The notes beneath the pieces are model-generated. The model saw nothing but the letters and a program-made list of their open reading frames with translations, ran no database searches and had not been told where the DNA came from. The position numbers were made by a program, and so were the translations under genes. From Gammaproteobacteria bacterium (GTDB lineage Bacteria > Pseudomonadota > Gammaproteobacteria > Eutrophobiales > Eutrophobiaceae), in assembly GCA_038922795.1 (NCBI GenBank), contig JBCKWI010000003.1, positions 5,118 through 69,117 on the forward strand: a stretch of 64,000 nt of DNA, in the 5' to 3' direction. Of this stretch, positions 1 through 64,000 are shown in pieces. Position 1 is the first letter of the stretch. Every line of letters starts with the position of its first letter.

Positions 1-2
1 GT

Positions 3-233
3 ACCGCCCCCAAATACACCAACCAGGACAAGGTCAACCCCGGTTCATTATTATTATCGGGTGAAATGATGTTGCGTTATATGGGCTGGGTCGAAGCGGC
101 TGATCTCATCACTGCATCCATGGATAAAACCATTGCCGACAAGACGGTGACCTATGATTTTGCCCGTTTGATGGAAGGCGCCAGGGAAGTGAAGTGCAGT
201 GAATTCGGCGATGCCTTGATCAAGAACCTCTGA
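3..233 (+). CDS. icd: NADP-dependent isocitrate dehydrogenase, C-terminal end (5' part outside the window)
   Basis: Frame-3 translation ...[28 protein letters not shown]...[30 protein letters not shown] matches the conserved Icd C-terminus. Stop TGA at 231-233. Confidence 0.9.
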
Positions 234-274
234 TATGCACATCTAATTTTTAATCTGAGGTAAACTTAAAGAAA

Positions 275-309
275 CACCCTCTCCCTCCGGGAGAGGGTTG
301 GGGTGAGGG
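275..309. repeat. REP-like nested palindrome (family A: CCCTCTCCC-TCCGGGAG-AGGG plus GGGGTGAGGG) in the icd-aceK intergenic region
   Basis: The inverted repeat ccctctccc/gggagaggg is seen directly. The same unit recurs at about 10407, 47041 and 61793. Confidence 0.8.
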
Positions 310-380
310 AAAAAAGTTTGTTTATCTTGCAACAATTGAATTTTCATCAGTAATGATCACTTAGTTCAGGCAACGCCAAT

Positions 381-2144
381 ATGTCAAAAAAGCCGGACAA
401 AGAACTGATTGCTGAGTGTTCTCAGATCATCTACGACAACTTTGTCCGTTATAACAGTGCCTTTCACAAGATGACGCGCCGCGCGCAGACGCGGTTTGAA
501 CAGCGTGACTGGAAAGGACATCAGGAAGATATCGTCGAGCGTGTCTATCTCTATGAAAAATCAGTCCGACGCGTTGTCCTGCTGTTACGCCGGACCATGG
601 GTGCACGGGTCAGTGATCATGCGCTGTGGAATGAGATCCGCACCTATTTCGGCAACCGCCTGAGTAAAGTGCCGGATGCCGGTTTCATCAAGACCTTCTT
701 CAATTCCGTTACCCGCCGCATTTTTGATACGGTTGGGATCGACCCACAACTGGAATTTGTTTCCTCAAGTCTTGAAGAAGACATCGAGATGGCCAAATCC
801 CTGAACTTGCGCCGCTATCCCTACTGGGGATCAGTTGAAAAAATATTCGAAACCATCCTGGAAGAATTCTATTTCCGGGTGCCCTATTCGGATGTCACTG
901 TCAACGCCACCCGCATCGCGGATGAAATTGAAAAATTCATGCAAACACAACCTGATCAACATGACGATGAGTTCCTGCGCTTTGAATTCATAGATACATT
1001 TTTTTATCAGTCCGCGCGTGCCTACATGATCGGCCGCATCATCATGAAGAAAGGGATATTGCCAATCGTGATTGCTTTCAAAAACACCGATAACGGCATC
1101 GATGTCGATGCCGTGTTCCTGGATGAGGATGAAGTCAGCATCGTCTTCAGTTATACCCGTTCCTATTATTTCGCCGATCCGAATTCAGTCGTTGGCACCG
1201 TGCATTTCATCCACTCCATCCTGCCGAGGAAACCGATTGATGAACTCTACACCGTGCTGGGGCGGCTGCGGCAAGGCAAGACCGAACGCTATCGTACATT
1301 TTTCAAACATCTCGAAAAAACCAAAGATAAATTTGTACATGCCGAAGGTGACAAGGGTCTGGTCATGATCGTCTTCACCCTGCCGTCCTACGATCTGGTC
1401 TTCAAGGTCATGCGGGACAAGTTCGGTTATCCCAAAACCATCAGTCATGCCAATGTCGTGGAAAAATACAAAATGGTCTCCAGGCATGACCGGGCCGGCA
1501 GATTGATTGATACCCAGGACTTCCGGAACATGGAATTCCCCATCAACCGCTTCTCCAGGGAACTGCTTGATGAACTCCTGAATGAAGCCGCACAGACAGT
1601 AAGCATCGTTGATGATAACCTGCTTTTCAGCCGCGTTTATGTTGAACGCCGCGTCAGGCCGCTTAACCTTTATATCAACAACGTGGGCCGTAATGAGGCA
1701 CAATTGGCCATTCTCGATTATGGCCAGTGCATCAAGGACCTGGCACAAACCAATATCTTCCCGGGCGATCTGCTGCTGAAGAACTTCGGGGTCACGCGCC
1801 ACCGCCGTGTAATCTTTTATGACTACGATGAAGTCACGCTGGTGACAGAATGTAATTTCAGGGACATTCCGGAAGCAGAAGATGATATAGACGAACTGCG
1901 TTCAGACACCTGGTATTACGTTGGTGAACACGATATCTTCCCGGAAGAATTCATCAAGTTCCTGTCCATGGACCAGGAACTGCAATCGCTATTCCTCGAA
2001 GTCCACGGTGATCTGCTCACCGCCGACTACTGGCGTGATATCCAGGCCAAACACAGGGCGGGCGAAGTTTCGGTAGTCGTCCCCTATTTCCGTCCGGCAT
2101 TGCCGCAGAAGCAATTGTCACAATCCTTAACTAAATCTGCCTGA
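381..2144 (+). CDS. aceK: isocitrate dehydrogenase kinase/phosphatase
   Basis: 587-aa ORF. Motifs throughout match AceK (FEQRDW, SARAYMIGRI, ERYRTFFKHLE, RHDRAGRLIDTQDF, FPGDLLLKNFGVTRH, VIFYDYDE). Confidence 0.93.
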   Translation: MSKKPDKELIAECSQIIYDNFVRYNSAFHKMTRRAQTRFEQRDWKGHQEDIVERVYLYEKSVRRVVLLLRRTMGARVSDHALWNEIRTYFGNRLSKVPDAGFIKTFFNSVTRRIFDTVGIDPQLEFVSSSLEEDIEMAKSLNLRRYPYWGSVEKIFETILEEFYFRVPYSDVTVNATRIADEIEKFMQTQPDQHDDEFLRFEFIDTFFYQSARAYMIGRIIMKKGILPIVIAFKNTDNGIDVDAVFLDEDEVSIVFSYTRSYYFADPNSVVGTVHFIHSILPRKPIDELYTVLGRLRQGKTERYRTFFKHLEKTKDKFVHAEGDKGLVMIVFTLPSYDLVFKVMRDKFGYPKTISHANVVEKYKMVSRHDRAGRLIDTQDFRNMEFPINRFSRELLDELLNEAAQTVSIVDDNLLFSRVYVERRVRPLNLYINNVGRNEAQLAILDYGQCIKDLAQTNIFPGDLLLKNFGVTRHRRVIFYDYDEVTLVTECNFRDIPEAEDDIDELRSDTWYYVGEHDIFPEEFIKFLSMDQELQSLFLEVHGDLLTADYWRDIQAKHRAGEVSVVVPYFRPALPQKQLSQSLTKSA

Positions 2145-2329
2145 TTTTTTTATTAAAAATTGTGTCTGCCGCCGGTTGTTTGCACTGGTCAAAAATTAAG
2201 TACATGGATGTTCAAATGTCGCTGGCGCAGGATGCGCATGAGCGACTAAATCACTCCGGCACTGACGAATCCCCGGAAAACCTGTATATCAATAAAAAAT
2301 GCTTGCGCTATTAAAGCAATAAGTCATTA

Positions 2330-4135
2330 ATGTTTGATTACCGGATAATGAAAATGGCAAAAAAAGAAAAAACATCAAAACAGAACCTCACGGTCAGTCT
2401 GGACAAGAATGATCTGGACGAAATATTCGAAGAAGTCGAAAAAAGTCAACTACGAAAAAAGAATAAAAAGAAAACCGAAAAACAGGAACCGTTGGAGAAA
2501 CAGCTTTGGAAAGCGGCGGGTAAACTGCGCAAGAACATTGACGCCGCCGAATACAAGCATATTGTGCTTGGCCTGATCTTTCTGAAATACATCTCCGACG
2601 CCTTCGAAGAATTATTCAACAAGCTGCAAGCGGGTAAAGGTGACTATGCCGGGGCCGACCCGGAAGACAAGGATGAGTACAAGGCCGAGAATGTCTTCTT
2701 CGTACCACCCACAGCGCGTTGGTCATTTCTGTTATCCAAAGCCAAACAACCTGAGATTGGCAAGTTTGTCGATGAGGCGATGGATGCCATTGAAAAGGAA
2801 AACGCCTCATTAAAAGGAGTGCTGCCAAAAGTCTTTGCACGGCAAAACCTCGATCCCGCCAGTTTGGGTGGATTAATCGATCTGGTCGGTAATATTGCGT
2901 TAGGTGATGCCAAGGCCAGAAGTGCCGATGTACTCGGCCATGTGTTTGAATATTTCCTCGGGGAATTTGCACTGGCTGAAGGCAAACAAGGCGGACAATT
3001 CTATACACCGCGCAGTATTGTTGAATTACTGGTGGAAATGCTGGGACCCTACAAAGGCCGGGTGTTCGATCCCTGTTGCGGCTCCGGCGGTATGTTCGTG
3101 CAATCGGAAAAATTCGTGGCCGAACATCAGGGCAAGATCAATGACATCTCCATCTACGGACAGGAAAGCAACCAGACCACATGGCGGCTGTGCAAAATGA
3201 ACCTTGCCATTCGTGGTCTTGACAGTTCACAGGTGAAATGGAACAACGAGGGATCATTTTTAAATGATGGTCACAAGGATTTGAAAGCCGATTTTGTCAT
3301 TGCCAATCCACCGTTTAATGACAGCGACTGGAGCGGTGAACTCCTGCGCACCGATGGCCGCTGGCAATATGGTGCGCCACCCACGGGCAATGCCAACTTT
3401 GCCTGGTTGCAACATTTTGTTTATCACCTCTCCCCCACCGGCCAGGCCGGTGTAGTGCTGGCAAAAGGGGCTTTAACCTCTAAAACCTCCGGCGAAGGTG
3501 AAATCAGAAGGCGTTTAATCGAAGAAGGCAACCTGATTGATTGCATTGTTAATCTCCCCGCCAAACTGTTTTTAAATACCCAGATCCCGGCAGCGTTGTG
3601 GTTCATGAGCCGTAATCGCAAAGGCACCTCTCCCGCCGGAAGAGGCGGGGGTGAGGGATTCCGTAACCGCAGCAATGAAATCCTCTTTATCGATGCCCGC
3701 AATATGGGTCATTTGATCAATCGCCGTACCCGTGAGCTTTCCCATGAAGATACCAAACACATTGCCAACACCTACCATACATGGAGAAACAACCACTCTC
3801 CCTCCAAAACGCATCGTCATTCCGGCCAAGCGAAGCGTGAGCCGGAATCCAGTAAAAATACCAACACACATCGTCATTCCGCACTTGATGCGGAATCCAG
3901 TCAATTAATCTATCAAGACATTCCCGGCTTCTGCGCTTCAGTCTCCCTGGATCGTGTAAAAGAACTGGACTACGTATTAACTCCAGGCCGTTATGTGGGG
4001 TTACCGGATAATGACGATGATTTTAATTTCAAGGAACGATTCACATCACTCAAAGCCGAGTTTGAACAGCAGTTAAAAGATGAAGCGAAACTCAATAAAA
4101 TTATTGCTGAGAATCTAGCGAGGGTGAAGGTGTGA
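2330..4135 (+). CDS. hsdM: type I restriction-modification system, DNA methyltransferase subunit M
   Basis: It has the HsdM N-terminal domain ([32 protein letters not shown]), the SAM motif ([11 protein letters not shown]) and the catalytic NPPF ([11 protein letters not shown]). The real start is probably ATG 2348 or 2354 (MKMAKK/MAKK). It carries an in-frame 123-nt palindromic repeat insertion near the 3' end. Confidence 0.92.
3813..3901. repeat. Two small palindromic units (catcgtcattccggc...gccggaatccagt and catcgtcattccgca...tgcggaatccagt) inserted in frame inside hsdM
   Basis: Direct reading. Tandem units have ATTCCGG..CCGGAAT / ATTCCGCA..TGCGGAAT stems. Other HsdM proteins run ...YHTWR...YxDIPGFC... 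without the about 41 aa [41 protein letters not shown]. Confidence 0.7.
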
Positions 4136-5268
4136 GTGGGTGGAGAGAATATAAACTTATAGAGATTACTGAGCCAGTAAAGGAAACATACTTACCAACT
4201 GCTTCAGAAGAACTAGATTACATTGGGCTAGAGCATATCGGACAAGAAAGTTTACGATTAATAGCTATAGGTAAATCATCAGATGTGACAAGTAATAAAT
4301 TTCTATTTAGAGAGAACGATGTTCTTTTTGGGAAACTTCGACCTTATTTTAGAAAAATAATTAAGGCAAAATATTTTGGTATATGCTCAACAGATATTTG
4401 GGTTTTCAGGGCAAAAAAAGGATTTTCACAAGATTTTTTATTTTATTTTCTTGCAAACTGGGATTTTGTTGATACTGCTAATGGCGGTGAAGGTGGATCT
4501 CGAATGCCCAGAGCAGATTGGAACTTCCTTAAATCTACATTATGGAATGTTCCAGATCATACTGAGCAAAAAGCCATCGCATCAGTCCTCAGCAGTCTGG
4601 ATGACAAAATCGACCTGCTTCACCGCCAGAATAAAACTCTCGAAGCCATGGCTGAAACCCTGTTCAGACAATGGTTCATCGAAGAAGCAAGAGAAGATTG
4701 GCAGGAAAAACCTCTAAGCAAAATTGCAAATTTTTTGAATGGTCTTGCTTGTCAAAAATATCCTCCAAAAAACGAAATTGATAAATTACCCGTATTAAAA
4801 ATAAAAGAACTAAGCAGTGGTATATCTGATTCATCTGATTGGGCAACAACTGACGTAAAACCTGAATATGTTATTGAGAATAGCGATGTGATTTTTGCGT
4901 GGTCAGCATCCCTTATGGTTAAGATTTGGGATGGAGATAAATGTATCTTGAACCAACATTTATTTAAAGTTAGCTCTACTGAATATCCAAAATGGTTTTA
5001 TTATTGGTGGTGCAAACATCATCTGGAAGAATTCATATCGATATCTGCGAGTCATGCAACAACTATGGGCCATATCAAGCGAGGTGACTTGGATGTGGCT
5101 ATGGTGCTGATTCCAAAGGAAAGCGAGTTCAAATCTATCAATTCACAAATGGAACCATTACTCGATAAGCAAATAGAAAACTCTAAACAAATTCAAATCC
5201 TCGAAAAACTCCGCGATACATTATTACCTAAACTCATGAGCGGCGAAATTAGAGTCAAGATAAATTAA
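4132..5268 (+). CDS. hsdS: type I R-M specificity subunit S
   Basis: Its ATG overlaps the hsdM stop (ATGA). Two AT-rich target-recognition domains flank a GC-richer conserved central region (...[37 protein letters not shown]...), and a C-terminal conserved helix ([17 protein letters not shown]) is present. Confidence 0.88.
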
Positions 5269-5269
5269 C

Positions 5270-6769
5270 ATGGACGGGATATTCATAAATAAAATCAATA
5301 TTAAAAATTACAAATGTTTTGTTGATCAGGATATCAATTTCAGCGTTCCTGACGGTAAAACACTTGGTAGCGGCCTGAACATTTTAATTGGCGAGAACGG
5401 AGTTGGTAAAACAGCTGTGCTTGAAGGATTCAACATGTTGACACAGACATATTTTACTCTTGAAAATCGATTGGATATTCGAGATTTCAACGATTTCAAA
5501 AAAGAAATTCAAATCACGGCCCAGACTGAAGAATTTAGGTGCAAGATGCCTTATCCGGGCAATTATTTTATTTCCAATGGCCTTGAGATAACAGCAAAAA
5601 ATAGAGACAGAAAAGCATCTGGGAAATTATTGTCCTCTTCATTCTCTACATCTTCTTCGTTCATGCCCACAACAGAGTATTACTTCAACTCAAAAGGTGA
5701 ACCATCAAAGAACCTGATTCCCCTTTATACAATGTATAAGGATGACACCATTGAGGGAGACGGAATAAACATTTTTTATTTTGATAAGAACAGAACAAGA
5801 CAATTGTCATCTGGCACTTATAAAACAACGTTTGAACGTATATGCGACGACTTGAATTGGAGATTTAATAAAGAATTAACTCCTGAATTAATAGATACAG
5901 TGCTTGAAAATATATCAGGCGAATATTTTAAAACTGTCAGAGAGAACGCCCAAAAAGGAATTGGACAAAAAATAGCTGATGAATTAGCTAGCTTTTTTAA
6001 TTCAGAATCATACAAAAACCTAAAAATAGAACTTCTAAATCTTTTACACCCTTACACAGATGCGTTTTTTGCAGTAAGAGAGGAATCTGACTTAAAGCAA
6101 ATAAAAACAAAAGATCTTGGTTCAGGAGTCGAGATGATCCTTACTCTTTTACTGCTTAAAAATATAGCAAGCCAATCAAAAGGCAGTATTATTTTCCTAA
6201 TTGATGAACCTGAATTGCATCTCCATCCAAAAGCACAAGATAAATTAATGGAGTTATTGTTGGATGAGTCGATTGATAAACAAATTATATTAAGTTCTCA
6301 TTCGCCTTACATTTTCAGGAATTGTCTTGATAAAGCTGGCTCTATCATAGTAATGAATAAAGCAGCTAATTTTTCTATAAATTTTCATTATGCTCAGAAA
6401 AATGAATGGGGGCTATTCCCTTGGAGTCCCTCTTGGGGAGAAATTAATTTCTTGGCATTGAATTTGCCAACAGTTGAATTTCATAATGAATTATACGGTA
6501 GGTTACAAGAAATATCGGGACAGAATAGAATAGAAAACTTTGATAAGTGGTTGAATGAAAAATTTGGAATCCCATTAATTTCTTCATGGATAAGACTTAA
6601 TAATGGCGTAGCTGGAAATACTGATACCGTATCTCTTCAAACATATATTAGGCATTCTATACATCATCCTGAAAATAATTTAAATAAACCATTTACAGTT
6701 GATGAATTATCTCAATCTATTCAGAAGATGATCCATGTCTTAAGAAAGCTCAATGACCAAAATCACTGA
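5270..6769 (+). CDS. ABC/OLD-like AAA ATPase (AAA_15/AAA_21-type) embedded in the hsd operon; putative anti-phage/Abi accessory protein
   Basis: Walker A is GENGVGKT and Walker B plus D-loop is IIFLIDEPELHLHPKAQ, with H-loop LSSHSP. It is AT-rich. It starts 1 nt after the hsdS stop and overlaps the hsdR start by 17 nt. No TOPRIM or HNH domain was recognised in the C-terminal about 150 aa. Confidence 0.7.
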   Translation: MDGIFINKINIKNYKCFVDQDINFSVPDGKTLGSGLNILIGENGVGKTAVLEGFNMLTQTYFTLENRLDIRDFNDFKKEIQITAQTEEFRCKMPYPGNYFISNGLEITAKNRDRKASGKLLSSSFSTSSSFMPTTEYYFNSKGEPSKNLIPLYTMYKDDTIEGDGINIFYFDKNRTRQLSSGTYKTTFERICDDLNWRFNKELTPELIDTVLENISGEYFKTVRENAQKGIGQKIADELASFFNSESYKNLKIELLNLLHPYTDAFFAVREESDLKQIKTKDLGSGVEMILTLLLLKNIASQSKGSIIFLIDEPELHLHPKAQDKLMELLLDESIDKQIILSSHSPYIFRNCLDKAGSIIVMNKAANFSINFHYAQKNEWGLFPWSPSWGEINFLALNLPTVEFHNELYGRLQEISGQNRIENFDKWLNEKFGIPLISSWIRLNNGVAGNTDTVSLQTYIRHSIHHPENNLNKPFTVDELSQSIQKMIHVLRKLNDQNH

Positions 6770-9700
6770 AAATACTATCGAAGACTTTGCCATCGAGTTA
6801 TTCGAAGCTCTCGGTTATGACTATGTGTATGCACCGGATATCGCGCCTGATGGTGATGAGCCGGAGCGCAAAATTTACGAAGACGTATTACTGATTGGCA
6901 GATTGCAGAACGCCATTCGCCGGATTAACCCTTCCATATCGGGTGATGCCCAACTAGAGGCATTAAAAGAAATTCAACGTATTCATTCCCCGGAATTATT
7001 AACCAACAATGAGACTTTTCATCGGCTTCTGACTGAAGGCGTGAATATCAGCTATCAGCAGGATGGCAACCAACGCGGCGATCTGGTGTGGCTGGTTGAT
7101 TTCAAAAATCCGGAAAACAATGAATTTTTGGTGGCGAATCAATTCACGGTCATTGAAAACGGCCAGAACAAACGCCCGGACATCATCCTGTTTGTGAATG
7201 GTATTCCTTTGGTGGTGATCGAGTTAAAGAATGCCGCCGATGAAAATACAACTATCCTTTCCGCCTTCAAACAATTGCAAACCTATAAGGAAACGATCTC
7301 CAGCCTGTTTACCTACAATGGCTTGATGGTGATTTCTGATGGGCTGGAAGCCAAGGCAGGTTCATTGTCTGCGGGCTTCAGCCGGTTTATGACCTGGAAA
7401 TCAGCCGATGGGAAGGCCGAAGCCTCGCCCTTGATCAGCCAACTGGAAACCCTAATCAAGGGCATGTTGAACAAGCACACCTTGCTGGATTTGATTCGTC
7501 ATTTTATCGTTTTTGAAAAGTCCAAAAAGGAAGATCTCAAAACCGGTGTCACCACCATTTCCACCGTCAAAAAGCTGGCTGCTTATCATCAATACTATGC
7601 CGTGAACCGTGCAGTAGAATCAACTTTGCGTGCCGCTGGTTATATTTGTGAAGATACTGGCGGAAAGAACATCATGGAGTCGCCGGAAAGTTATGGTTTA
7701 CCGGGGGTAAAAGCCCAACCCGCAGGCGACAAGAAAGGTGGTGTGGTCTGGCATACACAAGGCAGTGGCAAGTCTCTATCCATGGTGTTTTATACCGGCA
7801 AGATTGTATTGATGATGGATAACCCCACCGTGGTGATGATTACCGACCGTAATGATCTGGATGATCAGCTTTTCGATACCTTTGCCGCCTCCGCGCAATT
7901 ATTAAGACAGGAACCGAAACAGGTTGAAGATCGGAAACAACTCAAGGAATTATTAAAAGTGGCCTCCGGCGGCGTGATCTTTACCACCATCCAGAAATTC
8001 CAGCCTGAAGAAGGCAATATCTACGAAGAACTCTCTGCACGTAAAAACATAGTGGTTATCGCGGATGAAGCACACCGCACCCAATATGGTTTCAAGGCAA
8101 AGACCATCGACGAGAAAAATAAGCAGGGTGATGTGGTTGGCAAGAAGATTGTTTATGGTTTTGCCAAGTACATGCGCGATGCCCTGCCCAATGCGACTTA
8201 TTTAGGGTTTACCGGCACTCCGATTGAAAAAACGGATATCAACACGCCCGCCGTGTTCGGCAATTACATTGATATTTACGATATTGCCCAGGCGGTGGAA
8301 GACGGCGCCACGGTACGCATTTATTATGAAAGCCGGTTGGCCAAGGTCAATCTCAGTGAGGAAGGTAAAAAGCTGATCGCTACGCTGGATGAAGAACTGG
8401 ATCAGGATGAGCTCACCGAGACCCAGAAGGCCAAGTCGAAATGGACGCAACTTGAGGCATTGGTTGGCAGTGAAAACCGCATCAAAAAGATTGCTCAGGA
8501 TATCGTCACTCACTTTGAACAACGTCAGGCCGTGTTTGAAGGCAAAGTTATGATCGTCGCTATGTCGCGCAGGATTGCCGTGGATTTGTATGAAGCGATT
8601 ATCAAGCTGAAACCTGACTGGCATTCTGATGATTTGAGTAAAGGGAAAATCAAGGTAGTGATGACAGCGGCTTCATCTGATGGCCCGAAGATGGCCAAAC
8701 ATCACACCACCAAAGAGCAACGCAAGGCACTGGCCGAGCGCATGAAGGCCAATGATGATGAGTTAAAGCTGGTGATTGTGCGGGATATGTGGCTGACGGG
8801 GTTTGACGCGCCAAGTATGCACACGCTTTATATCGACAAACCCATGAAAGGACACAACCTGATGCAGGCGATTGCACGGGTCAACCGTGTTTACATAGAC
8901 AAACCCGGTGGGTTGGTTGTGGATTATTTAGGAATCGCGGCTGATCTTAAAGAGGCTTTGTCATTTTATTCCGATGCAGGTGGCAAGGGTGATCCAACTA
9001 TTCTTCAGGAACAGGCAGTGCAATTGATGCTGGAAAAACTGGAAGTGGTTGCAGGTATGTATCATGGTTTTCCTTATGAGGAATATTTTGAGGCAGATAC
9101 TTCCAGAAAGCTCTCGCTGATTCTTGCCGCAGAGGAACATATTCTAGGTATTGAAGATGGCAAGAAGCGTTATATCAATGAAGTCACTGCGTTGTCGCAG
9201 GCATTTGCAATTGCCATTCCCCATGCACAAGCCATGGACGTTAAGGATGAAGTGGCATTCTTTCAGGCTGTTAAAGCGCGATTGGTGAAGTTTGACAGTA
9301 CCGGATCAGGAAAAACAGATGAAGCGATAGAAACCACCATTCGCCAGGTGATTGATCAGGCATTGGTGTCTGAACAGGTCATTGATGTGTTTGATGCTGC
9401 CGGTATCAAAAAGCCGGACATTTCGATTCTTTCAGAAGAATTCCTGTTGGAATTGAAAGGAATGAAACACAAAAATATCGCGCTGGAGGTGTTAAAGAAA
9501 CTGCTCAATGATGAAATCAGGGCGCGGGCCAAGAAGAATCTGGTAAAGAGCAAATCCTTAATGGAAATGCTGGAAACCGCAATCAAAAAATACCATAACA
9601 AGATATTGACGGCTGCGGAAGTAATCAATGAGCTTATTATACTGAGCAAGGAAATTGTAAAGATGGACAGCGAAGCCGCGGCTCTGGGCCTGTCTGATTT

Positions 9701-9986
9701 TGAATATGCTTTTTATACTGCTGTTGCCGATAATGACAGCGCTAGAGAATTAATGGCGGTAGCCAAACTCAGGGAATTGGCGGTTGTGCTCACAGAAAGA
9801 GTCCGGCAAAACGCTTCAATTGACTGGACAATTAAAGAAAGCGTGAAGGCCAAACTGAAAGTAATTGTAAAGAGAACTCTACGGCAATACGGTTATCCGC
9901 CTGATATGCAAAAACTCGCGACTGAAACTGTACTAAAACAAGCGGAAATGATTGCGGATGAACTGGCACATACAGAATCAATCTAG
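6753..9986 (+). CDS. hsdR: type I restriction enzyme R subunit (helicase/endonuclease)
   Basis: 1077 aa. It has the HsdR N-terminal nuclease region (MTKITENTIEDFAIELFEALGYDY...), DEAD-box helicase motifs (VVWHTQGSGKS; VVIADEAHRTQ; LGFTGTPI) and a C-terminal HsdR domain. Confidence 0.93.
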   Translation: MTKITENTIEDFAIELFEALGYDYVYAPDIAPDGDEPERKIYEDVLLIGRLQNAIRRINPSISGDAQLEALKEIQRIHSPELLTNNETFHRLLTEGVNISYQQDGNQRGDLVWLVDFKNPENNEFLVANQFTVIENGQNKRPDIILFVNGIPLVVIELKNAADENTTILSAFKQLQTYKETISSLFTYNGLMVISDGLEAKAGSLSAGFSRFMTWKSADGKAEASPLISQLETLIKGMLNKHTLLDLIRHFIVFEKSKKEDLKTGVTTISTVKKLAAYHQYYAVNRAVESTLRAAGYICEDTGGKNIMESPESYGLPGVKAQPAGDKKGGVVWHTQGSGKSLSMVFYTGKIVLMMDNPTVVMITDRNDLDDQLFDTFAASAQLLRQEPKQVEDRKQLKELLKVASGGVIFTTIQKFQPEEGNIYEELSARKNIVVIADEAHRTQYGFKAKTIDEKNKQGDVVGKKIVYGFAKYMRDALPNATYLGFTGTPIEKTDINTPAVFGNYIDIYDIAQAVEDGATVRIYYESRLAKVNLSEEGKKLIATLDEELDQDELTETQKAKSKWTQLEALVGSENRIKKIAQDIVTHFEQRQAVFEGKVMIVAMSRRIAVDLYEAIIKLKPDWHSDDLSKGKIKVVMTAASSDGPKMAKHHTTKEQRKALAERMKANDDELKLVIVRDMWLTGFDAPSMHTLYIDKPMKGHNLMQAIARVNRVYIDKPGGLVVDYLGIAADLKEALSFYSDAGGKGDPTILQEQAVQLMLEKLEVVAGMYHGFPYEEYFEADTSRKLSLILAAEEHILGIEDGKKRYINEVTALSQAFAIAIPHAQAMDVKDEVAFFQAVKARLVKFDSTGSGKTDEAIETTIRQVIDQALVSEQVIDVFDAAGIKKPDISILSEEFLLELKGMKHKNIALEVLKKLLNDEIRARAKKNLVKSKSLMEMLETAIKKYHNKILTAAEVINELIILSKEIVKMDSEAAALGLSDFEYAFYTAVADNDSARELMAVAKLRELAVVLTERVRQNASIDWTIKESVKAKLKVIVKRTLRQYGYPPDMQKLATETVLKQAEMIADELAHTESI

Positions 9987-10153
9987 AAATTTTCGATTAA
10001 TTTCAGTTGTTGCCATAACCATTTTTTACAGGCTATTATCAATCTGTGCAGTGTATGTGAGCGATACAGGGAAGTGAGGCTCCCTAAGAAACAACCACTT
10101 TACAGAGGGGTTTTTATTATCCAACATTGGCGTTAGCCCGAGAGATAACGGAA

Positions 10154-10307
10154 GATGAAGAAAAAAATCAAATATACTGACGATCCACCAGATGGAGAAC
10201 CAATCGGAGAACTTATTCCAATCCCGGATTTTCTTCCTCCCCCTGAAAAACTGGTATTCAAGAAAGACCCTTCATTGAAGAAGCCCAGTCCTTCCAGGAA
10301 AAAGTAA
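10154..10307 (+). pseudogene. 51-codon ORF resembling the N-terminus of a BrnA/CopG-family antitoxin, apparently truncated by the downstream repeat cluster
   Basis: MKKKIKYTDDPPDGEPIGELIPIPDFLPPPEKLVF... resembles my memory of BrnA-like antitoxin N-termini, and then runs into repeats. No partner toxin is present upstream. It is below the 60-aa ORF cutoff. Confidence 0.25.
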
Positions 10308-10404
10308 GCAGAACATTTAGTGTCCCCTTCGGGGATGGTGGAAACCCCTCGCCTTCAGGCGAAGCAAGCTAGTGCGACATGTTCGCGTAGCGAACCTGAG
10401 CGTA

Positions 10405-10560
10405 AAACCCTCTCCCCTCGGGAGAGGGCACGATTACAGGATGTAATCGGTAGAGTCGAGCCGGGAGCGGAGACCGAGGGTGAGGGAAAAGCGATCAGGA
10501 TCATGCTGAGGTACAGCTTCCCTCATCCCCTGCCCTTCTCCCGGAGGGAGAAGGGGGTGT
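10405..10560. repeat. Composite REP cluster (family A units interleaved with a family B unit gattacaggatgtaatcggtagagtcgagccgggagcggagaccgag)
   Basis: Direct reading. ccctctcccctcgggagaggg, gggtgaggg and ccctcatcccc...ctcccggagggagaaggggg are present. The predicted ORF 10320-10640 lies wholly in repeats and is spurious. Confidence 0.8.
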
Positions 10561-10677
10561 TAGCCAGGTTTGAAGCCACCGGCTTGCAGCCGGTGGTAGT
10601 TCACTGGTTACGCAAAAAACCCCTGTCACATTTGATATGACAGAGGTGTGAGGAGAAGGTGAAATTTCCGGTCAGGT

Positions 10678-11952
10678 TTATTCAATATCGAAATCCTTTT
10701 TATAACCTTTTTTATTATCCACCAGCAGTTCATCTGTAAAAGGTGTTTTACCGAGACTGATCCTGAAGGATGGTACGGTAATATCTTCACAGTTGGGTTG
10801 TTTTGCTGACGGCATGGCTGCCCTGGCCTTTTCTATCAGGTCCTGATGATACCATTTCAACTCGGCAATAAATTCTTCCCTGATAACGGGTGTTACCGGA
10901 ATCACGTTCATGCCGAATTTCAGCCGTTGTATCAGATTTGGCATGACCGGCTCCAGGTTCAGTTTGTCGTTAACTGAAGTCTCTTTGCCTATGCAATTCA
11001 CCAGGTCATCAACCACATCTATGGCATGTGCCCAGGCTTTGGACTCAACACCTTCCTTGATGTAGATTTTCAAAAGCAGTTTGCTCCAGTGATTAAAAAG
11101 AAAATCCCTGGCAAACTCCGGCATGGTGATATTGCCAAGATGTTGCGTGATCTCGTTTCTGATGATGCGATTGGCAATGATAAAATAATTCTTGTCCTTG
11201 ATAATGCCGGAATTGTGCAGTGTGTGGTTTTGCTGATTTTCGGCTGCGTCTGTCTGCAGGTAAGTGTTAGAGCCCGACCTGGTCTGCGTGCTGATCTTTT
11301 TCTCACTCAGTAATGTATCAATGTCCACATAGGCAGCGGGCAGACTTGAGGTCACATATTTCTCAAACAACTTGAACAGGATGAGTTTTATTTCAATCCC
11401 GGATTCAATATTCTGACACGCCTCCTGAAAAGCGGTGCAGACTGTTTCCGGCCGGACTGGGTTCAGGCGTTTTTCTACTTTCACGCTGCTGAGTAATTCA
11501 CCCATGCGCTGGTCCAGGGTAAACAATGCCTCGTGGCAATCATGCCGGACCTTTCCAACCATAGCATTTAATGCGATGGATTCCTCAATATCAATTTCCT
11601 TGTCAGTGCTTTTTTCCGTTACAGGTCCATCACTGTTTTCATTCGTGCGAATAGAACTGTTAAACAGTTTTGAAAAATTCTCTTTGAAGTCAGCTTCAAT
11701 GGATGTCCTTTTCAGGCGTACTTCGCGCATGGCATTGAAGTAATAATGATGTTCAGACGGGCCGCTTTTCTGCACCAGATCAAACAGGATATCGTCTGCC
11801 ATATTCAGCATGACGGACAATCCATGTGACAGGCGATCTGTCATCAAGTCGTGGCATTCATTCAGTAGTTCCAGTGAACCTGTATTTAATGTATTCATAT
11901 GGGTTTTGTAGCTCACCATTCTGACGATGTTTTCAGAATTCTTATCATTCAT
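10678..11952 (-). CDS. hypothetical protein (AT-rich; N-terminus faintly DUF1631-like)
   Basis: 424-aa ORF with no internal stops and AT-rich codon usage distinct from its neighbours. The family assignment is tentative. Confidence 0.55.
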   Translation of the reverse strand: MNDKNSENIVRMVSYKTHMNTLNTGSLELLNECHDLMTDRLSHGLSVMLNMADDILFDLVQKSGPSEHHYYFNAMREVRLKRTSIEADFKENFSKLFNSSIRTNENSDGPVTEKSTDKEIDIEESIALNAMVGKVRHDCHEALFTLDQRMGELLSSVKVEKRLNPVRPETVCTAFQEACQNIESGIEIKLILFKLFEKYVTSSLPAAYVDIDTLLSEKKISTQTRSGSNTYLQTDAAENQQNHTLHNSGIIKDKNYFIIANRIIRNEITQHLGNITMPEFARDFLFNHWSKLLLKIYIKEGVESKAWAHAIDVVDDLVNCIGKETSVNDKLNLEPVMPNLIQRLKFGMNVIPVTPVIREEFIAELKWYHQDLIEKARAAMPSAKQPNCEDITVPSFRISLGKTPFTDELLVDNKKGYKKDFDIE

Positions 11953-12335
11953 GGCAATGACTTTCCCTCGTTAATAATTATGTCCGCTATTTGCGGGCGT
12001 TGTTTCAGTCTTAGAGCATTAATAGTGGATACATCCACTGTCTTCAAGGGGGAATACTCTTTACTGCTAGGGAAATCACATACGGATTTCAATTATTTGT
12101 GAGTGATATCACAATCGTGTATCAAGATCCGGGCGGTAGATGGTGGGCGGTGTACCAATGCAACATCATCAATGCAGGCAATGGCTACAACTGTCTTTTT
12201 CGTCGTTAAAAGCAGACGTCATAACAGTTATCCGGTATGGCCTGACATTTATAACCTATTGATTAATATTGATTATCAAGACAGGTATAAACCTTGCTTG
12301 ACATTATTCATCCGTGACTAAAGCAAGGAAATACC

Positions 12336-12653
12336 ATGAAAAACACAGCGCTTGAACTTGTCGATATCAAAAACAAGGAAATTGAATTGCAATCACTCGT
12401 GAATGATTGTGGCAAACCTGAACTGGTTCATTGCGTCAGGCTGTTGTCCATGTATGTTGCGCTTTATAAAAAGGCATTTGGTGACCTGCCTCCGGCAAGT
12501 TTTGAAAAAATACTGGCTTCTGATAATGTTGATGCGGACACCGCTAGAATCTTTGAGAATGGCATGCTGGAAGCAATAACCATTCTGGAGATGGTATTGC
12601 AATCACAGGCGCCTGCGCAAAGCTATCAATATGCGGGAGTAACCATCAACTAA
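12336..12653 (+). CDS. hypothetical small protein (105 aa)
   Basis: ORF with a plausible RBS (aggaaatacc ATG). No recognisable domain. Confidence 0.4.
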   Translation: MKNTALELVDIKNKEIELQSLVNDCGKPELVHCVRLLSMYVALYKKAFGDLPPASFEKILASDNVDADTARIFENGMLEAITILEMVLQSQAPAQSYQYAGVTIN

Positions 12654-12669
12654 CGGATTGACAATCCGT

Positions 12670-14181
12670 TCAAACGTTGTTTGACAGATCATTCAGGTTT
12701 TCTTCGGTCCCTTCCAGTCTGGATTTGGCGCCGTCATTGCGCATCTGATCAATATGGTTCAGATAATCCTGGTTGATATCACCCGTGACGTATTTTCCGT
12801 TGAAACAGGACAAATCAAATTCCCTGATGTCCGGATTACCGGCACTGACGGCTTCTATTAATTCATCAAGGTCCTGATAGATTAACCAGTCAGCGCCAAT
12901 CAGTTTCGCAACTTCTTCTTCAGTCCTGTTATGTGCAATCAGTTCGTTGACCGATGGCATGTCTATACCATAGACATTCGGATAACATACCGGGGGGGCC
13001 GCGGAGGCAAAATAAACTTTACTGGCTCCTGCATCTCTTGCCATCTGAATGATCTCGCTTGAAGTATTTCCACGCACAATGGAGTCATCAACGAGAAGGA
13101 CATTCTTGTCCTTGAATTCGAGGCCGATGGCATTCAGTTTCTGCCGTACCGATTTTTTCCGTACTGCCTGGCCGGGCATGATGAAGGTGCGCGGGATATA
13201 ACGGTTCCTGATGAAACCTTCCCGGTATTTCAATCCGAGGTTATAGGCCAGTGGCAATGCTGAAGTGCGTCCAGTATCGGGAATAGGGATAACAACATCG
13301 ATATCATGGTCCGGTCGCAATCTCATTATCTTCTTTGCCAGCGTTTCACCCATGCGCAACCTGGCCTTGTACACCGAAATATTGTCAATAATGGAATCCG
13401 GTCTGGCCAGATAGACATACTCAAAGATGCAGGGTGAATATCTTGGATGCTCGGTGCATTGCCGGGTGAATAACTTGCCATCAGTGGTGATGAATACAGC
13501 CTCGCCTGGCGCAATATCCCTGATCAAACTGAAATCCAGTGCGTCAATGGCGACGCTTTCAGAAGCGATAATATATTCCTTGCCCTTATCCGTATCACGT
13601 TCACCGAAGGCAACGGGCCGTATGCCGTTGGGATCGCGGAAACCGAGTACACCAAAGCCTGTGATCATGGCCACAGCGGCATAACCGCCACGGCAGCGCT
13701 GGTGCAGTTTGCTGACGGCATCAAACACATCATCGACCTCAAGGCGGACCTTGCCGAGACGTTCCAGTTCCCTGGCCAGGACATTCAGCAAAACCTCTGA
13801 ATCGGAATCGGTGTTCAGATGGCGCAGGTCTTCTATGAACAGATCTTGTTTCAATTCCTCACCATTGGTGAGATTGCCATTGTGTGCAAGCGTAATGCCG
13901 TAAGGAGAATTCACATAGAATGGTTGCGCCTCAGCCGAAGATGAGCAACCGGCGGTGGGATAACGCACATGGCCGATACCCATGTTGCCCTTGAGGTTCA
14001 GCATGTGGCGGGTGTGGAAGACATCCCGGACCATACCGTTATCCTTGCGCAGATAGAGCCTGCCCTGATCATAAGTCACCATGCCGGCCGCATCCTGGCC
14101 ACGGTGTTGCAGAACAGTCAAACCATCGTAGATGGCCTGATTGACGTAACTTTTAGCGACTATTCCGATAATCCCGCACAT
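12670..14181 (-). CDS. purF: amidophosphoribosyltransferase
   Basis: It has the N-terminal MCGIIGI nucleophile motif and the PRTase motif ([14 protein letters not shown]). Length is 503 aa. Confidence 0.95.
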
Positions 14182-14191
14182 CGCATTTTAC

Positions 14192-14734
14192 CTATGCATC
14201 AGTCTCTGGTCCAGGTTGATAGTCTTCCAGTACAGGCTCTATCTTTTCATAACTGTGATATTTTGCCATCGATTCCGGCAGATACTGCTGTGCCCAGACG
14301 GAAACCCGCTCAAACGGTTTCAGGAGTAATGATTTTCCCCATCCTTCTTCCGTGGGGACCGCCGTAAACCCCGCCAGGAATACCACGACCAGGACAATCA
14401 TCGCACCCAGACCCGTACCGAATAAAAGACCGAGGATACGATCAGTTGCGGTTAGCCCGGTCCTGCCCAGTAATTTTACAACCAGAAAACCGATACCCGT
14501 CAGGATCACCAGGCTGATAATAAATATTCCTGCAAAGGCAATGATAAGCCTGAGTATAGGTGTTTCTATCGAGGCTTCCAGCATGGGAGAGAACCATGGG
14601 GTAAATTTGGCCGCAATACCCAGTGCCAGTGCCCAGGCCAGCAGGGAAAAAACGATGTTCAGAAATCCATAGATCACACCGGCCAGGGCCGGTATTGCAA
14701 TGACAACCAGTATGATTATATCGGCTGTTTGCAT
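14192..14734 (-). CDS. cvpA: colicin V production protein CvpA (membrane)
   Basis: Multi-TM small protein immediately upstream of purF, the conserved cvpA-purF arrangement. Confidence 0.8.
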   Translation of the reverse strand: MQTADIIILVVIAIPALAGVIYGFLNIVFSLLAWALALGIAAKFTPWFSPMLEASIETPILRLIIAFAGIFIISLVILTGIGFLVVKLLGRTGLTATDRILGLLFGTGLGAMIVLVVVFLAGFTAVPTEEGWGKSLLLKPFERVSVWAQQYLPESMAKYHSYEKIEPVLEDYQPGPETDA

Positions 14735-14763
14735 GTCTTAATCATCAGTGAGCAAAGATTGAT

Positions 14764-15396
14764 TCAGGGATACTGAACAATGATGCCTTCAATCTGCATG
14801 TTGTTCTTCAGCTTTTCCTTGATTGCCTGTGCATCAGAACGTCTCAGTTCGGGGCCAACACGCACACGATATGAGGTAGTCTTATTCTGCTTGAGTGGTT
14901 CCACAAAAGATCGGAAACCTGCCTGTTTAAGCTTCTGATTGAGTTCCTGGGCATTTTTTTCACTGGAAAAACTGCCCAGTTGCACTACCCATGCGGGCAT
15001 ACCCACGTTGGTTGCAGGCTCATCACTTTTGCTGACTGCCGCGGCGGATTTTTGTCCGGTGGTTTGTGCAGGTTGTGGCGCCGTCGTTTCTTTTTTTGCA
15101 GCTGGCGGGACAGCCTCTTCTGTTTTCTGAATGACTGGTTCAGGTTCTTCTGCTTCTTCAACGGCAGGTCCTTCCTGCACCGGTATGATGCGCGAACTGA
15201 AATGACTGTCTGCCGGGATTATGCGTTCATCTGCCGAAGGTGGTAAGGGCATGTTCTCCGGTTTGGGCGGGATATTGGTTTCAGTGATCACAATTTCCTG
15301 ATCTTCAGTATCATCCAGCAGCATGGGGATGAAGATCACCGCAAGTACAACAATGACTGCTGCGCCAACCAGACGTTCTTTCAGACCTTGTTCCAT
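14764..15396 (-). CDS. dedD: SPOR-domain cell-division protein (DedD-like)
   Basis: N-terminal TM anchor, Pro/Ala/Glu-rich linker and C-terminal SPOR domain (WVVQLGSFSSEKNAQEL...YRVRVGP). Conserved position between folC and cvpA. Confidence 0.8.
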   Translation of the reverse strand: MEQGLKERLVGAAVIVVLAVIFIPMLLDDTEDQEIVITETNIPPKPENMPLPPSADERIIPADSHFSSRIIPVQEGPAVEEAEEPEPVIQKTEEAVPPAAKKETTAPQPAQTTGQKSAAAVSKSDEPATNVGMPAWVVQLGSFSSEKNAQELNQKLKQAGFRSFVEPLKQNKTTSYRVRVGPELRRSDAQAIKEKLKNNMQIEGIIVQYP

Positions 15397-15402
15397 TCGT
15401 GA

Positions 15403-16716
15403 TTAATGTTGTAACTTGAGATGTATGATGGCCGCCCCTACTGTGAGGAACGAACCGGTAATTACTATGCGATCCTGCGGTGCTACAATTTCGCGGACAC
15501 TGTTCAGGGCATCAGCGACTGAATTGTAACAGCTTATATTCTGGTTTAAACCCATTCCTGCCAGTACTTCACTCAGCATATGACAATCAGCACCTCGCGG
15601 ATTTTCCAGGGTGACAATATGCCAGAAATCCGCAACCTCGGACATCTCCCGGAAAATGGCATGATGATCCTTGTCTTTCAGCATGCCGATCAATACATGC
15701 GACTTGCCCTGCAGCGGTAACGCCTTCAGGTTCCGCACCAGAAGTGCAGCGGACTGGCAGTTATGCGCCACATCCAGTATCAACTGCGCCTTGTCCGGGA
15801 CAATCTGGAAGCGCCCGGCCAGGTTGAACTCCTGCAACCCTTTCCGGATGGCTTGAATGTCCACGGGAAAGCGGTCCGATAATACTGTTAATGCCATCAA
15901 CACACCAGCAGCATTCGCCATCTGCGTCGGGTTATACAACGAGGGCCGCGGCAAGTCAGTATAACTTACGGAACCCCACTGCCATTGCCAGGTATCGCTG
16001 ATGACCTTATGCCGGTAATCCCGGCCTGGTATATACAGTATTGTTCCCAGTTGACCGGCATGATCAAATATTGCAGCCGGGGGATTCGGGTCAGAACAAA
16101 CTGCAGGCGCATGACTGCGCATGATACCCGCCTTTTCCCTGCCGATGGATTCGCGGTCCGGTCCCAGCCAGTTTTGATGGTCAAGATCGATTGCGGTGAT
16201 CAATGCCACATCCGCATCTACACAATTAACAGCATCCAGGCGTCCGCCCAACCCGACTTCCAGTACGGCGATACCAATCCCTGCATGCTTGAAGATATCC
16301 AGTGCAGCCAGTGTGCCAAATTCGAAATACGTCAGTGAGATATCACCACGGGCACGGTCGATCCGGTCAAAAGACGCGCACAGCATCTCATCTGTCACCT
16401 CTACACCATTCAGACAGATGCGTTCGTTATAACGGATAAGGTGCGGTGAAGTATAACTCCCCGTGTTATAACCCGCATTGGTCAGTATGCCTTTCAACAT
16501 ATTGACGCTTGATCCCTTGCCGTTGGTACCGGCGACACTGATAACAGTATAATCCGGTTGCAGCAATCCCATCCTTTCCGCAACGGCCATGCATCGATCC
16601 AGTCCGAGGTCAATCGATGTGAAATGCAGGCCCTCCTGCCAAGTGAGCCACTCCTGCAAGGTATTAAAACGCATGGTTCCAACGGCGGGGATAATATTTG
16701 GTTTACTGGCTTGCAT
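15403..16716 (-). CDS. folC: bifunctional folylpolyglutamate synthase / dihydrofolate synthase
   Basis: Mur-ligase-family motifs (VAGTNGKGS P-loop; DVAHNCQSA). 437 aa. Confidence 0.9.
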   Translation of the reverse strand: MQASKPNIIPAVGTMRFNTLQEWLTWQEGLHFTSIDLGLDRCMAVAERMGLLQPDYTVISVAGTNGKGSSVNMLKGILTNAGYNTGSYTSPHLIRYNERICLNGVEVTDEMLCASFDRIDRARGDISLTYFEFGTLAALDIFKHAGIGIAVLEVGLGGRLDAVNCVDADVALITAIDLDHQNWLGPDRESIGREKAGIMRSHAPAVCSDPNPPAAIFDHAGQLGTILYIPGRDYRHKVISDTWQWQWGSVSYTDLPRPSLYNPTQMANAAGVLMALTVLSDRFPVDIQAIRKGLQEFNLAGRFQIVPDKAQLILDVAHNCQSAALLVRNLKALPLQGKSHVLIGMLKDKDHHAIFREMSEVADFWHIVTLENPRGADCHMLSEVLAGMGLNQNISCYNSVADALNSVREIVAPQDRIVITGSFLTVGAAIIHLKLQH

Positions 16717-16725
16717 GTTTGCAGT

Positions 16726-17598
16726 TTATTGTGCGGTAACAGGTTCGGGACGGTGTGTCAGTTTGGCCAGCAAGGAAGCGACTCGATCGCGCATTTCGCG
16801 CCGGTCTACAATCATATCAATAACACCATGTTCCAGCAGGAATTCACTGCGCTGAAACCCTTCAGGCAAGGTTTCCCTGACTGTCTGTTCAATCACACGC
16901 GGTCCGGCAAAACCTATCAGGGCGCCTGGTTCAGCAAGATTGATATCACCCAGAGTAGCCAGGCTCGCCGAGACACCGCCCATGGTCGGGTCAGTCATGA
17001 CGGATATATAAGGTATATTCTTTTCACTCAATAACCCCAGTGCCGCACTGGTCTTGGCCATCTGCATCAGTGACAGGATAGCTTCCTGCATCCTGGCGCC
17101 ACCACTCGCGGAAAAACACACCAGCGGAATATGATGCTCAATGGCAGCTTCAACTGCGCGGACAAAGCGTTCACCAACCACGGAACCCATGGATCCGCCC
17201 ATGAATTCAAATTCAAAGGCACAGACCACCAGCGGGATGTCCTTCAACTGCCCCATCATGACGATCAATGCATCCTGTTCGCCTGTTTGTTTCTGGGCCT
17301 GACTCAACCGGTCTTTGTATTTTTTGGTGTCACGGAATTTCAACTTGTCTACCGGTGTGATCCCGGCGCCTATCTCAACGCGTGGTTCCGGATCAAGAAA
17401 ATATTCCAGCCTGGCACGCGCCCGTATACGCATGTGATACGAACATTTTGGACAGACTTCCAGATTACGGTTGAGTTCTGCCCGGTACAATACGGCATTA
17501 CATTTAACACATTTGCTCCACACACCCTCAGGCACCGTCCTCTTCGAGGTAGTGGTCGTCTTAATGCGGGATGGAATAAGCTTTCTGAACCAACTCAT
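16726..17598 (-). CDS. accD: acetyl-CoA carboxylase carboxyltransferase beta subunit
   Basis: N-terminal Zn-ribbon ([26 protein letters not shown]) and carboxyltransferase domain ([11 protein letters not shown]). Confidence 0.95.
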
Positions 17599-17628
17599 AG
17601 TATCAATTCCGTCAAGTTTTCCGGATGA

Positions 17629-18435
17629 TCAGGGTGCATCGATCGCCGTACGTAATTCAGTAAGATAAGCAGTGACATCCTGAATCAGTTTTTCCTTGTG
17701 TTCACCCAACTGCGCGATACGCTCCACCAGGGCGCTGCCCACAATGACTGCGTCACTGAAACCGGCCACTGCCTTTGCAGTTGCTGCATCCTTGATCCCG
17801 AAACCTACACCAACCGGGAGGCCCGTTTTACTCCGTATATGTGCGATCTTTTCGGCAACATCATCAACATTCAAACGGTTGCTGCCGGTAACTCCCTTGA
17901 GCGAGACATAATACAGGAAACCACTCGCTTTGGAGCAGATCAGTGCCAGCCGTTCATCACTGGTAGTCGGTGATAACAGAAAAACCTGATTGAGATCATA
18001 ACGATTCAGTTCTGATTGCAATTCATCTGACTCTTCGGGTGGCAGATCAACCAACAGCACCCCGTCTACACCGGCCTCACTTGCCCGTTTGGCAAACACC
18101 TGATAACCCATCACCTCTATCGGATTGAGATAACCCATCAGGATGACCGGTGTTTTTTGATTTTCCTTGCGAAAGCCTGCAACGATACGCAGTACATCAT
18201 TCAGACTGGTAGCATGTTTCAAGGCACGTTCGCTGGATCGTTGAATAACCGGACCATCCGCCATCGGATCAGAAAACGGGACACCCAGCTCTATGATGTC
18301 CGCGCCACCCCTGACCAGGGCTTGCATCAATGGCAGGGTCACTTCCAGATCCGGATCACCGGCGGTGATAAAAGGAACCAGTGCCTTGCCACCGCACTTG
18401 TGCAGATTGTCAAAACAATCTTTTATTCGACCCAT
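17629..18435 (-). CDS. trpA: tryptophan synthase alpha subunit
   Basis: 268 aa. TrpA motifs (ELGVPFSDPMADGP; GFGI). Confidence 0.95.
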   Translation of the reverse strand: MGRIKDCFDNLHKCGGKALVPFITAGDPDLEVTLPLMQALVRGGADIIELGVPFSDPMADGPVIQRSSERALKHATSLNDVLRIVAGFRKENQKTPVILMGYLNPIEVMGYQVFAKRASEAGVDGVLLVDLPPEESDELQSELNRYDLNQVFLLSPTTSDERLALICSKASGFLYYVSLKGVTGSNRLNVDDVAEKIAHIRSKTGLPVGVGFGIKDAATAKAVAGFSDAVIVGSALVERIAQLGEHKEKLIQDVTAYLTELRTAIDAP

Positions 18436-18569
18436 AATGTTTTGCCTGTCGTTCCAACGATAAAGAAGATATTAAAAGGAATACCAGAGATCAGATAACC
18501 AGATGATTACTTGAGATTAATACTAAGGAACCTCTGATTAAGTGTCTTTGCCGTCATGCTGGTGAAAAC

Positions 18570-18898
18570 GACCTACACGAAGTAGGAAATGCCGCAAGAC
18601 GCCTATAGGGATATAGGCGGTAGAGCAACGCACGACTCCAGGGATGGATGAGGTAGAATCGCGTCGGGAACAGCGATCGAGGAGCCAAAGCCGAGGACAC
18701 GACGACATGGATGTAGGAGGTACGATTACAGGGAAGTAATCGGTAGAGTCGAGCCGGGAGCGGAGACCGAGAGTAACGTCGGGAACAGTTACCGAGGAAG
18801 TCCATAGCGGCCAGCATCCAGTAAATAATTGTTTTGACTGGGTTCTGGCCTGCGCCAGAATGACAGCTTGTAGCCACTGGTGACTTGATCAGAACATC
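18570..18898. repeat. Mosaic cluster of short palindromic units (family B) ending in the family C terminal module agaatgacag...cttgatcagaac, lying inside the trpB-trpA intercistronic space
   Basis: Direct reading. The same units (gtagagtcgagccgggagcggagaccgag; catggatgtaggaggtacgattacagggaagtaatcgg) are seen at 10430, 28130, 55610 and 56830. Confidence 0.8.
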
Positions 18899-18909
18899 CC
18901 TAAGTTTTC

Positions 18910-19107
18910 TCATGATGGCGGTATTTGCCTGAGTTTCAGTTCAAGCAATTCAATCGCCATATCGGGTATTTCTTCATGATTTTTTGATTCATTCGATGTC
19001 AGCCAGTGGTCTACCATTTCGCGTTTGACACTGACCAGTTCGGCGACCTGTCTGCGATCCAGTTTATAGTCTGCTATCAGTTCTATTAATCTTTCCCGGT
19101 TATTCAT
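18910..19107 (-). CDS. small putative HTH protein (65 aa) between trpB and trpA
   Basis: The ORF begins 7 nt after the trpB stop on the same strand. A helix-turn-helix-like segment (RQVAELVSVKREMVDHWL) is present. It could be a repeat-associated artefact. Confidence 0.35.
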   Translation of the reverse strand: MNNRERLIELIADYKLDRRQVAELVSVKREMVDHWLTSNESKNHEEIPDMAIELLELKLRQIPPS

Positions 19108-19116
19108 GTTAATACC

Positions 19117-20358
19117 TCACAAATTGATACCTTCACGGGTCGCAACGGTCTGTATGTCCTTGTCACCACGCCCGGATAGATTGACAACAATAATCTCGTC
19201 TCTGGACATTTGCGGCGCAAGTTTTTCCGTATAGGCCAGGGCATGACTGGATTCCAGCGCCGGCATGATCCCTTCGGTGCGGGTCAGGTTATGAAATGCG
19301 GCCAGCGCTTCATCATCATTTATCGCTACATATCGGGCGCGGCCGGTGTCCTTCAGCCAGGCATGTTCCGGGCCCACACCGGGATAATCCAGCCCTGCGG
19401 ATATTGAATGTGTCTCTATGATCTGACCATTTTTATCTTCCATCAGGTAAGTCCGGTTACCATGTAATACCCCCGGACTCCCTGCACTCAGTGGTGCGGC
19501 ATGACGGCCGGTTTCTATGCCGTCACCACCGGCCTCAACTCCGTACATCTGGACATTTTTATCATTTAAAAATGGATAAAATAATCCGATGGCATTGGAA
19601 CCGCCGCCCACACAGGCCACCAGCGCATCGGGCAGGCGGCCAGTCATATCAAAACATTGCTGTCTGGCCTCACGGCCGATAATCGCCTGGAAATCACGCA
19701 CCATCGCCGGGTAGGGATGTGGACCGGCAACGGTACCGATAATATAAAATGTATCATCGACATTCGTGACCCAGTCACGCATGGCTTCATTCAAGGCATC
19801 TTTCAGGGTTTTCGATCCGGCCTCGACTGCAACCACTCTTGCGCCCAGCAGTTTCATCCTGAACACATTGACGGATTGCCGTTTGATGTCTTTTGAACCC
19901 ATGTATACAACACATTCGAGTCCCAGTTTGGCTGCAACAGTGGCACTGGCGACACCATGCTGGCCAGCGCCAGTCTCCGCGATGATCCGGGTTTTGCCCA
20001 TACGGTGTGCCAGCAGTGCCTGACCAACAGTATTGTTGATCTTGTGCGCACCGGTATGATTAAGGTCCTCACGTTTAAGATAGATCTGCGCGCCACCCAG
20101 TCTTTTCGACCAGCGTTGCGCATGATAAAGAGGTGAAGGCCGGCCGACGTAGTGTTTTAATTCACTGTCAAGCTCGGCAAGAAATTCCGGATCCTTGAGG
20201 TAACGTTCATAAGCACAGGTCAATTCATCGAGAGGGCCCATTAATGTCTCTGCGACAAATCTTCCACCATAGGGTCCAAAATGGCCCCTGGCATCAGGCA
20301 GTCTGATTTCTTCATTTGCCGTGACTGCCACGGCTTTAACCGGACCGGATTTTTGCAT
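19117..20358 (-). CDS. trpB: tryptophan synthase beta subunit
   Basis: PLP lysine motif (HTGAHKINN) and GGGSNA. 413 aa. Confidence 0.95.
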
Positions 20359-20998
20359 TTCTGACCTCTCGAATAAATTCTGCGATTTTCCCTGCGTCCT
20401 TGATACCTTTGGCTGATTCTACACCACCGCTGACATCCACCGCATACGGTTTGGTCTGCTCAATTGCGGCAGCAACATTTGCCGGAGTAAGACCACCTGC
20501 CAGGATCAACGGTTTGCCGGGATGTGCCGGTATCCTGGACCAGTCAAACGCCTGGCCGGTCCCGCCGTGCAGACCTTCAACATAGGTATCCAGTAATAAT
20601 GCAGAGGCATCAGCGTAACGGATTGCGGCAGCTTTCAGATTCACATTATCCTGCATTCTGACTGCCTTGATAAATGGTTTTGAGTAACGCGAGCATAGCT
20701 CCGGTTCCTCATCGCCATGGAACTGGAGGGCATCCAGGTCAACCGCTTCCAGTACCCTGGTGATTTCATCAGGTGCTGCATTAACGAATAAACCCACCTT
20801 GCATACAAACGGGGGTAAAACATCAACAATTGCACAAGCTGCCTGGGTAGTGACAGCCCGCGGGCTGGCCGGATAAAAAACCAGACCGATGGCATCAACC
20901 CCCAGATATGCGGCTGCCAGGGCATCCCGCGGACGGGTAATGCCGCAGATCTTTACCCTTACCCTTGCATATTCAGGACTTTCAGATAACTTCTTCAC
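20336..20998 (-). CDS. trpF: N-(5'-phosphoribosyl)anthranilate isomerase
   Basis: TrpF TIM-barrel motifs (VKICGIT; GLVF). Overlaps the trpB start by 23 nt. Confidence 0.9.
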
Positions 20999-21046
20999 CG
21001 GATAAACCTGTTTAATTAAAAAATAATTTTACCAGATTTGATGGTA

Positions 21047-21835
21047 TTACCGTGTAACCACCAGAGGGTTAAATTCCGCCAGAACAGGAATATTGAATTT
21101 TTCCGGATAAGTGACATTCATAAGATATAAACCGTCCGGTGCTGCTGTGACACCCCCCAGCGTCCTGTCCCTGGCCGCCAATACCTGCTGCGACCATTCA
21201 ACGGGCGCCTTGCCCGTTCCGATTTCCATCAAAACGCCCGCAATATTCCTGACCATATGATGCAGAAAGGCATTGGCCTCTATATTAATAACCACAGTGT
21301 CGCCCTGTCTGTTCACATCCAGTTGCCGCACTCTGCGCACTGGACTGTTGGACTGGCAATCAACCGCACGGTATGAGGTGAAATCATGTTCCCCGATAAG
21401 ACAATCCGCGGCCTGCTGCATTCTGTGTTCATCCAGCGATCGGCACTCCCAGGTCACTCTGTGATTGTATATGCCCGGCCGCGCAGACCGGTTCAGAATA
21501 ATATAACGATAGCTGCGGCCCGTAGCCGAGAAGCGGGCATGAAAATCATCAGCGGCAGGTTGCACCCACAGGATGCTGATATCCTGCGGAAGGTTCACAT
21601 TACCTCCTAACACCCAGGAACGCATTTCACGCACGGCATCCGTTTCAAAATGTATAACCTGATGCAGCGCATGTACCCCGGTGTCCGTGCGTCCGGCGCA
21701 TTGGACTATTACTGTCTGATCCGCAACCCTGGACAATGCCTCTTCAACATGTTGTTGAATTGATCTGGCATGTTTCTGCCGTTGCCAGCCTGAATATTGT
21801 GTACCGGAGTATTCCAGACCCAGGACAATTTTCAT
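21047..21835 (-). CDS. truA: tRNA pseudouridine(38-40) synthase
   Basis: Catalytic Asp motif (GRTDTGVHA). 262 aa. Conserved position next to fimV and trpF. Confidence 0.92.
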   Translation of the reverse strand: MKIVLGLEYSGTQYSGWQRQKHARSIQQHVEEALSRVADQTVIVQCAGRTDTGVHALHQVIHFETDAVREMRSWVLGGNVNLPQDISILWVQPAADDFHARFSATGRSYRYIILNRSARPGIYNHRVTWECRSLDEHRMQQAADCLIGEHDFTSYRAVDCQSNSPVRRVRQLDVNRQGDTVVINIEANAFLHHMVRNIAGVLMEIGTGKAPVEWSQQVLAARDRTLGGVTAAPDGLYLMNVTYPEKFNIPVLAEFNPLVVTR

Positions 21836-21944
21836 ATATGAACACCTGACAGAATGAAAACACCTTTGCGTAATCCGCTGGTGATGGTTGAATAATGATG
21901 TTGAGCTTTGTTATCGATGTAACAAGATGTGGATATTGACAGAA

Positions 21945-24900
21945 TTAAATCTGACCCAGTAACTCCTGGGCTTGCTGACGTTGTTCATCATTTCCAGCAG
22001 CTATGATTTCATTCAGTATGGTCTTTGCATTATCTGAATCTCCAAGTTCAACATAGGCCTTGGCCAGATCCAGCTGACTGGCAATTTCATCTTCTTCGGT
22101 TTGCTGGGCAGTACCGGCGGAACGTGGCACCATAATAGTATGATCAGCGTCATCATCCTGTTCGTCTATCACGAATTCAAATTCATTCCCCGATGGTGCT
22201 TCGTCCTCTGTCTCTATATCTGAATCCAGCGCAGCACGCTTTGGTATCTGCATGGTACCTTCCATATCGATTTCAGGCAGTACATCAGGCGCGTCATCAG
22301 TATCAAGATTAAAATCAATCCCGAGGTTCGAGCTGTCCTGGCCTGATGTAATATCAAAACCTGCAAAGGTCATATCTTGCTCATTCACATCATTCTCACT
22401 GGCATCATCTGGTGACAATTCAAAATCAAGCAGATTATCATCTGCATCTCTTACTACGCCGGCTTTGGTGTTATCGAGCAACTCGTCCGCATCCATACTG
22501 GCACTCGTTGCGGCGGTAACATCAAGAAGATCCGCATCACTATCCGGCTCAAAGTTCCTGGTCTTTGTAACATCAAGCAAATCATCGCCGGACTGCTCTT
22601 TTGTACCAGTTTCAATCTCCAGAGATTCATCTTCATCATAAAGACTGATGCCTGAAGTGACATCAAGCAGATCAGCAGTCCCGGTTTTTTCATCATCAGT
22701 GACATTAAATGACGTATCCAGGACATCGGGGGCAGATTCATGTTTCTTTTCGTCTTGCTCCAGATCAAACGAGAAATCCAGTGCGTTGTCATCAGTCACC
22801 GCGCCCTCATCTTCTGCCTGCGATATATCCAGTGAAATGTCCAGCGCGTCCGCGGAGGGTTCTTCCGGCTTTTTGTCTTCTTCCAGGTCAAACGAGAAAT
22901 CCAGTGCGTTGTCATCTGCCACTGCGCCCACATCTTCTGCCTGCGATATATCCAGTGAGATGTCCAGTGCGTCCACAGAGGATTTTTCCGGCTTCTCGTC
23001 TTCCTCCAGGTCAAATGAAAAGTCGAGCGAATTATCATCCGCGGATTTGGATTCTGCCAGGGCGACTTCGTCCCCGGCACTTTCATCATCAGTCGCGGCA
23101 GTCACATCAAGTGCTGCTTCATCGTCCATATCAATCGCAGCAGTGACATCCAGTATGTCTCCGTCTCCACTGTCATCAACAGCGGCCATATCAAGAACAT
23201 CGGCACCACTGGAGGTTGTATCCAGATCGAAATCCAGACCAGCAGTGGTTGCACTTTCATCACCGGCAATATTGACTATGCCTCCACCGCTGGCGGCGGC
23301 ACCGGTATCCTGTTCATCACCTTCAGATTCCGCAAATAATGCGCGGTTTGGAGAAATTTCCCGCCACATGGCAACAGCCATCTTCCAGTAGTCACCCTTC
23401 CCGCGAACCTTATCGTGCAGAACCCGCGCAGCCTTTTCGTATCCTTTTTTGTTGTTGGCTGCATAATATACCTCGAGTAACTTGGTATGGTTTTCAAGAT
23501 TATCAGGATCTTTTGCGATTATTTTCTTGACCAGTTCTTCGGCCTGATCATATTGCTCATAGGCCAGGAAATAATTGATCTCAGTAAATGGATCTTCTTC
23601 CTCTTCAGGCGCAGGCGCCTGTTTTACTACCTGCGGTGATATAACCTTCGTGGCGTCCTGTTTTTCAAATTCCAGCTCACCTGTTTCATCTTCTGAACCG
23701 GGCAGAATTGTTATGGCCTCGGAATCCACCAGCGCCGTGCTGAGATCGGTTGCATCTTCCAAATGAGAATCCCGTGGCTGATCCGCAAAATCGTCGAAAT
23801 TGGGGAAGGCGTTTTGCGGGATCTCTATTGCAGACTCACTCTGACGGCGTTTGACAAAAGCAACCCCCAGGCCAACCAGCAGCAATCCTCCCAGAACTGC
23901 GCCCACATAGGTGAGATTGCTCCTGATAATGTCAATTATTCCCGTCAGGGCAGAAGGGATAAATGAAGTAGCGGCGGTATCTACTGTTGTATCAACTGCC
24001 TCTCCTGCAACTGTTTCATCCTCTTCCTGTACCGGTGACTCCTCCGCAGTTGTTACTTCAGCTTCCGCTACTTGCACAGGTTCTTCCGGTTCTGGCGCTT
24101 CAGCCACAGCTGCCTGTTCCTCTGCAATAGCAGCTTTCGCTGCTTCTTCAGCCGCTATCTGTTGTTGCAGGGCTGCCAGTTCACTTTCCTTGAGCACAAT
24201 CAGACGCTTCAGGTCATCAACGATCGCCTCTGTTTCGGAAAGTTTGTCCTTAAGTTCGGCGTTTTCCAGTGTTAATGCTTCAAGCGATTCACTAACCAGC
24301 GCCAGTTCGTTTGCCAGTTGTTCACTACTGGGCTCAGTGGCTCCTGCTATACCCCCACCTTCTTCAGCCGGTGCTACCAGGCGTAGTTCCGGTTCTCCTT
24401 CCGGAGGAACAACAACCGGGGCAATTTCAGGAGTGACTACGATTTCCGGAGTTGCCACCTCCTCGCTGATCACAGTTTCTGGTCTTGGTGTGACAGCTGT
24501 AGCCAGGGCACCACGTGCCTCTTCCCATAATCTGTTTTGCAGTAGGGCCTGTGCAAATGCCTCATCCCTGGTGAGTGAACGTAGCTCGGATGGGTCCGGT
24601 AAATTCAGAATTTGTCCACGTTTTAGTCCGTTGATATTGCCATTAATAAAGGCCTCGGGGTTTGCCCGCAGCAGGGCAATCATTATCTGCTGCACACTCA
24701 CAGAGCTGTCTGGACGCATAGCGCTTGCGATTGACCAAAGGGTATCTCCTGTCACTGTGGGACCATAATCCCCACCATCGTAAGCGATAGGTCTTGATAT
24801 TGGCGGCGCGGCAGATGGAACACTTCTGGCTGGTTTATATTCAGGAGCATAAACAACCTGATTGTCTTTTATGTCCCGGACAATTGTGCCTGTTGTGCTT

Positions 24901-25337
24901 TCTACCGGGGCAGACTGTGTCAGTCTTTTCTGTTTTTCGGGGCTGGCATAGATGGGTGGGTCCAGTAACACGGTATATTCCCGGTACAGGCGGCCTTTGG
25001 ACCAGCTCACTTCCAGCAGAAAATTCAGGAAGGGTTCACGAATGGGCTCATTACTGTAAATACGGATATAATCTGAGCCTGAATCCGTCTCTTTTAGAAC
25101 AAAATTCAGATCTCTGAGGATATTTAATCTGGGGATACCGGCACGGCTGAATGCAGCCTCATCAGCCAGTCTTACATTCAGGCTGTCAAGTTCTTCTATA
25201 GTTGCTGAAAGCAGTTCAATCCGGGCTTCAAAGGGTTCATTAAGTGCGGAATCAAGATCCAGCTTACCCAGTCCCAAAGCGTGTACAAGCGCAGGAGCAA
25301 ATGTAATCAGTAAAAATAACTGCAGTCTCAATCTCAT
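21945..25337 (-). CDS. fimV: FimV-like peptidoglycan-binding pilus/motility assembly protein
   Basis: Signal peptide, FimV N-terminal domain, LysM (TVTGDTLWSIAS...GQILNLP), a TM segment, a very acidic tandem-repeat region, TPR, and the FimV C-terminal motif (LDLAKAYVELGDSDNAKTILNEI). Confidence 0.9.
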   Translation of the reverse strand: MRLRLQLFLLITFAPALVHALGLGKLDLDSALNEPFEARIELLSATIEELDSLNVRLADEAAFSRAGIPRLNILRDLNFVLKETDSGSDYIRIYSNEPIREPFLNFLLEVSWSKGRLYREYTVLLDPPIYASPEKQKRLTQSAPVESTTGTIVRDIKDNQVVYAPEYKPARSVPSAAPPISRPIAYDGGDYGPTVTGDTLWSIASAMRPDSSVSVQQIMIALLRANPEAFINGNINGLKRGQILNLPDPSELRSLTRDEAFAQALLQNRLWEEARGALATAVTPRPETVISEEVATPEIVVTPEIAPVVVPPEGEPELRLVAPAEEGGGIAGATEPSSEQLANELALVSESLEALTLENAELKDKLSETEAIVDDLKRLIVLKESELAALQQQIAAEEAAKAAIAEEQAAVAEAPEPEEPVQVAEAEVTTAEESPVQEEDETVAGEAVDTTVDTAATSFIPSALTGIIDIIRSNLTYVGAVLGGLLLVGLGVAFVKRRQSESAIEIPQNAFPNFDDFADQPRDSHLEDATDLSTALVDSEAITILPGSEDETGELEFEKQDATKVISPQVVKQAPAPEEEEDPFTEINYFLAYEQYDQAEELVKKIIAKDPDNLENHTKLLEVYYAANNKKGYEKAARVLHDKVRGKGDYWKMAVAMWREISPNRALFAESEGDEQDTGAAASGGGIVNIAGDESATTAGLDFDLDTTSSGADVLDMAAVDDSGDGDILDVTAAIDMDDEAALDVTAATDDESAGDEVALAESKSADDNSLDFSFDLEEDEKPEKSSVDALDISLDISQAEDVGAVADDNALDFSFDLEEDKKPEEPSADALDISLDISQAEDEGAVTDDNALDFSFDLEQDEKKHESAPDVLDTSFNVTDDEKTGTADLLDVTSGISLYDEDESLEIETGTKEQSGDDLLDVTKTRNFEPDSDADLLDVTAATSASMDADELLDNTKAGVVRDADDNLLDFELSPDDASENDVNEQDMTFAGFDITSGQDSSNLGIDFNLDTDDAPDVLPEIDMEGTMQIPKRAALDSDIETEDEAPSGNEFEFVIDEQDDDADHTIMVPRSAGTAQQTEEDEIASQLDLAKAYVELGDSDNAKTILNEIIAAGNDEQRQQAQELLGQI
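22748..23125. repeat. 126-bp tandem repeat (about 3 copies) encoding 42-aa acidic repeats (DNALDFSFDLEEDEKPE...ADALDISLDISQAED) inside fimV
   Basis: Direct reading. The first two units are near-identical and the third is diverged. This explains the long antisense ORFs predicted here. Confidence 0.85.
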
Positions 25338-25367
25338 TCCTTAAATCCCCGGCCGAAACGTCTACTC

Positions 25368-25754
25368 TTATAAATGCGGATTAATTAACAAAGAATATTC
25401 ACGCTTTAAGTGGCCTGTGGCCCATTTCAGTTCCAGTAAAAAATTCAGAACAGGTTCACGGATTGAATTCTTACTGGTTAACCTCAGATAGCTTTTACCG
25501 TCATCTACACGCACAAGTTCGATCTGTACCTCTGGCCAGTGATACAAACCAGCAGCCTGCCCGGACAACCTTGACACTGAAACATTCAAACTATTCAACT
25601 CCTCAAGCGTGGCAGAGAGGACCTCGACTGTTGCATCAAGTGATTGATTTAACGACGAATTAAGCTTTATTTCTGAAATACCCAGGGCATAAGCTGCTGG
25701 ATGGGCGGCAGATAAAAGCATCCCAAGAGTCATAATCAACAGTTTTTTATTCAT
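25368..25754 (-). CDS. stand-alone secreted paralog of the FimV N-terminal domain (128 aa)
   Basis: Signal peptide plus a domain that aligns to FimV residues about 20-128 (LGISEIKLNSSLNQSLDATVEVLSATLEELNSLNV...REPVLNFLLELKWATGHLKREYSLLI versus FimV LGLGKLDLDSALNEPFEARIELLSATIEELDSLNV...REPFLNFLLEVSWSKGRLYREYTVLL). Confidence 0.7.
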   Translation of the reverse strand: MNKKLLIMTLGMLLSAAHPAAYALGISEIKLNSSLNQSLDATVEVLSATLEELNSLNVSVSRLSGQAAGLYHWPEVQIELVRVDDGKSYLRLTSKNSIREPVLNFLLELKWATGHLKREYSLLINPHL

Positions 25755-25941
25755 GTTGCATCCAGAAAACTTTAATTTTCAATTAGTTAGTAGTTGCAGC
25801 ACTATAAATAACGCTTAAGGTATATCCCGACTCAATTGAACTCTAATGCATTAAAGATCGGCCAATTTTGGGCCAAACTACGCCACTTTGGTTATGTTAA
25901 AAACCTGCGAATGTTCTTTACAATATCTCTTTAACTATAGT

Positions 25942-26964
25942 TTATAAGTAGTCTTTTACCAAAATTTCAGCGATTTGAACACTATTTAATGCGGCCCCTT
26001 TACGGACATTATCGGACACCACCCACAGGTTAAGACCCCTGGGATGAGAGATATCCTCCCGGATCCGGCCCACAAAGACCGGATCCTGCCCGGCGGCCTC
26101 GGTCACTGCAGTCGGATAACCACCATTGGCACGCTCGTCAACCACAATTACCCCACTGGCCTTTTCAAGCAATTTTCTGGCCTGATCAGCGCCCAGTTTT
26201 TCCCTCGTTTCAATGTGCAATGCCTCTGAGTGGCCATAGAACACCGGGACCCTCACCGCTGTCGGATTAACCAGGATATTATCGTCTTCAAGGATCTTCC
26301 GTGTCTCCCACACCATCTTCATCTCTTCCTTGGTATAACCGTTATCCTGGAAAACATCGATGTGGGGCAAGGCGTTGAAGGCAATCTGTTTGGGGTAAAC
26401 CTTAATCTCAACCGGCTTGCCATTCAGCAGTGCCGCTGTCTGTTGAGCAAGTTCATTAACAGCCTTCATGCCGGTGCCGGACACCGCCTGGTAGGTACAG
26501 ACATTAATCCGCTCAATTCCCACCGCATCGTAAATGGGCTTCAATGCCACCACCATCTGGATGGTGGAACAGTTCGGATTGGCGATGATGCCTCTGTTTT
26601 TGTATTGCGCGATGGCATGTGGATTGACCTCCGGGACGACCAGCGGGATATCAGCGTCATAACGGAAACGTGAGGTATTATCGATCACAATACAGCCTGC
26701 CGCTGCCGCACGCGGGGCGTGAATGTCAGACACCGAGGCACCGGCCGAAAACAGGCCAATATGAACATCCTTGAAATCAAAGGACTCGAGTTCTTCTACA
26801 GCGATTTCCTTGTTACCAAATTGTACGGTCTTGCCGACAGACCGGCTGCTGGCCAGGGCATAGATTCTGTCTACGGGAAATTTCCGTTGTGCCAATATGG
26901 ACAACATGGTTTTACCAACAGCACCGGTGGCACCAGCCACTGCTACATTGAATTTTCTACTCAT
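25942..26964 (-). CDS. asd: aspartate-semialdehyde dehydrogenase
   Basis: VAVAGATGAVG NAD motif and catalytic Cys (NPNCSTI). 340 aa. Confidence 0.95.
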   Translation of the reverse strand: MSRKFNVAVAGATGAVGKTMLSILAQRKFPVDRIYALASSRSVGKTVQFGNKEIAVEELESFDFKDVHIGLFSAGASVSDIHAPRAAAAGCIVIDNTSRFRYDADIPLVVPEVNPHAIAQYKNRGIIANPNCSTIQMVVALKPIYDAVGIERINVCTYQAVSGTGMKAVNELAQQTAALLNGKPVEIKVYPKQIAFNALPHIDVFQDNGYTKEEMKMVWETRKILEDDNILVNPTAVRVPVFYGHSEALHIETREKLGADQARKLLEKASGVIVVDERANGGYPTAVTEAAGQDPVFVGRIREDISHPRGLNLWVVSDNVRKGAALNSVQIAEILVKDYL

Positions 26965-27022
26965 ATTTCTCCAGATTTGTAAATTTCAATTTCATCAACA
27001 ATGATTCACTATGACTAAATTA

Positions 27023-28099
27023 CTAACTGAGTGCCGCAAGAACCGCATCACCCATCTCAGAGGTCGATACACTGCGCATACCCGGCGTACAGATGTCCGC
27101 CGTTCTTACCCCATCTTTCAAAACTTTTCTCACCGCAGTTTCAACACGTGCCGCTTGTTCCGGTTGGTTGAGCGAATAACGCAACATCATTGCCACAGAC
27201 AAAATAGTGGCGAGCGGGTTGGCCTTGTTCTGTCCGGCGATATCCGGTGCAGAACCATGTATGGGCTCATAGATACCCTGCCCGGTCTCATTGATCGAGG
27301 CAGAAGGCAACATACCAATCGAACCTGTCAGCATGGATGCCAGATCAGACAGGATATCGCCAAACATGTTCTCGGTAACAATAACATCAAACTGTTTTGG
27401 TTGACGCACCAGTTGCATGGCGGCGTTATCAACGTACATATGCTGAAGTGAGACATCCGGATAATCTGCAGCCACTTTTGTTACCACTTCCCGCCAGAGT
27501 TCCGTCGCCTCAAGCACGTTCGCCTTGTCGACAGAACACACCTTGCGGTTGCGTTTTTGAGCAATAGTAAATGCCACACGGGCAATCCGTTCGATCTCGG
27601 ATTCACTGTAGACCAGCGTATTAAACCCTTCTCTCTGTCCGTCTTCTCTTGTCTTGATCCCGCGCGGTTGACCAAAATAAATACCCCCGGTCAGCTCACG
27701 CACAATCATGATATCCAGACCGGAGACAACCTCCGGTTTTAATGTCGACGCATCCGCCAGTTCCTCGTAAAGCAATGCCGGCCTGAGATTCGCATACAAA
27801 CCCAGACCAGCGCGGATAGCCAGCAGACCACGTTCCGGCCTGAGGGCCCGTTCGATGTTTTCCCATTTCGGGCCACCGACTGCTCCAAGTAATATTGCAT
27901 CACTGGCTTTTGCTTTTTCCAAAGTTTCAGCAGGCAAAGGTGAACCCGCGGCATCCACAGCACTGCCACCAATAAGACCATGTTCGATCGCAAGATCAAG
28001 ATCATGCCTCTGGATTAATGCATGCAGTATTTTTTCAGCCTCGGCAACGATCTCAGGGCCGATACCATCACCGGGCAGAATCAGGATTTTTTTGCTCAC
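27023..28099 (-). CDS. leuB: 3-isopropylmalate dehydrogenase
   Basis: [10 protein letters not shown] and the IDH/IMDH signature (NLFGDILSD). The ORF track begins at a TTG (28126). GTG 28099 ([12 protein letters not shown]) is the more likely start. Confidence 0.93.
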
Positions 28100-28129
28100 C
28101 GGGTATTTCCACTTCCAGAAAAACAATTA

Positions 28130-28690
28130 ATCTACCGCCGCTCGACAACTTGTTCCAGACGTTGTCCCGGTCTCTGTTCCAGACGCGACTCTCGACCGCT
28201 GTTCCCGACGCGGTTCTACCTCCCCCGTCCATGGGGTCGTACCGATTCCATCCATGGAATCGTACCACCTCGACAATTGCTCCAGGCATTGTTCTACCTC
28301 CCACGTCCATGTGGTCGTACTTCCCTGTAGGCGTCCCGCGCAGTCGCTATCAGCATCCCGCTTCATGCGACACTAATACATCCCTGTATGTCGTCCTGCA
28401 CCCGCGGAATACGACCGCCATGGATGGCGGAAGTGTCGAAAATGTAAGGAACAATTTTTCGACCCGTACCTCCTGTACATAAATGTCAGGAACAATTTTT
28501 CGACCATTACGTCCATGTAAATCGCCGCTCCTCGGCTTTGGCTTCCTGCGTCGCCCTACCTCCTGCATCCTTGCAGTCGTGTGCAGTCGCTGTCAGCATC
28601 CTGCTTTACGCGACACTAATACATCCCTGTATGTCGTCCTGCACCTGCGGCATACCGTACTTCCTGTACATAAAAAGGCTGCACAGCATA
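28130..28690. repeat. About 560-bp mosaic array of short palindromic units (family B), including a pair of 68-bp direct repeats (28338-28405 and 28583-28650)
   Basis: Direct reading. Units such as gtcgtaccgattccatccatggaatcgtacc, tccctgtaggcgtccc, tacctcctgcatccttgcagtcgtg and aggaacaatttttcgacc x2 are present. There are no uniform spacers. Confidence 0.85.
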
Positions 28691-28692
28691 CC

Positions 28693-29598
28693 TCAACTTG
28701 AGGACTTGTTCGAGGAGGCAACCGGTTGTAAAGAATCCATTGCCGTTATCCATGCTGCCAGCACCACCAGCAATCCACCTGCCCATTCCCTGATAGTCAC
28801 AATTTCGTTCGTTAACAAGGCTGCTGATACAGCACCGGCTACGATTTCAAACAAAAATATCACCGCTGATCGATGCACCGGCAGATGCGTCACACCATAT
28901 TGGGCAGTGTAGGTCATGACCAGCATACCGATACTACCAACACCCATGGCAAAACCCAGTGTCGCAGGGGTGAACACCGGTGCAGGCGGTTGCATGACAA
29001 AAATACCGATAGCGGCCAGGAAAAGTACACCCAGGCAGGCCGGGCCCATTTTCAGCACTATCGGGATAGCGCCGGTCTTGCGTACCAGGACATTCATAAT
29101 GGCAAAGGCAAAACCGGCAGTAATGGCCAGGATATCAGCCACATTGGTTGGCAGCAGAATTCCGGAACCGGGCTGCCACAGCATAATACCGGCCCCGGAC
29201 ATCGCCATGGCTATCGAGAGCCATGCCAGGTTTGACAAGTGTTCTTTTAACAGGAATTTACCCAGCAACACTGTCCAGATAGGTGAGAGATAAAACAGCA
29301 AGAGCACCCGGACGACATTGCCCTCGAGCAGGGCCAGTATAAACCCGAGGTTTGCCCAGCCGGCTGTGATACCAATCAGGAGCAGGGCCAGTGGCTGCTG
29401 CATGATTCCGGAACGGTTTATCCAGAGCACTGGCAACAGGGGTATTAACGTGGCAGTGTATATCAACACTGAAGTCCAAAGACCCGATACACCCATCTCT
29501 TCCATGAGCCGCAAGGGATACCAGAGTAATCCCCATAAGGTAGCTGCAATCAGGCAACTGATAACAGGGAGAAAAGCATGAGGATTTTTGGTTGGCAT
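28693..29598 (-). CDS. EamA/DMT-family membrane transporter
   Basis: 10-TM profile with two EamA-like halves. The verified ATG at 29598 gives MPTKNPHAFL. The longer track ORF to 30024 overlaps dapC and is spurious. Confidence 0.8.
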   Translation of the reverse strand: MPTKNPHAFLPVISCLIAATLWGLLWYPLRLMEEMGVSGLWTSVLIYTATLIPLLPVLWINRSGIMQQPLALLLIGITAGWANLGFILALLEGNVVRVLLLFYLSPIWTVLLGKFLLKEHLSNLAWLSIAMAMSGAGIMLWQPGSGILLPTNVADILAITAGFAFAIMNVLVRKTGAIPIVLKMGPACLGVLFLAAIGIFVMQPPAPVFTPATLGFAMGVGSIGMLVMTYTAQYGVTHLPVHRSAVIFLFEIVAGAVSAALLTNEIVTIREWAGGLLVVLAAWITAMDSLQPVASSNKSSS

Positions 29599-29647
29599 AA
29601 ACAGATGGCCTATACTAGCGGTTTCCCTGAAAGAATAATTAAAAAAG

Positions 29648-30859
29648 ATGAATCCTGGTCTTGCCTCTTTACAACCGTACCCATTTGAAAAGCTGGCCCA
29701 ACTCAAACAGGGTTTATCACCACCGGCAGGCAAATCAGCAATAGACCTCTCCATCGGTGAACCCAAACACAAAACGCCGGATTTTATACTGGATGAAATC
29801 ATGACGCATTTGTCATCAACGGCTGTATATCCGAAAACCCGTGGCCAGGAAAAATTACGGGGGGCCATAGCTGGCTGGCTGTGTAAACGCTTCAGACTGC
29901 CTGAAAACAGCATACATCCGGACAAACATATCCTGCCGGTAAATGGCACCCGCGAGGCCTTGTTTGCCTTTGCCCAATGCATTGTTGATCCGAGAAAGTC
30001 CAATCCGGTTGTGATCTCACCCAATCCGTTCTATCAAATCTATGAAGGCGCTGCCCTGCTCGCCGGGGCGCGACCTGTTTTTGTAAACTGTACTGCTGAA
30101 AATAATTTTGTCCCGGATTTTGCCTCTGTCACGGCGGACACATGGAACGATTGTCAGTTGGTCTATATCTGCACACCGGGCAATCCTACCGGGACCGTAC
30201 TGGATCGGGCAACGCTTGCACAACTGCTGGATCTTGCGGACAAACATGATTTCATCATTGCCTCGGATGAATGTTATTCCGAGATATACCTTGATGAAGA
30301 CCGTCCTCCAATCGGATTGCTTCAGGCCGCTGCTGAAGCAGGCCGTGATGATTTCCGCCGTTGCATCGTTTTTCACAGCCTGTCCAAACGGTCCAATGTC
30401 CCGGGACTGCGTTCCGGTTTTGTTGCCGGTGATCAGGCGCTGATAGCGTCATTTTTCAAATACCGCACTTATCACGGTTGTGCCATGCCGGGTTTTACAC
30501 AGGCGGCCAGCATTGCAGCCTGGCGGGATGAGCCCCACGTGGTACTCAACAGAAAATTATATCGTGAAAAATTTGCTGCAGTATTTGAGATTCTTGCCCC
30601 GGTGATGAACGTGCAATGCCCTGAAGCCGGGTTCTATCTGTGGCCTGAAGTACCAATCTCTGATCAGATGTTTACACAACAACTGTTTTCCAAGCACAAT
30701 GTGACCGTACTGCCGGGCAGTTTTCTTTCACGCACGGCCAATGATATAAACCCGGGAGATAACAGATTACGGATTGCCCTGGTGGCATCCCTGGAGGAAT
30801 GTGTTGAGGCGGCTGTCAGGATTCGTGACCAAATCCATACTCTATCAACAGGAAATTAA
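29648..30859 (+). CDS. dapC: N-succinyldiaminopimelate aminotransferase (class I PLP aminotransferase)
   Basis: The N-terminus ([20 protein letters not shown]...DLSIGEPKH) matches the DapC family. PLP Lys context is SLSKRSN. It sits immediately upstream of dapD. Confidence 0.85.
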
Positions 30860-30860
30860 A

Positions 30861-31682
30861 ATGAACAAGTTTGAAGCCATCATCAATGAAGGATATGAAA
30901 ACAGGAAAAACCTGACCTTGGCGACTGCCAGTTGGGAATTAAAAGATGCCGTACAGCAAGTATTAACCGGCCTGGATCTGGGCAAGGTGCGGGTCGCGGA
31001 AAAGATAGATGGTAACTGGGTTGTTCATCAATGGCTGAAAAAAGCCGTACTGCTCTCCTTTATTCTGGAATCCAACAAGGTAATAGAAGGCGGCCACACC
31101 AATTATTTCGACAAGGTGCCCAGCAAATTTTCCGGCCGTGGCAAGGTGGATTTTGAAAAGTTCGGCGTCCGTGTCGTGCCACCCGCCACTGCCAGACGTG
31201 GGTGTTATATCGCGCCGAATGTCGTGCTGATGCCAAGTTTTGTGAATATCGGCGCCTATGTGGACTCGGGCACCATGGTCGATACCTGGGTGACTGTCGG
31301 TTCCTGCGCGCAGATCGGCAAAAATGTACATCTTTCCGGTGGCGTGGGTATTGGTGGCGTGCTGGAGCCACTGCAGGCCAACCCGACTATTATTGAAGAT
31401 AATTGTTTTATCGGCGCCCGCTCGGAAGTTGTTGAAGGTGTTATTGTCGGTGAAGGTTCCGTGATCTCCATGGGTGTGTATATCGGCCAGAGCACGCGCA
31501 TTTATAATCGTGAGACGGGGGAAATCAGTTATGGAAAAATTCCGCCTGGTTCTGTCGTTGTTTCCGGCAACCTGCCCTCCAGTGACGGCAAATACAGTCT
31601 ATACTGTGCGGTCATCGTCAAACAGGTCGATGAAAAGACCCGCGGCAAGGTCGGGATCAATGAGCTTTTGCGTGATCTCTAG
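30861..31682 (+). CDS. dapD: 2,3,4,5-tetrahydropyridine-2,6-dicarboxylate N-succinyltransferase
   Basis: Left-handed beta-helix hexapeptide repeats and the DapD N-terminus ([18 protein letters not shown]). The ATG at 30861 follows a good RBS (caggaaattaaaATG). Confidence 0.92.
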
Positions 31683-31786
31683 GTTTTCTGTGGTCTGCTA
31701 TCCGGATATAACGTGATGAAAATAAAAAACAATCTTTCAGGCAATCCCTGATAAATATCTTCGGGAAAATCGATGTTGCCGGCCAG

Positions 31787-32824
31787 ATGAATGTCGAGCA
31801 ACTTGAACTCAAGGGTTTCTCGCGCAGTGTTGCAGAGCTTGAGTGGTTATTGCTGATTCTCGTAATTCTCTACGCCGTTGTCCCCGGTAATTACATAGAA
31901 GATAAATGGCTGGTTATCAAATCCTGTCTGTTCTTTGCCGGCTTTGTGCTGGCCTTCCGATACCTGAACTTTTATGAACGGGAAACCCGCTGGAAACTGG
32001 CCATTGAAATCTGGGTAATGATCGGCTTCATTACTTTCGTCCTCTGGCATACCGGGAAAATAGACAGTCCTCTACTGAATCTTTATCTGCTGGTCATCAT
32101 TACCAGTGGCCTTGCCATGGGGAAACTCACGACCCTGTTGATCCTTGTGCTGATCACCTCTGTCTATATTTATCTGGGCCATCCGGTTTATTCGGATATA
32201 ACCTTTTCCTTGCAGAACTTCGGACGGCTGATGACGATATTTTCTCCATACCTACTGATCGCCTATCTCACAACCATGCTGTCCGCGGACTTGCAATACG
32301 CCAGAAAGATGTTCAAACATCTGTCTGAAACAGATGAACTGACCGGCCTGGATAACATCAGGGCATTCAACAATACCCTGGCACTGGAGATCAAAAAATC
32401 AATCCGCTATCAACGTGTATTTTCCATGCTCATGATAGATGCGGATAACCTCAAGGCGATTAATGACAAGTATGGCCATGAAGCTGGGGATCGTCTTATC
32501 CGGGCCATGGCAACCACCATCCAGACATGCCTCAGGGAATCAGATACCCTGGCCAGATACGGGGGTGATGAATTTATTGCCTTGCTGCCCGAAACAGGCC
32601 AGGACAAGGCTATGGAGGCCGGTGAGCGGATAAGAAAAGCAGTAGACAATACTGCGTTCGATATGGACGGCCAGCAAATCAGGTCTACTGTCAGTATCGG
32701 CATAGCCAGCTTTCCGCAACAGGCGGATAACAGTATGGAACTCCTGCGCAAGACAGATCAGGCGTTGTATGCAAGCAAACATGCAGGGCGTAACAGGGTT
32801 ACACTCTTTACCGGAGACTCATAA
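31787..32824 (+). CDS. membrane-anchored diguanylate cyclase (GGDEF domain)
   Basis: 5-6 N-terminal TM helices followed by GGDEF (RYGGDEFIALLP). Confidence 0.85.
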   Translation: MNVEQLELKGFSRSVAELEWLLLILVILYAVVPGNYIEDKWLVIKSCLFFAGFVLAFRYLNFYERETRWKLAIEIWVMIGFITFVLWHTGKIDSPLLNLYLLVIITSGLAMGKLTTLLILVLITSVYIYLGHPVYSDITFSLQNFGRLMTIFSPYLLIAYLTTMLSADLQYARKMFKHLSETDELTGLDNIRAFNNTLALEIKKSIRYQRVFSMLMIDADNLKAINDKYGHEAGDRLIRAMATTIQTCLRESDTLARYGGDEFIALLPETGQDKAMEAGERIRKAVDNTAFDMDGQQIRSTVSIGIASFPQQADNSMELLRKTDQALYASKHAGRNRVTLFTGDS

Positions 32825-32845
32825 TCCAGACTATCGGAATTTGCT

Positions 32846-34192
32846 TCAGGCAGCCCTTGCCACGGCAGTTTCAATCTCATCAGCAAGTTGCCTGACTATT
32901 TGACTGACCTGTGATTCATCCGGCCCTTCAACCATGACCCGGATGACGGGTTCTGTTCCGGAAGTCCTGATCAGGACACGTCCATGCTCACCGAGTTGGT
33001 CCTCGGCGTTCCCGATCACATCCGGAATCCCGTCCAACTGCAATGGATCGATACGCCTGTGCATGCTCACGTTAATCATCTTCTGCGGGTATTTCACTAA
33101 ACCGGCTTTAAGTTCATGCAGGGATTTGCCACTTCTGATCATCGCTTCCAGCACCTGTAACGCGGAAATAATCCCGTCACCGGTGGTGGTTTTATGCAGA
33201 TTGATGATATGTCCGGAGGTTTCACCGCCCAGAATGAGATTATCCTGATAGAGTTTTTCCATGACGTAACGATCACCCACACTGGTCCGCAGAAATCCCA
33301 GGTTTAATGCGTGTATGGCTTCTTCAAGTCCGAGGTTGCTCATAACGGTCCCAACGATTGCGCCATTCAGTACGTTGGGTCTAGCGCGCGCGATGATATA
33401 CAGAATTTCATCACCATCAATGATCTCACCTTGATGGTCCACCATAATCAGCCTGTCACCATCACCATCGAAGGCTATGCCCGCATCTGCACCTGTGTTT
33501 ATGACCTGTTGCCTTAATTTTTCCGGGCTGGTTGCACCAACCTCATGATTGATATTAAATCCGTCAGGATTGATACCTATCGTGCTGATATTTGCCCCAA
33601 GTTCTTCAAACACATTCGGTGCTATATGGTAGGTTGCTCCGTGAGCACAATCGATAACCAGCTTGAGTCCACCGAGATTTAACAGTGGCTCGATCCGGGT
33701 CTTGCAGAATTCAATATAGCGCCTGGGGGCATCGTTCATGCGCCTGACCTTGCCCAACTGATCGGAGTTGACCACCTTGAATGGTTGATCGAGTTCTTTT
33801 TCAATAGCAAGCTCAATTTCATCGGCCAGTTTTTTGCCGTCACCTGAAAAAAACTTTATGCCATTATCCTGATAGGGGTTATGTGATGCGCTGATGACAA
33901 TACCGGCCTGGGCGCGGGTATTCTGTGCAAGAAAGGCGATGCCCGGTGTGGGCATGGGACCCAGCAAACGAATATCCACACCGGCAGCGGAAAGACCGGC
34001 TTCCAGTGCGGATTCAAACATATAGCCGGAGACGCGAGTGTCCTTCCCGATCAGTACCGGACCCTTGCCCATACTGGCCAGGATGCGGCCTGCGGCCCAG
34101 CCCAGCTTCATGACAAAATCAGGTGTGATGGGCGGTTCACCGACACGCCCACGAATACCATCAGTGCCGAAGTATTTACGTTCTTTAGTCAT
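32846..34192 (-). CDS. glmM: phosphoglucosamine mutase
   Basis: MTKERKYFGTDGIRG N-terminus and active-site Ser loop (SASHNPYQDNGIK). ATG verified at 34192. Confidence 0.95.
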   Translation of the reverse strand: MTKERKYFGTDGIRGRVGEPPITPDFVMKLGWAAGRILASMGKGPVLIGKDTRVSGYMFESALEAGLSAAGVDIRLLGPMPTPGIAFLAQNTRAQAGIVISASHNPYQDNGIKFFSGDGKKLADEIELAIEKELDQPFKVVNSDQLGKVRRMNDAPRRYIEFCKTRIEPLLNLGGLKLVIDCAHGATYHIAPNVFEELGANISTIGINPDGFNINHEVGATSPEKLRQQVINTGADAGIAFDGDGDRLIMVDHQGEIIDGDEILYIIARARPNVLNGAIVGTVMSNLGLEEAIHALNLGFLRTSVGDRYVMEKLYQDNLILGGETSGHIINLHKTTTGDGIISALQVLEAMIRSGKSLHELKAGLVKYPQKMINVSMHRRIDPLQLDGIPDVIGNAEDQLGEHGRVLIRTSGTEPVIRVMVEGPDESQVSQIVRQLADEIETAVARAA

Positions 34193-34273
34193 GATGCGTG
34201 CAGCGTATCTGGTATCCCGCATCTCGCTAAACGATTATCGGGAGTCGCTTCACGAGATACGAATAACGGCAGA

Positions 34274-36187
34274 TTACGCCGGTTTTGCTGGTGGTTCGCC
34301 CCGGGGGGCATCTGCCCGCTTTGCCGTATCGGAATCATTGACCTTGGCCACGGTACCGGAGTCGCCGTCATCCCAATCCGCTGGTGGAGACGGTATCTTC
34401 CCCTGCATGATTTCATTGATCTGATCAGCATTGATGGTCTCATACTTGATCAACGCCTCTGCCATCATGTGCAATTTATCCAGATTGTCTTTCAATAATT
34501 TCTCGGCACGCTTGTAGTTGCGATCAATGATGTGTTTGATTTCCTCATCGATCATATGGGCAGTCTCATCCGAAACGGCCTTGTGCTTGGTCACCGAATG
34601 TCCGAGGAAGACTTCCTCCTGCTCTTCACTGTAAGTGAGCGGTCCGAGTTTTTCCGACAGGCCCCAGCGTGTGACCATATTGCGCGCAATCAGGGTCGCA
34701 CGTTCAATATCATTACTGGCACCGGTGGTGACATGGTCCTTGCCGAAAATCAATTGCTCCGCGATACGCCCGCCAAACATGGACGAGATCATACTCTCCA
34801 GTTGTTCCTTGCTCTGACTGTATCGGTCTTCTTCAGGCAGAAACATGGTGACACCCAATGCCCGGCCACGCGGGATAATCGTGACCTTGTAGACCGGATC
34901 GTGGGACGGAACCAGCCGGCCAATAATCGCATGGCCTGCTTCGTGGTAAGCGGTCAGTTTTTTATCTTTCTCGCTCATGACCATGGAACGGCGTTCAGCA
35001 CCCATCATGATCTTGTCCTTGGCCCGTTCGAAATCATCCATATCAACATGTTTCTTATTGCTGCGGGCAGCAAACAGTGCTGCTTCATTCACCAGGTTGG
35101 AAAGATCGGCGCCTGAAAAACCCGGGGTACCACGGGCGATAATCGCAGGCTTCACATCATCAGAAAGCGGGACTTTGCGCATGTGCACCTTGAGGATTTG
35201 CTCACGGCCACGGATGTCCGGTAATGGCACGACCACCTGCCGGTCAAAACGGCCCGGCCGTAATAACGCCGGATCCAGCACATCCGGACGGTTGGTTGCG
35301 GCAATGATGATGACACCTTCATTACCTTCAAAGCCATCCATTTCTACCAACAGCTGATTTAATGTTTGTTCGCGTTCATCATGGCCACCGCCGAGACCGG
35401 CGCCACGATGCCGGCCTACCGCGTCAATCTCGTCGATGAAGATAATGCACGGCGCGTGTTTCTTGGCCTGCTCGAACATATCACGCACACGGGACGCACC
35501 AACACCCACAAACATCTCGACAAAATCAGAACCGGATATAGTAAAGAACGGGACCTTGGCTTCGCCGGCGATGGCCTTGGCCAGGAGTGTTTTGCCGGTA
35601 CCGGGTAAACCCACCATCAATACACCACGCGGGATCTTGCCGCCGAGTTTCTGAAATTTACCCGGGTCACGCAGGAATTCGACAAGTTCACCGACCTCTG
35701 CCTTGGCTTCTTCCACACCGGCGACATCATTAAACGTCACCTTGACCTGATCTTCTCCTACCAGGCGCGCGCGGCTTTTGCCGAAAGAAAGTGCGCCACG
35801 GCCGCCACCGCCCTGCATCTGGCGCATGAAATAGATCCAGATGCCGAGCAGCAATAAAATGGGGAACCACGAGATCAGCGCATGCGCCCAGAGTGAGTTG
35901 CGCGGCTCTGCCCCTTCAATCTCGACCTTATGCTCCAGCAAGGTGCCGATAAGCGCATCATTACTGGTCTCCGGGTTATACGTCTTGAACCGTGAGTCAT
36001 CAGTGCGTTTTCCGGTGATGGTATTACCCTCCATGGTCACTTTTTTCACGGTACCGCTCTTCACTTCACTGATGAACGTTGAATAGGCGATAGGACTGAC
36101 CATGGGCGTGGACATGTTCTTGAACACCAGCATTAATACCAGTGTAATGACCACCATCAGGATCAGGGTTCTTGCGGTTTCGTTCAA
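34274..36187 (-). CDS. ftsH: ATP-dependent zinc metalloprotease FtsH
   Basis: Two TM segments, AAA module (GPPGTGKT-type: [14 protein letters not shown]; DEIDAV), second-region-of-homology, and Zn motif HEAGHA. Confidence 0.95.
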
Positions 36188-36248
36188 TTCAAATACCTCG
36201 TTTAAATTGCATAATCATTATGTTCACTATAGCACTAACTCTTATCAT

Positions 36249-36869
36249 CTAGCACCTGAAGGAACGTGCCAGAATGTAAAATTCACGTGAATTGTTACGG
36301 GAGGCCCTAGGTTTTCGAGTCAGAATCTGCCGGAAATGTTCCTTCAGGCCCTGCCGGAATTCAGTAACACCCTCACCTTCAAAAATCTTGATCAGTAAAT
36401 CACCACCGGGGCGTAGCACCTGGCAGGCAAGATCCCTGGCTGTTTCGGCAAGAGTCATGCTGCGGGCCAGATCGCTGGACTTGATACCGGATATATTGGG
36501 GGCCATATCGGAGATTACAAGGTCTGCCTTGTTTCCGTCCAGGCTATGCAGGCACTGTCCATAAATTGCCTGCTCTGTGAAATCTCCCATGATAAACAAT
36601 ACGTTATCCATACTATCCACAGGCAGGATATCGATCGCAATCACTTTCCCCTGTGGTCCTACACGCTGGGCAACATATTGTGACCAACTCCCGGGCGCTG
36701 CACCCAGATCAATGACAGTCTGGCCTTTATGGAAAAGGTGGTCTTTTGCATCGATCTCCTTAAGCTTGTAAACGGCACGGGAGCGGTAATCAGACTGCCG
36801 CGCCTGCTTGACGTAGGGATCTCTTTGCTGCCGTTGTAACCAGCGGGTGCTGCCGGGACGTTTGGCCAT
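36249..36869 (-). CDS. rlmE: 23S rRNA (uridine2552-2'-O)-methyltransferase RlmE/FtsJ
   Basis: SAM-binding motif (VIDLGAAPGSWSQ) and the conserved position upstream of ftsH. Confidence 0.92.
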   Translation of the reverse strand: MAKRPGSTRWLQRQQRDPYVKQARQSDYRSRAVYKLKEIDAKDHLFHKGQTVIDLGAAPGSWSQYVAQRVGPQGKVIAIDILPVDSMDNVLFIMGDFTEQAIYGQCLHSLDGNKADLVISDMAPNISGIKSSDLARSMTLAETARDLACQVLRPGGDLLIKIFEGEGVTEFRQGLKEHFRQILTRKPRASRNNSREFYILARSFRC

Positions 36870-36964
36870 TGGTATCCAGAAGTCAGGAGACAGAAGTCAG
36901 AATACCAACTCCTAAACTCTTATTATTGTATTTTGAATTCTGGATTCTGAATTCCGGGAATGGA

Positions 36965-37441
36965 TTATTCATAGCGTACTTCCAGTATCTCATATTCCAC
37001 CGTGCCACCCGGCGCCTTGACTTCAACCACATCACCCTCCTGTTTGCCAATGAGTGCTCGCGCAATTGGAGAAGTAATGGAGATCAACATTTTTTCAATA
37101 TCTGCTTCCATTTCACCAACGATCTGATAGGTCACTTCCTCATTATTGGCGAGATTCGTCAAGCCTATGGTGGCACCAAATACCACCTTGCCATCAGTAT
37201 TCAGTGAGGAGATATCAATAATCTGGGCATCGGCCAGTGCGGTTTCTATCGCTGCAATGCGGCCTTCAAGAAAACTCTGTTGTTCACGCGCTGCATGGTA
37301 TTCGGCGTTTTCACTCAAATCACCATGGGCCCGGGCCTCGGCAATCGCCTTTGTAATACGCGGCCGATCAACGGACTTCAGTTCCTTCAGTTGTTCACGC
37401 AGACGCTGTGCGCCCCTGGCCGTGATGGGTGGTTTGCTCAT
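36965..37441 (-). CDS. greA: transcription elongation factor GreA
   Basis: 158 aa. GreA N-terminal coiled coil ([16 protein letters not shown]) and C-terminal FKBP-like domain. Overlaps the carB stop. Confidence 0.95.
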
Positions 37442-40400
37442 GATATTTCCCCGTGTAAATCCTGTAACCGGTTAACTTCTCCGGAATCATTCTGCTTCAA
37501 GGCCAGTACCGTCGCAGTCGCGCCGGCCATGGTGGTAGTATAAAACACCTTGTGTTGCAGAGCCGTGCGGCGGATGGAATAGGAATCCGCAATCGCCTGT
37601 TTATCTTCTGTCGTATTCACTATGAGATCAATTTCATCATTTTTCAACATATCTACAATATGCGGTTGGCCTTCCCGCACCTTGTTTACCCTCTGACACT
37701 CCAGCCCGGCTTCCCTTAAGGTCTTCGCTGTACCATCTGTCGCACACAACGAAAATCCCAACCGTAATAACTCACGCCCAATCATAACCGCCTGTTTCTT
37801 GTCTTCATCGCGCACACTGATAAAAACCAGTCCGGAACGGGGAATGATCTCGCCGGCACCAAACTGTGCCTTGGCAAAGGCCTCGGCAAAGCTGCGCCCG
37901 ACACCCATCACTTCTCCAGTTGATTTCATTTCCGGTCCCAGCAAGGAATCAACTCCGGGGAATTTGATAAAGGGAAACACAGATTCCTTGACTGAGAAAT
38001 AAGGCGGGACCTTCACGGTGATTATACCCTGCTCAGCCAGACTCCGGCCCACCATACAGTTTGCAGCGACCCACGCCAGCGAAACACCAGTCGCCTTGGA
38101 CACAAACGGCACGGTCCTTGAAGCCCTGGGATTGACTTCCAGTACAAAGATATCATTTCCCTGGATAGCAAATTGCGTATTCATCAGGCCAACTACATTC
38201 AGCTTCTTCGCCAAGGCGCTTACCTGATCAGCAATACGCCGCTGGATGTCCATACTGAGACTGTAAGGCGGTAAAGAGCAGGCGGAATCACCCGAGTGCA
38301 CCCCGGCCTGTTCGATATGTTCCATGATGCCGCCAATGACAACGTCAGTGCCGTCGGCGATCGCATCGACATCGACTTCAATTGCATCGCGCAAAAACCG
38401 GTCCAGCAAAACCGGCGATTCATTGGAAACAGCGACGGCATACCGCATATAGGTGCGTAATTCCTCCTTGTCATAAACGATCTCCATGGCGCGGCCACCC
38501 AGCACATAAGATGGCCTGACTACCAATGGATAACCAATTTCACCGGCGAGTCTTACCGCCTGTTCCGGATCCCGTGCAGTACGGTTCGGCGGTTGTTTCA
38601 GATTAAGCTCCACCAACAATTTCTGGAAACGTTCGCGGTCTTCAGCCATATCGATCGAATCCGGTGTAGTCCCGATGATCGGCGCCCCGGCGGCCTCCAA
38701 TGGCCGCGCGAGTTTTAACGGTGTCTGTCCGCCATATTGAACAATCACGCCAAAGGGTTTTTCAAGGTCGATAATTTCCAGCACATCTTCCAGTGTGAGT
38801 GGTTCAAAATACAGACGATCAGAAGTATCGTAATCCGTGGAGACTGTTTCCGGGTTACAGTTGACCATGATGGTTTCATAACCCGCCGCACGCATGGCCA
38901 GTGCCGCCTGCACGCAGCAATAGTCAAACTCAATGCCCTGGCCGATCCGGTTGGGACCGCCGCCCAGCACCATAATCTTCTTTTTGTCTGTTGGTTTCGC
39001 CTCGCATTCCTCTTCATAGGTGGAATACATATAAGCGGTGGTCGCCGCAAACTCGGCAGCACAGGAATCGACCCGCTTGTATACCGGGCGGATTTTGAGT
39101 TTATGCCGGAGCTGGCGGATATCTTTTTCAGATGTTCCAACCAGGGTTGCCAGCCTGCTGTCGGAAAAACCCTTGCGCTTGAGTTCACGCAACCGATCTT
39201 TTGTCAGTGCTGGTAAACCATGTTGTTTGATCAGTTTCTCTTCATCCACGAGATCTGCAATCTGCGCGAGGAACCACGGATCGATATGTGAATACTGATG
39301 CACCTCATCGATACTCATACCGTAACGAAAGGCCTCGGCCATATACCAGAGCCGGTCAGCGCGTGGCACACGCAGTTCACGCTGAATCAATTCAACAGCA
39401 TCTTCGTGACTCATACCGGCAGGTATACATTCATTCAGGCCATCACGCCCGATCTCAAGCCCACGTATCGCCTTCTGCAGTGATTCCTGGAAGGTGCGGC
39501 CGATTGCCATCACTTCGCCAACTGATTTCATCTGTGTGGTCAGGCGATCGTCGGCCTTGGGGAATTTCTCAAAGGTAAATCTAGGAATCTTGGTGACGAT
39601 GTAATCAATGGTTGGCTCAAACGACGCCGGTGTGGCGCCGCCGGTGATCTCATTTGCCAGTTCATCCAGTGTGTACCCCACAGCGAGTTTGGCCGCCACT
39701 TTTGCAATCGGGAAACCGGTCGCCTTGGAGGCGAGGGCGGAAGAACGGGATACACGCGGATTCATCTCGATAACGAACAATTCACCATTGTCCGGGTTCA
39801 CGGCAAACTGCACATTGGAACCACCGGTATCCACGCCGATCTCGCGCAATACAGCGATGGAGGCATTACGCATGATCTGGTATTCCTTGTCAGTCAGCGT
39901 CAATGCGGGCACAATGGTAATGGAATCACCGGTATGCACACCCATCGGATCAAAATTCTCAATTGAGCAGATAATGATGCAATTATCTTTATGATCACGC
40001 ACCACTTCCATTTCATATTCCTTCCAGCCAAGCACCGACTGCTCCAGCAATATCTCACTGGTCGGCGAGGCATCGAGTCCGCGTTCACAGATCTCGATAA
40101 ATTCTTCGCGGTTATAGGCTATCCCGCCACCACTGCCACCCAGTGTAAATGATGGCCGGATAATGATCGGGAAGGCGATCTCATTCTGGGCTTCTTTCGC
40201 CTGTTCCATGTTATGTGCCAGTACAGAATACGGCATCTTGAGTCCGATCTTTTTCATGGCCTCGCGAAAACGTCCGCGGTCTTCGGCCTTGTCGATGGCA
40301 TCTACCGAGGCGCCGATCAGTTCGACACCGTACTTCTCAAGCACACCCTCACGTGCCAGATCCAACGCGCAATTCAAACCGGTCTGCCCACCCATGGTCG

Positions 40401-40662
40401 GCAGGATGGCGTCCGGACGTTCCTTCGCAATGATCTTTTCCACCACCCGCCAGTGCACTGGTTCAATATAAGTGGCATCGGCCATGCCCGGATCGGTCAT
40501 GATCGTGGCCGGATTGGAATTCACCAGAATGACGCGATAGCCTTCCTCGCGCAGTGCCTTGCAGGCCTGCGCACCGGAATAATCAAACTCACAAGCCTGG
40601 CCAATCACGATGGGACCGGCGCCGATGATGAGTATGGACTTTATGTCAGTGCGTTTTGGCAT
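37438..40662 (-). CDS. carB: carbamoyl-phosphate synthase large subunit
   Basis: 1074 aa with two ATP-grasp halves and an MGS-like C-terminal domain. Confidence 0.97.
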
Positions 40663-40720
40663 TTACCCATTCCACGCTGCACGAGTGATAATTCACATGT
40701 CAAAAAATATTCTTGAATCA

Positions 40721-41854
40721 TCATTTTTTGTTATTACCCATCAATTCTATAAAGTGTTCAAACAACGGCCTGACATCATGCGGACCGGGACTGGCTTCCG
40801 GGTGTCCCTGAAAACTGAACGCAGGCAGATGAGTATGGTGCACGCCCTGCAATGTGCCATCGAACAGCGAGCGGTGTGTCGCCTTCAGCGTTGCCGGCAG
40901 TGTATTTTCCTCCACGGCAAAACCATGATTCTGACTGGTAATCATGACCTGGCCTGTGGCGAGGTCCTGCACCGGGTGATTAGCACCGTGATGACCGAAC
41001 TTCATCTTGGTGGTCTTTGCGCCAGCAGCCAGTGACAACAACTGATGGCCGAGACAGATACCGAATACGGGTATTTTCGTGGGGAGGATCTCCTGTATTG
41101 CTGCTATTGCATAATCACAAGGATCAGGATCGCCAGGACCATTAGAGAGAAAAATTCCGTCCGGTTTTTCCTTGAGTATTTCCTGTGCCGGTGTTTTGGC
41201 CGGGACTACTGTCAATCGGCATCCGCTGTCCGCCAGGATGCGCAGAATGTTCCGCTTTATCCCGTAGTCATAGGCAATGACGTGAAAACGCTGTTCAACC
41301 CTGGCTGCTGCCTGATCATTTAGTTGCCAGCTTCCTTCTGCCCAGTCGTAACTTTTTGCGGTGGTTACCTCTTGGGCCAGATCGGCCCCCTTCAGACCAG
41401 GGAATGCGCGTGCAGCAGCAATGGCTGTATTTTGATCAATCGTATGCCCCGCAACAATACACCCGTTCTGTGCCCCCTTGTCCCGCAATAACCGGGTCAG
41501 GCGCCGTGTATCAACATCGGCAATCGCCACCACCTTCTGGCGCTTGAGATAATTCTGCAAGGGTTCTTTGGCCCGCCAGTTGCTGACTGCAAAGGACAGA
41601 TCACGGATAACCAGTCCGCTGGCATAGGCAGCGGTGGACTCTTCATCTTCAGGATTGACGCCCACATTACCGATATGTGGCTGGGTGAGTGTAACGATTT
41701 GTTTGAAATAAGAAGGGTCGGTGAGAATTTCCTGGTATCCGGTGATGGCCGTATTAAAAACAACTTCCCCTACCGCCTGACCCGCGATCCCGATAGAACT
41801 GCCATGCAATACAGTCCCGTCTTCCAGTGCCAACAACGCCGGTTGTTTCAACAA
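40721..41854 (-). CDS. carA: carbamoyl-phosphate synthase small (glutaminase) subunit
   Basis: 377 aa. Class-I GATase triad context (GICLGHQ). Confidence 0.95.
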
Positions 41855-41990
41855 ACTCTCCGAAATACAGACTACACACGTACAAAACGGGAGTACCGTA
41901 TGGCTACTCCCGTCAGATTTTCAGTGTGTGAATTTTACTGGCATGTCCCGGCAATGTCTATGCATCATCCATTAACACTGCAAAGATTTC

Positions 41991-42848
41991 TCAGGCTGCG
42001 CGCTTTTGGTGCAATTCACCGCAGGGGATCAGGACCGGCGACCGGCTACGGCTCAATATTATCAGATGATTGGGCGGCACCGGTTGCCAGCCGGGATCAT
42101 TCGTCAACCTCTCAGAACTGACAACCACCTCATCGTATATCTGTTGTTCTTTGCCACCGGACTCATACAAATCCCCGCAATAATAATAAAGTGACTCCGG
42201 CGGGTGTTCCCGGTCATTGTTGTAACGTGAAATGACTGCATTTTCCCCATCGGTAACCGCTACATTCAGATAACTGGGCACGTTATCGCCAAATTGCTCT
42301 ACTATTGCGACAACCCGTTGAATGGCGCTGTCGAGTGCAGCGGCGAGCTCCAGCGCCCCAATCACCTGTTTTTTCAGTAATTCATCTATGATGACAGCAA
42401 AAAAGTTCTCTGAATCCGTGCTGCCAAAAATGTTGCTGAAGGCTTCGTCACAAACAGTTTCAAGTAACTTGCGCCGTATCTTCTGGAAATTGCCCACATC
42501 ACCATTATGCATGCAGAGATATTTGCCAAACCGGAAGGGATGGCAGTTGGCTTCATTGACACCACTCGACTGGGTTGCGGCACGGACATGCGCAAGCACA
42601 CAGGAACTGGCAACGACACGGGACAGGTTATGCAGGTTACGGTTATTCCAGGCCGGAGTAATAGAACGGAATACGGCGGGGTCATTGGAAAATTCCGGGG
42701 CATACCAGCCAACACCGAAACCATCACCATTCAAGGGCTCTTCCCTTTCGTGACTATTGGAACTCTGCCGGATCAGGGAATGAGCAGGTTCAAGCAGAAG
42801 TGAACTCAATCGTACCGGTGGCCCCAGATAGAGTGTGAATCGACACAT
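41991..42848 (-). CDS. class-II (Ntn) glutamine amidotransferase, YafJ-type
   Basis: With the ATG at 42848 the protein starts MCRFTLYLG, the Cys-2 nucleophile typical of Ntn amidotransferases. The fold motifs HVRAATQSS...NCHPF and HNGDVGNF are present. It is divergent from the downstream ligase operon. Confidence 0.8.
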   Translation of the reverse strand: MCRFTLYLGPPVRLSSLLLEPAHSLIRQSSNSHEREEPLNGDGFGVGWYAPEFSNDPAVFRSITPAWNNRNLHNLSRVVASSCVLAHVRAATQSSGVNEANCHPFRFGKYLCMHNGDVGNFQKIRRKLLETVCDEAFSNIFGSTDSENFFAVIIDELLKKQVIGALELAAALDSAIQRVVAIVEQFGDNVPSYLNVAVTDGENAVISRYNNDREHPPESLYYYCGDLYESGGKEQQIYDEVVVSSERLTNDPGWQPVPPNHLIILSRSRSPVLIPCGELHQKRAA

Positions 42849-43072
42849 AACAAACTCCTGAATGGCAGAAGGACAACACAACCCGTTTCGCCAGGACAAC
42901 ACGATACGATCACACTAATTATTGTACGTTTTTCCGGGTTTGCAAATAAAACTCCAGCAAACCGGCACTATCATCAACCATAAAGTCAGCGTAGTATAAT
43001 TAAAAATCAATATTGAATGCATAGACACTGCCCTGTACCCTGTGATTTCATTCTGCTGATCCAGATTTGCTG

Positions 43073-43789
43073 ATGGACATCGAATTACCCATACCCATAC
43101 TGCCCCAACCAGATGATACAACCTGTGGGCCGACCTGTTTGCATGCCGTATACAATTACTATAATGACAATATCCCGCTGGCGGAGGTAATTGCAGATAC
43201 ACAGATGCTGGATGCCGGTGGCACCCTGGATGTTTTTCTGGCCTGCTCGGCATTACGGCGCGGTTACCAGGCGACTATTTATACCTACAGCCTGCAGATG
43301 TTCGATCCAAGCTGGTTCAGTTCACCTGACATTAATATTGCCGAACGCCTGCAACGTCAGGCAGAGTTAAAACATGATAAAAAACTGCAACATGCCACAC
43401 GGGGTTATCTGGAGTTTCTGGAACTTGGCGGCAAAATACGATTCACAGATCTGAATACCCGCCTGTTGCGCAGTATTATCCGTAGAAAAATGCCGATTTT
43501 GACGGGCCTGAGTTCAACCTACCTTTATCGCAGCATACGTGAATTTGGGCCAACGGACGATCCGGATGATATTCGCGGACTGCCGGGCGGGCACTTTGTG
43601 ATCCTGAGTGGTTACCACAGACAGGACCGTACCATATTGATCGCTGATCCCTATCTGAAAAACCCGGTTGCACCGGGTCAATTGTACCCGGTGAACATCG
43701 ATCGTGTTATCTGTGCCATTTTACTGGGTGTATTGACTTATGATGCCAACCTGTTGGTGATCCATCCTCGACGAGAAAAAATTATATGA
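43073..43789 (+). CDS. papain-like cysteine peptidase of the C39 type (standalone)
   Basis: QPDDTTCGPTCLHAV matches the C39 Q/Cys motif (QxxxxDCGxACL) and the downstream His motif is GGHFVILSGY. The track start is TTG 43067. The ATG at 43073 (MDIELPIP...) is more likely. Confidence 0.65.
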   Translation: MDIELPIPILPQPDDTTCGPTCLHAVYNYYNDNIPLAEVIADTQMLDAGGTLDVFLACSALRRGYQATIYTYSLQMFDPSWFSSPDINIAERLQRQAELKHDKKLQHATRGYLEFLELGGKIRFTDLNTRLLRSIIRRKMPILTGLSSTYLYRSIREFGPTDDPDDIRGLPGGHFVILSGYHRQDRTILIADPYLKNPVAPGQLYPVNIDRVICAILLGVLTYDANLLVIHPRREKII

Positions 43790-45258
43790 CAATCCTGTTG
43801 GTCGTAACCAACCCGAATAACTGGCCACTGCATATTCCGGGGGTAGTCGTGACCTCGGCCCGTTCCTACCTGACCGATCCTGCATTCAGCGAGGACCGCT
43901 CAACCAAGGTATTCAATCTGTGCCGTTCCTATGCTTATCAAAGCACTGGTTATTATGTTTCACTACTGGCCGCCGCACGGGGACATAAACCGTTGCCGGA
44001 CATCAACACCATTCAGGACCTGAAATCACAGTACGTAATCCGCGCATTGTCAGAAGAAATAGAAGAACAGATCCAGACCGCATTCAAGCGGTTGCAATCC
44101 AAAAAATTTACTTTGAGTATCTATTTTGGCAGGAATACCGCCAAACAATACAACAGTATAAGTTTACGTTTATTTGATATCTTCAAAGCCCCGTTATTGC
44201 GCGCGCAATTCGTCAGGGGCAAAATCTGGCAACTGGATTCCATTCGCACGATAACCGTGAGCGATATTCCGGAAAACCACCGTAAATTTGTAATTGAATG
44301 TGCAACGGATTATTTTTCGGGCAGAAAGCGGCGTGTCAGAAAACGTACTACACCAAGATTCGATTTGGCGCTTCTGTATAACCCCGATGAAAAAGAGCCC
44401 CCCTCAAACAGCAAGGCAATAAAAAAATTCCAGAAGGCAGCCGAAGCGGTAGGTCTTGATCTGGAATTAATAACACGAAATGACATGCATCGTCTTGCTG
44501 AATTCGATGCACTGTTTATTCGCGAGACTACAGCGGTCAACCACCATACTTTTCGAATCGCGCAACGCGCAATTGCAGAAGGACTGGTTGTAATGGATGA
44601 CCCGGACTCCATACTGAAATGTTCCAACAAGGTATATCTGGCTGAATTATTTACACGGCATTCCATACCTATTCCTAAAACCCTGGTTATTCATCGAAAC
44701 AATATTGATGAAATTCAAAAAATACTGGGTCTGCCATGCATACTCAAACAACCGGACAGCGCTTTCTCAATGGGGGTCACCAAGGTTGAAACTGTGGATG
44801 AACTAAATCAGCAAGTCACGCGCCTGTTATCCAAATCTGATCTAATCGTTGCACAGGAATTTCTGCCTACAAGTTTCGACTGGCGGATTGGTATTTGTGA
44901 CAGGCGTCCGTTATATGTTTGCCGTTACTATATGGCACGGCGACACTGGCAAGTTTATAAACGTGATGAATCCGGTAATGCTCATAGTGAAGGTGAATCC
45001 AACACGATATCAGTCGGCGAAGCACCGGATGAGGTCATTAAAACAGCACTCAAGGCAGCAAATCTGATTGGCGATAGTCTTTATGGCGTGGATTTGAAAC
45101 AGATCGGTAACAAGTGTTATATCATTGAGGTCAACGATAACCCAAATATTTACACAGGGACTGAGGATGCTGTTTTGAAAGATGCCCTATACCGGGAGAT
45201 TATGGGAATCTTTTTAAAACGCATCGAAGCACGTAAACGCGGCCCATCACCGGTATGA
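43786..45258 (+). CDS. RimK-like ATP-grasp ligase with an N-terminal extra domain of about 220 aa
   Basis: C-terminal ATP-grasp fold motifs are present (CILKQPDSAFSMGV; LIVAQEFLPTSFDWRIG; YGVDLKQ...YIIEVNDNPNI). Start overlaps the upstream stop (ATGA). Confidence 0.85.
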   Translation: MTILLVVTNPNNWPLHIPGVVVTSARSYLTDPAFSEDRSTKVFNLCRSYAYQSTGYYVSLLAAARGHKPLPDINTIQDLKSQYVIRALSEEIEEQIQTAFKRLQSKKFTLSIYFGRNTAKQYNSISLRLFDIFKAPLLRAQFVRGKIWQLDSIRTITVSDIPENHRKFVIECATDYFSGRKRRVRKRTTPRFDLALLYNPDEKEPPSNSKAIKKFQKAAEAVGLDLELITRNDMHRLAEFDALFIRETTAVNHHTFRIAQRAIAEGLVVMDDPDSILKCSNKVYLAELFTRHSIPIPKTLVIHRNNIDEIQKILGLPCILKQPDSAFSMGVTKVETVDELNQQVTRLLSKSDLIVAQEFLPTSFDWRIGICDRRPLYVCRYYMARRHWQVYKRDESGNAHSEGESNTISVGEAPDEVIKTALKAANLIGDSLYGVDLKQIGNKCYIIEVNDNPNIYTGTEDAVLKDALYREIMGIFLKRIEARKRGPSPV

Positions 45259-46508
45259 CAGAGACCATTGCCACGCTCCCGCTGTTTGCGGGTTATGGTA
45301 TTGAACTCGAATATATTATTGTTGATCGCGATCATCACAATGTTCTGCCTGTTACCGATCAGTTACTCAAAGCCGCCACAGGTGACTATGTCAGTGATTA
45401 TGAGGAAGGATCCATTGCCTGGTCGAATGAACTGGTACTGCATGTCATTGAATTAAAGACCAACGGGCCGGTCAGCATGCTTACCGGTTTACCGGATCAT
45501 TTTTTATCCAATATCCACCGTATCAACAAAATCCTTGAAAACATGAACGGCAGGCTGATGCCAGCAGCTATGCATCCCTGGATGGATCCTTTTAAAGAAA
45601 CCCGATTGTGGCCGCATGAGTCTTCCGAGATCTATGAAAGCTACAATCGTATCTTCAATTGCCAGGGACATGGCTGGTCGAACCTGCAAAGCATGCATAT
45701 CAATCTGCCGTTTGCAGATGATCATGAGTTTGCGCTTTTACATGCTGCCATCCGTATATTGTTACCGATTATGCCGGCACTCGCCGCGAGTTCACCGATC
45801 ATGGATGGTCAATATACCGGCCTGCTGGATACGCGGCTGGAAGTCTACCGGCGCAATGCCGAAAAAATCCCCAGCATCACCGGCCTGGTGATTCCGGAAC
45901 CGGTGCATCATTATCTCGATTATCAAAACATGATCCTGCAGCCCATGTATGCTGCCATTGCCCCGCATGATCCGGAGGGCATTTTGCAATATGAATGGTT
46001 GAATTCCAGGGGAGCCATTGCCCGCTTCGACCGTAACGCCATTGAGATACGCGTGCTGGATACACAGGAGACGCCGCAGGCCGATATCGCCATTGCCGCC
46101 ATGATCATATCCATCCTCAAGAAGCTGGCGGCTGCGATATGGTCTGATGTTACAGAACAAAACCAGCTCGACACAGAAACTCTGGCAGAGCTCTTGATGT
46201 TGACCATCAAAGAAGGTGAACTGGCTACAATTAAAAATAAGTCCTATCTTGAATTATTCGGTTTTCCGGATCGCAAAGGCCTGGTACAGGAACTCTGGCA
46301 ACACTTGCTTGAATCAATATCAGCAGATGATACGGATTTAATCCCGGAACTCAGAAAAACAATAGAATACATCATTCATTGCGGGCCACTGGCACGCCGC
46401 ATCAAGCTGTCGATCGGCAAGGAGTGCAAACGTTCTCACATGCAAGAGTCTTATCGCCAGCTCTGCGATTGTTTAAATAACGGACAGCTCTTTGAAGGCA
46501 TCGACTAG
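45255..46508 (+). CDS. GCS2/YbdK-type carboxylate-amine ligase (glutamate-cysteine-ligase family 2)
   Basis: The N-terminal GYGIELEYIIVD pattern is characteristic of GCS2 (GxExEhxxVD). About 417 aa. Start overlaps the upstream stop (ATGA). Confidence 0.7.
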   Translation: MTETIATLPLFAGYGIELEYIIVDRDHHNVLPVTDQLLKAATGDYVSDYEEGSIAWSNELVLHVIELKTNGPVSMLTGLPDHFLSNIHRINKILENMNGRLMPAAMHPWMDPFKETRLWPHESSEIYESYNRIFNCQGHGWSNLQSMHINLPFADDHEFALLHAAIRILLPIMPALAASSPIMDGQYTGLLDTRLEVYRRNAEKIPSITGLVIPEPVHHYLDYQNMILQPMYAAIAPHDPEGILQYEWLNSRGAIARFDRNAIEIRVLDTQETPQADIAIAAMIISILKKLAAAIWSDVTEQNQLDTETLAELLMLTIKEGELATIKNKSYLELFGFPDRKGLVQELWQHLLESISADDTDLIPELRKTIEYIIHCGPLARRIKLSIGKECKRSHMQESYRQLCDCLNNGQLFEGID

Positions 46509-47367
46509 AAAAATAATAATAACCTGTGAACATGGCGGTCATCATGTGCCATTGGAATATCGCCACCTGTTTAACAAACAGCAGTCCGTCCTGGGTTCTC
46601 ACCGCGCCTGGGATGCAGGGGCACTGCTACTTGCCAGAGAGCTTGCCAAAAAATTAAATGCGCCGCTCATAGTTTCTGAAATAACCCGGTTACTGATCGA
46701 TCTCAACCGTTCCCTGCACCATCGTGTTCTCTTTTCAGAATTCACCAGAGATTGTGATAAAGAAACCAGAAATCAAATTCTTCAGGAGTATTATTTTCCA
46801 TACCGGAACCGTGTCGAGAATGAAATTACAAAAGCATCGAAAGGGGGGAAACCAGTAGTCCATTTTTCTATCCATTCGTTCACGCCCAGACTTGGTAGTG
46901 AAATACGTAAAGCCGATATCGGATTGCTGTATGACCCGACCAGGAAAGGCGAACGTGATCTCTGCATCCAGCTACAGGCTATTCTGCAGGGAATTAACCA
47001 TCTCCGTAAGGAACATAGTTCCCTCACCCGTGCTTCGCACGGCCTCTCCCGGAGGGAGAGGCTAATACACCCTCTCCCTCCGGGAGACGACTGCATGGAT
47101 GCAGGAGGTAGAATAACGCTTGGAGCAGTTATCGAGGGTTGGGGTGAGGGTGCCGTGGATGGTAATGCAAACCAGCCTATCGTCCGGCGTAATTATCCCT
47201 ATCGCGGTAATGCAGATGGTTTTACAACTTATTTAAGAAAAAAATATCCGGGATCAAAATACATTGGTATAGAGATCGAAATCAACCAGAAGCAGGTCAA
47301 TCATGCTGATCACTGGAAAAGTTTACGCGAGCATATAATCAATTCTGTTATCAGACTAACAATCTGA
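46492..47367 (+). CDS. N-formylglutamate-amidohydrolase-family (FGase-like) hydrolase carrying an in-frame REP insertion
   Basis: ITCEHGGHHVP, SIHSFTP and ...RRNYPYRGN...YIGIEIEINQ fit the FGase family. A 120-nt REP element (47041-47160) is translated in frame as GLSRRERLIHPLPPGDDCMDAGGRITLGAVIEGWGEGAVDG. Confidence 0.7.
   Translation: MKASTRKIIITCEHGGHHVPLEYRHLFNKQQSVLGSHRAWDAGALLLARELAKKLNAPLIVSEITRLLIDLNRSLHHRVLFSEFTRDCDKETRNQILQEYYFPYRNRVENEITKASKGGKPVVHFSIHSFTPRLGSEIRKADIGLLYDPTRKGERDLCIQLQAILQGINHLRKEHSSLTRASHGLSRRERLIHPLPPGDDCMDAGGRITLGAVIEGWGEGAVDGNANQPIVRRNYPYRGNADGFTTYLRKKYPGSKYIGIEIEINQKQVNHADHWKSLREHIINSVIRLTI
47041..47160. repeat. REP family-A element (ggcctctcccggagggagaggc / ccctctccctccgggag ... 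ggttggggtgaggg) located inside a coding sequence
   Basis: Direct reading. Same family as 275-309, 10405-10560 and 61793-61912. Its length of 120 nt preserves the reading frame. Confidence 0.8.
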
Positions 47368-47473
47368 AAATATTCTTATGGAGCGATTAACCCGGCCAGA
47401 AGCTGCCTGCGTTGCTACCCGATATCTATGCCTCTCAGGTTTTGGAGAGCTGGGTACACATACAACATAAACC

Positions 47474-47815
47474 ATGCCTGCAATTCATGATCTTTGTGCG
47501 CTGAATGATATTCCGGACCAGAAGGCAAAAGGATTTACACTGGAGACTGAAGGTAGCAAGCTTGAATTTTTCATCGTGCGCAAGGGTGATCAGGTCTATG
47601 GTTACATCAACCGCTGCCCGCATACCGGCGTGAACCTCGACTGGCAGCCGGACCAGTTCCTGGATTTGACCGGTTACCAGATACAATGCTCCATGCATGG
47701 CGCAATATTCAGGATCAGGGATGGTTTTTGTGTTTATGGCCCCTGCCAGGGCCGGCATCTGACTCCAGTCAATCTGTTACTGGATAACCACCGGATACAA
47801 CTTGTTATGGAATAA
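47474..47815 (+). CDS. Rieske [2Fe-2S] domain protein (small ferredoxin-like)
   Basis: CPHTGVNL...(17 aa)...CSMHGAIF matches CxH...CxxH. 113 aa. Confidence 0.85.
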   Translation: MPAIHDLCALNDIPDQKAKGFTLETEGSKLEFFIVRKGDQVYGYINRCPHTGVNLDWQPDQFLDLTGYQIQCSMHGAIFRIRDGFCVYGPCQGRHLTPVNLLLDNHRIQLVME

Positions 47816-49052
47816 ACTGCCGATGGCCGTAGGGTTTCCAGGCGGGCGCGATCACATTGGGCATGGAAGAACGGTTAAGTAATTGCGCGGGCGCCAGCGC
47901 AAATTCACCGTAGCGCATATTTACTGCATCCATCACGGCATTGATATGCTGTTGTTTGTTTGCCTTGACCGGATCATCCACAAACATTTCCATCTGCTGC
48001 TGCGCCGGCATCGGATCCAGCGCCGTGACCTGCACACCGTGTACACCTTCCCCTTGCCAGTAATCAGCGATCAGCCGTTCACACAGATCGATGATGACAT
48101 GGCTGTCGCTGGTGGGGATGGCACAACTGAAATGATCGCCCAGCCAACCGTCGTTGACACGCAATGTTATGGAAAAATGCTTGGCCTGCAGGTGATGCCG
48201 CCGGAGCCGCGCCGCGAGTTTCTCGCTCATGTGCATGAGATAAGTGAGAATGACTTCTGTATCACGGGTATTCGGTGGCATGACCTTGCCGTGGCCCATC
48301 GACTTCGGCGCAGCAATACGGGTCTGCACCGGCTCCGGATCCAGTCCCTGGCACATGTGCCAGATGCGCCGTCCCGGATTACCAAAACGCTGCGCCAGAA
48401 TACTGATCGGCAGTTTTGCCATATCACCGCAGGTGTGCACACCGTATTCCGCAAGAAATACACCAATCCCACGGCCGATGCCGCATAACTGTGTTACCGG
48501 GACTTCGCGCAATGCCTCCCGCGCCTCCCACGGCGGGATCACATTAAAACCATCGGGTTTGACCTGCTTCGCCGCGAACTTGGCCGTGGTCTTGTCACCA
48601 CTCAGGCCAGCGGTGCAGGTGACTCCCGCAGCGGCGTATACACGCTCCTTCGCGAGCCGTGCGATATATTCCGGCCCTTTTTTCCAGAACCGCTGGCAAT
48701 GCGTAACATCAATGAATGCTTCATCAACGGAAAATACCTCCACATCCGGACTGATGTCCTGCAATGCAGTCATGATCGCGGTGGAAACTTCGGCATAACG
48801 CTGCGGCCGGGCCGGACGCTGAATAATATCCGGGCACAATTTCCTGGCTTCCTTAAGCCGCATGCCGGTGTGTATGCCGTAGGCACGTGCTTCGTAGGAA
48901 GATGTGATCAGACAGGTGCCCTGCATGCCATTGGTGACGCCGACAGGTCTTCCGCGCAATTCAGGATGATCCATCTGTTCGATCGATGCAAAAAAAGCAT
49001 CCATGTCAATAAAGACAATCGCCCGGGGCCAGTGTTGAGTTTGCTGTATCAT
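47805..49052 (-). CDS. dinB: Y-family (DinB/UmuC-like) translesion DNA polymerase
   Basis: Catalytic motifs FIDMDAFFASIE and SVDEAFIDVT are present. ATG 49052 (MIQQTQHW) is the likely start, because the track start at 49088 is TTG. About 415 aa. No umuD neighbour. Confidence 0.8.
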   Translation of the reverse strand: MIQQTQHWPRAIVFIDMDAFFASIEQMDHPELRGRPVGVTNGMQGTCLITSSYEARAYGIHTGMRLKEARKLCPDIIQRPARPQRYAEVSTAIMTALQDISPDVEVFSVDEAFIDVTHCQRFWKKGPEYIARLAKERVYAAAGVTCTAGLSGDKTTAKFAAKQVKPDGFNVIPPWEAREALREVPVTQLCGIGRGIGVFLAEYGVHTCGDMAKLPISILAQRFGNPGRRIWHMCQGLDPEPVQTRIAAPKSMGHGKVMPPNTRDTEVILTYLMHMSEKLAARLRRHHLQAKHFSITLRVNDGWLGDHFSCAIPTSDSHVIIDLCERLIADYWQGEGVHGVQVTALDPMPAQQQMEMFVDDPVKANKQQHINAVMDAVNMRYGEFALAPAQLLNRSSMPNVIAPAWKPYGHRQFIP

Positions 49053-49457
49053 GATCAAAATATTAAGCCTGGAACGGGCCTGCACCAAATAAAATAAAAA
49101 CCCCTGTTAACAATGGGTTAAAGCCATGCATTGGCCAACAGACTGATCTGTCTGAAAAAATTTATTCGACTTTTGCGAACCGGCCTGTATTTATTATTTC
49201 AACCAAAAACTGAGCAGAAAATTCTGTCAGGTTCACTCGGTAAAATATAACAATACTAAAAATCGACCTGCACAGGGGCTACTCATTAATTTAACCGTAA
49301 TGAAACCTTACAATCGAATATCCATTCAAATCCTTCATGAATTTATTCAATAATAATCTGAATATAAAATCCGGTATTTTCAGCCGGTCCCGGAGAATTC
49401 CCAATTCTGTTGCACGTTTATACATCGGAATATTTTCAATTATTTTATAATTGTTGT

Positions 49458-49817
49458 TTATAAATATTGCATCTGGTTTATCCGGCCGCGGAGCAAACCG
49501 GCCACCAGCAGTGACAAGCTTTGAATGAATTCTCTAGCCAGACGATAGGGGCGAGTATCAAAACCGGCACCAATTGTAATCACATTAATGTTTTTATTTT
49601 TTCTTATTTCCCCGTTTAAAAAGTCATCGATGATGCGGCGGCGGGTTATGTTGCTGATATTCGGCATGGTTTCAGATGTGAATGGCTCAAATATTTTCAT
49701 CCCTCTCTCATCCATAAATCTCTTTGCATAATGGTCATTACACACTGACCTGTTTCTCTCTGCATCTTCCATACGCACACCGCAACAATAGAAGGCAGTA
49801 TTGGATATTGTGTTCAT
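49458..49817 (-). pseudogene. remnant of an LCM/TcmP-family SAM-dependent O-methyltransferase
   Basis: The N-terminal region (TAFYCCGVRMEDAERNRSVCNDHYAKRFM...) and the SAM-binding motif NVITIGAGFDTRPYRL are followed by a stop only 26 codons later, so the rest of the Rossmann fold is missing. The downstream about 370 bp is AT-rich and non-coding. Confidence 0.4.
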
Positions 49818-49854
49818 TCGTGTAAACTGTTTTCTACAAATGAGATAACTGGTT

Positions 49855-50166
49855 TTATTTTCCTTTTTCTTCCACCGGCAATGACGGCACCACATTCTCA
49901 TCGCTGCGGAATTGCAGGGCTTCATATTTGATACCTGCCCCGGGTGGCCGGTCGGAGATCTGCCATTGTCCGTTGGCATCCCGCCATTTATACATCTGTG
50001 TTACCGCGGGTGCTGGCTCCAGTGGCGTCCCTTTAACCCATTTGCTCCATATTTCAGGATTCATATAAAGATATGCGCCTGCCACAACCAGAATCACGAG
50101 CACAAACAGGATAGTCTTGAGTGCCTTCCATACCGGATGTTGTGCCCTGCCGGTAACATATGCCAT
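49855..50166 (-). CDS. DUF4124-family small exported protein
   Basis: Signal-anchor (ILFVLVILVVAGAYLY) followed by MYKWRDANGQWQISDRPP, the characteristic DUF4124 motif. The start is taken at the internal Met (MAYVTGRA). Confidence 0.55.
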   Translation of the reverse strand: MAYVTGRAQHPVWKALKTILFVLVILVVAGAYLYMNPEIWSKWVKGTPLEPAPAVTQMYKWRDANGQWQISDRPPGAGIKYEALQFRSDENVVPSLPVEEKGK

Positions 50167-50403
50167 CAGATCACCTCGCTTTGTACGTATTAATTTAAAA
50201 TTATTAAACCCGCCTTGACCCGTCAATTTTGGGGGAAAACAGTAATATTCAGGGTAATTTTCCGCCACTTCATTAGATATTTACGTCAATTATCTTGTAA
50301 TTCTTCTAAATAACGTAAAAGATAAGTATATCAGTGGATTACCTTAATTCAGTAAAACTATAAAAAATGGCTGTACCCTTAAATTATCTACCTGTGCTGA
50401 TAC

Positions 50404-52092
50404 ATGGCAATTAACAAAAAACACAGGCACCTGAATGCACTCAAGCCTGGTCATAAAATACACTGGTACGAGATCAGTGATATTCTGGGGCTGGGTGGTT
50501 TCGGCATCACCTACCTTGCACACGACCTCAACCTGGATCATCAGGTGGCCATCAAGGAATATCTCCCGGTGGATCTTTCCACGCGCGACAATGCGGGCAA
50601 TGTACAACCTGTCTCGTCCGAACATGCTGATAGATATCTTTGGGGTCTCAGCCGCTTTCTTGACGAAGCACGCACCATCGGGCAATTTAAACACCTGAAT
50701 ATTGTCCGGGTCCGGAATGTATTTGAGGCAAACAATACTGCCTACATGGTGATGGATTATGAGTTGGGGGAAAGCCTGCAGGAGATTCTGAGCCGCCGCA
50801 AGACACTGAGCGAGGAAGATATTAAAAGTGTCATCCTGCCTATTATTGATGGTATGCGGCATGTCCACGCTGCCGGATTTATTCACCGGGATGTCAAGCC
50901 CGCAAATATCTTTATCCGTGTTGATGGTGATCCCGTGCTTCTTGATTTTGGTTCGGCCCGCAAATCCCTGGAAGATTCAAACAAATCACTGACCAGTATT
51001 TTTTCACGCGGCTATGCGCCGATTGAACAGTACAACACTTCGGAGGACACCCAGGGTCCATGGACCGATATTTATTCGCTGGGGGCCACACTGTACCGGG
51101 CCATAGCCGGAGTACCACCCACAGATGCTGTTGATCGAAGTGCTGCTATCAGTCATACCTCGAGAGATACCTATGTTCCTGCTGTCGTGATTGGCAAGGA
51201 CAAATATTCTCTGCCCCTGCTTGAGGCCATCGATCATGCACTGCAATTCAGACAACAGGAGAGACCATCATCCATATCAGACTGGAAACTGGAATTCAGT
51301 GACCCAAGGAAAGAAACTGCTCTGCCACCTGAACAATTTGATCTTGATACCACAGCAGAGAAGAAAACAGGTTTTCAATTGGCCAGGGAAGCAGCCGAAA
51401 AAGGGGATGTCATTGCCATATCCAATCTGGCTTTCATGTACGCAAAAGGCAGTGGGGTAGAAAAAGACGAAAAGCTGGCCATGCAGTGGTATAAAAATGC
51501 GGCGGAAAAAGGCCATCTCAATTCCCAGTATAACCTTGGTGTTATTTATGCCAAGGGCCGCGGGGTAACACAGGATTACACCGAATCATTCAGGTGGTAC
51601 AAAATGGCGGCAGAACAAGGTGATGTCTTTGCCCAATCAACAGTAGCGATGATGTTTGCCAAAGGGATCGGCACCGCTAAAAATGAAAAGGAGGCCGTGA
51701 ACTGGTATCACCGCGCTGCTATGCAGGATCATACCAATGCACAGTATATCCTCGCCAATATGTTTCTGAAGGGGCGTGGTGTCCCCCAGGATGAATTGGA
51801 AGCCTTTGAATGGTTTCAGAAGGCCGCTGAAAAAGATCACATTAATGCGCAGGTTACTCTGGGATATATGTATGGAAAAGGAAAAGGAACGAAGCGTAAT
51901 GATGTTGAAGCATTTAACTGGTATCTGAAAGCGGCGGAACAAGGGCATCCCAATGCACAATATAATCTTGGGGTCATTTATGCCAAGGGCAGAGGCATAA
52001 AACGTGATTTGGATGCGGCAAAAAAATGGTATCGTAAGGCGGCTGATCAGGGTGATGAAAATGCCCTCAAGTCGCTGGAGCGGCTTAATTAA
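50404..52092 (+). CDS. eukaryotic-type Ser/Thr protein kinase fused to C-terminal Sel1 (SLR) repeats
   Basis: Kinase motifs are Gly loop LGLGGFGITY, VAIK, HRDVKPANIF, DFGSA and APE-like YAPIEQ. At least 6 Sel1 repeats follow (A/GxxxLGxxYxxGxGVxxDxxxAxxWYxKAAEQG). Confidence 0.85.
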   Translation: MAINKKHRHLNALKPGHKIHWYEISDILGLGGFGITYLAHDLNLDHQVAIKEYLPVDLSTRDNAGNVQPVSSEHADRYLWGLSRFLDEARTIGQFKHLNIVRVRNVFEANNTAYMVMDYELGESLQEILSRRKTLSEEDIKSVILPIIDGMRHVHAAGFIHRDVKPANIFIRVDGDPVLLDFGSARKSLEDSNKSLTSIFSRGYAPIEQYNTSEDTQGPWTDIYSLGATLYRAIAGVPPTDAVDRSAAISHTSRDTYVPAVVIGKDKYSLPLLEAIDHALQFRQQERPSSISDWKLEFSDPRKETALPPEQFDLDTTAEKKTGFQLAREAAEKGDVIAISNLAFMYAKGSGVEKDEKLAMQWYKNAAEKGHLNSQYNLGVIYAKGRGVTQDYTESFRWYKMAAEQGDVFAQSTVAMMFAKGIGTAKNEKEAVNWYHRAAMQDHTNAQYILANMFLKGRGVPQDELEAFEWFQKAAEKDHINAQVTLGYMYGKGKGTKRNDVEAFNWYLKAAEQGHPNAQYNLGVIYAKGRGIKRDLDAAKKWYRKAADQGDENALKSLERLN

Positions 52093-52489
52093 GCACCCGG
52101 CATGATGCGTGACCCGCTACTGTGGTCTTCAAGTTTGTATATTTAATGTATACAACCACACAATAATCATTAATGTTTTTTAAAATTTTTAAACTGGTCT
52201 ATATTAACCAAAAAAGTGGTTGTAACTGCTTATAAACAACCAAGACCTGGTCTAGTTTTATTTCAAATCTAAAAAGCACGTCTTAATCAATTAACCGATG
52301 GCAATAATAATCCATCTTTTACACATGACTTGAGTCAAAAAATCACTCTGCATACTGAATTATTTAAAATTAGTTTGATCTAGATCAAATAATTCCCGAT
52401 CTCTGATTTGTCTACCTGTCACATGGCATAATAGTTGCGGCCAAATGCTTTGAATCTATGAGTTAAACATCTAAGGAAGCTCTGAATAA

Positions 52490-52660
52490 GGTGTCATTTC
52501 GGGCAAAGCGAGAAATCTGTAGTTAAAAATGTCAAACAAAATCAAATAACCGCGAGATTTCTCGACCACTGTTCCAGACGTGGTTCTACCGCCTGCTTCC
52601 ATGCAGGCGTCCCTACGGTCGAAATGACAATAACAACTTAATCAGAGGTTCTCTGAATAA
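52490..52660. repeat. Composite palindromic repeat cluster (family C gtcatttcg-gcaaagcgagaaatctg / cgcgagatttctcgacc plus a family B unit plus the terminal module gaaatgacaa...cttaatcagag)
   Basis: Direct reading. Related copies at 54917-55020 and 60583-60648. Confidence 0.8.
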
Positions 52661-52697
52661 AACCGGAAATATCACTTAAATCAGCAGGGGGAAAGTA

Positions 52698-54878
52698 GTG
52701 AAATCATCAATCATTTATACAATATTAACAGCCACAGGCTTATTAATCTTCCCATACAGTCATATCGTCTCCGCGGAAGAAATCGCGGCTGATGAGGCTT
52801 CCACTAAGAAAACCGCCAAACAAGCGGAAAAACTCGAAGACATTACCGTACAGGCGACCCGTGTCGATAAATCACTTTATGAGATCCCGGCCTCCGTCGG
52901 GTACGTCGGCAAGGATGATATCCAGTTTGGCCGCCAGCAGCTTGGCCTGGATGAATCGCTTATCAAGATCCCCGGTCTGTGGATGCCTAACCGTTATAAC
53001 TTCAACCAGGATCTGAGTATCTCTATCCGGGGGTTCGGGAAACGATCCACTTTCGGGATCCGTGGTGTCAAAATTTATGTGGATGGTATCCCGAATACTC
53101 TGCCTGACGGCCAGGGGGGTATTGATACTATAGATATTGGATCAACCGATCGTATGGAAGTCATCCGTGGCCCCGCCTCTTCACTCTATGGCGCGGCTGC
53201 AGGTGGCGTGATCAACATCTATACTGAAGATGGCCCGGTGGATACGCCGTTTATTGAAGGCCGTGCGACCATGGGTTCCCATGACTTCAGTAAATTCCAG
53301 CTTAAAACCGGCGGGCAGAAAGACCGGCTGAACTATCTGGTGAATCTGTCCCGGTTTAATCTTGATGGTTATCGGGACCACAGCAAAATTGAGAATACCT
53401 TATTAAATTCAAAATTTCGCTACGATATCGATGCCACCTCCGATTTTACATTAACGGTCTCTGTCCTGGATAAACCCATTGCCGATGATCCGGGCGGATT
53501 ATGTAAAACCAGTACTGTAGGGTCTATCTGCACCGGCGTTACTCCGGATCGCACAGCTGCTCAGCGTAATAATACCGGTGCCAGATTCGATGCCGGCGAG
53601 ACGGTGGAACAGCAACAATTCGGGCTCCTCTACCGGAAAAGCATCGGCGCCAAACATGAACTTACCGCGCGTAACTATTATCAGTTTCGTGATTTTCATG
53701 CAAAATTACCAAATGGTCCTCCTGTAACACCAAGCGGTGGAATGATCGAACTGGATCGTTTTTTTCTGGGCGGGGGATTGCAAAATGCCTACACGGACAC
53801 CTTTTTCGGTCACCAAAACCGCCTCACCGTGGGCGTTGATGTGGACTCGCAAATGGATGAACGTAAAAATTTCGATAATCTGCTTGGCGCGATGGGACCA
53901 TTAGCCCTGGATCAGGATGAAGATGTATTCAGCTGGGGGGTTTTTCTCCAGAACGAATTCAGCATCACGGACAACCTGGAATTGACTCTTGGTGTGCGCT
54001 ATGACGAAGTTGAATTCGAGTTTACGGATTATTTCCTGACGGATTTTGATCAATCGGGTGCGGCGAAATTCAGTGAATGGAGCCCACAGGCCGGTCTGCT
54101 GTGGAAGGCGCACGCAGCCATCAATCTTTTCGGCAACGTCTCGACTTCATTCGAAACACCCAGTACCCGTGAATTTGCAGCGCCGGCCGGGCCCGGAGGT
54201 TTTAACACAGCGCTCACTGCGCAAACCTCGATCAATTATGAAATCGGCGTGAAAGGATTATTGCCCGGCAGGACCAGTTATGAATTATCCATCTTCAGGA
54301 TTGATACCCAGGATGAGTTGCTTCCGGCAGGAACTAATGACGGTGGATCGGTGTTTTTTACCAATACCGGAGAAACGGAACGCAATGGTGTTGAGGCGGG
54401 GTTGATCTTCCGGCCGTTACCCGGTCTGGATGTTACCCTCAACTACACCTACTCTGATTTTGAATTCACGAAGCTGGTTGTCCCTGGTCTAGGTGGTGGA
54501 TCATTTGCCGGTGAAAAAATACCGGGTATCCCTGAGCAAATGGGTTTCGCCGAGATCGCCTATTTTGCGCCTTCCGGTTTTTATGGAATTCTGGATTTTC
54601 AATATGTAGACAAGGTATACACCAACAATGCATACAGGAGAAATTCCGGTGCGTTGGTTCCCCAGGGCGATGCCGCTGATGACTATACCCTGCTGAATTT
54701 CAGGATGGGCTATACCACGAATATTGGTGATACTGTATTCACGCCATTTTTCGGGATTAATAATATTACCAATCAGAAATATATCGGGAATATCCGGGTC
54801 AATGAGGGCAATGTGCGCTTTTTCGAGCCCGCACCGGAACTGAATGTGTTTGCAGGGATATCGCTGACTTTCCGCTAA
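52698..54878 (+). CDS. TonB-dependent outer-membrane receptor
   Basis: Signal peptide, TonB box (EDITVQATR), plug domain and a long beta-barrel. GTG start with an RBS (aggggga). 726 aa. Confidence 0.88.
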   Translation: MKSSIIYTILTATGLLIFPYSHIVSAEEIAADEASTKKTAKQAEKLEDITVQATRVDKSLYEIPASVGYVGKDDIQFGRQQLGLDESLIKIPGLWMPNRYNFNQDLSISIRGFGKRSTFGIRGVKIYVDGIPNTLPDGQGGIDTIDIGSTDRMEVIRGPASSLYGAAAGGVINIYTEDGPVDTPFIEGRATMGSHDFSKFQLKTGGQKDRLNYLVNLSRFNLDGYRDHSKIENTLLNSKFRYDIDATSDFTLTVSVLDKPIADDPGGLCKTSTVGSICTGVTPDRTAAQRNNTGARFDAGETVEQQQFGLLYRKSIGAKHELTARNYYQFRDFHAKLPNGPPVTPSGGMIELDRFFLGGGLQNAYTDTFFGHQNRLTVGVDVDSQMDERKNFDNLLGAMGPLALDQDEDVFSWGVFLQNEFSITDNLELTLGVRYDEVEFEFTDYFLTDFDQSGAAKFSEWSPQAGLLWKAHAAINLFGNVSTSFETPSTREFAAPAGPGGFNTALTAQTSINYEIGVKGLLPGRTSYELSIFRIDTQDELLPAGTNDGGSVFFTNTGETERNGVEAGLIFRPLPGLDVTLNYTYSDFEFTKLVVPGLGGGSFAGEKIPGIPEQMGFAEIAYFAPSGFYGILDFQYVDKVYTNNAYRRNSGALVPQGDAADDYTLLNFRMGYTTNIGDTVFTPFFGINNITNQKYIGNIRVNEGNVRFFEPAPELNVFAGISLTFR

Positions 54879-54916
54879 AAGCTGCAATTTCTGGATAAGG
54901 AAAATTCTGATTAAGC

Positions 54917-55020
54917 TGTCATTCCGAACGTATGTGAGGAATCTTTGAGTTGCTTGTTTTTTTTGTAATAAGAACTACAGATTTCTCGCTACGCTCGAAA
55001 TGACAACTTATTCAGAGACT
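54917..55020. repeat. family C long-arm inverted repeat (ctgtcattccgaacg ... cgctcgaaatgacaa) with the terminal module cttattcagagac
   Basis: Direct reading. Confidence 0.75.
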
Positions 55021-55038
55021 CCTTAATATCAGCCGGTT

Positions 55039-55539
55039 CTAGCCATATCTGAAACCAAGAATTTCCAGTTCCTGATCACCGGCAGGTTTTTTCCAGACTA
55101 CAATATCTCCCGTTTGTTTACCGATCAGTTCGCGTGCCAACGGTGACACCCAACTGAGCAGACCCCGGTCAGGATCTGCCTCATCTTCACCGACTATTGT
55201 ATAGGAGTACTGTTGATCATTTTCATCCAGCAGATTCACCGTGGCGCCAAAACGGATATCAATTGCAGTCTGTGATGTAACCTCTACCGGAATGGCACAC
55301 TGGATACGTTTTTCCAGATAGCGCAGATCCGCTTCAATTTTTTTCAACCGGTTTTTGGAAGCGAGCTCATCTTCATTTAATTTCAGCTCCCGGTAATACT
55401 TTCTCAATACCTCAAGGTTGTCTTTTAACCTCTTGAGGCCTGCACTGGTAATATAATTAGGATACTCGCTCTGCGGCCGTTCAATGGCATCATCATCTGC
55501 CTGGTCACCATCCAGTTCTTTTACAAATGCACGGCTCAT
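55039..55539 (-). CDS. GreA/GreB-family transcription factor paralog (divergent, Rnk/GreB-like)
   Basis: The C-terminal FKBP-like Gre domain is present (NLLDENDQQYSYTIVGEDEADPDRGLLSWVSPLARELIGKQTGDIVV), as is an N-terminal coiled coil. The start is taken at MSRAFVKELDG, because the upstream extension lies in the repeat cluster. Confidence 0.7.
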   Translation of the reverse strand: MSRAFVKELDGDQADDDAIERPQSEYPNYITSAGLKRLKDNLEVLRKYYRELKLNEDELASKNRLKKIEADLRYLEKRIQCAIPVEVTSQTAIDIRFGATVNLLDENDQQYSYTIVGEDEADPDRGLLSWVSPLARELIGKQTGDIVVWKKPAGDQELEILGFRYG

Positions 55540-55609
55540 AAAATGATTCCTCTGAATATTATTAGAACCTGTCTCAAAATTAGTTTCCCGCTCTTTTGAC
55601 GGAAGCAAT

Positions 55610-55750
55610 AACCCACTGCGCCTTCCCCCTGGCAGGGGGAACGACTCCATGGATGGAGTCGGTAGAGCAACGCAGGACGCCTACAGGGAGCGTGATGAAC
55701 TTGAACTCTACCTGAGGTTCCGGGCCTGTGCAGGAGATAAAGTCTCACGC
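55610..55750. repeat. family B palindromic repeat cluster flanking the IS remnant (left side)
   Basis: Units ccccctggcagggggaacgactccatggatggagtcggtagagcaacgcaggacgcctacagggagcg are read directly. Confidence 0.75.
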
Positions 55751-55810
55751 TTCAATATTTCTCAACAGACTGAATGATATCCAAGTCCTTCCCCAGGGGA
55801 AAGAGGCTGA

Positions 55811-56825
55811 ATGAGCAAGGGGGGTCACGAGATGATGACAATAATTGGTATTGATGTAGGCAAGGCGAAACTGGACTGCCTGTGGTTAAAAGACCCGGCC
55901 ACTGGCAAAGTGAAGACCAAGGTCTTTGCCAACACGCCGGACGGCCGCCTGGCGTTAATGGGGTGGACTGAACAACAGACACCAGTAGCACTGAATGCGG
56001 TCCATTTTATGATGGGGGCGACCGGGGTCTATCATGAGGCCTTGGCCTATACGCTGTACCGGGCGGGGGCGAAGGTGTCCGTGGTGGATCCGGCACAGGG
56101 GCGGGATGATGCCAAGGGCCTGGGGTCACGCACCAGGACCGACAAGAAGGACAGCTGGGTACTGGCCCGCTTGGGTGCGACACAAGGGACCCGGTTATGG
56201 CAGCCTGAACCTGACGAGGTGCGTAAGCTTGCGCCTCCGCGCCCGCATTGAGGCGGTAGAACAGGCTATTCGGCGCGAGATGAATCGTTTGGAGAAAGCG
56301 GCGATCGCACCGGTGTCCGAAGAGATATTAACCTCGATTCATACGGTTCTGGAACAACTTGAAAAAGAGAAAAAACGGCTGGAAGGGTTAATCAACCGGC
56401 ACATTGATCAACACCCCGGCCTGAAACGTGATCAGCAATGACTGGAGGGCATCCCCGGGGCCGGGCCGGTGATTGCCCGCGACCTGATGGCCGTGATCCG
56501 CAGCCGGTCATTGACTTCGGCGTCGCAGTGTGCGGCCACCTTGGGACGGGTCCCGATCCAGCATGAATCCGGTTCTAGTGTGCGCGGCAGACCGCCTATG
56601 TCCAAAGCCGGGAGTGCGACGATACGGGCCAAATTATAGATGGCGGCAGTCGTGTCCATTCAGCACAACCCGGATATTAAACGGCCCTATCAACGCTTGC
56701 TGAAAAAAGGAAAAGTTAAAATGAGTGCACTGGGTGCAGCCATGCGCAAGCGGGTGCATATTTGTTTTGGTGTATTAAAACACCAGACACCCTGTCAAGC
56801 ACAAACCCTGTCAATGGATTTGTGA
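55811..56825 (+). pseudogene. IS110-family transposase, disrupted by at least 3 frameshifts
   Basis: The N-terminal DEDD domain is MMTIIGIDVGKAKLD...GATGVYHEALAYTLYRAGAKVSVVDPAQ. The continuation lies in other frames: 56034-56441 (...LEKEKKRLEGLINRHIDQHPGLK), 56440-56640 (LEGIPGAGPVIARDLMAVI...) and 56640-56825 (...YQRLLKKGKVKMSALGAAMRKRVHICFGVLKHQTP). Confidence 0.8.
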
Positions 56826-56829
56826 TAGA

Positions 56830-57200
56830 TGGAGGAAGATGGTATCTCCTGCATCCTTGTAGTCGTGTCCTCGGCTTTGGCCTCCTCGATCGCTGTTCGA
56901 AAACCTGTTCCTGACGTTTTCTCGGTCTCTGTTCCAGACTCGACTCTACCGATTCCTTCCATGGAATCGTACCGCCTACATTCCCTGTAGGCGTCCCGAC
57001 GCGATTCTACCTCCTCCATCCCTGGAGTCGTGCGTTGCTCTCGGTCTCCGCTCCCGGCTCGACTCTACCGATTACATCCTTGTAATCGTACCGCCTATGT
57101 CCCTATAGGCGTCTCGCGACTTTTCCCACTTCCTGTGGGTCGCCTACGCCAGAATGACAGCATGTAGAAACTTGTAACTTAATCAGAACATCTTTAATTA
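56830..57200. repeat. family B palindromic repeat cluster with the terminal module agaatgacagcatgtagaaacttgtaacttaatcagaac (right side of the IS remnant)
   Basis: Direct reading. It contains ctcggtctccgctcccggctcgactctaccgatta, the reverse complement of the unit at 10450 and 18750. Confidence 0.8.
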
Positions 57201-57280
57201 GTACCACCTTTCCATATATAATTTCTTATATATTCTATCAATCATCTCTATCACCTATCTGTAGAGTTAAGCTACATGTC

Positions 57281-57538
57281 ATGAAACGGCAACGCGCAAC
57301 AAAAACTCCAATCATCCGGAAATCTACAGGTAATGTTTTCGAAGATATAGGTTTCGCCAAACCAGAAGCGGGACGTCTCGCCATGCTTTCCACACTAGCG
57401 ATCGAAGTCGAAAAGTACATCAAAGACCATAATCTTACGCAGGCAGAAGCGGCTGCACGATTTGGCGTTACCCAACCACGCATCAGCAATCTTTTAAACG
57501 GCAAGTTCCATTTGTTCAGCATTGATATGCTGATATAA
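57281..57538 (+). CDS. XRE-family HTH antitoxin (HigA-like), apparently orphan
   Basis: SGNVFEDIGF...LTQAEAAARFGVTQPRISNLLNGKFHLFSIDML is the typical HigA/XRE antidote pattern. No RelE/HigB-like ORF is present upstream, where the repeat cluster lies instead. Confidence 0.7.
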   Translation: MKRQRATKTPIIRKSTGNVFEDIGFAKPEAGRLAMLSTLAIEVEKYIKDHNLTQAEAAARFGVTQPRISNLLNGKFHLFSIDMLI

Positions 57539-57632
57539 ATGTTGCTGCGCGTGGGTATCCAGGTAAAGATAGGTGTCAAAAAAGCGGCGTGATTTATCCC
57601 TAACGATATTAATTTGCTGAGATAACTCTCCT

Positions 57633-58160
57633 ATGAACAAGAAACACAGTCAGTTAAAAAGCATCGTAATCTCGATCCTTGCTGCAGTCCTTTATGTGAA
57701 TTATGCCATTGCCCATCCAGTCGACGAACATCGTCAACCGGACAAGGTGCAGATCATCCTGCTGGCCGATAACACACCACCTCCGGTCAATGATGATGGC
57801 ATGGTAACAATGGGTGGGTTGAGCGGGCCGAAGGAGAGTAAAGGCATCGCTTCGATAGATCCGATGGGTATAATTGATCTGGGTGCAGAATTTCCGGCCA
57901 TGAGTGGCCGCCAGTTACGCGCAAGAATATTCACCATTGAACCCGGCGGTATCGTCGGCATTCACACGCACGAACAACGACCGGGTTATGCCTTCATTAT
58001 CAGCGGCAGCATTGTGGAACATCGTAATGATAACCCGGAGCCGCTTGTTCGCACCGCCGGTGATATTGCTATAGAGAAAGACGGTGTCACCCACTGGTGG
58101 GAAAATACCTTCGAAGAACCGGTGAAAGCGCTGGTCGTGGATATCTTCACACCGGAATAG
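57633..58160 (+). CDS. secreted cupin-domain protein
   Basis: Signal peptide plus a cupin motif (GIHTHEQRPGYAFIISG...G). 175 aa. Confidence 0.7.
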   Translation: MNKKHSQLKSIVISILAAVLYVNYAIAHPVDEHRQPDKVQIILLADNTPPPVNDDGMVTMGGLSGPKESKGIASIDPMGIIDLGAEFPAMSGRQLRARIFTIEPGGIVGIHTHEQRPGYAFIISGSIVEHRNDNPEPLVRTAGDIAIEKDGVTHWWENTFEEPVKALVVDIFTPE

Positions 58161-58234
58161 CTTTTTAGAAACCAGAAAACTTAATTAATAAGTGTGAATC
58201 TGATACCTGCCAGTTTATTGGAGAATACTGCGAT

Positions 58235-58507
58235 ATGGATTTTGAGTGGGATTCGTTAAAAGCCCGTACTAATGAAAGCAAGCACGGGGTCTCCTTCTTT
58301 GAGGCATGCGAAGTATTTGATGATAAGCTTTCCTCAACAGTTAGAGATCCTGATAATTCACTGGATGAGGATAGATATCTGATTTTTGGAATATCAAAAA
58401 GTGGCAATTATCTGGTTGTATCCTAGACTGAACGTGTTGACCGAATTAGACTGAGTTCAGCCCGGCAGATGACCCTGCGAGAACGCAAAGCCTATGAACA
58501 GCGATAA
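58235..58507 (+). pseudogene. brnT: BrnT-like (DUF497) toxin with an in-frame amber stop at 58427-58429
   Basis: MDFEWDSLKARTNESKHGVSFFEACEVFDD...LIFGISKSGNYLVVS-TAG-TERVDRIRLSSARQMTLRERKAYEQR*. The BrnT C-terminus continues in the same frame after the stop. Confidence 0.65.
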
Positions 58508-58697
58508 AGATACCCTTAGAGATGAATATCCGGAAGAACTGATCAAATCAGGTGTCCGTGGAAAATACACAGAGAGCTACCGCAAAAGTACAAACATCGT
58601 TCTGATTGATCCGGATCTGTACAAACTATTCCCCGATTCGGAAGCCGTTAACCGTGCACTTCGCGAGTATGCTTCAACAAGACGAACGGCAACTTAA
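58494..58697 (+). CDS. brnA: BrnA-like (CopG/RHH) antitoxin
   Basis: The start overlaps the brnT 3' end. The C-terminal ...PDSEAVNRALREYAS resembles BrnA. Confidence 0.6.
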   Translation: MNSDKDTLRDEYPEELIKSGVRGKYTESYRKSTNIVLIDPDLYKLFPDSEAVNRALREYASTRRTAT

Positions 58698-58794
58698 TAT
58701 CGCCATCGAGAAAGCCGGTATCACCCACTGTTGGGAAAATACCTTCGATGAACCGGTGAAGGCGTTAGTAGTGGATATCTTCAAACCGGAGTAA
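58693..58794 (+). pseudogene. diverged duplicate of the last about 32 codons of the cupin gene
   Basis: IAIEKAGITHCWENTFDEPVKALVVDIFKPE* versus the cupin C-terminus IAIEKDGVTHWWENTFEEPVKALVVDIFTPE*. About 85% nt identity with 58063-58160. Confidence 0.6.
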
Positions 58795-58850
58795 CCAGAG
58801 TCAATTGGTCTTGATTCTTTTATTTTGTTTGATCAAAGAGGTAGATTTAC

Positions 58851-60056
58851 ATGTCTGAAAGCTGGGCAGAAAGGCAAAGACACACGAACCGTTTAGCTAG
58901 GCGTCTTGCTGATTATTTGTTTTCGAGACATAAAATTACTGCTCGTCAGATTTACGGATTATCAAAAATTGCTTGGATAACGAATAGTTATGAAGGAGAA
59001 GCAGCAGCATATATTGCTAGCACAAAAATACCCGCTTTAGGTGATGTGTTCGGAAAAGATTTTACAAACAAATCGTTGGAGGAAGTAGCTAGCATAATTG
59101 CTTCAGAAACAGATGATGAATCTCTGATTGATTTGATAAAAGGTCATTCTGGTTTTACGAATTTTTACAAGGCATACAGAAATAGCGTCTTTGCTTGGAT
59201 TGAGAATAATCATTCAGTGCTATTACCTTTATATAAAGCTGCATTTAGTTCTGAGAGCGATGAAGCAAGATTAAAAATAGTTTCAACTATAGCCAAATTA
59301 CCAGGTATTCCAAAGGCTAATCATCCTGAGCAACAAATGAGGCCAGAATACTTTCTAACACCAGCATTTTTTATGCTTGACCCTGAAATTCGTTTCCCAC
59401 TTATAAACGGGAACGAATGGGTACACAATCTTCTCAGCGATCTGAACGTGGCGGATTCAGATCTTATCTCACAATATAAAGCAATGGTGCAATTGTATGG
59501 AAATGGAGGAATTACAGATGCAGCAGATCTCGATCAAGCGGGAAGAGATATGCCAGATTTCTTAAATACAAATGAACGAACGGCAACAAAAGGACTCCTT
59601 GAGAAAAAGAACTCTACAGAAAATGGAGCACTTCCATTAAAGGATGAAGCAGACGTTGAGGCCATAAGGGAAGCCGGAACAGTAACTCATCGGCGAATAC
59701 ATAATCATCTCACTAATAATTTAAAGAAATCACTCAAAAAATATACTCTCCTAGAGGGCAATAATCATTCTTGCATGTTTGATGTATTGGTGAAGCAATA
59801 CGATAATAATAGAAATGATTTGCTAATTGAGGTAAAAAGTTCTATCGATTCCCCTCAGATTAGAATGGCTGTAGGTCAGCTATTTGACTATTGGTTTTCC
59901 TTGAAAGGAGACGAAGAACCCCATATGGCTGTGTTATTACCTAATCGGCCAAGCAAAGATGTTGCAGACTTTCTTAAATGGATGGATATTGGATTAATGT
60001 GGTTTGATAACTATCAACTTTGTACGGATGATAATTGGCTTAAACATCTTGCTTGA
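58851..60056 (+). CDS. hypothetical protein with a C-terminal RecB-type PD-(D/E)xK nuclease motif set; candidate single-gene defence nuclease
   Basis: AT-rich 401-aa ORF. The C-terminus reads ...HSCMFDVLV(K)...NDLLIEVKSS...VGQLFDYW, which fits D / ExK / QxxxY. The N-terminal about 280 aa is unrecognised. Confidence 0.55.
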   Translation: MSESWAERQRHTNRLARRLADYLFSRHKITARQIYGLSKIAWITNSYEGEAAAYIASTKIPALGDVFGKDFTNKSLEEVASIIASETDDESLIDLIKGHSGFTNFYKAYRNSVFAWIENNHSVLLPLYKAAFSSESDEARLKIVSTIAKLPGIPKANHPEQQMRPEYFLTPAFFMLDPEIRFPLINGNEWVHNLLSDLNVADSDLISQYKAMVQLYGNGGITDAADLDQAGRDMPDFLNTNERTATKGLLEKKNSTENGALPLKDEADVEAIREAGTVTHRRIHNHLTNNLKKSLKKYTLLEGNNHSCMFDVLVKQYDNNRNDLLIEVKSSIDSPQIRMAVGQLFDYWFSLKGDEEPHMAVLLPNRPSKDVADFLKWMDIGLMWFDNYQLCTDDNWLKHLA

Positions 60057-60546
60057 ATTTATATTCAATCTCTATCACGAAATAACGACTCACCTGTCCT
60101 TCAGCTTTTACAACAATTTCATCTTTCCGTGATTTGCCCAATAGCGCTTTACTCATCGGCGAATCAATACTGATGTAATTCCTGTCCGGATCAATTTCAT
60201 CTGCTCCGACAATACGATAAGTGTTCTCTACACCTTCTTCGTTTTCGAGGGTAACGATGGCGCCGAAATACACTCGGCTGGTATCGCCAACTTCGGAAAC
60301 AATCTTTAACTTCGGCATCCTCTGTTGCAAATAACGAATACGCCTGTCGATCTCGCGCAATTCTTTTTTGCGGTAGATGTATTCGGCATTCTCGGATCGA
60401 TCGCCTTCCGCTGCGGCTGCTGTCAAAGCTTTGGTCACATCTCTGCGTCGAACCCACAGACCACTCAGTTCATTTTCCAGGTGTTGATAACCTTCAGGAG
60501 TTATGTAGGGTGATGAAGCAGTTGGAGGTGGACGCCAGCGTGTCAT
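60040..60546 (-). CDS. greB: transcription elongation factor GreB
   Basis: ITPEGYQHLENEL...GDRSENAEYIYRKKELREIDRRIRYLQQRM matches GreB closely. Start taken at MTRWRPP (ATG 60546). Confidence 0.85.
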   Translation of the reverse strand: MTRWRPPPTASSPYITPEGYQHLENELSGLWVRRRDVTKALTAAAAEGDRSENAEYIYRKKELREIDRRIRYLQQRMPKLKIVSEVGDTSRVYFGAIVTLENEEGVENTYRIVGADEIDPDRNYISIDSPMSKALLGKSRKDEIVVKAEGQVSRYFVIEIEYKFKQDV

Positions 60547-60582
60547 ACAAATATTAAAGAGATACAAGATAAATTAAATGTG

Positions 60583-60648
60583 TCATTTCGAGCGAAGCGA
60601 GAAATCTGAAGTTAAAACCATGAGATTTCTCGCTTCGCTCGAAATGAC
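60583..60648. repeat. perfect long-arm inverted repeat (tgtcatttcgagcgaagcgagaaatct ... agatttctcgcttcgctcgaaatgaca), family C; probable bidirectional terminator / MITE-like element
   Basis: Direct reading. Arms are about 27 nt and the loop about 12 nt. Confidence 0.85.
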
Positions 60649-60672
60649 AAATCACTACCCTGAAGAGTTTAC

Positions 60673-61740
60673 TTATTCCAATCCCAGTGGATTTTCCGGA
60701 TCGATGCCGTCGCGGAACGGTTTGCGTCGATCGATGTGGGTGAGCTGATAGACCTTGCCGATCCAGTTGTTGATGACAGCCTCGGCGCTGTCATGCCAGG
60801 TATTGTCCAATGCTGGCACAATAATATCTTCCGGAAATTCCGGCGGTTGCTTGCCTGACTTGCGCGCAGCGATGTTCCATTCCTGGTATTCCTCAAAAAT
60901 CGCAGTAGACCGCAGGCTGAGATAATTTTCCGGCACAGGCGGATAATCATTGATCTCGCCACGGATGTAGCGGCCGACTTCGCGTTTGTATTCCTTCAGC
61001 AGACTGATGGCATCATATTCCGGGTGGCCCTGGAAAAAGACAATGCGAAAACCGTCTTCACTGGTCGCAAGGTGTACGCCAGCTACATCACTCTCCACCA
61101 GGATTTTCAATTTTGCTGCTTCAAACTGTTGCCTGCTGATCTCATTAAAGCGTGAATGCGGCACATCAAAGCGGGTATTCACACCGGAGATCAATGGATG
61201 ATATTGATTGACCACTTTATGCGAATAGACACCCCAACGCTTGGCCGGCATGGGTTTGCGTTTCTGCTGATAACGAAACTGCAACACGGCGTGTGTTGCC
61301 AGACACGAACATAAAGTCGATGTCACGTTTTCATACGCCCAGTTAATGATCTCGATCAGCGGGTTCCAGAATAACTGTTCAGACAGTTCCGGACTGGTCA
61401 CATTAGCGCCGGTAATGATGAGCGCATCGAGTCCCTCTTCCTTGATCTGCTCGAAGGTCTTGTAATATTGTCCAATATGCGTCTGGGCTTCGGGACCGCG
61501 CTCCAGTTCCTTGAGTGAAAACGGATGCACATAGAATTGCGCGATCTGATTGCTCTCTCCGACCAGCCGGAAAAATTGCCGTTCGGTCGCTTCCAGCGCG
61601 GCATCCGGCATCATGTTCAAAAGCCCGATGTGCAGTTCGCGGATGTCCTGATGCAAGGCGTGATCACGCCCGATGATGGTCTCACCCTCTTCCTGAAGCC
61701 GCACAAAACTCGGCAACGATGTATTGGCAACCAGTGGCAT
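60673..61740 (-). CDS. metA: homoserine O-succinyl/acetyl-transferase (MetA family)
   Basis: It aligns to the MetA family along its length (LLNMMPD; IITGA; VTSTLCSCLA catalytic Cys; FQGHPEYD). Confidence 0.88.
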   Translation of the reverse strand: MPLVANTSLPSFVRLQEEGETIIGRDHALHQDIRELHIGLLNMMPDAALEATERQFFRLVGESNQIAQFYVHPFSLKELERGPEAQTHIGQYYKTFEQIKEEGLDALIITGANVTSPELSEQLFWNPLIEIINWAYENVTSTLCSCLATHAVLQFRYQQKRKPMPAKRWGVYSHKVVNQYHPLISGVNTRFDVPHSRFNEISRQQFEAAKLKILVESDVAGVHLATSEDGFRIVFFQGHPEYDAISLLKEYKREVGRYIRGEINDYPPVPENYLSLRSTAIFEEYQEWNIAARKSGKQPPEFPEDIIVPALDNTWHDSAEAVINNWIGKVYQLTHIDRRKPFRDGIDPENPLGLE

Positions 61741-61792
61741 TTGAAATTAACTCTCTATTACTTTCAATACACTAAATTTTATGATTACTTTA

Positions 61793-61950
61793 CTCCCCCT
61801 TCCCCCTCCGGGAGAAGGGATGGGGATGAGGGAAGGTTTTGATCCATTCACTGCCATTTCACAAAAATCATTCCCTCACCCGTACCCTCTCCCGGAGGGA
61901 GAGGGTTGATATCCTGTGTCCACATCCGAACCTCTCCGGTGGGAGTGGGT
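61793..61950. repeat. REP family-A cluster (two nested palindromes plus a partial unit) between metA and the P-loop gene
   Basis: ccccctccgggagaagggatggggatgaggg ... ccctcacccgtaccctctcccggagggagaggg is read directly. Confidence 0.8.
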
Positions 61951-61958
61951 TAATAGAG

Positions 61959-62804
61959 CTATTTTCCTCTGTTCAGAACTTTCTCGGCCAATTTCAGAAA
62001 ATCCCCTTCACAGTCGATAGCAGCAGTCTCTTTCGTTGTGATGGCATAACCATATTGTTTAACTATCGCCTCATAGCGCGGGATGCGTGAATTAAACAGA
62101 CGCGGGAACACCCAACGCACAAAATCATCCGGATCAATTAACGCGACAAATCGCAGTTTTCTCTCCTTCATATAAACAGCCAGCTGCTCATCCAGGAACG
62201 CTTCCCGGTAATAAAGTGGTTTTGGCGCATCTTCGGCACGCCGGATCAATTCCTTCTCATCTTCTTTCGAAGCCTTGATATAGAGAATCAATGTATGTGC
62301 AGCGAGTGTTTCGAGCACCTGAGTATTATCAAGTTCACACAGACTGCCACCGGCATCATTGATGAAATTATCGTAGCCGAAAATGTAGTTGGCCTTTTCA
62401 ATAAATTCAGGCACATCTTTCATGGCAGCGATCTCTGCCTGCCGGTGTAAATCCTGGCGATACTTGAATTCCGTCAGGCCCAGCCCACCCTGTTCCGGAT
62501 TACCCAGCTTGCCGAGAAAGGTGGAAACCGGACTCAGATTATCCACACTGAGGTTGTTCCGTATCTGGATCGAATCCGAGCGCAACAGTTCGCGCATGAT
62601 CGGGACCTGCATCAGTTCTTTCTTGATATGGTCCAGGATCGGTTCATCCAGATAGCGGGTGCCGATACGGTAATCACCGGAAAAATGAAACCAGTGGTCC
62701 TTGCGCAGGGTACAGGCGAGCCGCGTCTTGCCCACACCGGACATACCGAGCAGGGTGATGGCTTTACGATCCCATTTCCTGAATTCTTCTGCACTGAGTT
62801 TCAC
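61959..62804 (-). CDS. P-loop NTPase / small-molecule-kinase-like protein
   Basis: Walker A ITLLGMSGVGKTRLA. 281 aa. No confident family assignment. Confidence 0.5.
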   Translation of the reverse strand: MKLSAEEFRKWDRKAITLLGMSGVGKTRLACTLRKDHWFHFSGDYRIGTRYLDEPILDHIKKELMQVPIMRELLRSDSIQIRNNLSVDNLSPVSTFLGKLGNPEQGGLGLTEFKYRQDLHRQAEIAAMKDVPEFIEKANYIFGYDNFINDAGGSLCELDNTQVLETLAAHTLILYIKASKEDEKELIRRAEDAPKPLYYREAFLDEQLAVYMKERKLRFVALIDPDDFVRWVFPRLFNSRIPRYEAIVKQYGYAITTKETAAIDCEGDFLKLAEKVLNRGK

Positions 62805-63005
62805 TGTGGCTTACCTGGTTAATATTAATTTGCTGCGAGATTATAAGGTACTATTAAATTTATATTTAGTTGTTTTTACTGCTTTTTTGAGACGACATGT
62901 GAATATAAACAATGGTCATGGAGGCTCATTGCCAACTCAGTATTCTTGACTAAGTTACTTAGCTAACCTAGCATACTGTTGTCAGAAAAATATTGGCCGG
63001 GACCT

Positions 63006-63275
63006 ATGACCACAGTTAATGTACATGAAGCAAAAACCAATTTGTCACGTTTGCTGGACGCTGCCGCCAAAGGCGAAGAGATCATCATTGCCAAAGCGGG
63101 GAAACCTGTTGCCCGCCTGATCCCCATAGGGAAACCACAACGCACTCCAGGGTCTATGCAAGGGACCTTTGTGTCTGACGAGACGTTTTTTGATCCGTTG
63201 CCAGAAAATGAACTGGATTTATGGAATGGTGAGATAACCTCAAGATCAGATCCTCTGAATCCCAAAAAGCGTTGA
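63006..63275 (+). CDS. vapB: Phd/YefM-family antitoxin (VapB-like)
   Basis: MTTVNVHEAKTNLSRLLDAAAKGEEIIIAKAGKPVARLIP matches the Phd/YefM antitoxin N-terminus. The track ORF starts 27 nt earlier. Confidence 0.8.
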   Translation: MTTVNVHEAKTNLSRLLDAAAKGEEIIIAKAGKPVARLIPIGKPQRTPGSMQGTFVSDETFFDPLPENELDLWNGEITSRSDPLNPKKR

Positions 63276-63279
63276 TTGC

Positions 63280-63663
63280 ATGAATCTGCTGCTGGATACC
63301 CATGTGCTGATCTGGTGGGCTGAAGGCCATCCGAAGTTATCCAGCCGTGCCGTGAGTGCCATCCAAAATGCGGAGCATGTGCTCTTCAGTGCAGCAAGTG
63401 TCTGGGAAATTGCCACCAAAGTAAGGCTTGGCAAACTGATAATGACTCGATCTCTGGCGGATGTCGTCAATGATTTTGTGCAGCGCCTGCATTTTGAACC
63501 TCTGCCGATCACACCTGATCATGCCCGGCTGGCAGGTGAATTAACGGGTAACCATAAAGACCCTTTTGACCGGATGCTGATCGTGCAGGCACAGCATGAA
63601 AATTTAACTGTGATTACTTCAGATAAGGTATTCAAACATTACCATGTGAAGGTGATGTGGTGA
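63280..63663 (+). CDS. vapC: PIN-domain toxin VapC
   Basis: LLDTHVLIWW...SAASVWEIATKV...DPFDRMLIVQAQ carries the PIN acidic residues. It starts 4 nt after vapB. Confidence 0.85.
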   Translation: MNLLLDTHVLIWWAEGHPKLSSRAVSAIQNAEHVLFSAASVWEIATKVRLGKLIMTRSLADVVNDFVQRLHFEPLPITPDHARLAGELTGNHKDPFDRMLIVQAQHENLTVITSDKVFKHYHVKVMW

Positions 63664-63696
63664 TGAAACAACCATCATTCTGGATTTCCTGAAAAA

Positions 63697-64000
63697 ATGT
63701 CCACAAAAGATTTACAGCATTGCCTTGGAAATATCAGGAAGCTCAAATCAGAAATTGAGAAATTCTTTCCCGTAGACAAACTTGATATTCAATACATTAA
63801 ACAGAGCGTAAATAAGGATCATCTGTGCAAAATTATCAGCTCGCTTGCTAGCAGCATGGATGATGCTTTTAGACTGCTATCTGAAACAGGTGGACGTGAA
63901 ACGGTATCATTAAAATCAATAACTGATAATGATTACCGGTTTTTTAGGGATTTTATAGAACCGAATAGGGATCATACCAAAGATCTCGGTGAATACTGTT
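63697..64000 (+). CDS. hypothetical protein, 5' part only (continues beyond the window), AT-rich
   Basis: Open frame from ATG 63697 to the window end. No recognisable domain. Confidence 0.35.
   Translation, partial: MSTKDLQHCLGNIRKLKSEIEKFFPVDKLDIQYIKQSVNKDHLCKIISSLASSMDDAFRLLSETGGRETVSLKSITDNDYRFFRDFIEPNRDHTKDLGEYC

What the first reader, a model, noticed from the sequence alone, without database searches (positions are those of the whole stretch)
47041..47160. REP element translated in frame inside the FGase-like gene
A 120-nt family-A REP sits within the CDS between conserved FGase segments and is read through as a 40-aa insert. Together with the hsdM case, this is the second in-frame intragenic palindromic insertion in 64 kb. 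This points to a genome where REP/MITE insertions into genes are frequent and frame-preserving ones persist.
Basis: partly seen in the sequence, partly recalled or inferred. Interest (0 to 1): 0.55.

Follow-up and report, generated by a model that had tools for sequence, protein, structure and literature searches.

The report
Nested palindromic repeats translated inside enzyme gene
A 171-base block made of two kinds of small palindromic repeat DNA sits in frame inside an otherwise normal amidohydrolase gene and is read through as a floppy 57-residue loop; this kind of event is already known, but one repeat type turns out to flank a nuclease gene, which may explain how it spreads.

Summary
Against 19 aligned orthologues and three orthologous DNA loci, the FGase-family gene (46492-47367) carries a lineage-specific in-frame insertion of 171 nt / 57 aa at 46990-47160, not 120 nt / 40 aa.

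The insert is a composite:
- a head-to-head pair of BoxC/PIT/"TM" intrastrand-triplex repeats (47021-47062 minus strand, 47070-47150 plus strand);
- a 46-nt GTAG-tagged REP doublet with a GA duplication, which splits the plus-strand unit (47088-47135);
- 31 nt and 10 nt of flank that match nothing.

The AlphaFold2 model keeps a confident FGase fold, with the insert as a disordered loop. I read it as tolerated selfish DNA.

The hsdM case is also real, but its TM unit is shared with orthologues from other genera, so it was inherited with the gene.

In-frame intragenic REPs are already published. TM units had been reported only between genes in E. coli, yet I found them read through in real genes of several phyla.

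Side lead: TM units bracket DUF559 nuclease genes. Density is 5.5/kb within 150 nt against 0.12/kb further away, in a fixed orientation, and the E. coli gene ycjD also has a TM unit nearby. This points to a REP/RAYT-like partnership.

The parts
46492..47367 (+). FGase-family (PF05013) coding sequence, 291 aa, TTG start overlapping the stop of the upstream GCS2-type ligase gene
   Evidence: ORF list. Pfam PF05013 E=3.8e-23. Orthologues use the same TTG-AAG-GCA start. AF2 model mean pLDDT 82.8; Foldseek best hit 2odf at E=3e-15, and 2q7s. Gene order conserved in L003.
46990..47160 (+). Whole lineage-specific in-frame insertion, 171 nt = 57 codons (aa 167-223)
   Evidence: Gap in all 19 aligned orthologues and in DNA of L001, L002 and L003. 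GC is 57% against 43% for the rest of the gene. Only the gene's frame is stop-free among the three forward frames. RNA MFE -83.5 kcal/mol, z = -5.6. Residues 182-224 have pLDDT below 50.
46990..47020 (+). Left flank of the insert, 31 nt, origin unknown (encodes GINHLRKEHS)
   Evidence: No significant match in the window or in any fetched locus. Modelled as a weak helix extension.
47021..47062 (-). BoxC/TM unit, 42-nt variant. On the minus strand it reads GCCTCTCCC-TCC-GGGAGAGGC-CGTGCGAAGCAC-GGGTGAGGG, with the second loop expanded to a small GC hairpin
   Evidence: Regex census. The same long-loop variant, with different complementary stems, occurs in loci titled Geomonas, Bradyrhizobium, Paludisphaera, Acidobacteria and others.
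47070..47150 (+). BoxC/TM unit CCCTCTCCC-TCC-GGGAGA[...]GGG-TTG-GGGTGAGGG, interrupted inside the first G-stem
   Evidence: After removal of 47088-47135 it is identical over 36 nt to the intergenic copy at 274-309. The two BLAST pieces, 274-294 and 293-309, overlap by 2 nt. It fits the consensus of Holder 2015.
47088..47135 (+). Nested GTAG-tagged REP doublet: hairpin CTGCAT/ATGCAG, then GGTAGA, then hairpin ATAAC../..GTTAT, then CGA. This is 46 nt plus a duplicated GA, 48 nt = 16 codons
   Evidence: Related copies lie at 10430-10476, 18.6-18.76 kb, 28.23-28.62 kb, 52.55-52.65 kb and 56.8-57.11 kb, with compensating stem changes. The GA duplication follows from the overlapping matches. A homologous 48-nt module splits the same G-stem, two bases upstream, in the TM unit of hsdM in L207.
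47151..47160 (+). Right flank of the insert, 10 nt, origin unknown
277..309 (+). Canonical 33-nt BoxC/TM unit, intergenic, upstream of aceK
3626..3657 (+). TM unit read in frame inside hsdM (peptide [11 protein letters not shown])
   Evidence: Gap against PDB 3khk. The same unit is present in orthologues L206, L207, L208, P0126 and P0135 and absent in P0121, P0123 and P0164.
3794..3897 (+). Second repeat-bearing site in hsdM: a remnant of a TM C-stem (CCACTCTCCCTCC) followed by two CGTC-tagged REPs (3815-3849, 3872-3897), all in frame
   Evidence: At this same site, orthologues L206, L207, P0127 and P0205 carry a whole TM-DUF559-TM block in frame.
10408..10554 (.). Intergenic tail-to-tail TM pair: 10408-10486 (+), which carries a GTAG-REP module in its second loop, and 10520-10554 (-)
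61797..61905 (.). Intergenic tail-to-tail TM pair: 61797-61832 (+) and 61873-61905 (-)

Best explanation
Window 46990-47160 is selfish repeat DNA that landed in a surface loop of an FGase-family amidohydrolase and is tolerated there.

Shown:
- The gene has a lineage-specific 171-nt in-frame insertion.
- Its core is a head-to-head pair of BoxC/PIT/TM units. Each unit is a 9-nt C-rich stem, a loop, a complementary G-rich stem, a second loop, and a second G-rich block able to form a triplex or quadruplex.
- The plus-strand unit was later split by a 46-nt GTAG-type REP doublet that duplicated a GA dinucleotide.
- The composite is stop-free only in the gene's frame.
- It encodes a Pro/Gly/Arg-rich 57-aa segment that a confident FGase-fold model leaves as a disordered loop between a helix and the next strand.
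- Every residue invariant in the family is intact on both sides.

Inferred:
- Two successive events, of 123 nt and then 48 nt, each preserved the frame. Frame-breaking insertions in this operon gene would have been purged.
- TM units are predisposed to survive in genes because the canonical unit is 33 nt (11 codons) and open in 5 of 6 frames.
- The enzyme still works, and the insert has no function of its own.

More speculative: TM units are spread by, or together with, a DUF559 (Vsr-like PD-(D/E)XK) nuclease gene that they bracket in many bacteria, much as REPs relate to RAYT transposases.
For: - Insertion absent in 19 of 19 aligned orthologues. Among the 120 best of 6470 homologues, none apart from the window's own product exceeds 268 aa.
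- DNA-level gap at 46990-47160 against L001, L002 and L003, with conserved ATP-grasp/GCS2/FGase/Rieske gene order.
- The units fit the published consensus CCCTCNCCC-N3-6-GGGNGAGGG-N3-GGGNGAGGG.
- The plus-strand unit without the module is 36/36 identical to the copy at 274-309, with a 2-nt overlap of the two matches.
- The module belongs to a GTAG-hairpin family that forms intergenic arrays in the window.
- GC 57% against 43%; one open forward frame of three; 33-nt unit open in 5 of 6 frames.
- AF2 mean pLDDT 82.8, with 193 residues at 90 or above and 182-224 below 50. Fold matches 2odf and 2q7s.
- The invariant residues listed include the window protein on both sides of the insert.
- TM read-through occurs in Pfam-verified genes elsewhere: a PrmC-like protein, an Eco57I/MmeI methylase, MetRS, a YgiQ-type radical SAM protein (two loci) and a MeaB-mutase fusion.
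- DUF559 link: 63 of 80 metagenome DUF559 loci have a TM unit within 250 nt and 44 of 80 have one on both sides. Density is 5.51/kb near against 0.12/kb far. The nearest upstream unit is '+' in 41 of 46 loci and the nearest downstream unit is '-' in 49 of 53.
- A whole TM-DUF559-TM block is inserted in frame in HsdM and MetRS orthologues.
- E. coli ycjD has a TM-like hairpin at its stop codon and TM copy number 9 of Holder 2015 about 170 nt downstream.
Against: - No true empty site is available. The closest orthologue is 82% identical, so exact ends and any target duplication of the TM pair cannot be read.
- 31 + 10 nt of the insert match no repeat.
- There is no expression or activity data, so a recently inactivated gene is not excluded. 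About one random insertion in three of this composite would stay open.
- No DUF559 gene and no RAYT were found in the window.
- The FGase pair is head-to-head, whereas DUF559 sits between tail-to-tail units. It is therefore not a simple deletion derivative of one TM-DUF559-TM element.
- The DUF559 sample was seeded with TM-flanked genes, so the association may hold for one subfamily only.
- The E. coli comparison of ycjD presence with TM number is weak.
Confidence: 0.8

Rival explanations
1. The gene is a young pseudogene. The repeat insertion destroyed the enzyme, and the open frame is luck or recency rather than selection.
For: About one in three random insertions of this composite in this orientation would stay open. 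The Pfam match stops at residue 148 of the protein. No expression data exist.
Against: Both inferred steps (123 nt, then 48 nt) preserved the frame. All family-invariant residues are intact on both sides. The C-terminal part is as conserved as the N-terminal part, with no frameshift. The model keeps the full fold with the insert as an external loop. The overlapping start/stop with the upstream gene and the operon order are intact.
Confidence: 0.12
2. The insert is functional. Either it is an mRNA or DNA structural switch (hairpin, triplex or G-quadruplex) that tunes translation or recombination of this operon, or it is a newly recruited protein loop.
For: Very stable predicted structure (-83.5 kcal/mol, z = -5.6). 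The G-rich strand forms triplex or quadruplex in vitro (PMC4666352, PMC5100583). TM loci are unusually variable among E. coli strains (PMC4666352).
Against: The same units occur at unrelated intergenic and genic sites. The insert is absent from every orthologue. It is predicted to be disordered. In E. coli no promoter, terminator or in-vivo triplex activity was found (PMC4666352).
Confidence: 0.05
3. Assembly artefact. Repeat-induced misassembly of a metagenome-assembled contig put repeat sequence into the gene.
For: The source appears to be an uncultured gammaproteobacterium. The only identical protein on record comes from a single 73-kb NCBI contig.
Against: The gene continues in frame and in register on both sides. 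The insert has unique flanks and a nested structure with a clean 2-nt duplication. Misassembly usually joins different loci rather than inserting 171 nt and returning.
Confidence: 0.03

Closest known systems
BoxC / PIT elements / TM(ECO) intrastrand-triplex motif (Bachellier 1990s; Hoyne and Maher 2000; Holder et al. 2015, PMC4666352), the same as the HPG1/HPG2 G-quadruplex-hairpin motif (Kaplan et al. 2016, PMC5100583)
   Same: Same sequence architecture and near-identical consensus (CCCTCTCCC-N3-GGGAGAGGG-N3-GGGTGAGGG). Many copies per genome, often in inverted pairs, and wide phylogenetic spread.
   Different: In E. coli these units are reported as always intergenic, with no associated mobility gene. 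Here the units lie inside coding sequences and are translated. One has a 12-nt hairpin as its second loop and one is split by another repeat. I also find them bracketing DUF559 genes.
GTAG- and CGTC-tagged REPs, including intragenic ones (Di Nocera, De Gregorio and Rocco 2013, PMC3733652); the REP/RAYT (REPIN) system
   Same: The nested 48-nt module has a GTAG tag next to a short stem-loop with a 3-nt tail, and its family forms clusters. The hsdM site-2 units are CGTC + stem + CCA tail. That paper already reports in-frame intragenic REPs, mostly dimers encoding 20-30 aa, in genes for known proteins.
   Different: No RAYT gene is visible in the window. Here the REP sits inside another repeat (a TM unit) with a GA duplication. 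An equivalent module splits the same G-stem, two bases upstream, in a TM unit of another organism's hsdM (L207).
Rickettsia palindromic elements (RPE; Ogata et al. 2000, from my own knowledge; cited in PMC3733652)
   Same: Small palindromic repeats inserted in frame into many unrelated protein-coding genes and translated as extra surface segments without destroying the host protein.
   Different: Unrelated sequence family and host lineage. RPEs are 100-150 nt single elements, whereas this insert is a nested composite of two families.
MITEs (miniature inverted-repeat transposable elements)
   Same: Short and non-coding on their own, with terminal inverted repeats (CCCTCACCC ... GGGTGAGGG at 47021-29 and 47142-50), many copies, and a candidate autonomous partner (TM-DUF559-TM).
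   Different: No transposase of a known family is involved, and no target-site duplication could be established for the TM pair. DUF559 is a PD-(D/E)XK nuclease with no known transposition activity.

Membership tests
BoxC/PIT/TM(ECO) triplex motif | 9-nt C-rich stem CCCTCNCCC, loop of 3-6 nt, complementary G-stem GGGNGAGGG | tested here: met
   47070-47078, then TCC, then GGGAGA...GGG. On the minus strand of 47021-47062: GCCTCTCCC, TCC, GGGAGAGGC, with one mismatch per stem as the published search allows.
BoxC/PIT/TM(ECO) triplex motif | Second loop of 3 nt followed by a second G-block GGGNGAGGG | tested here: inconclusive
   The plus-strand unit has TTG + GGGTGAGGG and meets the feature once the nested module is removed. 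The minus-strand unit has a 12-nt hairpin loop (CGTGCGAAGCAC) before GGGTGAGGG. This variant is outside the published N3 but recurs in many phyla.
BoxC/PIT/TM(ECO) triplex motif | Multi-copy within a genome, often as inverted pairs | tested here: met
   Eight units at five places in 64 kb, three of them pairs. 13 matches against 0.03 expected.
BoxC/PIT/TM(ECO) triplex motif | Intergenic location (described as 'always' for E. coli) | tested here: not met
   Units at 47021-47150 and 3626-3657 lie inside ORFs and are read through. This is a descriptive feature of E. coli copies, not a structural definition.
BoxC/PIT/TM(ECO) triplex motif | Formation of an intrastrand triplex or G-quadruplex by the single strand | not testable with these tools
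   ViennaRNA does not model triplexes. Only the hairpin potential was computed. In-vitro evidence exists for the E. coli sequences (PMC4666352).
GTAG-tagged REP (REP/RAYT system) | GTAG tetranucleotide at one end of a short imperfect palindrome (stem 5-13 bp, loop 2-20 nt), with a short tail | tested here: met
   GGTAGA + ATAACGC-TTGGA-GCAGTTAT + CGA at 47108-47135. Related copies show compensating stem changes: ACAAT/ATTGT, ACCAC/GTGGT, ATCGC/GCGAT.
GTAG-tagged REP (REP/RAYT system) | Many copies, frequently clustered or dimeric, mostly intergenic | tested here: met
   Arrays at 18.6-18.76, 28.23-28.62, 52.55-52.65 and 56.8-57.11 kb.
GTAG-tagged REP (REP/RAYT system) | A RAYT (IS200/IS605-like Y1 transposase) gene in the genome, flanked by the REPs | tested here: inconclusive
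   None among the 20 window ORFs scanned. The rest of the genome is not available.
MITE | Terminal inverted repeats plus a target-site duplication | tested here: inconclusive
   The composite has 9-nt terminal inverted repeats (pair I4). No clear duplication flanks the 171 nt. GGAATTAACCA and GGTAATGCAAACCA are only loosely alike, and no close empty site exists. The nested module does show a 2-nt GA duplication.
FGase family (PF05013), for the host gene | Significant profile match and the FGase fold with family-invariant residues | tested here: met
   Pfam 83.2 bits against a cut-off of 28.9. Foldseek 2odf E=3e-15 and 2q7s E=5e-7. Invariant columns are kept. Substrate not tested. No NCBIfam family matched at E <= 1e-5.
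REP/RAYT-like partnership between TM units and a DUF559 nuclease (proposed here, not an established family) | The nuclease gene is bracketed by inverted copies of the dispersed repeat | tested here: met
   63 of 80 loci have a unit within 250 nt and 44 of 80 have one on both sides. 47-fold local enrichment with fixed orientation. Also L014, L016, L039 and E. coli ycjD.
REP/RAYT-like partnership between TM units and a DUF559 nuclease (proposed here, not an established family) | The nuclease recognises, cuts or mobilises the repeat | not testable with these tools
   No biochemical data were found in the searched literature.

The most novel reading that the evidence does not exclude
BoxC/PIT/TM repeats, known for about 30 years with no function or mobilising enzyme, would be the dispersed non-autonomous partners of a DUF559 (Vsr-like PD-(D/E)XK) nuclease gene that they bracket in inverted orientation across many phyla. 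That would be a second REP/RAYT-type system built on a different nuclease. Its ends encode stop-poor Pro/Gly-rich linkers. Both solo units and the whole TM-DUF559-TM block can therefore sit in frame inside essential genes such as MetRS, HsdM and this FGase gene, and persist there.
Probability: 0.4. Interest if true: 0.8.

Novelty: new variant of a known kind. Interest (0 to 1): 0.55.

Why it matters
Taken alone, the FGase insert is one more example of small palindromic repeats surviving in frame inside genes, which is already documented for RPEs and for GTAG/CGTC REPs. Three points add value.

1. The main repeat is BoxC/TM, which has been described as strictly intergenic. It is shown here to be translated inside real genes in several phyla. 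This matters for gene annotation and for any reading of these motifs as regulatory DNA structures.

2. The nesting, with a GTAG-REP splitting the first G-stem of a TM unit in two unrelated genes of two organisms (insertion points two bases apart), shows that one repeat family targets another.

3. The strong, oriented association of TM units with DUF559 genes, including E. coli ycjD, gives a concrete candidate for how BoxC/TM repeats arise and move. This can be tested in E. coli and has been an open question since the 1990s.

Tried and rejected
- **Rfam.** A scan of the whole window at gathering thresholds found nothing.
- **Source contig.** Look-ups for the source contig and organism name failed. 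TrpA homologues gave only 'uncultured Gammaproteobacteria'.
- **Origin of the flanks.** I searched for the 31-nt and 10-nt flanks in the window, in 200 fetched loci, and as peptide against DUF559 C-terminal tails. There were no significant matches. The idea that the left flank is a remnant of a DUF559 3' tail, joined through the shared ATTCTGCAG (ILQ) motif, stays speculative.
- **Tandem or circle-junction model.** I tested whether head-to-head pairs are junctions of tandem elements by looking for duplicated gene tails or leaders outside the outer units. This was positive in L130, L164 and L183, and E. coli ycjD shows a similar duplicated gene tail. It was negative in most loci, so the model is not general.
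- **DUF559 or RAYT in the window.** None found.
- **E. coli ycjD against TM number.** ycjD is present in 3378 of 5426 genomes. In a spread sample of 30 records, those without the ycjD locus showed fewer matching places (1-3 against 2-6). The measure is crude and confounded by phylogroup.
- **Long-ORF screen.** The stop-to-stop screen for intragenic TM units gave 70 candidates. Most come from GC-rich DNA and are probably spurious. Only six genes were verified with Pfam.
- **Literature.** Searches for a DUF559-BoxC link found nothing.
- **Rejected reading.** The idea that the 57 aa are an ancestral family segment is rejected, because they are absent from every orthologue.

Full report
**1. The observation**

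The ORF 46492-47367 (+, 291 aa, TTG start) is an FGase-family protein. Pfam PF05013 matches at E=3.8e-23, but only over residues 8-148. A search of 5.8 billion proteins gave 6470 homologues. The only identical entry (P0001, 273 aa, a shorter start call) comes from one 73-kb NCBI contig. All other hits among the 120 best are 208-268 aa.

Aligning 19 of them shows one block of 57 residues present only in the window protein. It lies between the conserved LQ(S/A)ILQ helix end and the (V/I)RRNYPYRG strand. DNA alignment with three orthologous loci (L001 and L002 at 82% aa identity, L003 at 77%) puts the gap at 46990-47160, which is 171 nt. L003 has the same ATP-grasp / GCS2 / FGase / Rieske gene order as the window.

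So the insertion is real and in frame. It is 171 nt / 57 aa, not 120 nt / 40 aa.

**2. What the insert is made of**

The motif CCTCTCCC-N3-GGGAGAGG occurs 13 times in the window (both strands counted) against 0.03 expected. Reading the copies gives a unit CCCTCTCCC-TCC-GGGAGAGGG-TTG-GGGTGAGGG.

A literature search on the two G-blocks identified it as the BoxC / PIT / 'TM(ECO)' intrastrand-triplex motif. Its published consensus is CCCTCNCCC-N3-6-GGGNGAGGG-N3-GGGNGAGGG (PMC4666352). It is also described as a G-quadruplex/hairpin motif (PMC5100583). Both papers state that E. coli copies are always intergenic. PMC4666352 adds that no mobile element is associated with them.

The insert's anatomy, with unit boundaries refined:

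| Coordinates | Content |
|---|---|
| 46990-47020 | Unassigned flank, 31 nt |
| 47021-47062 | TM unit on the minus strand; second loop is a 12-nt hairpin (CGTGCGAAGCAC) |
| 47063-47069 | Spacer, 7 nt |
| 47070-47150 | TM unit on the plus strand, interrupted inside its first G-stem by 47088-47135 |
| 47151-47160 | Unassigned flank, 10 nt |

Without the interruption, the plus-strand unit is identical over 36 nt to the intergenic copy at 274-309. The two BLAST pieces (274-294 and 293-309) overlap by two bases. The interrupting element is therefore 46 nt plus a duplicated GA.

That element reads hairpin CTGCAT/ATGCAG, GGTAGA, hairpin ATAAC../..GTTAT, CGA. It belongs to a second family that forms intergenic arrays at 10.43, 18.6-18.76, 28.23-28.62, 52.55-52.65 and 56.8-57.11 kb, with compensating stem changes. 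It fits the GTAG-tagged REPs of Di Nocera et al. 2013 (PMC3733652). No RAYT gene was seen in the window.

Further properties of the composite:
- GC is 57% against 43% for the rest of the gene.
- It is stop-free only in the gene's frame among the three forward frames.
- As RNA it folds at -83.5 kcal/mol, z = -5.6.

**3. State of the host gene**

An AlphaFold2 model built on 77 sequences has mean pLDDT 82.8, with 193 residues at 90 or above. Residues 182-224 are below 50. They form an unstructured excursion between helix 152-165 (with a weak extension at 171-180) and strand 231-233.

Foldseek returns the FGase-family structures 2odf (E=3e-15) and 2q7s. The sequence-only PDB search shows the match to 2odf resuming right after the insert.

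All family-invariant residues are present on both sides. The start still overlaps the upstream gene's stop.

The two inferred events are 123 nt and 48 nt, both multiples of three. I infer a tolerated loop insertion in a gene still under selection. A young pseudogene cannot be excluded without expression data.

**4. The hsdM case**

The HsdM ORF (2330-4135) carries a TM unit at 3626-3657, read as [14 protein letters not shown] chain 3khk has a gap there.

Among close homologues the same unit at the same site is present in proteins from Methylomonas (L208, P0126), Methylotenera (L206) and others. It is absent in P0121, P0123 and P0164. It therefore travels with the gene family and is not evidence of insertion activity in this genome.

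In L207 this unit is split by a homologous 48-nt GTAG module in the same G-stem as in the FGase gene, two bases upstream, and again in frame.

At a second site (after TYHxWRN) the window has a TM C-stem remnant plus two CGTC-tagged REPs with CCA tails (3815-3849, 3872-3897), in frame. At that same site four orthologues carry a complete TM(+)-DUF559-TM(-) block in frame.

**5. Beyond the window**

A 25-base TM pattern has a chance expectation of about 0.02 in 596 Gb (my own estimate). The record titles name Planctomycetes, Acidobacteria, Chloroflexi, Verrucomicrobia, Cyanobacteria, Omnitrophica, a MAG labelled Bifidobacterium and several classes of Proteobacteria, among others.

A variant whose second loop is a 12-16-nt GC hairpin recurs across phyla with different complementary stems. 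Head-to-head and tail-to-tail pairs are both common.

Screening TM units that lie inside long ORFs, followed by Pfam, verified in-frame read-through in six genes:
- a PrmC-like protein (L013);
- an Eco57I/MmeI methylase (L093);
- MetRS (L016);
- a YgiQ-type radical SAM protein (L012 and L072);
- a MeaB-mutase fusion (L009).

In-frame survival thus looks like a family property. A 33-nt unit is 11 codons and is open in 5 of 6 frames.

**6. The DUF559 lead**

In L016 the MetRS insert is TM(+)-DUF559-TM(-). L014 (Acinetobacter) and L039 (Sphingomonadaceae) show the same bracket.

A metagenome scan used a DUF559 alignment whose search patterns lie inside the nuclease core. It returned 80 loci at 43-70% identity. 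The results:
- 63 have a TM unit within 250 nt, and 44 have one on both sides.
- Density is 5.51 per kb within 150 nt against 0.12 per kb beyond 300 nt.
- The nearest upstream unit is '+' in 41 of 46 loci, and the nearest downstream unit is '-' in 49 of 53.

In E. coli K-12 the DUF559 gene ycjD ends in a TM-like hairpin. It is followed by a partial duplicate of its own 3' end and by published TM copy number 9. The ycjD locus is present in 3378 of 5426 complete E. coli genomes.

I found no paper linking DUF559 to BoxC/TM. The association is shown. That the nuclease mobilises the repeats is inference by analogy with REP/RAYT.

**7. Verdict**

The finding is real but ordinary in kind, since in-frame intragenic palindromic repeats are published (PMC3733652; RPEs). 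It is new in detail: BoxC/TM units inside genes, a repeat nested in a repeat, and 171 nt rather than 120. Its genome-specific reading is weakened by the inherited hsdM unit and by the cross-phylum examples. The most novel reading left open is the TM-DUF559 partnership.

Noticed in passing
The record titles span many phyla, from Planctomycetes and Chloroflexi to Enterobacteriaceae and Cyanobacteria. That is far wider than the mainly proteobacterial and cyanobacterial distribution reported in 2015.
   Followed up: partly
Loci L126-L205; L014 956-1270; L016 2176-2505; L039 5173-5466; L125 (E. coli ycjD): DUF559 (Vsr-like nuclease) genes are bracketed by inverted TM units with the G-rich tails facing the gene. 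Local enrichment is 47-fold and the orientation is fixed. E. coli ycjD has a TM-like hairpin at its stop and a full TM unit about 170 nt downstream.
   Followed up: yes
L016 (MetRS); L206 and L207 (HsdM); proteins P0124, P0127, P0137, P0205: A whole TM-DUF559-TM block is inserted in frame inside methionyl-tRNA synthetase and inside HsdM orthologues. The nuclease domain is thus translated as part of the host protein, between Pro/Gly-rich linkers encoded by the TM units.
   Followed up: partly
L013 2749-2780; L093 2291-2322; L012 1766-1799; L072 1161-1193; L009 4454-4604: TM units are read through in frame in Pfam-verified genes of other phyla: a PrmC-like protein, an Eco57I/MmeI methylase, a YgiQ-type radical SAM protein (two loci) and a MeaB-mutase fusion.
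   Followed up: partly
window 3794-3897 (inside hsdM): A remnant of a TM C-stem is followed by two tandem CGTC-tagged REPs (CGTCATTCCG...CGGAATCC + CCA tail). All are in frame, at the site where orthologues carry TM-DUF559-TM.
   Followed up: partly
window 18436-19116, 28127-28692, 52093-52697, 55651-57632: Long intergenic spacers, including the one between trpA and trpB, hold arrays of GTAG-tagged hairpins whose stems differ by compensating changes. No RAYT gene was seen in the window.
   Followed up: partly
L207 1684-1731 and window 47088-47135: Homologous 48-nt GTAG-REP modules split the first G-stem of a TM unit in two different genes of two organisms, at insertion points two bases apart. 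Both are in frame, and both are compatible with a GA duplication. This suggests one repeat family targets the other.
   Followed up: partly
window 47021-47062 and about 20 units in L008, L020, L032, L044, L066, L071, L075, L082, L083, L089, L100: A TM variant has a 12-16-nt GC hairpin with a GAAG-, GCAG- or GGAG-type loop as its second loop. Its stems differ between genomes but stay complementary. This argues for a constraint on single-strand structure.
   Followed up: no
window 22746-23015: A tandem repeat of period 123 nt, 2.2 copies and 88% identity lies inside the 1130-aa ORF 21945-25337.
   Followed up: no
window 43786-47815: There is a conserved four-gene cluster: RimK-like ATP-grasp ligase, YbdK/GCS2-type carboxylate-amine ligase, FGase-family hydrolase and a small Rieske protein. 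The same order occurs in L003/L004. The pathway is unknown.
   Followed up: no
window 46492-46546: The public protein for this gene (P0001, 273 aa) is 18 residues shorter than the ORF and so presumably starts at the GVG/GTG codon 18 codons downstream, cutting into the invariant CEHGG motif. Orthologues support the TTG start at 46492.
   Followed up: partly

Follow-up and report, generated by a model that had tools for sequence, protein, structure and literature searches.

For the spread of REP sequences and the formation of BIME-like clusters from them, population statistics and in vitro cleavage still supply most of the arguments. Precise presence or absence, hairpins, and a short target, with neither target duplication nor terminal repeats, are the hallmarks of HUH Y1 "peel and paste" transposition, and elements of the IS5 group typically duplicate 4 bp of the form YTAR. 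RAYTs need a GTAG beside the hairpin and cut at CT or CA next to the REP (PMC8266576). Head-to-tail organization is rare in the REP families described so far, while there are earlier reports of REP dimers inserted into palindromes and of REPs within genes (PMC3733652). Elements of the IS110 family are known to target REP sequences (PMC1525189).

The window considered here is a 64-kb stretch of chromosomal DNA of a gammaproteobacterium (G+C, ~48%), in which an earlier note had described three interrelated families of palindromic repeats, A, B, and C, and a conserved terminal module. All three families and the module are real, lie where they had been placed, and occur in numbers that far exceed expectation. 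The families are indeed interrelated, through nesting. The statement that they saturate the window is too strong, since the tracts occupy 12 places and ~2.2 kb, or 3.4% of the window, though many intergenic spacers are filled; with one exception, the 12 tracts are intergenic. A contig of the MAG GCA_038922735.1 is 98.5% identical over positions 10691 to 18484, and among named genomes with these repeats the nearest are mostly Methylobacter and unclassified Gammaproteobacteria. A search for tRNA genes found none. On balance, we favor the reading that the locus is a nest of two kinds of mobile noncoding DNA, an IS5-type MITE (family C) and a 48-nt REP-like module (family B) with a precise A^G junction, a preference for GTAG, and, as we would suppose, mobilization in trans, to which a now decayed IS110-family element was added later. 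What we see is REP/BIME-like selfish DNA nested inside and beside MITEs that are probably of IS5 type; in other words, it is selfish bacterial DNA of a known kind, here in an unusually clear self-nesting form.

On its GGA strand, the family B module consists of 5'-CGA, an 8-bp hairpin with a GGA loop, GGTAGA, a 5-bp hairpin with the loop GTCKGGAACA, and CGA-3'. We refer to the 8-bp hairpin, whose loop reads TCC on the other strand, as type 1 and to the 5-bp hairpin, with its conserved 10-nt loop, as type 2. In the window, the type-1 pattern TACCGN6TCCNTN5CGT has 15 matches at no more than one mismatch, against 0.21 expected, and the type-2 pattern CTCG-N5-TGTTCCMGAC-N5-TCTACC has four exact matches, or five at no more than two mismatches, against none expected, which confirms the clusters that had been assigned to this family. 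Type-1 units were called with flank-anchored patterns, an unanchored caller of TCC-loop hairpins being too unspecific. Seven tracts in the 64 kb carry family B, all but one of them intergenic:

10431-10477: a module within a family A element
18570-18800: units filling a family C element
28131-28692, plus strand: array upstream of leuB, with no family C ends, that includes modules M2 (28193-28240) and M1 (28271-28318), both absent from the corresponding array of the relative L124
47088-47135: a module within a gene
52562-52609: a module in the right arm of a family C element
55620-55689, plus strand: short cluster of opposite orientation, with GGA loops on the plus strand, ending in the truncated hairpin GCCTACAGGGA where an IS110 remnant begins
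56843-57141, plus strand: array of type-1 and type-2 units and a terminal hairpin, with TCC loops on the plus strand

A whole-unit pattern search returned nine complete modules in the window, each of 47 to 48 nt, and across 93 loci the length is exactly 48 nt in 103 of 114 modules. Units inside one array have a common orientation and are arranged head-to-tail or nested. The type-2 part, GGTAGA, 5 bp, GTCKGGAACA, 5 bp, and CGA(G), has the structure of a GTAG-tagged REP, that is, a stem of 5 to 13 bp, a loop of 2 to 20 nt (ranges taken from PMC3733652), and an unpaired GTAG at one end, and family B has the high copy number and the dispersed, mostly extragenic distribution of such REPs. Family B is a discrete REP-like module, distinct in its boundaries and in the target that it prefers.

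Both hairpins are maintained through compensatory change, for which the evidence is strong. Among 78 distinct modules, 193 pair-cells over both helices are changed on both sides, compared with 61.7 ± 7 in shuffles (0 of 500), and the covariation score of the stems is 0.498 versus 0.194, and 0.11 or less when partners are slid. Likewise, 138 of 161 type-1 units, which between them have 45 different stems, keep at least four of five Watson-Crick pairs, as opposed to 33 of 161 with shuffled partners. A genome scan with the type-2 pattern revealed the motif in at least 115 stretches of other genomes. Among the matches listed are Methylobacter and other Methylococcales, Acidiferrobacterales, Lysobacterales, Chromatiales, and Thiotrichales, as well as sponge and tubeworm symbionts, one Nitrospira MAG, and one Planctomycetota MAG; viral contigs gave two matches to the pattern and no more. 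The architecture of the module is identical across the loci examined, the cross-genome invariance of GGTAGA being by construction, as this string is part of the search pattern. When ORFs were clustered across loci, no gene family was linked to the B arrays. A literature search, both for the repeat sequences themselves and for REPs of the relevant taxa, found no description of the module, which is weak evidence of novelty.

The mobility of family B is most directly seen between the EamA and leuB genes, where the orthologous arrays of the window and of L124 (88 to 92% identical) differ by two clean 48-nt blocks, M1 and M2. Removal of M1 restores a 28-mer that matches L124 at 28 of 28 positions and re-forms an intact type-1 hairpin; removal of M2 gives a match of 26/28. 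Both indels fall within GTAG (GT^AG or GTA^G, with a one-base ambiguity) and show a microhomology of 1 nt only, and neither a target-site duplication nor terminal inverted repeats were found at the two sites. The B module enters or leaves a site precisely, duplicating no target and carrying no inverted repeats at its ends.

Over the 93 loci, the base 5' of the module is A in 99 of 114 cases and the base 3' is G in 110 of 114, counts that include tandem copies and perhaps do not represent independent events. With tandem copies again included, the flank is GTA^G in 49 of 114, GCA^G in 14, and GGA^G in another 14, and GTA^G is found at five of the nine complete copies in the window. These flanking bases lie outside the search pattern. 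The module joins its host at an A^G step (C^T when read on the complementary strand), and GGTA^CGAC and TCGA^G recur as junctions. The preferred target is the A^G inside GTAG, and we propose that later copies land in or beside earlier ones, thereby building head-to-tail and nested arrays; modules also land in family A hairpins and family C arms. Each module carries an internal GGTAGA, so that every copy offers a preferred site for the next, and a GTAG of its own in each module explains the two recurrent junctions, the uniform orientation of arrays, and their nesting. In individual cases, host hairpins split after TGYTC keep matching stems 48 to 99 nt apart; overall, split host units with complementary stems are not enriched (8 versus 7 in controls), and only single cases are informative.

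This lack of enrichment is one of the points in favor of an alternative in which nothing transposes and the arrays are accretions produced by replication slippage, unequal crossing-over, and gene conversion between similar hairpins. Arrays do contain segmental duplications, such as the 80-nt copies 243 nt apart at 28333 and 28576, and they are found at synteny breaks. Against it stand the 48-nt indels, which have only 1 nt of microhomology and leave an intact hairpin behind, and the presence of equal-sized modules in hosts as unrelated as a coding gene and families A and C. The specific A^G/GTAG flank preference and the conservation of the unit across bacterial orders also argue against accretion, which we consider unlikely.

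Family A shows what such a host looks like with and without a module. The pattern CCCTCTCCC-NNN-GGGAGAGGG, at no more than three mismatches, matches the window eight times against 0.02 expected (277, 10408, 10534, 47042, 47070, 61798, and 61885, with a weak match at 3626), in keeping with the copies reported earlier at 275, 10405, 47041, and 61793. The elements are as follows:

276-309, plus strand: intact family A element, hairpin CCCTCTCCC-TCC-GGGAGAGGG, then TTGGGGTGAGGG
10408-10486, plus strand: family A element in which a 47-nt B module (10431-10477) separates the hairpin from the GGGTGAGGG tail
47019-47150, plus strand: two family A hairpins and one 48-nt B module (47088-47135), in frame in a gene of the FGase family
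61798-61905, unstranded: a pair of oppositely oriented family A elements, at 61798-61830 and 61872-61905

The copy at 276-309 served as the "empty" reference for B insertions into family A. A B module sits at the identical junction of family A or A-like elements in three genomes, the window, L004, and L097. The FGase-family gene (46492-47367) carries the composite of two A hairpins and one B module, 132 nt in all, in frame.

Family C differs from both in having the ends of a transposon. The pattern AATGACA-N0-30-CTTRWTCAGA matches the window six times against none expected, at 18859, 52623, 54999, and 57153 and, as inverted mates, at 52481 and 54906, which rules out chance as the source of the terminal module that had been noticed at 18860, 52625, 55000, and 57150. 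The idea that this module marks a defined terminus was also correct: it is the end of a real transposon with an imperfect 16- to 17-nt terminal inverted repeat. The elements at 52475-52651 and 54899-55022 each carry it at both ends, in opposite orientations, and it forms the right ends at ~18899 and 57193. Aligned, the termini read GGRA-N3-4-YCTGAWNARG followed by TGTCATT, and this imperfect consensus is present in seven of the eight aligned termini, six in the window, the end at 57.2 kb beginning with AGAT. The long arms of the family lie at 52492, 54979 (minus strand), 60581, and 60623 (minus strand), so that the palindromes reported at 52493, 54917, and 60583 are all present, the arm at 54917 in diverged form. 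The family is represented by the following features:

18527-18899, unstranded: 373-nt family C MITE filled with B units, inverted repeats GGAACCTCTGATTAAG and GGATGTTCTGATCAAG
52475-52651, unstranded: family C MITE, left inverted repeat GGAAGCTCTGAATAAG preceded by CTAA, with the B module 52562-52609 in its right arm
54899-55022, unstranded: family C MITE with both termini and no B, between convergent genes
57142-57193, plus strand: right-hand end of a family C MITE (the terminal module), CCAGAATGACAGC...CTTAATCAGAACATCT, then TTAA at 57194-57197
60578-60652, unstranded: long family C palindrome with 30-nt arms (97% complementary), a 15-nt spacer, and no outer termini

The element at 18527-18899 lies between trpA and a small conserved ORF that follows trpB and is flanked by direct repeats of CTAA at 18523-18526 and 18900-18903. 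The site is empty in L117, L119, L122, and L124 to L129, relatives with ~76 to 92% nucleotide identity; in L124, position 9911 aligns to window position 18901 and position 9918 to 18517, with 373 nt extra in the window, and at the collinear empty site L124 has TTAA only once (in reverse-complement orientation). The search for target-site duplications that the earlier note had proposed is thus answered by a 4-bp duplication with an empty site to match. Two closer assemblies break exactly at this element. A sister MITE with the same ends and CTGA on both sides is present in L122 between a SPOR-domain gene and cvpA, where the window is empty, and the copy at 54899-55022 is flanked by ATAA and TTAA, an imperfect duplication. 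The interior of family C is an inverted pair of hairpin units, GTC, 5 bp, GAGCGAAGCGA, 5 bp, for example, GTC-ATTTC-GAGCGAAGCGA-GAAAT-C, and variant stems are still complementary (ATTCC/GGAAT in the window and ATCCT/AGGAT in L085). The 16-nt inverted repeat GGAAGCTCTGAATAAG matches the E. coli IS5 end GGAAGGTGCGAAYAAG at 13 of 16 positions; the IS5 ends, GGAAGGTGCGAATAAG and GGAAGGTGCGAACAAG, were read from E. coli K-12 (IS5A). Neither a full-length IS5-like parent nor an IS5-like transposase was found in the sequences examined. Given its inverted repeats, its duplication, and its empty site, family C is a MITE, and its IS5-like ends indicate that it is probably of the IS5 type.

With real MITE termini at hand, one may ask whether whole clusters are single composite MITEs, as the earlier note had suggested. 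Family B would then be internal cargo of family C and would move only with it, through an IS5-type DDE transposase. The 373-nt trpB-trpA element, with its C ends and B interior, is present or absent as one block, and a 114-nt multiunit stretch of the array at 56886-56998 shares 91% identity with a segment of the array upstream of leuB in L124, which means that blocks larger than one module do get copied. To this extent, namely the terminus and the 373-nt element with its CTAA duplication, the composite view stands. It fails for family B, which is an independent 48-nt module that leaves no target duplication: the array at 28131-28692 has no C ends, B modules occur inside family A (10431 and 47088) and inside a gene, one orthologous array has two 48-nt B indels, and the orientation of B relative to the C terminus differs between the elements ending at 18899 and 57193. 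Moreover, while B is found in at least 115 stretches, C termini are rare among them, being present in 1 of 116 B-bearing loci. B modules also occur inside C-like palindromes of other genomes (L046, L083, and L085). We regard the composite reading as improbable and family B as a separate mobile unit that uses family C as one of its hosts.

At the locus shown with the earlier note (56830-57200), both families lie side by side. Its parts are listed below:

56843-56866, 56947-56970, 56970-56994, 57008-57031, 57066-57089, and 57089-57112: type-1 units
56885-57011, plus strand: type-2 unit split in its loop into CTCGATCGCTGTTC and CCGACGCGATTCTACC, with ~97 nt of other B units (56899-56995) between
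56922-56969, minus strand: complete 48-nt B module, flanks GGTA and GAAAAC
57041-57088, minus strand: complete 48-nt B module, flanks GGTA and GAGCAA, containing the previously noted gtcgagccgggagcggagaccgag
57113-57141: GCGAC...GTCGC hairpin
55811-56825, plus strand: decayed transposase gene of the IS110 family, abutting the array on its left

Folding of the tract 56843-57190 is much more favorable than that of its shuffles (z = -5.6). The halves of the split type-2 unit (56885-56898 and 56996-57011) carry the stems ATCGC and GCGAT 99 nt apart, which pair in the minimum-energy fold; this unit is the site of a nested insertion. As judged by their flanks, GGTA on one side and a G on the other, the two complete modules lie inside GTAG. 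A left family C terminus for the element ending at 57193 was searched for and not found. To the left of the array, the open reading frame remnant has the domains of the IS110 family, an N-terminal DEDD domain (PF01548, DEDD_Tnp_IS110; 5e-15) and a C-terminal PF02371 (Transposase_20; 2.5e-6), in different reading frames, and is hence a pseudogene. Since the IS110 family is known to target REPs, the simplest reading is that an IS inserted later at the left border of the array, with rearrangement, and then decayed.

The data establish the size, boundaries, structure, target preference, and presence/absence polymorphism of the B module, whereas the enzyme that moves it would most plausibly act in trans. 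No Y1, RAYT, or IS200 gene was detected in the window by regex and phmmer searches of all ORFs. The cognate RAYT or IS200/IS605 tnpA that the earlier note had expected was not found there, nor did 875 kb of related loci show one associated with B: the 116 loci contain one Y1 gene, in L077, which is flanked by its own inverted repeats and not by B. The family of this gene is 60 to 70% conserved across orders and had seemed a promising partner for a conserved repeat, but we rejected it as the mobilizer because no B unit is present around 80 homologues (354 kb of metagenome loci). Nevertheless, the single-strand-transposition hallmarks of B and the GTAG/CT specificity of RAYTs together lead us to infer mobilization by a RAYT/IS200-like enzyme. 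The module would move as single-stranded DNA via an HUH Y1 enzyme of this kind that is supplied from elsewhere. RAYT biochemistry does not map directly onto B, as the C^T junction is on the strand opposite the GTAG-hairpin strand.

Tentatively, one could go further and see in family B a pan-gammaproteobacterial 48-nt single-strand transposon that targets its own GTAG, forms arrays by self-nesting, and is kept nearly identical across bacterial orders by one conserved HUH enzyme acting in trans or by horizontal spread. This is possible rather than probable. If true, B would be among the smallest discrete mobile DNA units known and would offer direct, base-precise evidence for the growth of REP/BIME clusters. 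In any case, the locus gives base-precise insertion or excision of a defined 48-nt unit between close relatives, and a target rule (A^G, preferentially in GTAG) with a simple self-targeting logic explains array growth. The sharing of B by many gammaproteobacterial orders is an uneasy fit with lineage-specific REP-RAYT pairs and makes the search for the enzyme a well-posed problem. On the practical side, the arrays break short-read assemblies, the contigs of two relatives ending at the trpB-trpA element; they mark synteny breakpoints; and they can sit in frame in genes and create spurious ORFs.

The orientation of B relative to transcription shows no clear bias (20 GGA-sense, 13 TCC-sense, 17 convergent, and 7 divergent), the copy in the trp operon being TCC-sense and that upstream of leuB GGA-sense. 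It is very improbable that the arrays are selected as RNA, be it as CsrA/RsmA decoys, anti-Shine-Dalgarno CCUCC RNAs, or mRNA stabilizers or terminators: although GGA lies in the short type-1 hairpin loops of one strand (e.g., ACAAGGATGT), which we take to resemble a CsrA site, G·U is found at the loop-closing pair of the TCC strand in 16 of 78 modules, and most copies lie between co-directional or convergent genes, the mixed orientation (20 versus 13) led us to reject the decoy idea, and the dispersal of the copies in both orientations, their precise indels, the copy in frame in a gene, and the lack of any meaningful Rfam match for two clusters, at the gathering threshold and even at E = 10, do not fit a CsrB/Rsm-type small RNA or another RNA role.

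In comparison with known systems, family C resembles the IS5 group and its MITEs in its ends (13/16), its 4-bp YTAR-type CTAA duplication, its small noncoding form, and its polymorphic sites; it differs in that no transposase or full-length parent was seen and in its interior, a long palindrome of hairpin units. The C arms also recall the CGTC-tagged REPs, i.e., Neisseria dRS3 and NIMEs (PMC3733652), as they begin with (C/T)GTC-AT, form head-to-head pairs, and adjoin an IS110-family element as dRS3 does. We do not assign them to that class because their dimensions are different, with a 5-bp stem, an 11- to 12-nt loop, and a CTG/CTT tail instead of an 8- to 9-bp stem, a 4- to 5-nt loop, and a CCA tail.

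Family B works like IS200/IS605 elements and their miniature derivatives (PATEs), with which it has in common the lack of terminal inverted repeats and target duplications, subterminal hairpins, a short, fixed, specific target, and precise excision, a similarity in working only that does not imply family membership. In contrast to these elements, B is far smaller, and no TnpA or TnpB was found for it; on the left, only 3 nt separate its hairpins from the end, and on the right they directly adjoin the CGA tail of 3 nt; and its target, GTA^G, is inside the element's own sequence. With REPINs (PMC3116915) it shares a two-hairpin, nonautonomous unit as the replicating entity. However, B is not a REPIN in the sense of inverted copies of one REP, as its hairpins are different and directly oriented, so that the module cannot fold into one long hairpin, and its 48 nt fall short of the ~89 nt quoted in PMC2817692 for the REP-doublet repeat of P. 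fluorescens. Only the interior of family C, two inverted hairpin units and a spacer, is an inverted doublet with REPIN-like geometry.

The known systems closest to family B are the GTAG-tagged REP/BIME sequences and their RAYTs (PMC2817692, PMC3733652, and PMC8266576). Unlike these, its mobile unit joins two dissimilar, directly oriented hairpins over a fixed 48 nt, as opposed to a lone REP or an inverted doublet; it is the stems that vary, the long loops being conserved; arrays are head-to-tail and nested; the sequence is common to several orders, whereas REPs are usually lineage specific; and no RAYT is linked to B in the window or the 875 kb of related loci. BIMEs of the E. coli type, with regularly spaced REPs in alternating orientation, are likewise different, since the B units of an array share one orientation. 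What B has in common with the REP/BIME systems is the following: dispersed short hairpins outside genes, with GTAG unpaired on the 5' side of the stem-loop, 1 to 2 spacer bases, and a 3-nt tail; subfamilies of stems with compensatory changes; mosaic clustering and occasional genic copies; use as a target by the IS110 family; 5-bp stems in type 2, as in the Marinomonas group 3 REPs (PMC8266576); and a C^T junction that equals the CT cut site of RAYTs.

In the array of family B units (48-nt REP-like two-hairpin modules) upstream of leuB, at 28131-28692, an 80-nt block occurs twice (28333-28412 and 28576-28655, 243 nt apart, 89% identity), and therefore segmental duplication also enlarges arrays. 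A long-stem hairpin, GTCGAAAA...TTTTTCGAC, whose loop is of the TGTTCC type, occurs twice in the same array, in inverted orientation. The cupin gene contributes, from its 3' end, a 97-nt stretch (58063-58159) that recurs 634 nt downstream (58697-58793) with 87% identity. Tandem repeats were found in a FimV-like gene, the product of which has 1130 residues in the window versus 1096 to 1173 in relatives.

22710-22955, minus strand: 123-nt tandem repeats in the FimV-like gene (ORF 21945-25337)

Repeat elements also lie within an operon and within a coding sequence, as seen at the following two genes.

about 18910-19110, minus strand: small ORF (65-66 residues) in the trpB-trpA interval
46492-47367, plus strand: FGase-family (N-formylglutamate amidohydrolase-like) gene with a 132-nt insert of two family A hairpins and one B module (A+A+B) at 47019-47150

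The small ORF is kept in every relative examined, and the 373-nt MITE is located within the operon, 6 nt past the stop codon of this ORF. The A+A+B composite is in frame with the FGase-family gene and has no stop codon; upon alignment with PDB 2odf, the product shows about 63 additional residues at this site.

Downstream of the DUF1631 gene, the relatives L001, L122, and L124 carry a C39-peptidase ABC exporter, whereas the window carries a restriction-modification island instead, in which G+C falls to 0.36.

2330-9986 and 10155-10680: type I restriction-modification island (hsdM, hsdS, AAA ATPase, hsdR) and hairpin cluster

In the window, the hairpin cluster at 10280-10680 appears to stand in place of about 2.5 kb. 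The island is bracketed by one family A copy at 277 and another at 10408. Elsewhere, B clusters of opposite orientation lie on either side of an IS110 remnant.

55811-56825, plus strand: decayed IS110-family transposase gene, with DEDD and Transposase_20 domains in different reading frames

Among the 2.9 million viral contigs of IMG/VR, only two, L130 and L131, contained the type-2 pattern, which describes the 5-bp-stem hairpin of the B unit. The related locus L077 encodes a Y1 transposase that is flanked on both sides by inverted repeats of about 30 nt containing GGGGTCGTAGTGA.

L077 5496-6272, minus strand: Y1 (RAYT/TIRYT-like) transposase, 234 residues

No B units were found near the 80 homologues of this transposase that were examined. 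Its family (proteins P0121-P0240) retains 60 to 70% identity across gammaproteobacterial orders, a degree of conservation that is unusual for a transposase.

What the first reader, a model, noticed from the sequence alone, without database searches (positions are those of the whole stretch)
58161..58794. brnT-brnA cassette inserted at the 3' end of a cupin gene with a diverged 3' duplication. brnT carries an in-frame amber codon
The intact cupin gene ends at 58160. A BrnT/BrnA module follows. Then the last about 100 bp of the cupin gene reappear (85% identity), fused to the brnA stop. This suggests the module travelled with a fragment of a homologous cupin gene and integrated by recombination.

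BrnT is interrupted by TAG at codon 65 yet continues in frame with a recognisable C-terminus. This means recent inactivation or programmed read-through.
Basis: seen in the sequence. Interest (0 to 1): 0.55.

Follow-up and report, generated by a model that had tools for sequence, protein, structure and literature searches.

The report
Decaying toxin-antitoxin cassette inside cupin gene
A small toxin-antitoxin gene pair, of a type that travels elsewhere as an integron gene cassette, sits inside the 3' end of a cupin gene that stays intact because a spare 3' end came with the insert; the structure is old and shared by related bacteria, the toxin has a fresh nonsense mutation, and overall this is ordinary toxin-antitoxin decay.

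Summary
The cupin gene (57633-58160) is followed by brnT (58235-58507), which has an in-frame TAG at codon 64 (58424-58426). Then come an overlapping 67-aa partner gene (58494-58697) and a 97-nt copy of the cupin 3' end (58697-58793, 87% identical) that abuts the partner's stop codon.

The arrangement is not recent or private. The same partner-stop|cupin-fragment junction occurs in at least four other metagenomic lineages.

The cupin genes are significantly mosaic: the 3' half groups with lineages that carry the module, and the 5' end groups with lineages that lack it. The module therefore spreads by homologous recombination with a crossover inside cupin.

Elsewhere, homologous brnT/partner pairs are integron gene cassettes bounded by GTTAGGTTGCC and GGCAACCTAAC. 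Sister lineages carry a frameshifted integron integrase 22 nt after the downstream fragment. The junction falls at the AA|C position of the cassette's R'' box, and the attC site is missing.

The amber replaces a near-invariant Tyr codon that reads TAT in all seven relatives checked, so it is a recent inactivation or a consensus error, not read-through. Toxins are lost repeatedly at this locus while antitoxins persist. The "BrnA" label is not supported by any profile library.

The parts
57633..58160 (+). Intact cupin gene (175 aa, probable signal peptide, TAG stop). It is mosaic: the 5' ~110-150 nt resemble lineages without the module, and the 3' part resembles lineages with it.
   Evidence: Pfam Cupin_2. 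95 homologues found. Mosaic test p<=0.0005.
58063..58160 (+). Repeat copy A (V_A). This is the functional last 32 codons plus the TAG stop of the cupin gene, and it travels with the module.
   Evidence: the repeat finder family D1. It is 93% identical to copy A of L012, against 77.5% for the cupin 5' part.
58161..58234 (+). Spacer between the cupin stop and brnT. It contains a degenerate cassette left end (GTTTATT at 58213-58219, against GTTAGGTTGCC in cassettes) and the GGAG ribosome-binding site at 58220-58223.
   Evidence: Comparison with cassette copies L013, L014, L016, L122 and L124. No attC-like fold (z=-0.54). No sigma-70-like promoter on the + strand.
58235..58507 (+). brnT (DUF497/BrnT family RNase toxin) carrying an in-frame amber. 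It encodes a 63-aa truncated product.
   Evidence: Pfam PF04365, 79.3 bits with Tyr restored. PDB 7vd7_A, E=3.8e-13. Translation.
58424..58426 (+). TAG at codon 64. It replaces a near-invariant Tyr whose codon is TAT in all seven relatives read at DNA level.
58494..58697 (+). Intact 67-aa partner gene ('brnA'), overlapping brnT by 14 nt. It is a presumed antitoxin. It matches no profile family and is under strong purifying selection.
   Evidence: No Pfam, NCBIfam, PADLOC or PDB hit. 1787 homologues, with no Pfam domain and only 'hypothetical protein' names among the best 120 listed. dN/dS 0.05-0.10.
58688..58697 (+). GGCAACTTAA, a remnant of the cassette R'' (inverse core) box that overlaps the partner's stop codon. 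Cassette homology ends here, at the AA|C position.
   Evidence: Cassette copies read GGCAACCTAA|C followed by an attC site.
58697..58794 (+). Repeat copy B (V_B), the displaced cupin 3' fragment. It covers 31 full codons plus a TAA stop, lies in the +1 frame relative to the partner gene, and has an invariant Trp changed to Cys.
   Evidence: No attC-like fold.
58795..58850 (+). Flank after copy B. It shows weak similarity to the native flank downstream of cupin in genomes without the module.
   Evidence: Shares TTGATTCTTT and GA[AG]TCAAT with L001 (shuffle p=0.03). Shares GGAGTAAccaga with L023.

Best explanation
This is an old, immobilised and now decaying toxin-antitoxin cassette embedded 97 nt before the end of a cupin gene.

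Shown:
1. brnT plus a conserved 67-aa partner gene form a unit that occurs elsewhere as an integron gene cassette. Its left end is G|TTAGGTTGCC, about 26 nt before the ATG. Its right end is GGCAACCTAAC, overlapping the partner's stop codon and followed by a 61-125-nt attC site.
2. In the window and at least four related lineages this unit lacks its attC. The partner's stop codon is joined directly to the last 97 nt of a cupin gene (copy B). A complete cupin gene with its own version of those 97 nt (copy A) lies upstream.
3. The cupin 3' half, copy A and the module move together between lineages by homologous recombination, with a crossover inside cupin.

Inferred:
4. Copy B is the displaced original gene end. 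Because it is homologous to the 3' end of any plain cupin gene, it can act as the right-hand homology arm, with the cupin body as the left arm. The module can then be copied into a naive cupin gene without destroying it. This also keeps copy B from decaying neutrally. Gene conversion from copy A contributes as well, and is visible in L010-L012.
5. The founding junction lies at the AA|C cleavage position of the cassette R'' box, and repeat copy A begins right after the G of a GAT (GWT) motif. This is compatible with an off-target reaction by an integron integrase. It is also compatible with microhomology-mediated illegitimate joining.
6. The TAG at codon 64 is a recent single-base change (TAT to TAG). 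It removes the C-terminal third of BrnT, including the equivalent of the Glu78 residue needed for RNase activity. The antitoxin-like partner remains intact. This is the usual order of toxin-antitoxin decay.
For: Cassette nature:
- Five independent contexts share the GTTAGGTTGCC left boundary and the GGC[AG]ACCTAA right end.
- L013 and L014 share only the stretch between GTTAGGT and GTTAGAT.
- Identity between L016 and L017 begins at a GTTGAGG core that follows a hairpin with z=-4.4.
- L122/L123 carry a 61-nt ACCTAAC...GTTAGGG attC after the partner gene, and an attC end immediately before brnT.
- A frameshifted integrase whose best hit is TIGR02249, integron integrase (E=3.9e-38, against XerD at 1.3e-17), ends 22 nt after copy B in L009, L011 and L012.

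Shared junction:
- TAA|TATCG in the window and L012, TAA|CATCG in L034 and L126, TAG|TACCG in L027.
- Every locus examined that lacks the partner gene also lacks copy B.

Recombination:
- Max-chi-square breakpoints have p<=0.0005 for both the window and L011. For L011, 51 of 51 informative sites to the right of the breakpoint match L012.

Copy B is a relic that gets refreshed:
- It carries Trp to Cys in the window, an in-frame stop in L009 and HWW to YCR in L027.
- Its dN/dS is 0.16-0.22, far below 1.
- In L010-L012 copies A and B are identical over positions 15-97 but differ at positions 5-14 and in the stop codon.

Amber codon:
- Tyr64 is near-invariant, and every invariant residue downstream of the stop is retained.
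- dN/dS after the stop (0.17) equals that before it.
- The codon is TAT in all seven relatives read.
- TAG is used as an ordinary stop here, including by the cupin gene itself.
- There is no tRNA gene in the window.
- Glu78 is required for RNase activity (PMC5086665, citing Heaton 2012).

Repeated toxin loss with antitoxin retention:
- brnT is deleted in L034 and L027, hicA is deleted in L027, and the Gp49 toxin is absent next to the HTH_37 gene in the window.
Against: - No attC, no clean R' box and no integrase remain in the window itself, so cassette ancestry rests on homologues.
- I did not run a dedicated attC or integron finder.
- The flank similarities used to call copy B 'native' are weak (p about 0.03-0.05).
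- All relatives are short metagenomic contigs, so the phylogeny of the host lineages is unknown. Vertical descent with repeated loss cannot be fully separated from horizontal spread.
- The cupin-side site fits the attG consensus only loosely: GAT in some lineages, GAC in others.
- Top-strand or R''-side integrase reactions were at background level in the published assay.
- The partner protein has no detectable similarity to BrnA, and structure prediction gave pLDDT about 53.
- The TAG could be a consensus error in a metagenome-assembled genome.
Confidence: 0.6

Rival explanations
1. The founding junction was made by an integron integrase acting off-target. Two routes are possible. In the first, the R''-side (top-strand) AA|C of the cassette attC recombined with a site in cupin. 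In the second, a canonical attC x attG (G|WT) event used a circle that had been excised 'outside the insertion point' and so carried the cupin 3' end, and the attC hairpin was lost afterwards.
For: - The junction is exactly at the R'' AA|C position.
- Repeat copy A starts immediately after the G of GAT at 58062-58064, which fits the 5'-GWT-3' attG consensus.
- An intI pseudogene lies 22 nt from copy B in sister lineages.
- Cassette insertion into genomes, and excision at nearby genomic sites, have been shown experimentally (bioRxiv 10.1101/2022.09.11.507474).
Against: - Top-strand delivery gave background frequency in that study.
- The canonical route needs a second step that deletes the attC.
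- Some lineages have GAC rather than GAT at the site.
- GWT occurs about once every 32 nt per strand, so that match is weak.
- Both coincidences were noticed after the fact.
Confidence: 0.4
2. The founding junction arose by homology-facilitated illegitimate recombination. Incoming DNA of the form [cupin-flank-cassette] was anchored by cupin homology, and its far end joined at a 1-2-nt microhomology 97 nt upstream of the resident stop codon, which duplicated that segment. No integrase was involved.
For: - Only 1-2 nt (A-C, or T.A) are shared at the joint.
- The left side is demonstrably resolved by homologous recombination in later transfers.
- Selection to keep the antitoxin intact would favour joints at or after its stop codon.
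Against: A random joint falling within +/-1 nt of the R'' cleavage position has a chance of roughly 1 in 50 to 1 in 100, given attC lengths of 61-125 nt. The neighbouring integron integrase would then be a coincidence.
Confidence: 0.4
3. The two cupin ends are the attL and attR sites of a site-specific integrative island, a CIME-like integrase-less remnant. The island would target the cupin 3' end and carry a replacement end.
For: - The geometry matches: an intact gene with an element-supplied end, plus a displaced direct-repeat fragment.
- A tyrosine recombinase gene lies next to copy B in L009, L011 and L012.
Against: - That recombinase is an integron integrase lying outside the repeat-bounded segment.
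- The repeats are 97 nt of diverged coding sequence with no more than 16 nt of identity in the window.
- No third copy and no other cargo were found at this site with the same repeat.
Confidence: 0.05
4. The TAG is not a real inactivation. It is either programmed read-through or suppression giving full-length BrnT, or a sequencing or consensus error in the assembly.
For: - The downstream frame is perfectly preserved.
- The window comes from a single 73-kb NCBI contig with no second copy on record.
Against: - Against read-through: no homologue has a stop at this position, and the 120 best homologues listed are 89-91 aa. TAG terminates the cupin gene 264 nt upstream. No suppressor tRNA is present in the window.
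- Against error: a second in-frame nonsense codon sits 900 nt away in the HTH_37 gene, and toxin loss recurs at this locus, so decay is plausible. An error still cannot be excluded without reads.
Confidence: 0.12

Closest known systems
[quoted passage not shown] 2012, as summarised in PMC5086665)
   Same: The toxin matches Pfam BrnT_toxin (PF04365) over its full length and PDB 7vd7_A. The operon has the toxin first, with an overlapping small downstream gene. The conserved N-terminal EWD..K residues and the C-terminal ISAR...ER motif are present.
   Different: The toxin is cut by an amber at codon 64. The 67-aa partner does not match BrnA_antitoxin (PF14384) or any other profile, and belongs to a large unannotated family (1787 homologues found).
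Integron gene cassettes carrying toxin-antitoxin pairs, and cassettes inserted outside integrons (SALIN / attC x attG; Loot et al., bioRxiv 10.1101/2022.09.11.507474)
   Same: Homologous pairs sit in cassette arrays bounded by GTTRRRY and RYYYAAC cores with folded attC sites. An integron integrase pseudogene adjoins the locus in sister lineages. The module lies in a chromosomal gene, away from attI.
   Different: The window copy has no attC and only a degenerate left core. The junction is on the R'' side rather than at R'. A 97-nt piece of the target gene is duplicated, which simple cassette insertion does not produce.
Integrative elements that insert into the 3' end of a gene and supply a replacement end, such as tRNA/tmRNA-targeting islands and ICESt1/CIME elements at the fda gene (from my own knowledge, not checked here)
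   Same: The target gene stays intact, and its displaced 3' end remains as a direct repeat on the far side of the insert.
   Different: There is no integrase inside the element. The repeats are long and diverged and lack an identical core. Movement is by homologous recombination rather than site-specific excision and integration.
Toxin-antitoxin decay with orphan antitoxins
   Same: The toxin is inactivated first, by a nonsense mutation here and by deletions in L034 and L027. The antitoxin remains intact and under purifying selection.
   Different: Nothing substantial. This is the expected pattern.

Membership tests
BrnT toxin (Pfam PF04365 / DUF497) | Full-length match to the family profile above the curated cut-off | tested here: met
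   79.3 bits against a cut-off of 34.5, covering profile positions 1-77 of 77, with Tyr restored at codon 64. PDB 7vd7_A, E=3.8e-13.
BrnT toxin (Pfam PF04365 / DUF497) | Uninterrupted reading frame encoding the C-terminal catalytic residue (equivalent of Glu78) | tested here: not met
   TAG at 58424-58426 ends the product at residue 63. Glu78 is needed for RNase activity. The equivalence of E83 here to Glu78 is inferred.
BrnA antitoxin (Pfam PF14384) | Match to the BrnA_antitoxin or CopG-type profile | tested here: not met
   No Pfam hit even at E<=1. No NCBIfam, PADLOC or PDB hit. hhalign against a PF14384-bearing protein from L125 gave probability 0.3%.
BrnA antitoxin (Pfam PF14384) | Small gene immediately downstream of, and overlapping, brnT and conserved together with it | tested here: met
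   A 14-nt overlap. The same 67-aa gene follows brnT in all ten contexts examined.
BrnA antitoxin (Pfam PF14384) | Ribbon-helix-helix DNA-binding fold | tested here: inconclusive
   AlphaFold models had pLDDT 52-53. Two C-terminal helices follow the NIVLID segment, but confidence is too low for a fold search.
Integron gene cassette | attC site (R''-L''...L'-R' imperfect hairpin) at the 3' end | tested here: not met
   In the window only GGCAACTTAA remains, and the following 97 nt are cupin sequence with no attC-like fold (z=-0.95). My own core-pair scan found none in 55500-60800.
Integron gene cassette | Homologous units bounded by GTTRRRY / RYYYAAC cores in cassette arrays | tested here: met
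   L013, L014, L016-19, L122-123 and L124-125.
Integron (platform) | Integron integrase gene next to the array | tested here: not met
   tblastn found no intI remnant in the window. Only sister lineages L009, L011 and L012 have a frameshifted intI.
Programmed stop-codon read-through / recoding | Stop codon conserved at the same position among homologues | tested here: not met
   None of the 17 aligned homologues has a stop there, and none of the 7 DNA copies does; all read TAT. The 120 best homologues are 89-91 aa.
Site-specific integrative island (attL/attR) | Recombinase gene inside the repeat-bounded segment, and an identical core within the repeats | tested here: not met
   The 634-nt unit holds only brnT and its partner gene. 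The longest identical run is 16 nt, with differences spread across the whole repeat.

The most novel reading that the evidence does not exclude
The 97-nt duplication may be the footprint of an integron integrase acting off-target. A genome-inserted toxin-antitoxin cassette would have been excised at a nearby GWT site inside the cupin gene, taking the gene's 3' end with it. This 'neo-cassette' would then have re-entered cupin genes. If so, this is a natural example of integrase-driven capture of chromosomal DNA into a cassette-like unit. The unit would then persist by using its host gene as recombination arms.
Probability: 0.2. Interest if true: 0.6.

Novelty: new member of a known kind. Interest (0 to 1): 0.3.

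Why it matters
Mostly it does not matter much: a toxin gene with a nonsense codon beside an intact antitoxin is routine.

Three modest points are worth recording:
- It is a clear natural case of a selfish toxin-antitoxin cassette lodged inside a conserved gene without breaking it. The cassette carries a spare gene end and leaves the old end as a second homology arm, which explains how it hops between related genomes by homologous recombination.
- The junction at the attC R'' box, beside an integron integrase pseudogene, offers a testable natural candidate for the off-target cassette insertion and excision described experimentally.
- The 67-aa partner of this BrnT subfamily is a large, strongly conserved family with no profile annotation.

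Tried and rejected
Searches that gave nothing:
- A scan of species-representative genomes with the cupin protein found no relatives.
- A plasmid DNA search found nothing.
- An exact look-up of the window's own cupin protein found no record.
- A scan of species-representative genomes with MetA returned only distant Gammaproteobacteria genomes, mostly MAGs (66-79% identity), with no cupin or greB synteny. All comparative evidence therefore comes from metagenomic contigs.

Ideas rejected:
- attL/attR of an integrative island. I rejected this once the neighbouring recombinase proved to be an integron integrase lying outside the repeats.
- The cupin 3' end acting as an attC. It is conserved coding sequence across distant homologues and does not fold like an attC.
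- Copy B read through from the partner gene as a fusion. It is in the +1 frame.

Tests that were weak or uninformative:
- My regex-and-folding attC scan was strict. It found a site in L122 and a candidate upstream in L013, and missed the L017 site seen by eye, so its negative result in the window is weak.
- Similarity of the spacer after copy A to the native cupin-greB intergenic region of L006 rests on one 9-mer (p=0.046), and I do not rely on it.
- Two structure predictions of the 67-aa partner gave pLDDT about 53, so no fold search was run.
- The promoter scan found no + strand promoter in the spacer, and Rfam found nothing.
- The 401-aa ORF had no PADLOC, Pfam or PDB hits.
Full report
**Observation**

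The region reads as the first stage described, with small corrections.
- A 175-aa cupin gene occupies 57633-58160 and ends in TAG. It matches Pfam Cupin_2 at E=7.7e-11.
- After a 74-nt spacer, brnT starts at 58235. Its frame is broken by TAG at 58424-58426. This is codon 64, not codon 65 or position 58427.
- The frame then continues for 26 codons to TAA at 58505-58507. With Tyr placed at the stop, the 90-aa protein matches Pfam BrnT_toxin over the whole profile (79.3 bits, cut-off 34.5). It also matches a solved toxin, PDB 7vd7_A (E=3.8e-13).
- A 67-aa gene at 58494-58697 overlaps brnT by 14 nt.
- Directly at its TAA begins a 97-nt copy of the cupin 3' end. Copy A is 58063-58159 and copy B is 58697-58793, with 87% identity and BLAST E=6.5e-29.
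- Homology stops at the stop codons, TAG in A and TAA in B. Copy B is in the +1 frame relative to the 67-aa gene, so it is not a fusion.

**Context in relatives**

- The window's cupin protein is on record once, from a 73-kb NCBI contig. The closest relatives, at 70-82% identity, are all metagenomic.
- Their contigs show a conserved backbone: aconitase, a variable slot, cupin, a second variable slot, then greB and metA on the minus strand.
- In L006/L008 cupin is followed by greB after 33 nt. In other lineages the slot holds unrelated small genes.
- MetA places the organism among uncultured Gammaproteobacteria, with a best hit of 79% among species-representative genomes. Those genomes lack this synteny.

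**The arrangement is shared, not private**

- The closest BrnT homologue (P0096, 86% identity, intact at 90 aa) lies on contigs L009-L012. They have exactly the same order: cupin, brnT, 67-aa gene, cupin fragment. They are about 84% identical in DNA to the window.
- A metagenome scan with a cupin alignment added two more lineages.
  - L034 reads cupin, hicA, hicB, 67-aa gene, fragment.
  - L027 reads cupin, hicB, 67-aa gene, fragment.
- A look-up of the 67-aa protein added L126/L127. There the 67-aa gene is followed by only the first ~17 nt of the fragment and then greB.
- The joint is at the same nucleotide in all of them: TAA|TATCG, TAA|CATCG or TAG|TACCG.
- Every examined locus that lacks the 67-aa gene has a single cupin end.
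- I conclude that the junction arose once and is old. Assembly artefact is excluded by its recurrence in independent JGI and ENA assemblies.

**The module is an integron-cassette derivative**

- Homologous brnT/67-aa pairs in unrelated contexts begin to resemble each other exactly at GTTAGGTTGCC, about 26 nt before the ATG. They end with its reverse complement GGCAACCTAAC, whose TAA is the partner's stop codon. These contexts are L013, L014, L016-19, L122-123 and L124-125.
- These sequences have the form of R' (GTTRRRY) and R'' (RYYYAAC) core sites.
- L013 and L014 share only the stretch from GTTAGGT to a downstream GTTAGAT.
- Identity between L016 and L017 starts at a GTTGAGG core preceded in L017 by a textbook hairpin (z=-4.4).
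- In L122/L123 the pair sits among other small same-strand toxin-antitoxin genes. It is followed by a 61-nt ACCTAAC...GTTAGGG site that folds as one imperfect hairpin. It is preceded by the end of the neighbouring cassette's site.
- In L009, L011 and L012 the ORF fragments right after copy B, on the minus strand, assemble into a frameshifted tyrosine recombinase. Its best family is TIGR02249, integron integrase (E=3.9e-38, against XerD at 1.3e-17). It has the characteristic C-terminus ...YTHVLNRGGRGVKSPIDNF, and its stop codon is 22 nt from copy B.
- In the window the left core is degenerate (GTTTATT, 58213-58219). The right end is GGCAACTTAA (58688-58697), there is no attC, and tblastn finds no intI remnant.

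**Spread by homologous recombination**

- Against L012, the window is 77.5% identical in the cupin 5' part. It is 93% identical in copy A, 86% in brnT, 90% in the partner gene and 82.5% in copy B.
- Segment by segment, the first 100 nt of the window's cupin are 80-82% identical to module-free L001, L020 and L025, but only 54% identical to L012. Positions 300-528 are 86-93% identical to L012 and 78-85% identical to L001.
- A max-chi-square test on informative sites places a breakpoint near gene position 112-150 (p<=0.0005).
- L011 and L012 come from what appears to be the same sampled community. They are identical from cupin position ~257 through brnT, the partner gene, copy B and intI to the contig end. 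They are only 52-63% identical in the first 200 nt of cupin and have different upstream genes. All 51 informative sites right of the breakpoint match L012.
- So the cupin 3' half with copy A and the module moves as a block between lineages, with a crossover inside cupin. The travelling cupin piece is the upstream one, however.

**What copy B is**

- It carries disabling changes: an invariant Trp changed to Cys in the window, an in-frame stop in L009, and HWW changed to YCR in L027.
- Between L009 and L012 it differs at 6 of 98 positions, while copy A differs at none. It is therefore an unconstrained relic.
- Yet across lineages its dN/dS is only 0.16-0.22. Of the 14 differences between A and B in the window, including the stop-codon base, 10 are at third codon positions. 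Most of its divergence therefore accumulated while it was part of a working gene.
- Two processes explain this.
  - The first is gene conversion from copy A. In L010-L012, A and B are identical over positions 15-97 but keep the copy-specific states at positions 5-14 and in the stop codon.
  - The second is inferred. When the block enters a genome with a plain cupin gene, the right-hand crossover falls within copy B, so its distal part and the downstream flank are the recipient's own.
- Consistent with the second process, what follows copy B differs by lineage: intI in L012, a 401-aa ORF in the window, other ORFs in L034, and greB in L126.
- The window's copy B and its flank share GGAGTAAccaga with the native end in L023, and TTGATTCTTT with L001. 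This flank evidence is weak (p about 0.03).
- On this reading the duplication gives the module two homology arms within one host gene and a spare gene end, so insertion does not disrupt cupin.

**Origin of the junction (unresolved)**

- Cassette homology ends at ...CTAA|, the AA|C cleavage position of the R'' box. Repeat copy A begins immediately after the G of GAT at 58062-58064, which fits the 5'-GWT-3' consensus of genomic attG sites.
- Loot et al. showed that integron integrases insert cassettes into genomes at such sites. They also showed that inserted cassettes can be excised at nearby genomic sites. Such an excision could generate a circle carrying the cupin end.
- Against this, top-strand reactions were at background frequency in their assay. 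The canonical route would require later loss of the attC. Some lineages have GAC at the site, and both coincidences were recognised after the fact.
- Homology-facilitated illegitimate joining at a 1-2-nt microhomology explains the same structure without an integrase.
- I rate the two about equally.

**The amber codon**

- Tyr64 is near-invariant in the family. The codon is TAT in all seven relatives read at DNA level, so the change is a single T-to-G substitution.
- The 120 best homologues listed are all 89-91 aa.
- Every invariant residue downstream of the stop is retained. dN/dS after the stop (0.17) equals that before it. The mutation is therefore recent.
- TAG is a normal terminator here. 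It ends the cupin gene itself and 5 of 34 long ORFs. No tRNA gene lies in the window.
- The 63-aa product lacks the conserved ISAR...ER segment. By inference this includes the equivalent of Glu78, one of five residues needed for RNase activity in B. abortus BrnT (PMC5086665).
- Programmed read-through is therefore not supported. A consensus error cannot be excluded without reads.
- The mutation fits a pattern at this locus.
  - brnT is deleted in L034 and L027.
  - hicA is deleted in L027.
  - The HTH_37 (HigA-like) gene upstream in the window has lost its Gp49 toxin partner and itself carries an in-frame TAA.
- The 67-aa partner gene stays intact everywhere, with dN/dS 0.05-0.10.

**The 'BrnA' label**

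- The 67-aa protein matches no Pfam, NCBIfam, PADLOC or PDB entry. hhalign shows no relation to a PF14384-bearing protein. Its predicted structure is unreliable.
- It belongs to a large, highly conserved family: 1787 homologues were found, and among the 120 best listed none has a Pfam domain and the only names given are 'hypothetical protein'.
- Its role as antitoxin is inferred from its invariable, overlapping position after brnT.

**Verdict**

The object is a new instance of known kinds: a BrnT-family toxin-antitoxin module, an integron cassette stranded outside an array, a gene-end duplication at an insertion site, and toxin-first decay. Interest is modest. The most interesting open reading is an integrase-made 'neo-cassette' containing host DNA, and it remains unproven.

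Noticed in passing
window 57281-57592 (+): The HTH_37 (HigA-like) antitoxin gene has an in-frame TAA at 57536-57538, where homologues read GAA. The ORF is therefore 85 aa instead of 103. Its Gp49/HigB-like toxin partner, present in L001/L002, is absent. DNA similarity to L001 begins only at about 57300.
   Followed up: partly
window 55811-56825: Fragments of an IS110-family transposase lie in a GC-rich patch (about 58% GC, against 45-49% around it). The DEDD N-terminal domain is at 55811-56251 and a C-terminal piece is at 56640-56825. They sit where relatives have aconitase-side synteny, so the upstream backbone is broken here.
   Followed up: partly
window 58851-60056 (+): A 401-aa ORF with 37% GC fills the variable slot between copy B and greB and overlaps the greB 3' end by 17 nt. 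It has no Pfam, NCBIfam, PADLOC or PDB match. By eye its C-terminus (FDVLV...LLIEVKS) looks like a PD-(D/E)xK nuclease motif.
   Followed up: partly
window 55039-55650 (-): This is a second GreA/GreB-family gene (202 aa, with an N-terminal extension), in addition to greB at 60040-60567. A PqqU-like TonB-dependent receptor lies next to it at 52698-54878.
   Followed up: no
L034 237-648 and L027 582-839: In two lineages a hicAB pair occupies the place of brnT between cupin and the 67-aa gene. L027 has lost hicA as well, leaving two orphan antitoxin genes in a row.
   Followed up: partly
L014 2823-2902 and 3468-3575: Here the brnT/partner cassette sits between oppC and oppD. It is preceded by an 8-nt tandem repeat array (GCAAGGGG-like). 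Its attC is interrupted by a ~109-nt insertion with terminal inverted repeats (CTAGTGCA...TGCACTAG) that is absent from L013.
   Followed up: no
L126 230-273 and L127 263-306: In this lineage only the first ~17 nt of copy B remain after the 67-aa gene, and greB follows directly. A deletion has removed the rest of the fragment and whatever lay between it and greB.
   Followed up: partly
L012 3860-3914: Beyond the 5' end of the intI pseudogene the contig ends in a GTTG...CAAC hairpin (GTTGCTGCTGAAGT/ACTTCCAGCAGTCAAC) with bulged bases. Its polarity is opposite to that of an attC, and I could not interpret it.
   Followed up: no

What the first reader, a model, noticed from the sequence alone, without database searches (positions are those of the whole stretch)
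58851..60056. AT-rich 401-aa protein with a RecB-type PD-(D/E)xK nuclease C-terminus: candidate single-gene defence nuclease
The C-terminal 90 aa carry D (FDVLV), ExK (LLIEVK) and QxxxY (GQLFDY) in the order and spacing of RecB/Cas4-like nucleases. The N-terminal about 280 aa has no recognisable domain.

The gene has the lowest GC in the window and sits in an island with an IS remnant, two toxin-antitoxin modules and Gre-factor paralogs. This architecture, a variable N-domain plus C-terminal PD-(D/E)xK, is reminiscent of Shedu (DUF4263)-type and other single-gene anti-phage nucleases.
Basis: partly seen in the sequence, partly recalled or inferred. Interest (0 to 1): 0.65.

Follow-up and report, generated by a model that had tools for sequence, protein, structure and literature searches.

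The report
Stand-alone nuclease from an integron cassette
This gene encodes an uncharacterised two-part enzyme, an unrecognised helical domain joined to a DNA-cutting domain, that travels between bacteria as a one-gene integron cassette and most likely acts as a restriction-type defence against foreign DNA, though no experiment has yet shown this.

Summary
The 401-aa ORF and its D311 / E327-x-K329 / Q343-xxx-Y347 motifs are real, and they stay invariant (K329 in at least 90%) across 84 homologs down to 25% identity. "Lowest GC in the window" is wrong: a type I R-M operon at 2.3-10 kb is lower.

The protein belongs to a large unnamed family (1,302 representative clusters) with no Pfam, NCBIfam or PADLOC model. 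Structure prediction gives two domains:
- A confident all-helical N-domain with no PDB relative (best Foldseek E = 1.3).
- A C-terminal alpha-beta-beta-beta-alpha-beta PD-(D/E)xK domain, remotely homologous to NOV_C/DUF3883 (hhalign 82%, E = 1e-5). It is not Shedu/DUF4263.

The C-module also occurs behind at least seven unrelated N-termini, including an McrA-type reader. One relative carries a phosphorothioate-DNA-binding domain.

No neighbour is conserved. In at least ten loci the gene is the only ORF of an integron cassette with an attC site beginning at its stop codon. Other loci place it beside Gabija, Lamassu, Kiwa/type I R-M or GmrSD genes. The window copy has lost its attC and last three codons.

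Best reading: a stand-alone restriction-like defence endonuclease, probably modification-dependent (type IV-like). Nuclease fold and modularity are shown; defence function and target are inferred.

The parts
58836..58841 (+). Ribosome-binding site AAGAGG, 9 nt before the ATG
   Evidence: Read directly from the sequence
58851..60056 (+). Complete gene, 401 codons plus a TGA stop. GC 0.375, GC3 0.28
   Evidence: ORF list; composition; 365 homologs at E<=1e-3, the best 120 near full length
58851..59561 (+). N-terminal domain, aa 1-237: compact, 12 helices. W42, G101, W116, P171, P183 and D228 are invariant. No known family and no solved structural relative. Proposed specificity or sensor domain.
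   Evidence: AF2 domain model pLDDT 92.7, pTM 0.89; Foldseek PDB best E 1.3, prob <=0.12; conservation; no Pfam/NCBIfam/PADLOC hit
59562..59645 (+). Linker, aa 238-265, predicted disordered (pLDDT <50 at 253-263), ending in the start of the conserved motif L-P-L-K-D-E-x-D (aa 261-268). The motif travels with the C-module in every domain-swapped relative.
   Evidence: pLDDT profile; alignment A1; variant sequences
59646..60053 (+). C-terminal PD-(D/E)xK nuclease domain, aa 266-401: alpha-alpha-beta-beta-beta-alpha-beta-alpha-beta-beta, a divergent NOV_C/DUF3883-like domain
   Evidence: DSSP of the AF2 model; Foldseek local hits to AF1548, AF2093, bunyavirus endonucleases, Card1 and Cap4; recurrent sub-threshold hits to PD-(D/E)xK families; hhalign to NOV_C proteins Prob 81.8, E 1.1e-5
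59700..59702 (+). His284 codon: invariant residue on the helix before the core. It aligns with the invariant Glu of NOV_C helix alpha1.
59781..59783 (+). Asp311 codon (FDVLV): metal-binding Asp at the start of strand beta2
   Evidence: Invariant in 84 sequences; aligns with the GYD Asp of NOV_C
59829..59837 (+). Glu327-Val-Lys329 codons (LLIEVK): the (D/E)xK motif on strand beta3
   Evidence: E327 invariant and K329 kept in >=90%; aligns with EVK of NOV_C
59877..59891 (+). Gln343-x-x-x-Tyr347 codons (GQLFDY) on the helix after beta3: a RecB-family-type QxxxY motif
   Evidence: Both residues invariant; helix 334-352 in the model
60051..60056 (+). Rearrangement junction. The window copy diverges from its cassette-borne relative right after codon 401, losing the last three codons and the attC site. 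The TGA stop comes from flanking DNA, and the gene overlaps the convergent GreB-like gene (60040..60567, minus strand) by 17 bp.
   Evidence: Window sequence against L046; ORF coordinates

Best explanation
The gene encodes a stand-alone, restriction-like DNA endonuclease that began as a one-gene integron cassette.

Proposed mechanism:
1. The conserved helical N-domain (aa 1-237) acts as the specificity or sensing module.
2. A flexible linker with a conserved LPLKDExD motif joins it to the C-terminal domain.
3. The C-terminal NOV_C-like PD-(D/E)xK domain (His284, Asp311, Glu327-x-Lys329, Gln343-xxx-Tyr347) binds divalent metal and cuts DNA.

The gene has no partner methyltransferase, antitoxin or other conserved neighbour. 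The same nuclease module is found fused to McrA-type and phosphorothioate-DNA readers. So the most likely mode is type IV-like: the enzyme spares host DNA and cleaves foreign (phage or other mobile-element) DNA that carries a modification or feature recognised by the N-domain.

Shown: the ORF, the family, the fold, the invariant catalytic residues, the modular domain swaps, the cassette structure and the varied, defence-rich neighbourhoods.

Inferred: nuclease activity, the defence role and the modification dependence.

My sub-probabilities: active PD-(D/E)xK nuclease about 0.85; anti-phage or anti-mobile-element defence about 0.6; specifically modification-dependent about 0.35.
For: **Catalytic core.** D311, E327, Q343 and Y347 are invariant and K329 is kept in >=90% of 84 homologs down to 25% identity. 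The AF2 model (pLDDT 86.6) has alpha-beta-beta-beta-alpha-beta topology with these residues on beta2, beta3 and the following helix.

**Fold.** The best Foldseek local hits are PD-(D/E)xK nucleases, with probabilities up to 0.99-1.0.

**Nearest family.** Sub-threshold Pfam hits recur to NOV_C (16/84), XisH (12/84), SfsA, Exo5, PDDEXK_10 and TnsA_N. PMC3424549 assigns DUF3883, XisH and TnsA to the PD-(D/E)xK superfamily; the clan placement of the other three rests on my own knowledge. hhalign against genuine NOV_C proteins gives Prob 81.8, E 1.1e-5, with the catalytic residues in register.

**Domain swaps.**
- The N-domain of P0260 is found either with this C-module or with a Pfam-recognised NOV_C domain.
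- The N-domain of P0240 is shared with HNH proteins and with proteins JGI names McrA.
- P0182 adds a domain matching NCBIfam 'phosphorothioated DNA-binding restriction endonuclease' (E 4.5e-8), with a weak match to PDB 7CC9.
- At least seven mutually unrelated N-termini carry the module.

**Self-sufficiency and mobility.** No neighbour is conserved across 31 loci. The gene is the sole ORF of attC-bounded cassettes in Vibrio, Microbulbifer, Thalassomonas, Aromatoleum, Gilvimarinus, Aliikangiella, Nitrosomonas, two MAGs and the closest long-contig relative. Chromosomal integron cassettes are documented reservoirs of compact defence genes (bioRxiv 10.1101/2024.07.02.601686 and 10.64898/2026.03.17.712381).

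**Neighbourhoods.** GmrSD_N plus Dam; type I R-M, KwaA and a NucS-like gene; LmuB, an mREase_IV-like nuclease and a mad3/AriA-like ATPase; Gabija; a reverse transcriptase plus a TnsD remnant; ThsB, REase_I and PDC candidates.

**Precedent.** NOV_C/DUF3883 is the catalytic domain of the stand-alone modification-dependent enzyme YenY4I and of McaZI-type fusions (PMC6765204), and of the anti-T4 protein HmaA (PMC11232893).

**Window copy.** GC3 of 0.28 against 0.60 for the neighbouring metA indicates recent acquisition.
Against: - No experiment exists for any member of the family.
- No PADLOC model hits the protein.
- The window protein's own N-domain has no detectable similarity to any known modification reader. 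It is also acidic (pI 5.4), which is unusual for a DNA-binding domain.
- The type IV links rest on three rare fusion variants, each a single 50%-identity cluster.
- Several loci are flanked by ordinary housekeeping genes.
- The defence enrichment was not measured against a background rate.
- The window copy lacks its last three codons, so its activity is assumed, not shown.
Confidence: 0.55

Rival explanations
1. A Shedu-like or abortive-infection-type effector. The N-domain holds the nuclease inactive until an infection cue arrives (a phage protein, free DNA ends or a replication intermediate). The nuclease then degrades DNA indiscriminately, possibly killing the host cell.
For: The architecture, a variable N-domain plus a constant PD-(D/E)xK C-domain, matches this kind of system. 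The gene is a single-gene cassette in defence-rich contexts. The N-domain is acidic and resembles no known DNA reader. The conserved linker motif could be regulatory. HmaA, which carries a NOV_C domain, is described as acting through an Abi-like strategy (PMC11232893).
Against: There is no DUF4263/Shedu hit in Pfam or PADLOC for any of 84 members. The N-domain is unusually conserved (about 60% identity across proteobacterial classes), unlike sensors locked in an arms race with phage proteins. The informative domain swaps point to DNA-modification readers.
Confidence: 0.2
2. A nuclease that serves the mobile element itself, for example by helping excise, move or stabilise cassettes or islands as XisH or TnsA do, rather than defending the host.
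For: There are sub-threshold hits to XisH (12/84) and TnsA_N. The gene is tightly tied to attC sites and lies near recombinases and transposases in Aromatoleum and near a TnsD remnant in Alteromonas.
Against: The gene is cargo of ordinary cassettes of different attC types, and also sits at non-integron sites without any constant element or recombinase partner. Integron recombination needs only IntI (established knowledge). The XisH hits are no stronger than hits to other PD-(D/E)xK families.
Confidence: 0.07
3. An orphan or decaying classical (type II-like) restriction endonuclease, or an otherwise inactive relic, kept only by hitch-hiking in cassette arrays.
For: One UniRef entry is labelled 'Restriction endonuclease'. 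No methyltransferase partner is present. The window copy has a rearranged 3' end.
Against: Strong purifying selection acts over the full length, with invariant catalytic residues across 1,302 clusters. An unprotected sequence-specific type II enzyme would be lethal, so a family that is consistently solitary argues against this mode.
Confidence: 0.06
4. A housekeeping DNA repair or recombination nuclease of the RecB/AddB/Exo5 type.
For: The QxxxY motif is typical of RecB-family nucleases (sequence). One member gives a weak Exo5 hit. Some loci are flanked by housekeeping genes.
Against: The distribution is patchy across phyla at high identity. The gene sits in cassettes and islands, has atypical GC, has no conserved repair-gene neighbours, and lacks any helicase or Fe-S module.
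Confidence: 0.03

Closest known systems
NOV_C / DUF3883 (PF13020) PD-(D/E)xK nuclease domains, as in the modification-dependent restriction enzyme YenY4I, McaZI-type DUF3427-DUF3883 fusions (PMC6765204) and the Snf2-NOV_C defence protein HmaA (PMC11232893)
   Same: The nuclease sits at the C-terminus behind a sensing or specificity domain. The core signature is the same ([GF][YF]D[LV]L ... [ED]L[LH][IV]EVK[GS][TS]). There is profile-profile homology (Prob 81.8, E 1.1e-5). One N-domain type is found with either module. Genes are stand-alone and often in defence islands.
   Different: The protein scores 12.5 bits against the Pfam cut-off of 22.1. In the hhalign alignment the alpha1 Glu of NOV_C corresponds to an invariant His. 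It has a QxxxY helix motif instead of the NOV_C T-x-N-E motif. It carries a conserved LPLKDExD linker. Its N-domain is unrelated to PUA, DUF3427 or Snf2.
Type IV (modification-dependent) restriction endonucleases such as McrA/ScoMcrA (reader domains plus HNH)
   Same: It is a single polypeptide with no methyltransferase partner and a reader-plus-nuclease design. Relatives of this family carry an McrA-type N-domain (P0240) or a phosphorothioate-DNA-binding-type domain (P0182).
   Different: The window protein's own N-domain matches no known reader. The catalytic domain is PD-(D/E)xK, not HNH. Modification dependence is untested.
Shedu (SduA, DUF4263)
   Same: It is a single-gene system with a variable N-terminal domain plus a C-terminal PD-(D/E)xK nuclease. 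Shedu is also among the defence systems found in chromosomal integrons (10.1101/2024.07.02.601686).
   Different: There is no DUF4263 or PADLOC Shedu hit in any of 84 members. The nuclease belongs to a different branch, nearer NOV_C.
Nuclease-type defence cassettes of Vibrio chromosomal integrons (Epona, Divona, Damona; 10.1101/2024.07.02.601686)
   Same: These are compact, cassette-borne anti-phage proteins that fuse a nuclease domain to another domain.
   Different: They are defined by Mrr_cat plus holin, DUF4365 plus Mrr-type nuclease plus crr6, and DUF6602/RmuC-like domains. None is detected here. Direct sequence comparison was not possible.
RecB/Cas4-family nucleases
   Same: The D ... 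ExK ...
   Different: There is no significant hit to PDDEXK_1, Cas_Cas4 or related models (one of 84 members hits PADLOC Cas4 at E 0.037). It has no four-cysteine Fe-S cluster and no helicase partner.

Membership tests
PD-(D/E)xK (restriction-endonuclease-like) superfamily | Core alpha-beta-beta-beta-alpha-beta fold | tested here: met
   The AF2 model (pLDDT 86.6) has helix 278-294, strands 299-301, 312-315 and 324-328, helix 334-352, and strand 359-363.
PD-(D/E)xK (restriction-endonuclease-like) superfamily | Conserved Asp at beta2 and (D/E)xK on beta3 | tested here: met
   D311 and E327 are invariant and K329 is kept in >=90% of 84 homologs down to 25% identity.
PD-(D/E)xK (restriction-endonuclease-like) superfamily | Significant structural similarity to solved members | tested here: inconclusive
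NOV_C / DUF3883 (PF13020) | Score above the Pfam gathering threshold (22.1 bits) | tested here: not met
   The window protein scores 12.5 bits, E 0.16. 16 of 84 members hit at E<1, best 0.005.
NOV_C / DUF3883 (PF13020) | Profile-level homology with catalytic residues in register | tested here: met
   hhalign of A2 against 11 Pfam-recognised NOV_C proteins gives Prob 81.8, E 1.1e-5 over 95 columns. D311 aligns with the GYD Asp, and E327/K329 align with EVK.
Shedu (SduA) | DUF4263 (PF14082) nuclease domain or a PADLOC Shedu model hit | tested here: not met
   No such hit for the window protein or any of 84 members.
Shedu (SduA) | Variable N-terminal domain on a constant C-terminal nuclease | tested here: met
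   At least seven mutually unrelated N-termini carry the C-module.
RecB/Cas4-like nucleases | QxxxY motif on the helix after beta3 | tested here: met
   Q343 and Y347 are invariant and lie on helix 334-352.
RecB/Cas4-like nucleases | Family model hit (PDDEXK_1 or Cas_Cas4) and, for Cas4, a four-Cys Fe-S cluster | tested here: not met
   No Pfam hit. One of 84 members hits PADLOC Cas4 at E 0.037. No conserved Cys quartet appears in the alignments.
Type IV (modification-dependent) restriction endonuclease | Stand-alone gene without a cognate methyltransferase | tested here: met
   No neighbour is conserved in 31 loci, and homologs are one-ORF cassettes.
Type IV (modification-dependent) restriction endonuclease | A recognised modification-reader domain (SRA/PUA/EVE, DUF3427, SBD, McrA-N, Mrr-N) | tested here: not met
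   The window N-domain has no family hit and no PDB structural relative. The feature is met only in rare relatives: P0182 and P0240.
Type IV (modification-dependent) restriction endonuclease | Cleavage that depends on DNA modification | not testable with these tools
   This requires biochemistry or phage and plasmid challenge.
Integron gene cassette | ORF followed by an attC site (inverse core at one end, GTTRRRY core at the other, imperfect hairpin) | tested here: not met
   The window copy has a TGA stop and no attC, and runs into the convergent GreB-like gene. Homologs meet the feature in at least ten loci: L001, L005, L008, L010, L012, L013, L023, L024, L029 and L046. Three sites were folded and give hairpins with z -1.9 to -2.6.
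Integron gene cassette | Integron integrase (intI) and attI at the head of the array | not tested
   The flanks fetched (up to 10 kb) were not searched for intI. Arrays can be far longer than that.
Type II toxin-antitoxin module | A conserved adjacent small partner gene | tested here: not met
   Clustering of neighbours found none: the largest neighbour cluster occurs in 5 of 31 loci, two of whose members carry LysR Pfam domains or are a LysR-sized ORF.

The most novel reading that the evidence does not exclude
The helical N-domain is a previously unseen kind of DNA-feature reader, for a base or backbone modification or for a DNA structure. The family would then be a new, widespread class of cassette-borne modification-dependent restriction enzyme. 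The conserved C-module with its LPLKDExD linker would be a plug-in effector that evolution has combined with many different sensors.
Probability: 0.3. Interest if true: 0.7.

Novelty: new variant of a known kind. Interest (0 to 1): 0.55.

Why it matters
If confirmed, this would add a widespread family (about 1,300 clusters at 50% identity, across Proteobacteria, Acidobacteriota, Bacteroidota and Chloroflexota) to the list of single-protein defence nucleases. It would also be a clear case of an integron cassette spreading a defence gene well beyond Vibrio.

The N-domain is modelled with very high confidence yet has no solved structural relative. It could therefore be a new DNA-recognition fold, and a modification-dependent nuclease with a new specificity would be useful for epigenetic mapping.

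The interchangeable sensor-plus-nuclease design also gives a practical handle: the other N-domains attached to the same module are candidate sensors in their own right.

Tried and rejected
**Searches that found nothing:**
- Direct family assignment failed. Pfam, NCBIfam, PADLOC and the PDB sequence searches (single sequence and profile) gave nothing significant.
- tblastn against 72,556 plasmids and 50,697 phage records, and a pattern scan of IMG/VR, found no relatives. A plasmid- or phage-borne origin is therefore not supported, although one Aromatoleum contig is titled as a plasmid.
- A look-up of the window's exact protein found no contig on record, and cluster look-ups gave no names, so the source organism stays unidentified.
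- A literature search by locus tags and 'NOV_C' returned only an unrelated acronym.

**Ideas considered and dropped:**
- Shedu, Cas4 and Mrr_cat membership: no hits.
- The N-domain as a helix-hairpin-helix glycosylase. I noticed LPGIPKAN resembles an HhH hairpin, but the model puts a beta-hairpin there, and the only glycosylase hit (MBOgg1, E 3, prob 0.09) is noise.
- A conserved operon partner: none found.
- Repeats or attC sites flanking the window gene: none found.

- The promoter and terminator scans were at background level.
Full report
**1. The observation**

An AAGAGG ribosome-binding site lies 9 nt upstream. The three motifs are present as FD311VLV, LLIE327VK329 and GQ343LFDY347.

The gene is AT-rich: GC 0.375 and GC3 0.28, against 0.479 for the window and a GC3 of 0.60 for the neighbouring metA. 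It is not the lowest-GC feature, however. A type I R-M operon at 2330-9986 (hsdM, hsdS, an embedded AAA_15/AAA_21 ATPase, hsdR) holds genes at 0.333 and 0.363.

The described surroundings are real:
- IS110 transposase fragments.
- A BrnT toxin gene whose ORF ends at 63 aa (matching positions 1-56 of the 77-position profile), followed by a small ORF with no Pfam hit.
- An HTH_37 gene and a cupin gene.
- Two GreA/GreB-family genes.
- A Phd/PIN pair.

**2. A large, unnamed, tightly conserved family**

No Pfam, NCBIfam (June 2026) or PADLOC model, and no PDB sequence, matches significantly. The only hint is NOV_C at E 0.16 over residues 301-333.

A word-indexed search found 365 homologs. The best 120 are nearly all 400-405 aa, cover 81-100% of the query (full length in most), share 53-77% identity, carry no Pfam domain apart from one longer protein (P0118), and are labelled 'hypothetical' in Vibrio, Alteromonas, Colwellia, Thalassomonas, Microbulbifer, Gilvimarinus, Pseudomonas and Aromatoleum. 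An exhaustive profile search found 1,302 representative clusters at E<=1e-3, of which 172 are at E<=1e-30.

Both halves of the protein are conserved. In 84 sequences down to 25% identity, the invariant residues are W42, G101, D228, H284, D311, E327, R338, G342, Q343, Y347 and P367, and K329 is kept in at least 90%.

**3. Structure**

AlphaFold2 with the family alignment gives mean pLDDT 86.6. The model has three parts:
- An all-helical N-domain (residues 1-237).
- A disordered linker (253-263).
- A C-domain with helix 278-294 (carrying H284), strands 299-301, 312-315 (D311 at its start) and 324-328 (E327, then K329), helix 334-352 (R338, Q343, Y347), and strand 359-363.

That is the alpha-beta-beta-beta-alpha-beta core of PD-(D/E)xK nucleases.

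Foldseek against the PDB finds nothing at E<=1e-3. The best local matches are nevertheless almost all PD-(D/E)xK enzymes: AF1548 (prob 0.99), AF2093, bunyavirus cap-snatching endonucleases, FokI, Card1, Cdn1, Cap4 and MUS81. Among predicted viral structures, the best matches are short proteins, the top two without names (best E 2.5e-3, TM 0.57 to the target), and several lower-ranked ones are labelled restriction endonuclease.

**4. Which nuclease family**

Scanning all 84 members against Pfam gives recurrent but sub-threshold hits: NOV_C (16 members, best E 0.005), XisH (12), the SfsA RE domain (3), and Exo5, PDDEXK_10 and TnsA_N (1 each). Steczkiewicz et al. 2012 (PMC3424549) place DUF3883, XisH and TnsA in the PD-(D/E)xK superfamily; the placement of the other three rests on my own knowledge of the Pfam clan. 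There is no hit to DUF4263/Shedu, Mrr_cat or Cas4 models.

A decisive link came from a domain-swapped relative. The N-terminus of P0260, which carries the window-type C-module, is homologous (E 1e-45 to 1e-24) to the N-termini of proteins of about 310 aa whose C-terminus is a Pfam-recognised NOV_C domain.

Profile-profile comparison of the family with those NOV_C proteins gives probability 81.8% and E 1.1e-5 over 95 columns. D311 aligns with the GYD aspartate and E327/K329 with EVK. In that alignment the invariant alpha1 glutamate of NOV_C corresponds to the family's invariant His284. This would make the site an 'H...D...ExK' variant, though this part of the alignment is the least certain.

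The C-domain is therefore a divergent relative of NOV_C. It is not a member by Pfam's threshold (12.5 bits against 22.1).

**5. The N-domain**

Modelled on its own with 35 diverse sequences, it is very confident (pLDDT 92.7, pTM 0.89; 12 helices). It has no relative among solved structures: best Foldseek E 1.3, probability <=0.12, TM <=0.27. It is acidic (pI 5.4). W42, G101, W116, P171, P183 and D228 are invariant.

**6. A modular effector**

The C-module runs from the LPLKDExD linker motif to the C-terminus. It occurs behind at least seven N-termini that are unrelated to the window type and to each other. None has a Pfam hit. Two are informative:
- The N-terminus of P0240 is shared with small HNH (PF01844) proteins and with proteins JGI names '5-methylcytosine-specific restriction protein A'.
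- P0182 places a domain matching NCBIfam 'phosphorothioated DNA-binding restriction endonuclease' (E 4.5e-8) in front of the complete two-domain protein. That domain also matches PDB 7CC9/7CCJ/7CCD weakly (E 0.009). Those entries are deposited only as 'HNHc domain-containing protein'; I recall them as the sulfur-binding domain of an McrA-type enzyme.

Published work shows DUF3883 serving as the catalytic domain of the stand-alone modification-dependent restriction enzyme YenY4I and of McaZI-type fusions (PMC6765204). It also shows that the NOV_C nickase activity of HmaA is essential for anti-T4 defence (PMC11232893).

**7. Genomic behaviour**

Neighbour clustering over 31 loci found no conserved partner. 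The largest neighbour cluster occurs in 5 loci; one member carries LysR Pfam domains.

In Vibrio diabolicus the gene is the only ORF of a 1,356-bp unit bounded by repeats of about 125 nt that begin TAACAAA and end GCGTTAG. The unit lies inside a long one-directional array with Phd/ParE, acetyltransferases and NUDIX genes.

The same layout recurs widely. The stop codon is embedded in AGCTAACAA, and 50-125 nt later the site ends in GCGTTA or ACGTTR. This is seen in Thalassomonas, Aromatoleum, Microbulbifer (attC on both sides), Gilvimarinus, Aliikangiella, Nitrosomonas and two MAGs, with degraded remnants in three more loci. The three sites I folded form long imperfect hairpins (z -1.9 to -2.6). 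The closest relative on a long contig (75% identity) is also flanked by attC sites on both sides.

The family is therefore a one-gene integron cassette that has also settled at secondary sites. Many of those sites are defence islands:
- GmrSD_N and Dam in P. putida.
- Type I R-M, KwaA and a NucS-like gene in OW818658.
- Lamassu LmuB, an mREase_IV-like nuclease and a mad3/AriA-like ATPase.
- Gabija.
- A reverse transcriptase with a metallo-beta-lactamase-fold gene beside a TnsD remnant in Alteromonas macleodii.
- ThsB, further type I REases and PDC candidates in the batch scan.

Other loci are flanked by housekeeping genes.

No relative was found in the plasmid, phage or IMG/VR collections. Chromosomal integrons are documented reservoirs of compact defence systems (10.1101/2024.07.02.601686; 10.64898/2026.03.17.712381). 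The nuclease cassettes named there are defined by other domains.

**8. The window copy**

It has no attC. Compared with its cassette-borne relative it diverges immediately after codon 401 (CATCTTGCT|TGA against CATCTTGCG|TACAAGAGCTAACAA). It thus lacks the last three, poorly conserved residues, and it overlaps the convergent GreB-like gene by 17 bp. Just upstream, an 87%-identical 97-nt copy of the cupin gene's 3' end brackets the BrnT toxin gene and the small ORF that follows it. The gene therefore sits in a rearranged, horizontally acquired patch. All catalytic and invariant residues are intact.

**9. Mechanism and rivals**

Best-supported reading: a stand-alone restriction-like endonuclease in which the N-domain gives specificity and the NOV_C-like domain cuts DNA. 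Three things favour a type IV-like, foreign-feature-dependent mode:
- There is no methyltransferase, antitoxin or other partner.
- The sensor-swapped relatives carry McrA-type and phosphorothioate-type readers.
- The N-domain is unusually well conserved, which suggests a chemically constant ligand rather than a fast-evolving phage protein. This last point is inference.

Rivals, with my confidence in each:
- A Shedu/Abi-like activated effector (0.2).
- A nuclease serving the mobile element (0.07).
- An orphan or decaying type II enzyme (0.06).
- A housekeeping repair nuclease (0.03).

Nuclease activity, the defence role and the target are all inferred; none has been tested.

**10. Novelty**

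The kind of system, a single-protein sensor plus PD-(D/E)xK defence nuclease, is known. This family is not part of any described one:
- Its catalytic domain fails NOV_C membership while being its remote homolog.
- Its N-domain has no known relative.
- No name or model exists for it in the libraries searched.

I rate it a new variant of a known kind, of moderate-to-good interest. The cassette origin and the possibly new reader fold are its most valuable aspects.

**Limits**
- Defence enrichment was not measured against a background rate.
- The source organism of the window was not identified.

Noticed in passing
window 2330-9986 (+): A type I R-M operon (HsdM, HsdS, HsdR) with an AAA_15/AAA_21 (AbiEii/OLD-like) ATPase gene inserted between hsdS and hsdR. 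The hsdS and ATPase genes are the lowest-GC stretch of the window (0.363 and 0.333). This is a second defence locus about 50 kb from the finding.
   Followed up: partly
window 58063-58159 and 58697-58793: A 97-nt direct repeat (87% identical): the 3' end of the cupin gene (57633-58160) is duplicated just upstream of the nuclease gene. It brackets the BrnT toxin gene, whose ORF stops at 63 aa, and the small ORF that follows it. This looks like an insertion or recombination scar.
   Followed up: partly
window 55039-55650 (-) and 60040-60567 (-): Two GreA/GreB-family paralogs lie within 5 kb, in a patch of toxin-antitoxin and IS genes. The first matches only the C-terminal Gre domain and has an atypical N-terminus. 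The second has both Gre domains and overlaps the nuclease gene's 3' end by 17 bp, convergently. Their role here is unexplained.
   Followed up: no
window 60578-60652: A near-perfect 30-nt inverted repeat (97% complementary, 15-nt loop) sits between the GreB-like gene and metA. It may be a REP-like element or a bidirectional terminator.
   Followed up: no
window 55634-57097: IS110-family transposase fragments in several frames lie between inverted repeats of about 34 nt (55634-55667 against 56944-56977 and 57063-57096), with a tandem 59-nt repeat at 56920/57039. This is a decayed insertion sequence.
   Followed up: partly
window 59631-59654 (aa 261-268) and homologs: The motif L-P-L-K-D-E-x-D lies in a linker predicted to be disordered. 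It is nearly invariant and accompanies the nuclease module in all domain-swapped relatives. Its function is unknown; it could be regulatory or an interaction element.
   Followed up: partly
L001 and L002 (Vibrio diabolicus CP063377, about 114 kb apart): A multi-cassette block that includes the nuclease cassette is present twice, with the same gene coordinates, in the same chromosome.
   Followed up: no
L024 5818-6340 and 11633-12154: A direct repeat of about 520 bp (95-96% identical, spacing about 5.8 kb) lies on either side of the segment that contains the nuclease cassette in a gammaproteobacterial MAG.
   Followed up: no
L024 11224-11318 and L029 (downstream of the gene): Nearly identical attC sites follow the gene in a gammaproteobacterial MAG and an alphaproteobacterial MAG, although each protein is only about 50% identical to the window protein. 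This suggests the whole cassette was transferred recently between classes.
   Followed up: no
window 50404-52092 (+): The 562-aa ORF reads like a Ser/Thr protein kinase domain (HRDVKPANIF) fused to repeated Sel1-like motifs (AQYNLGVIYAKGRGV). I judged this from the translation only and did not check it with a family search.
   Followed up: no
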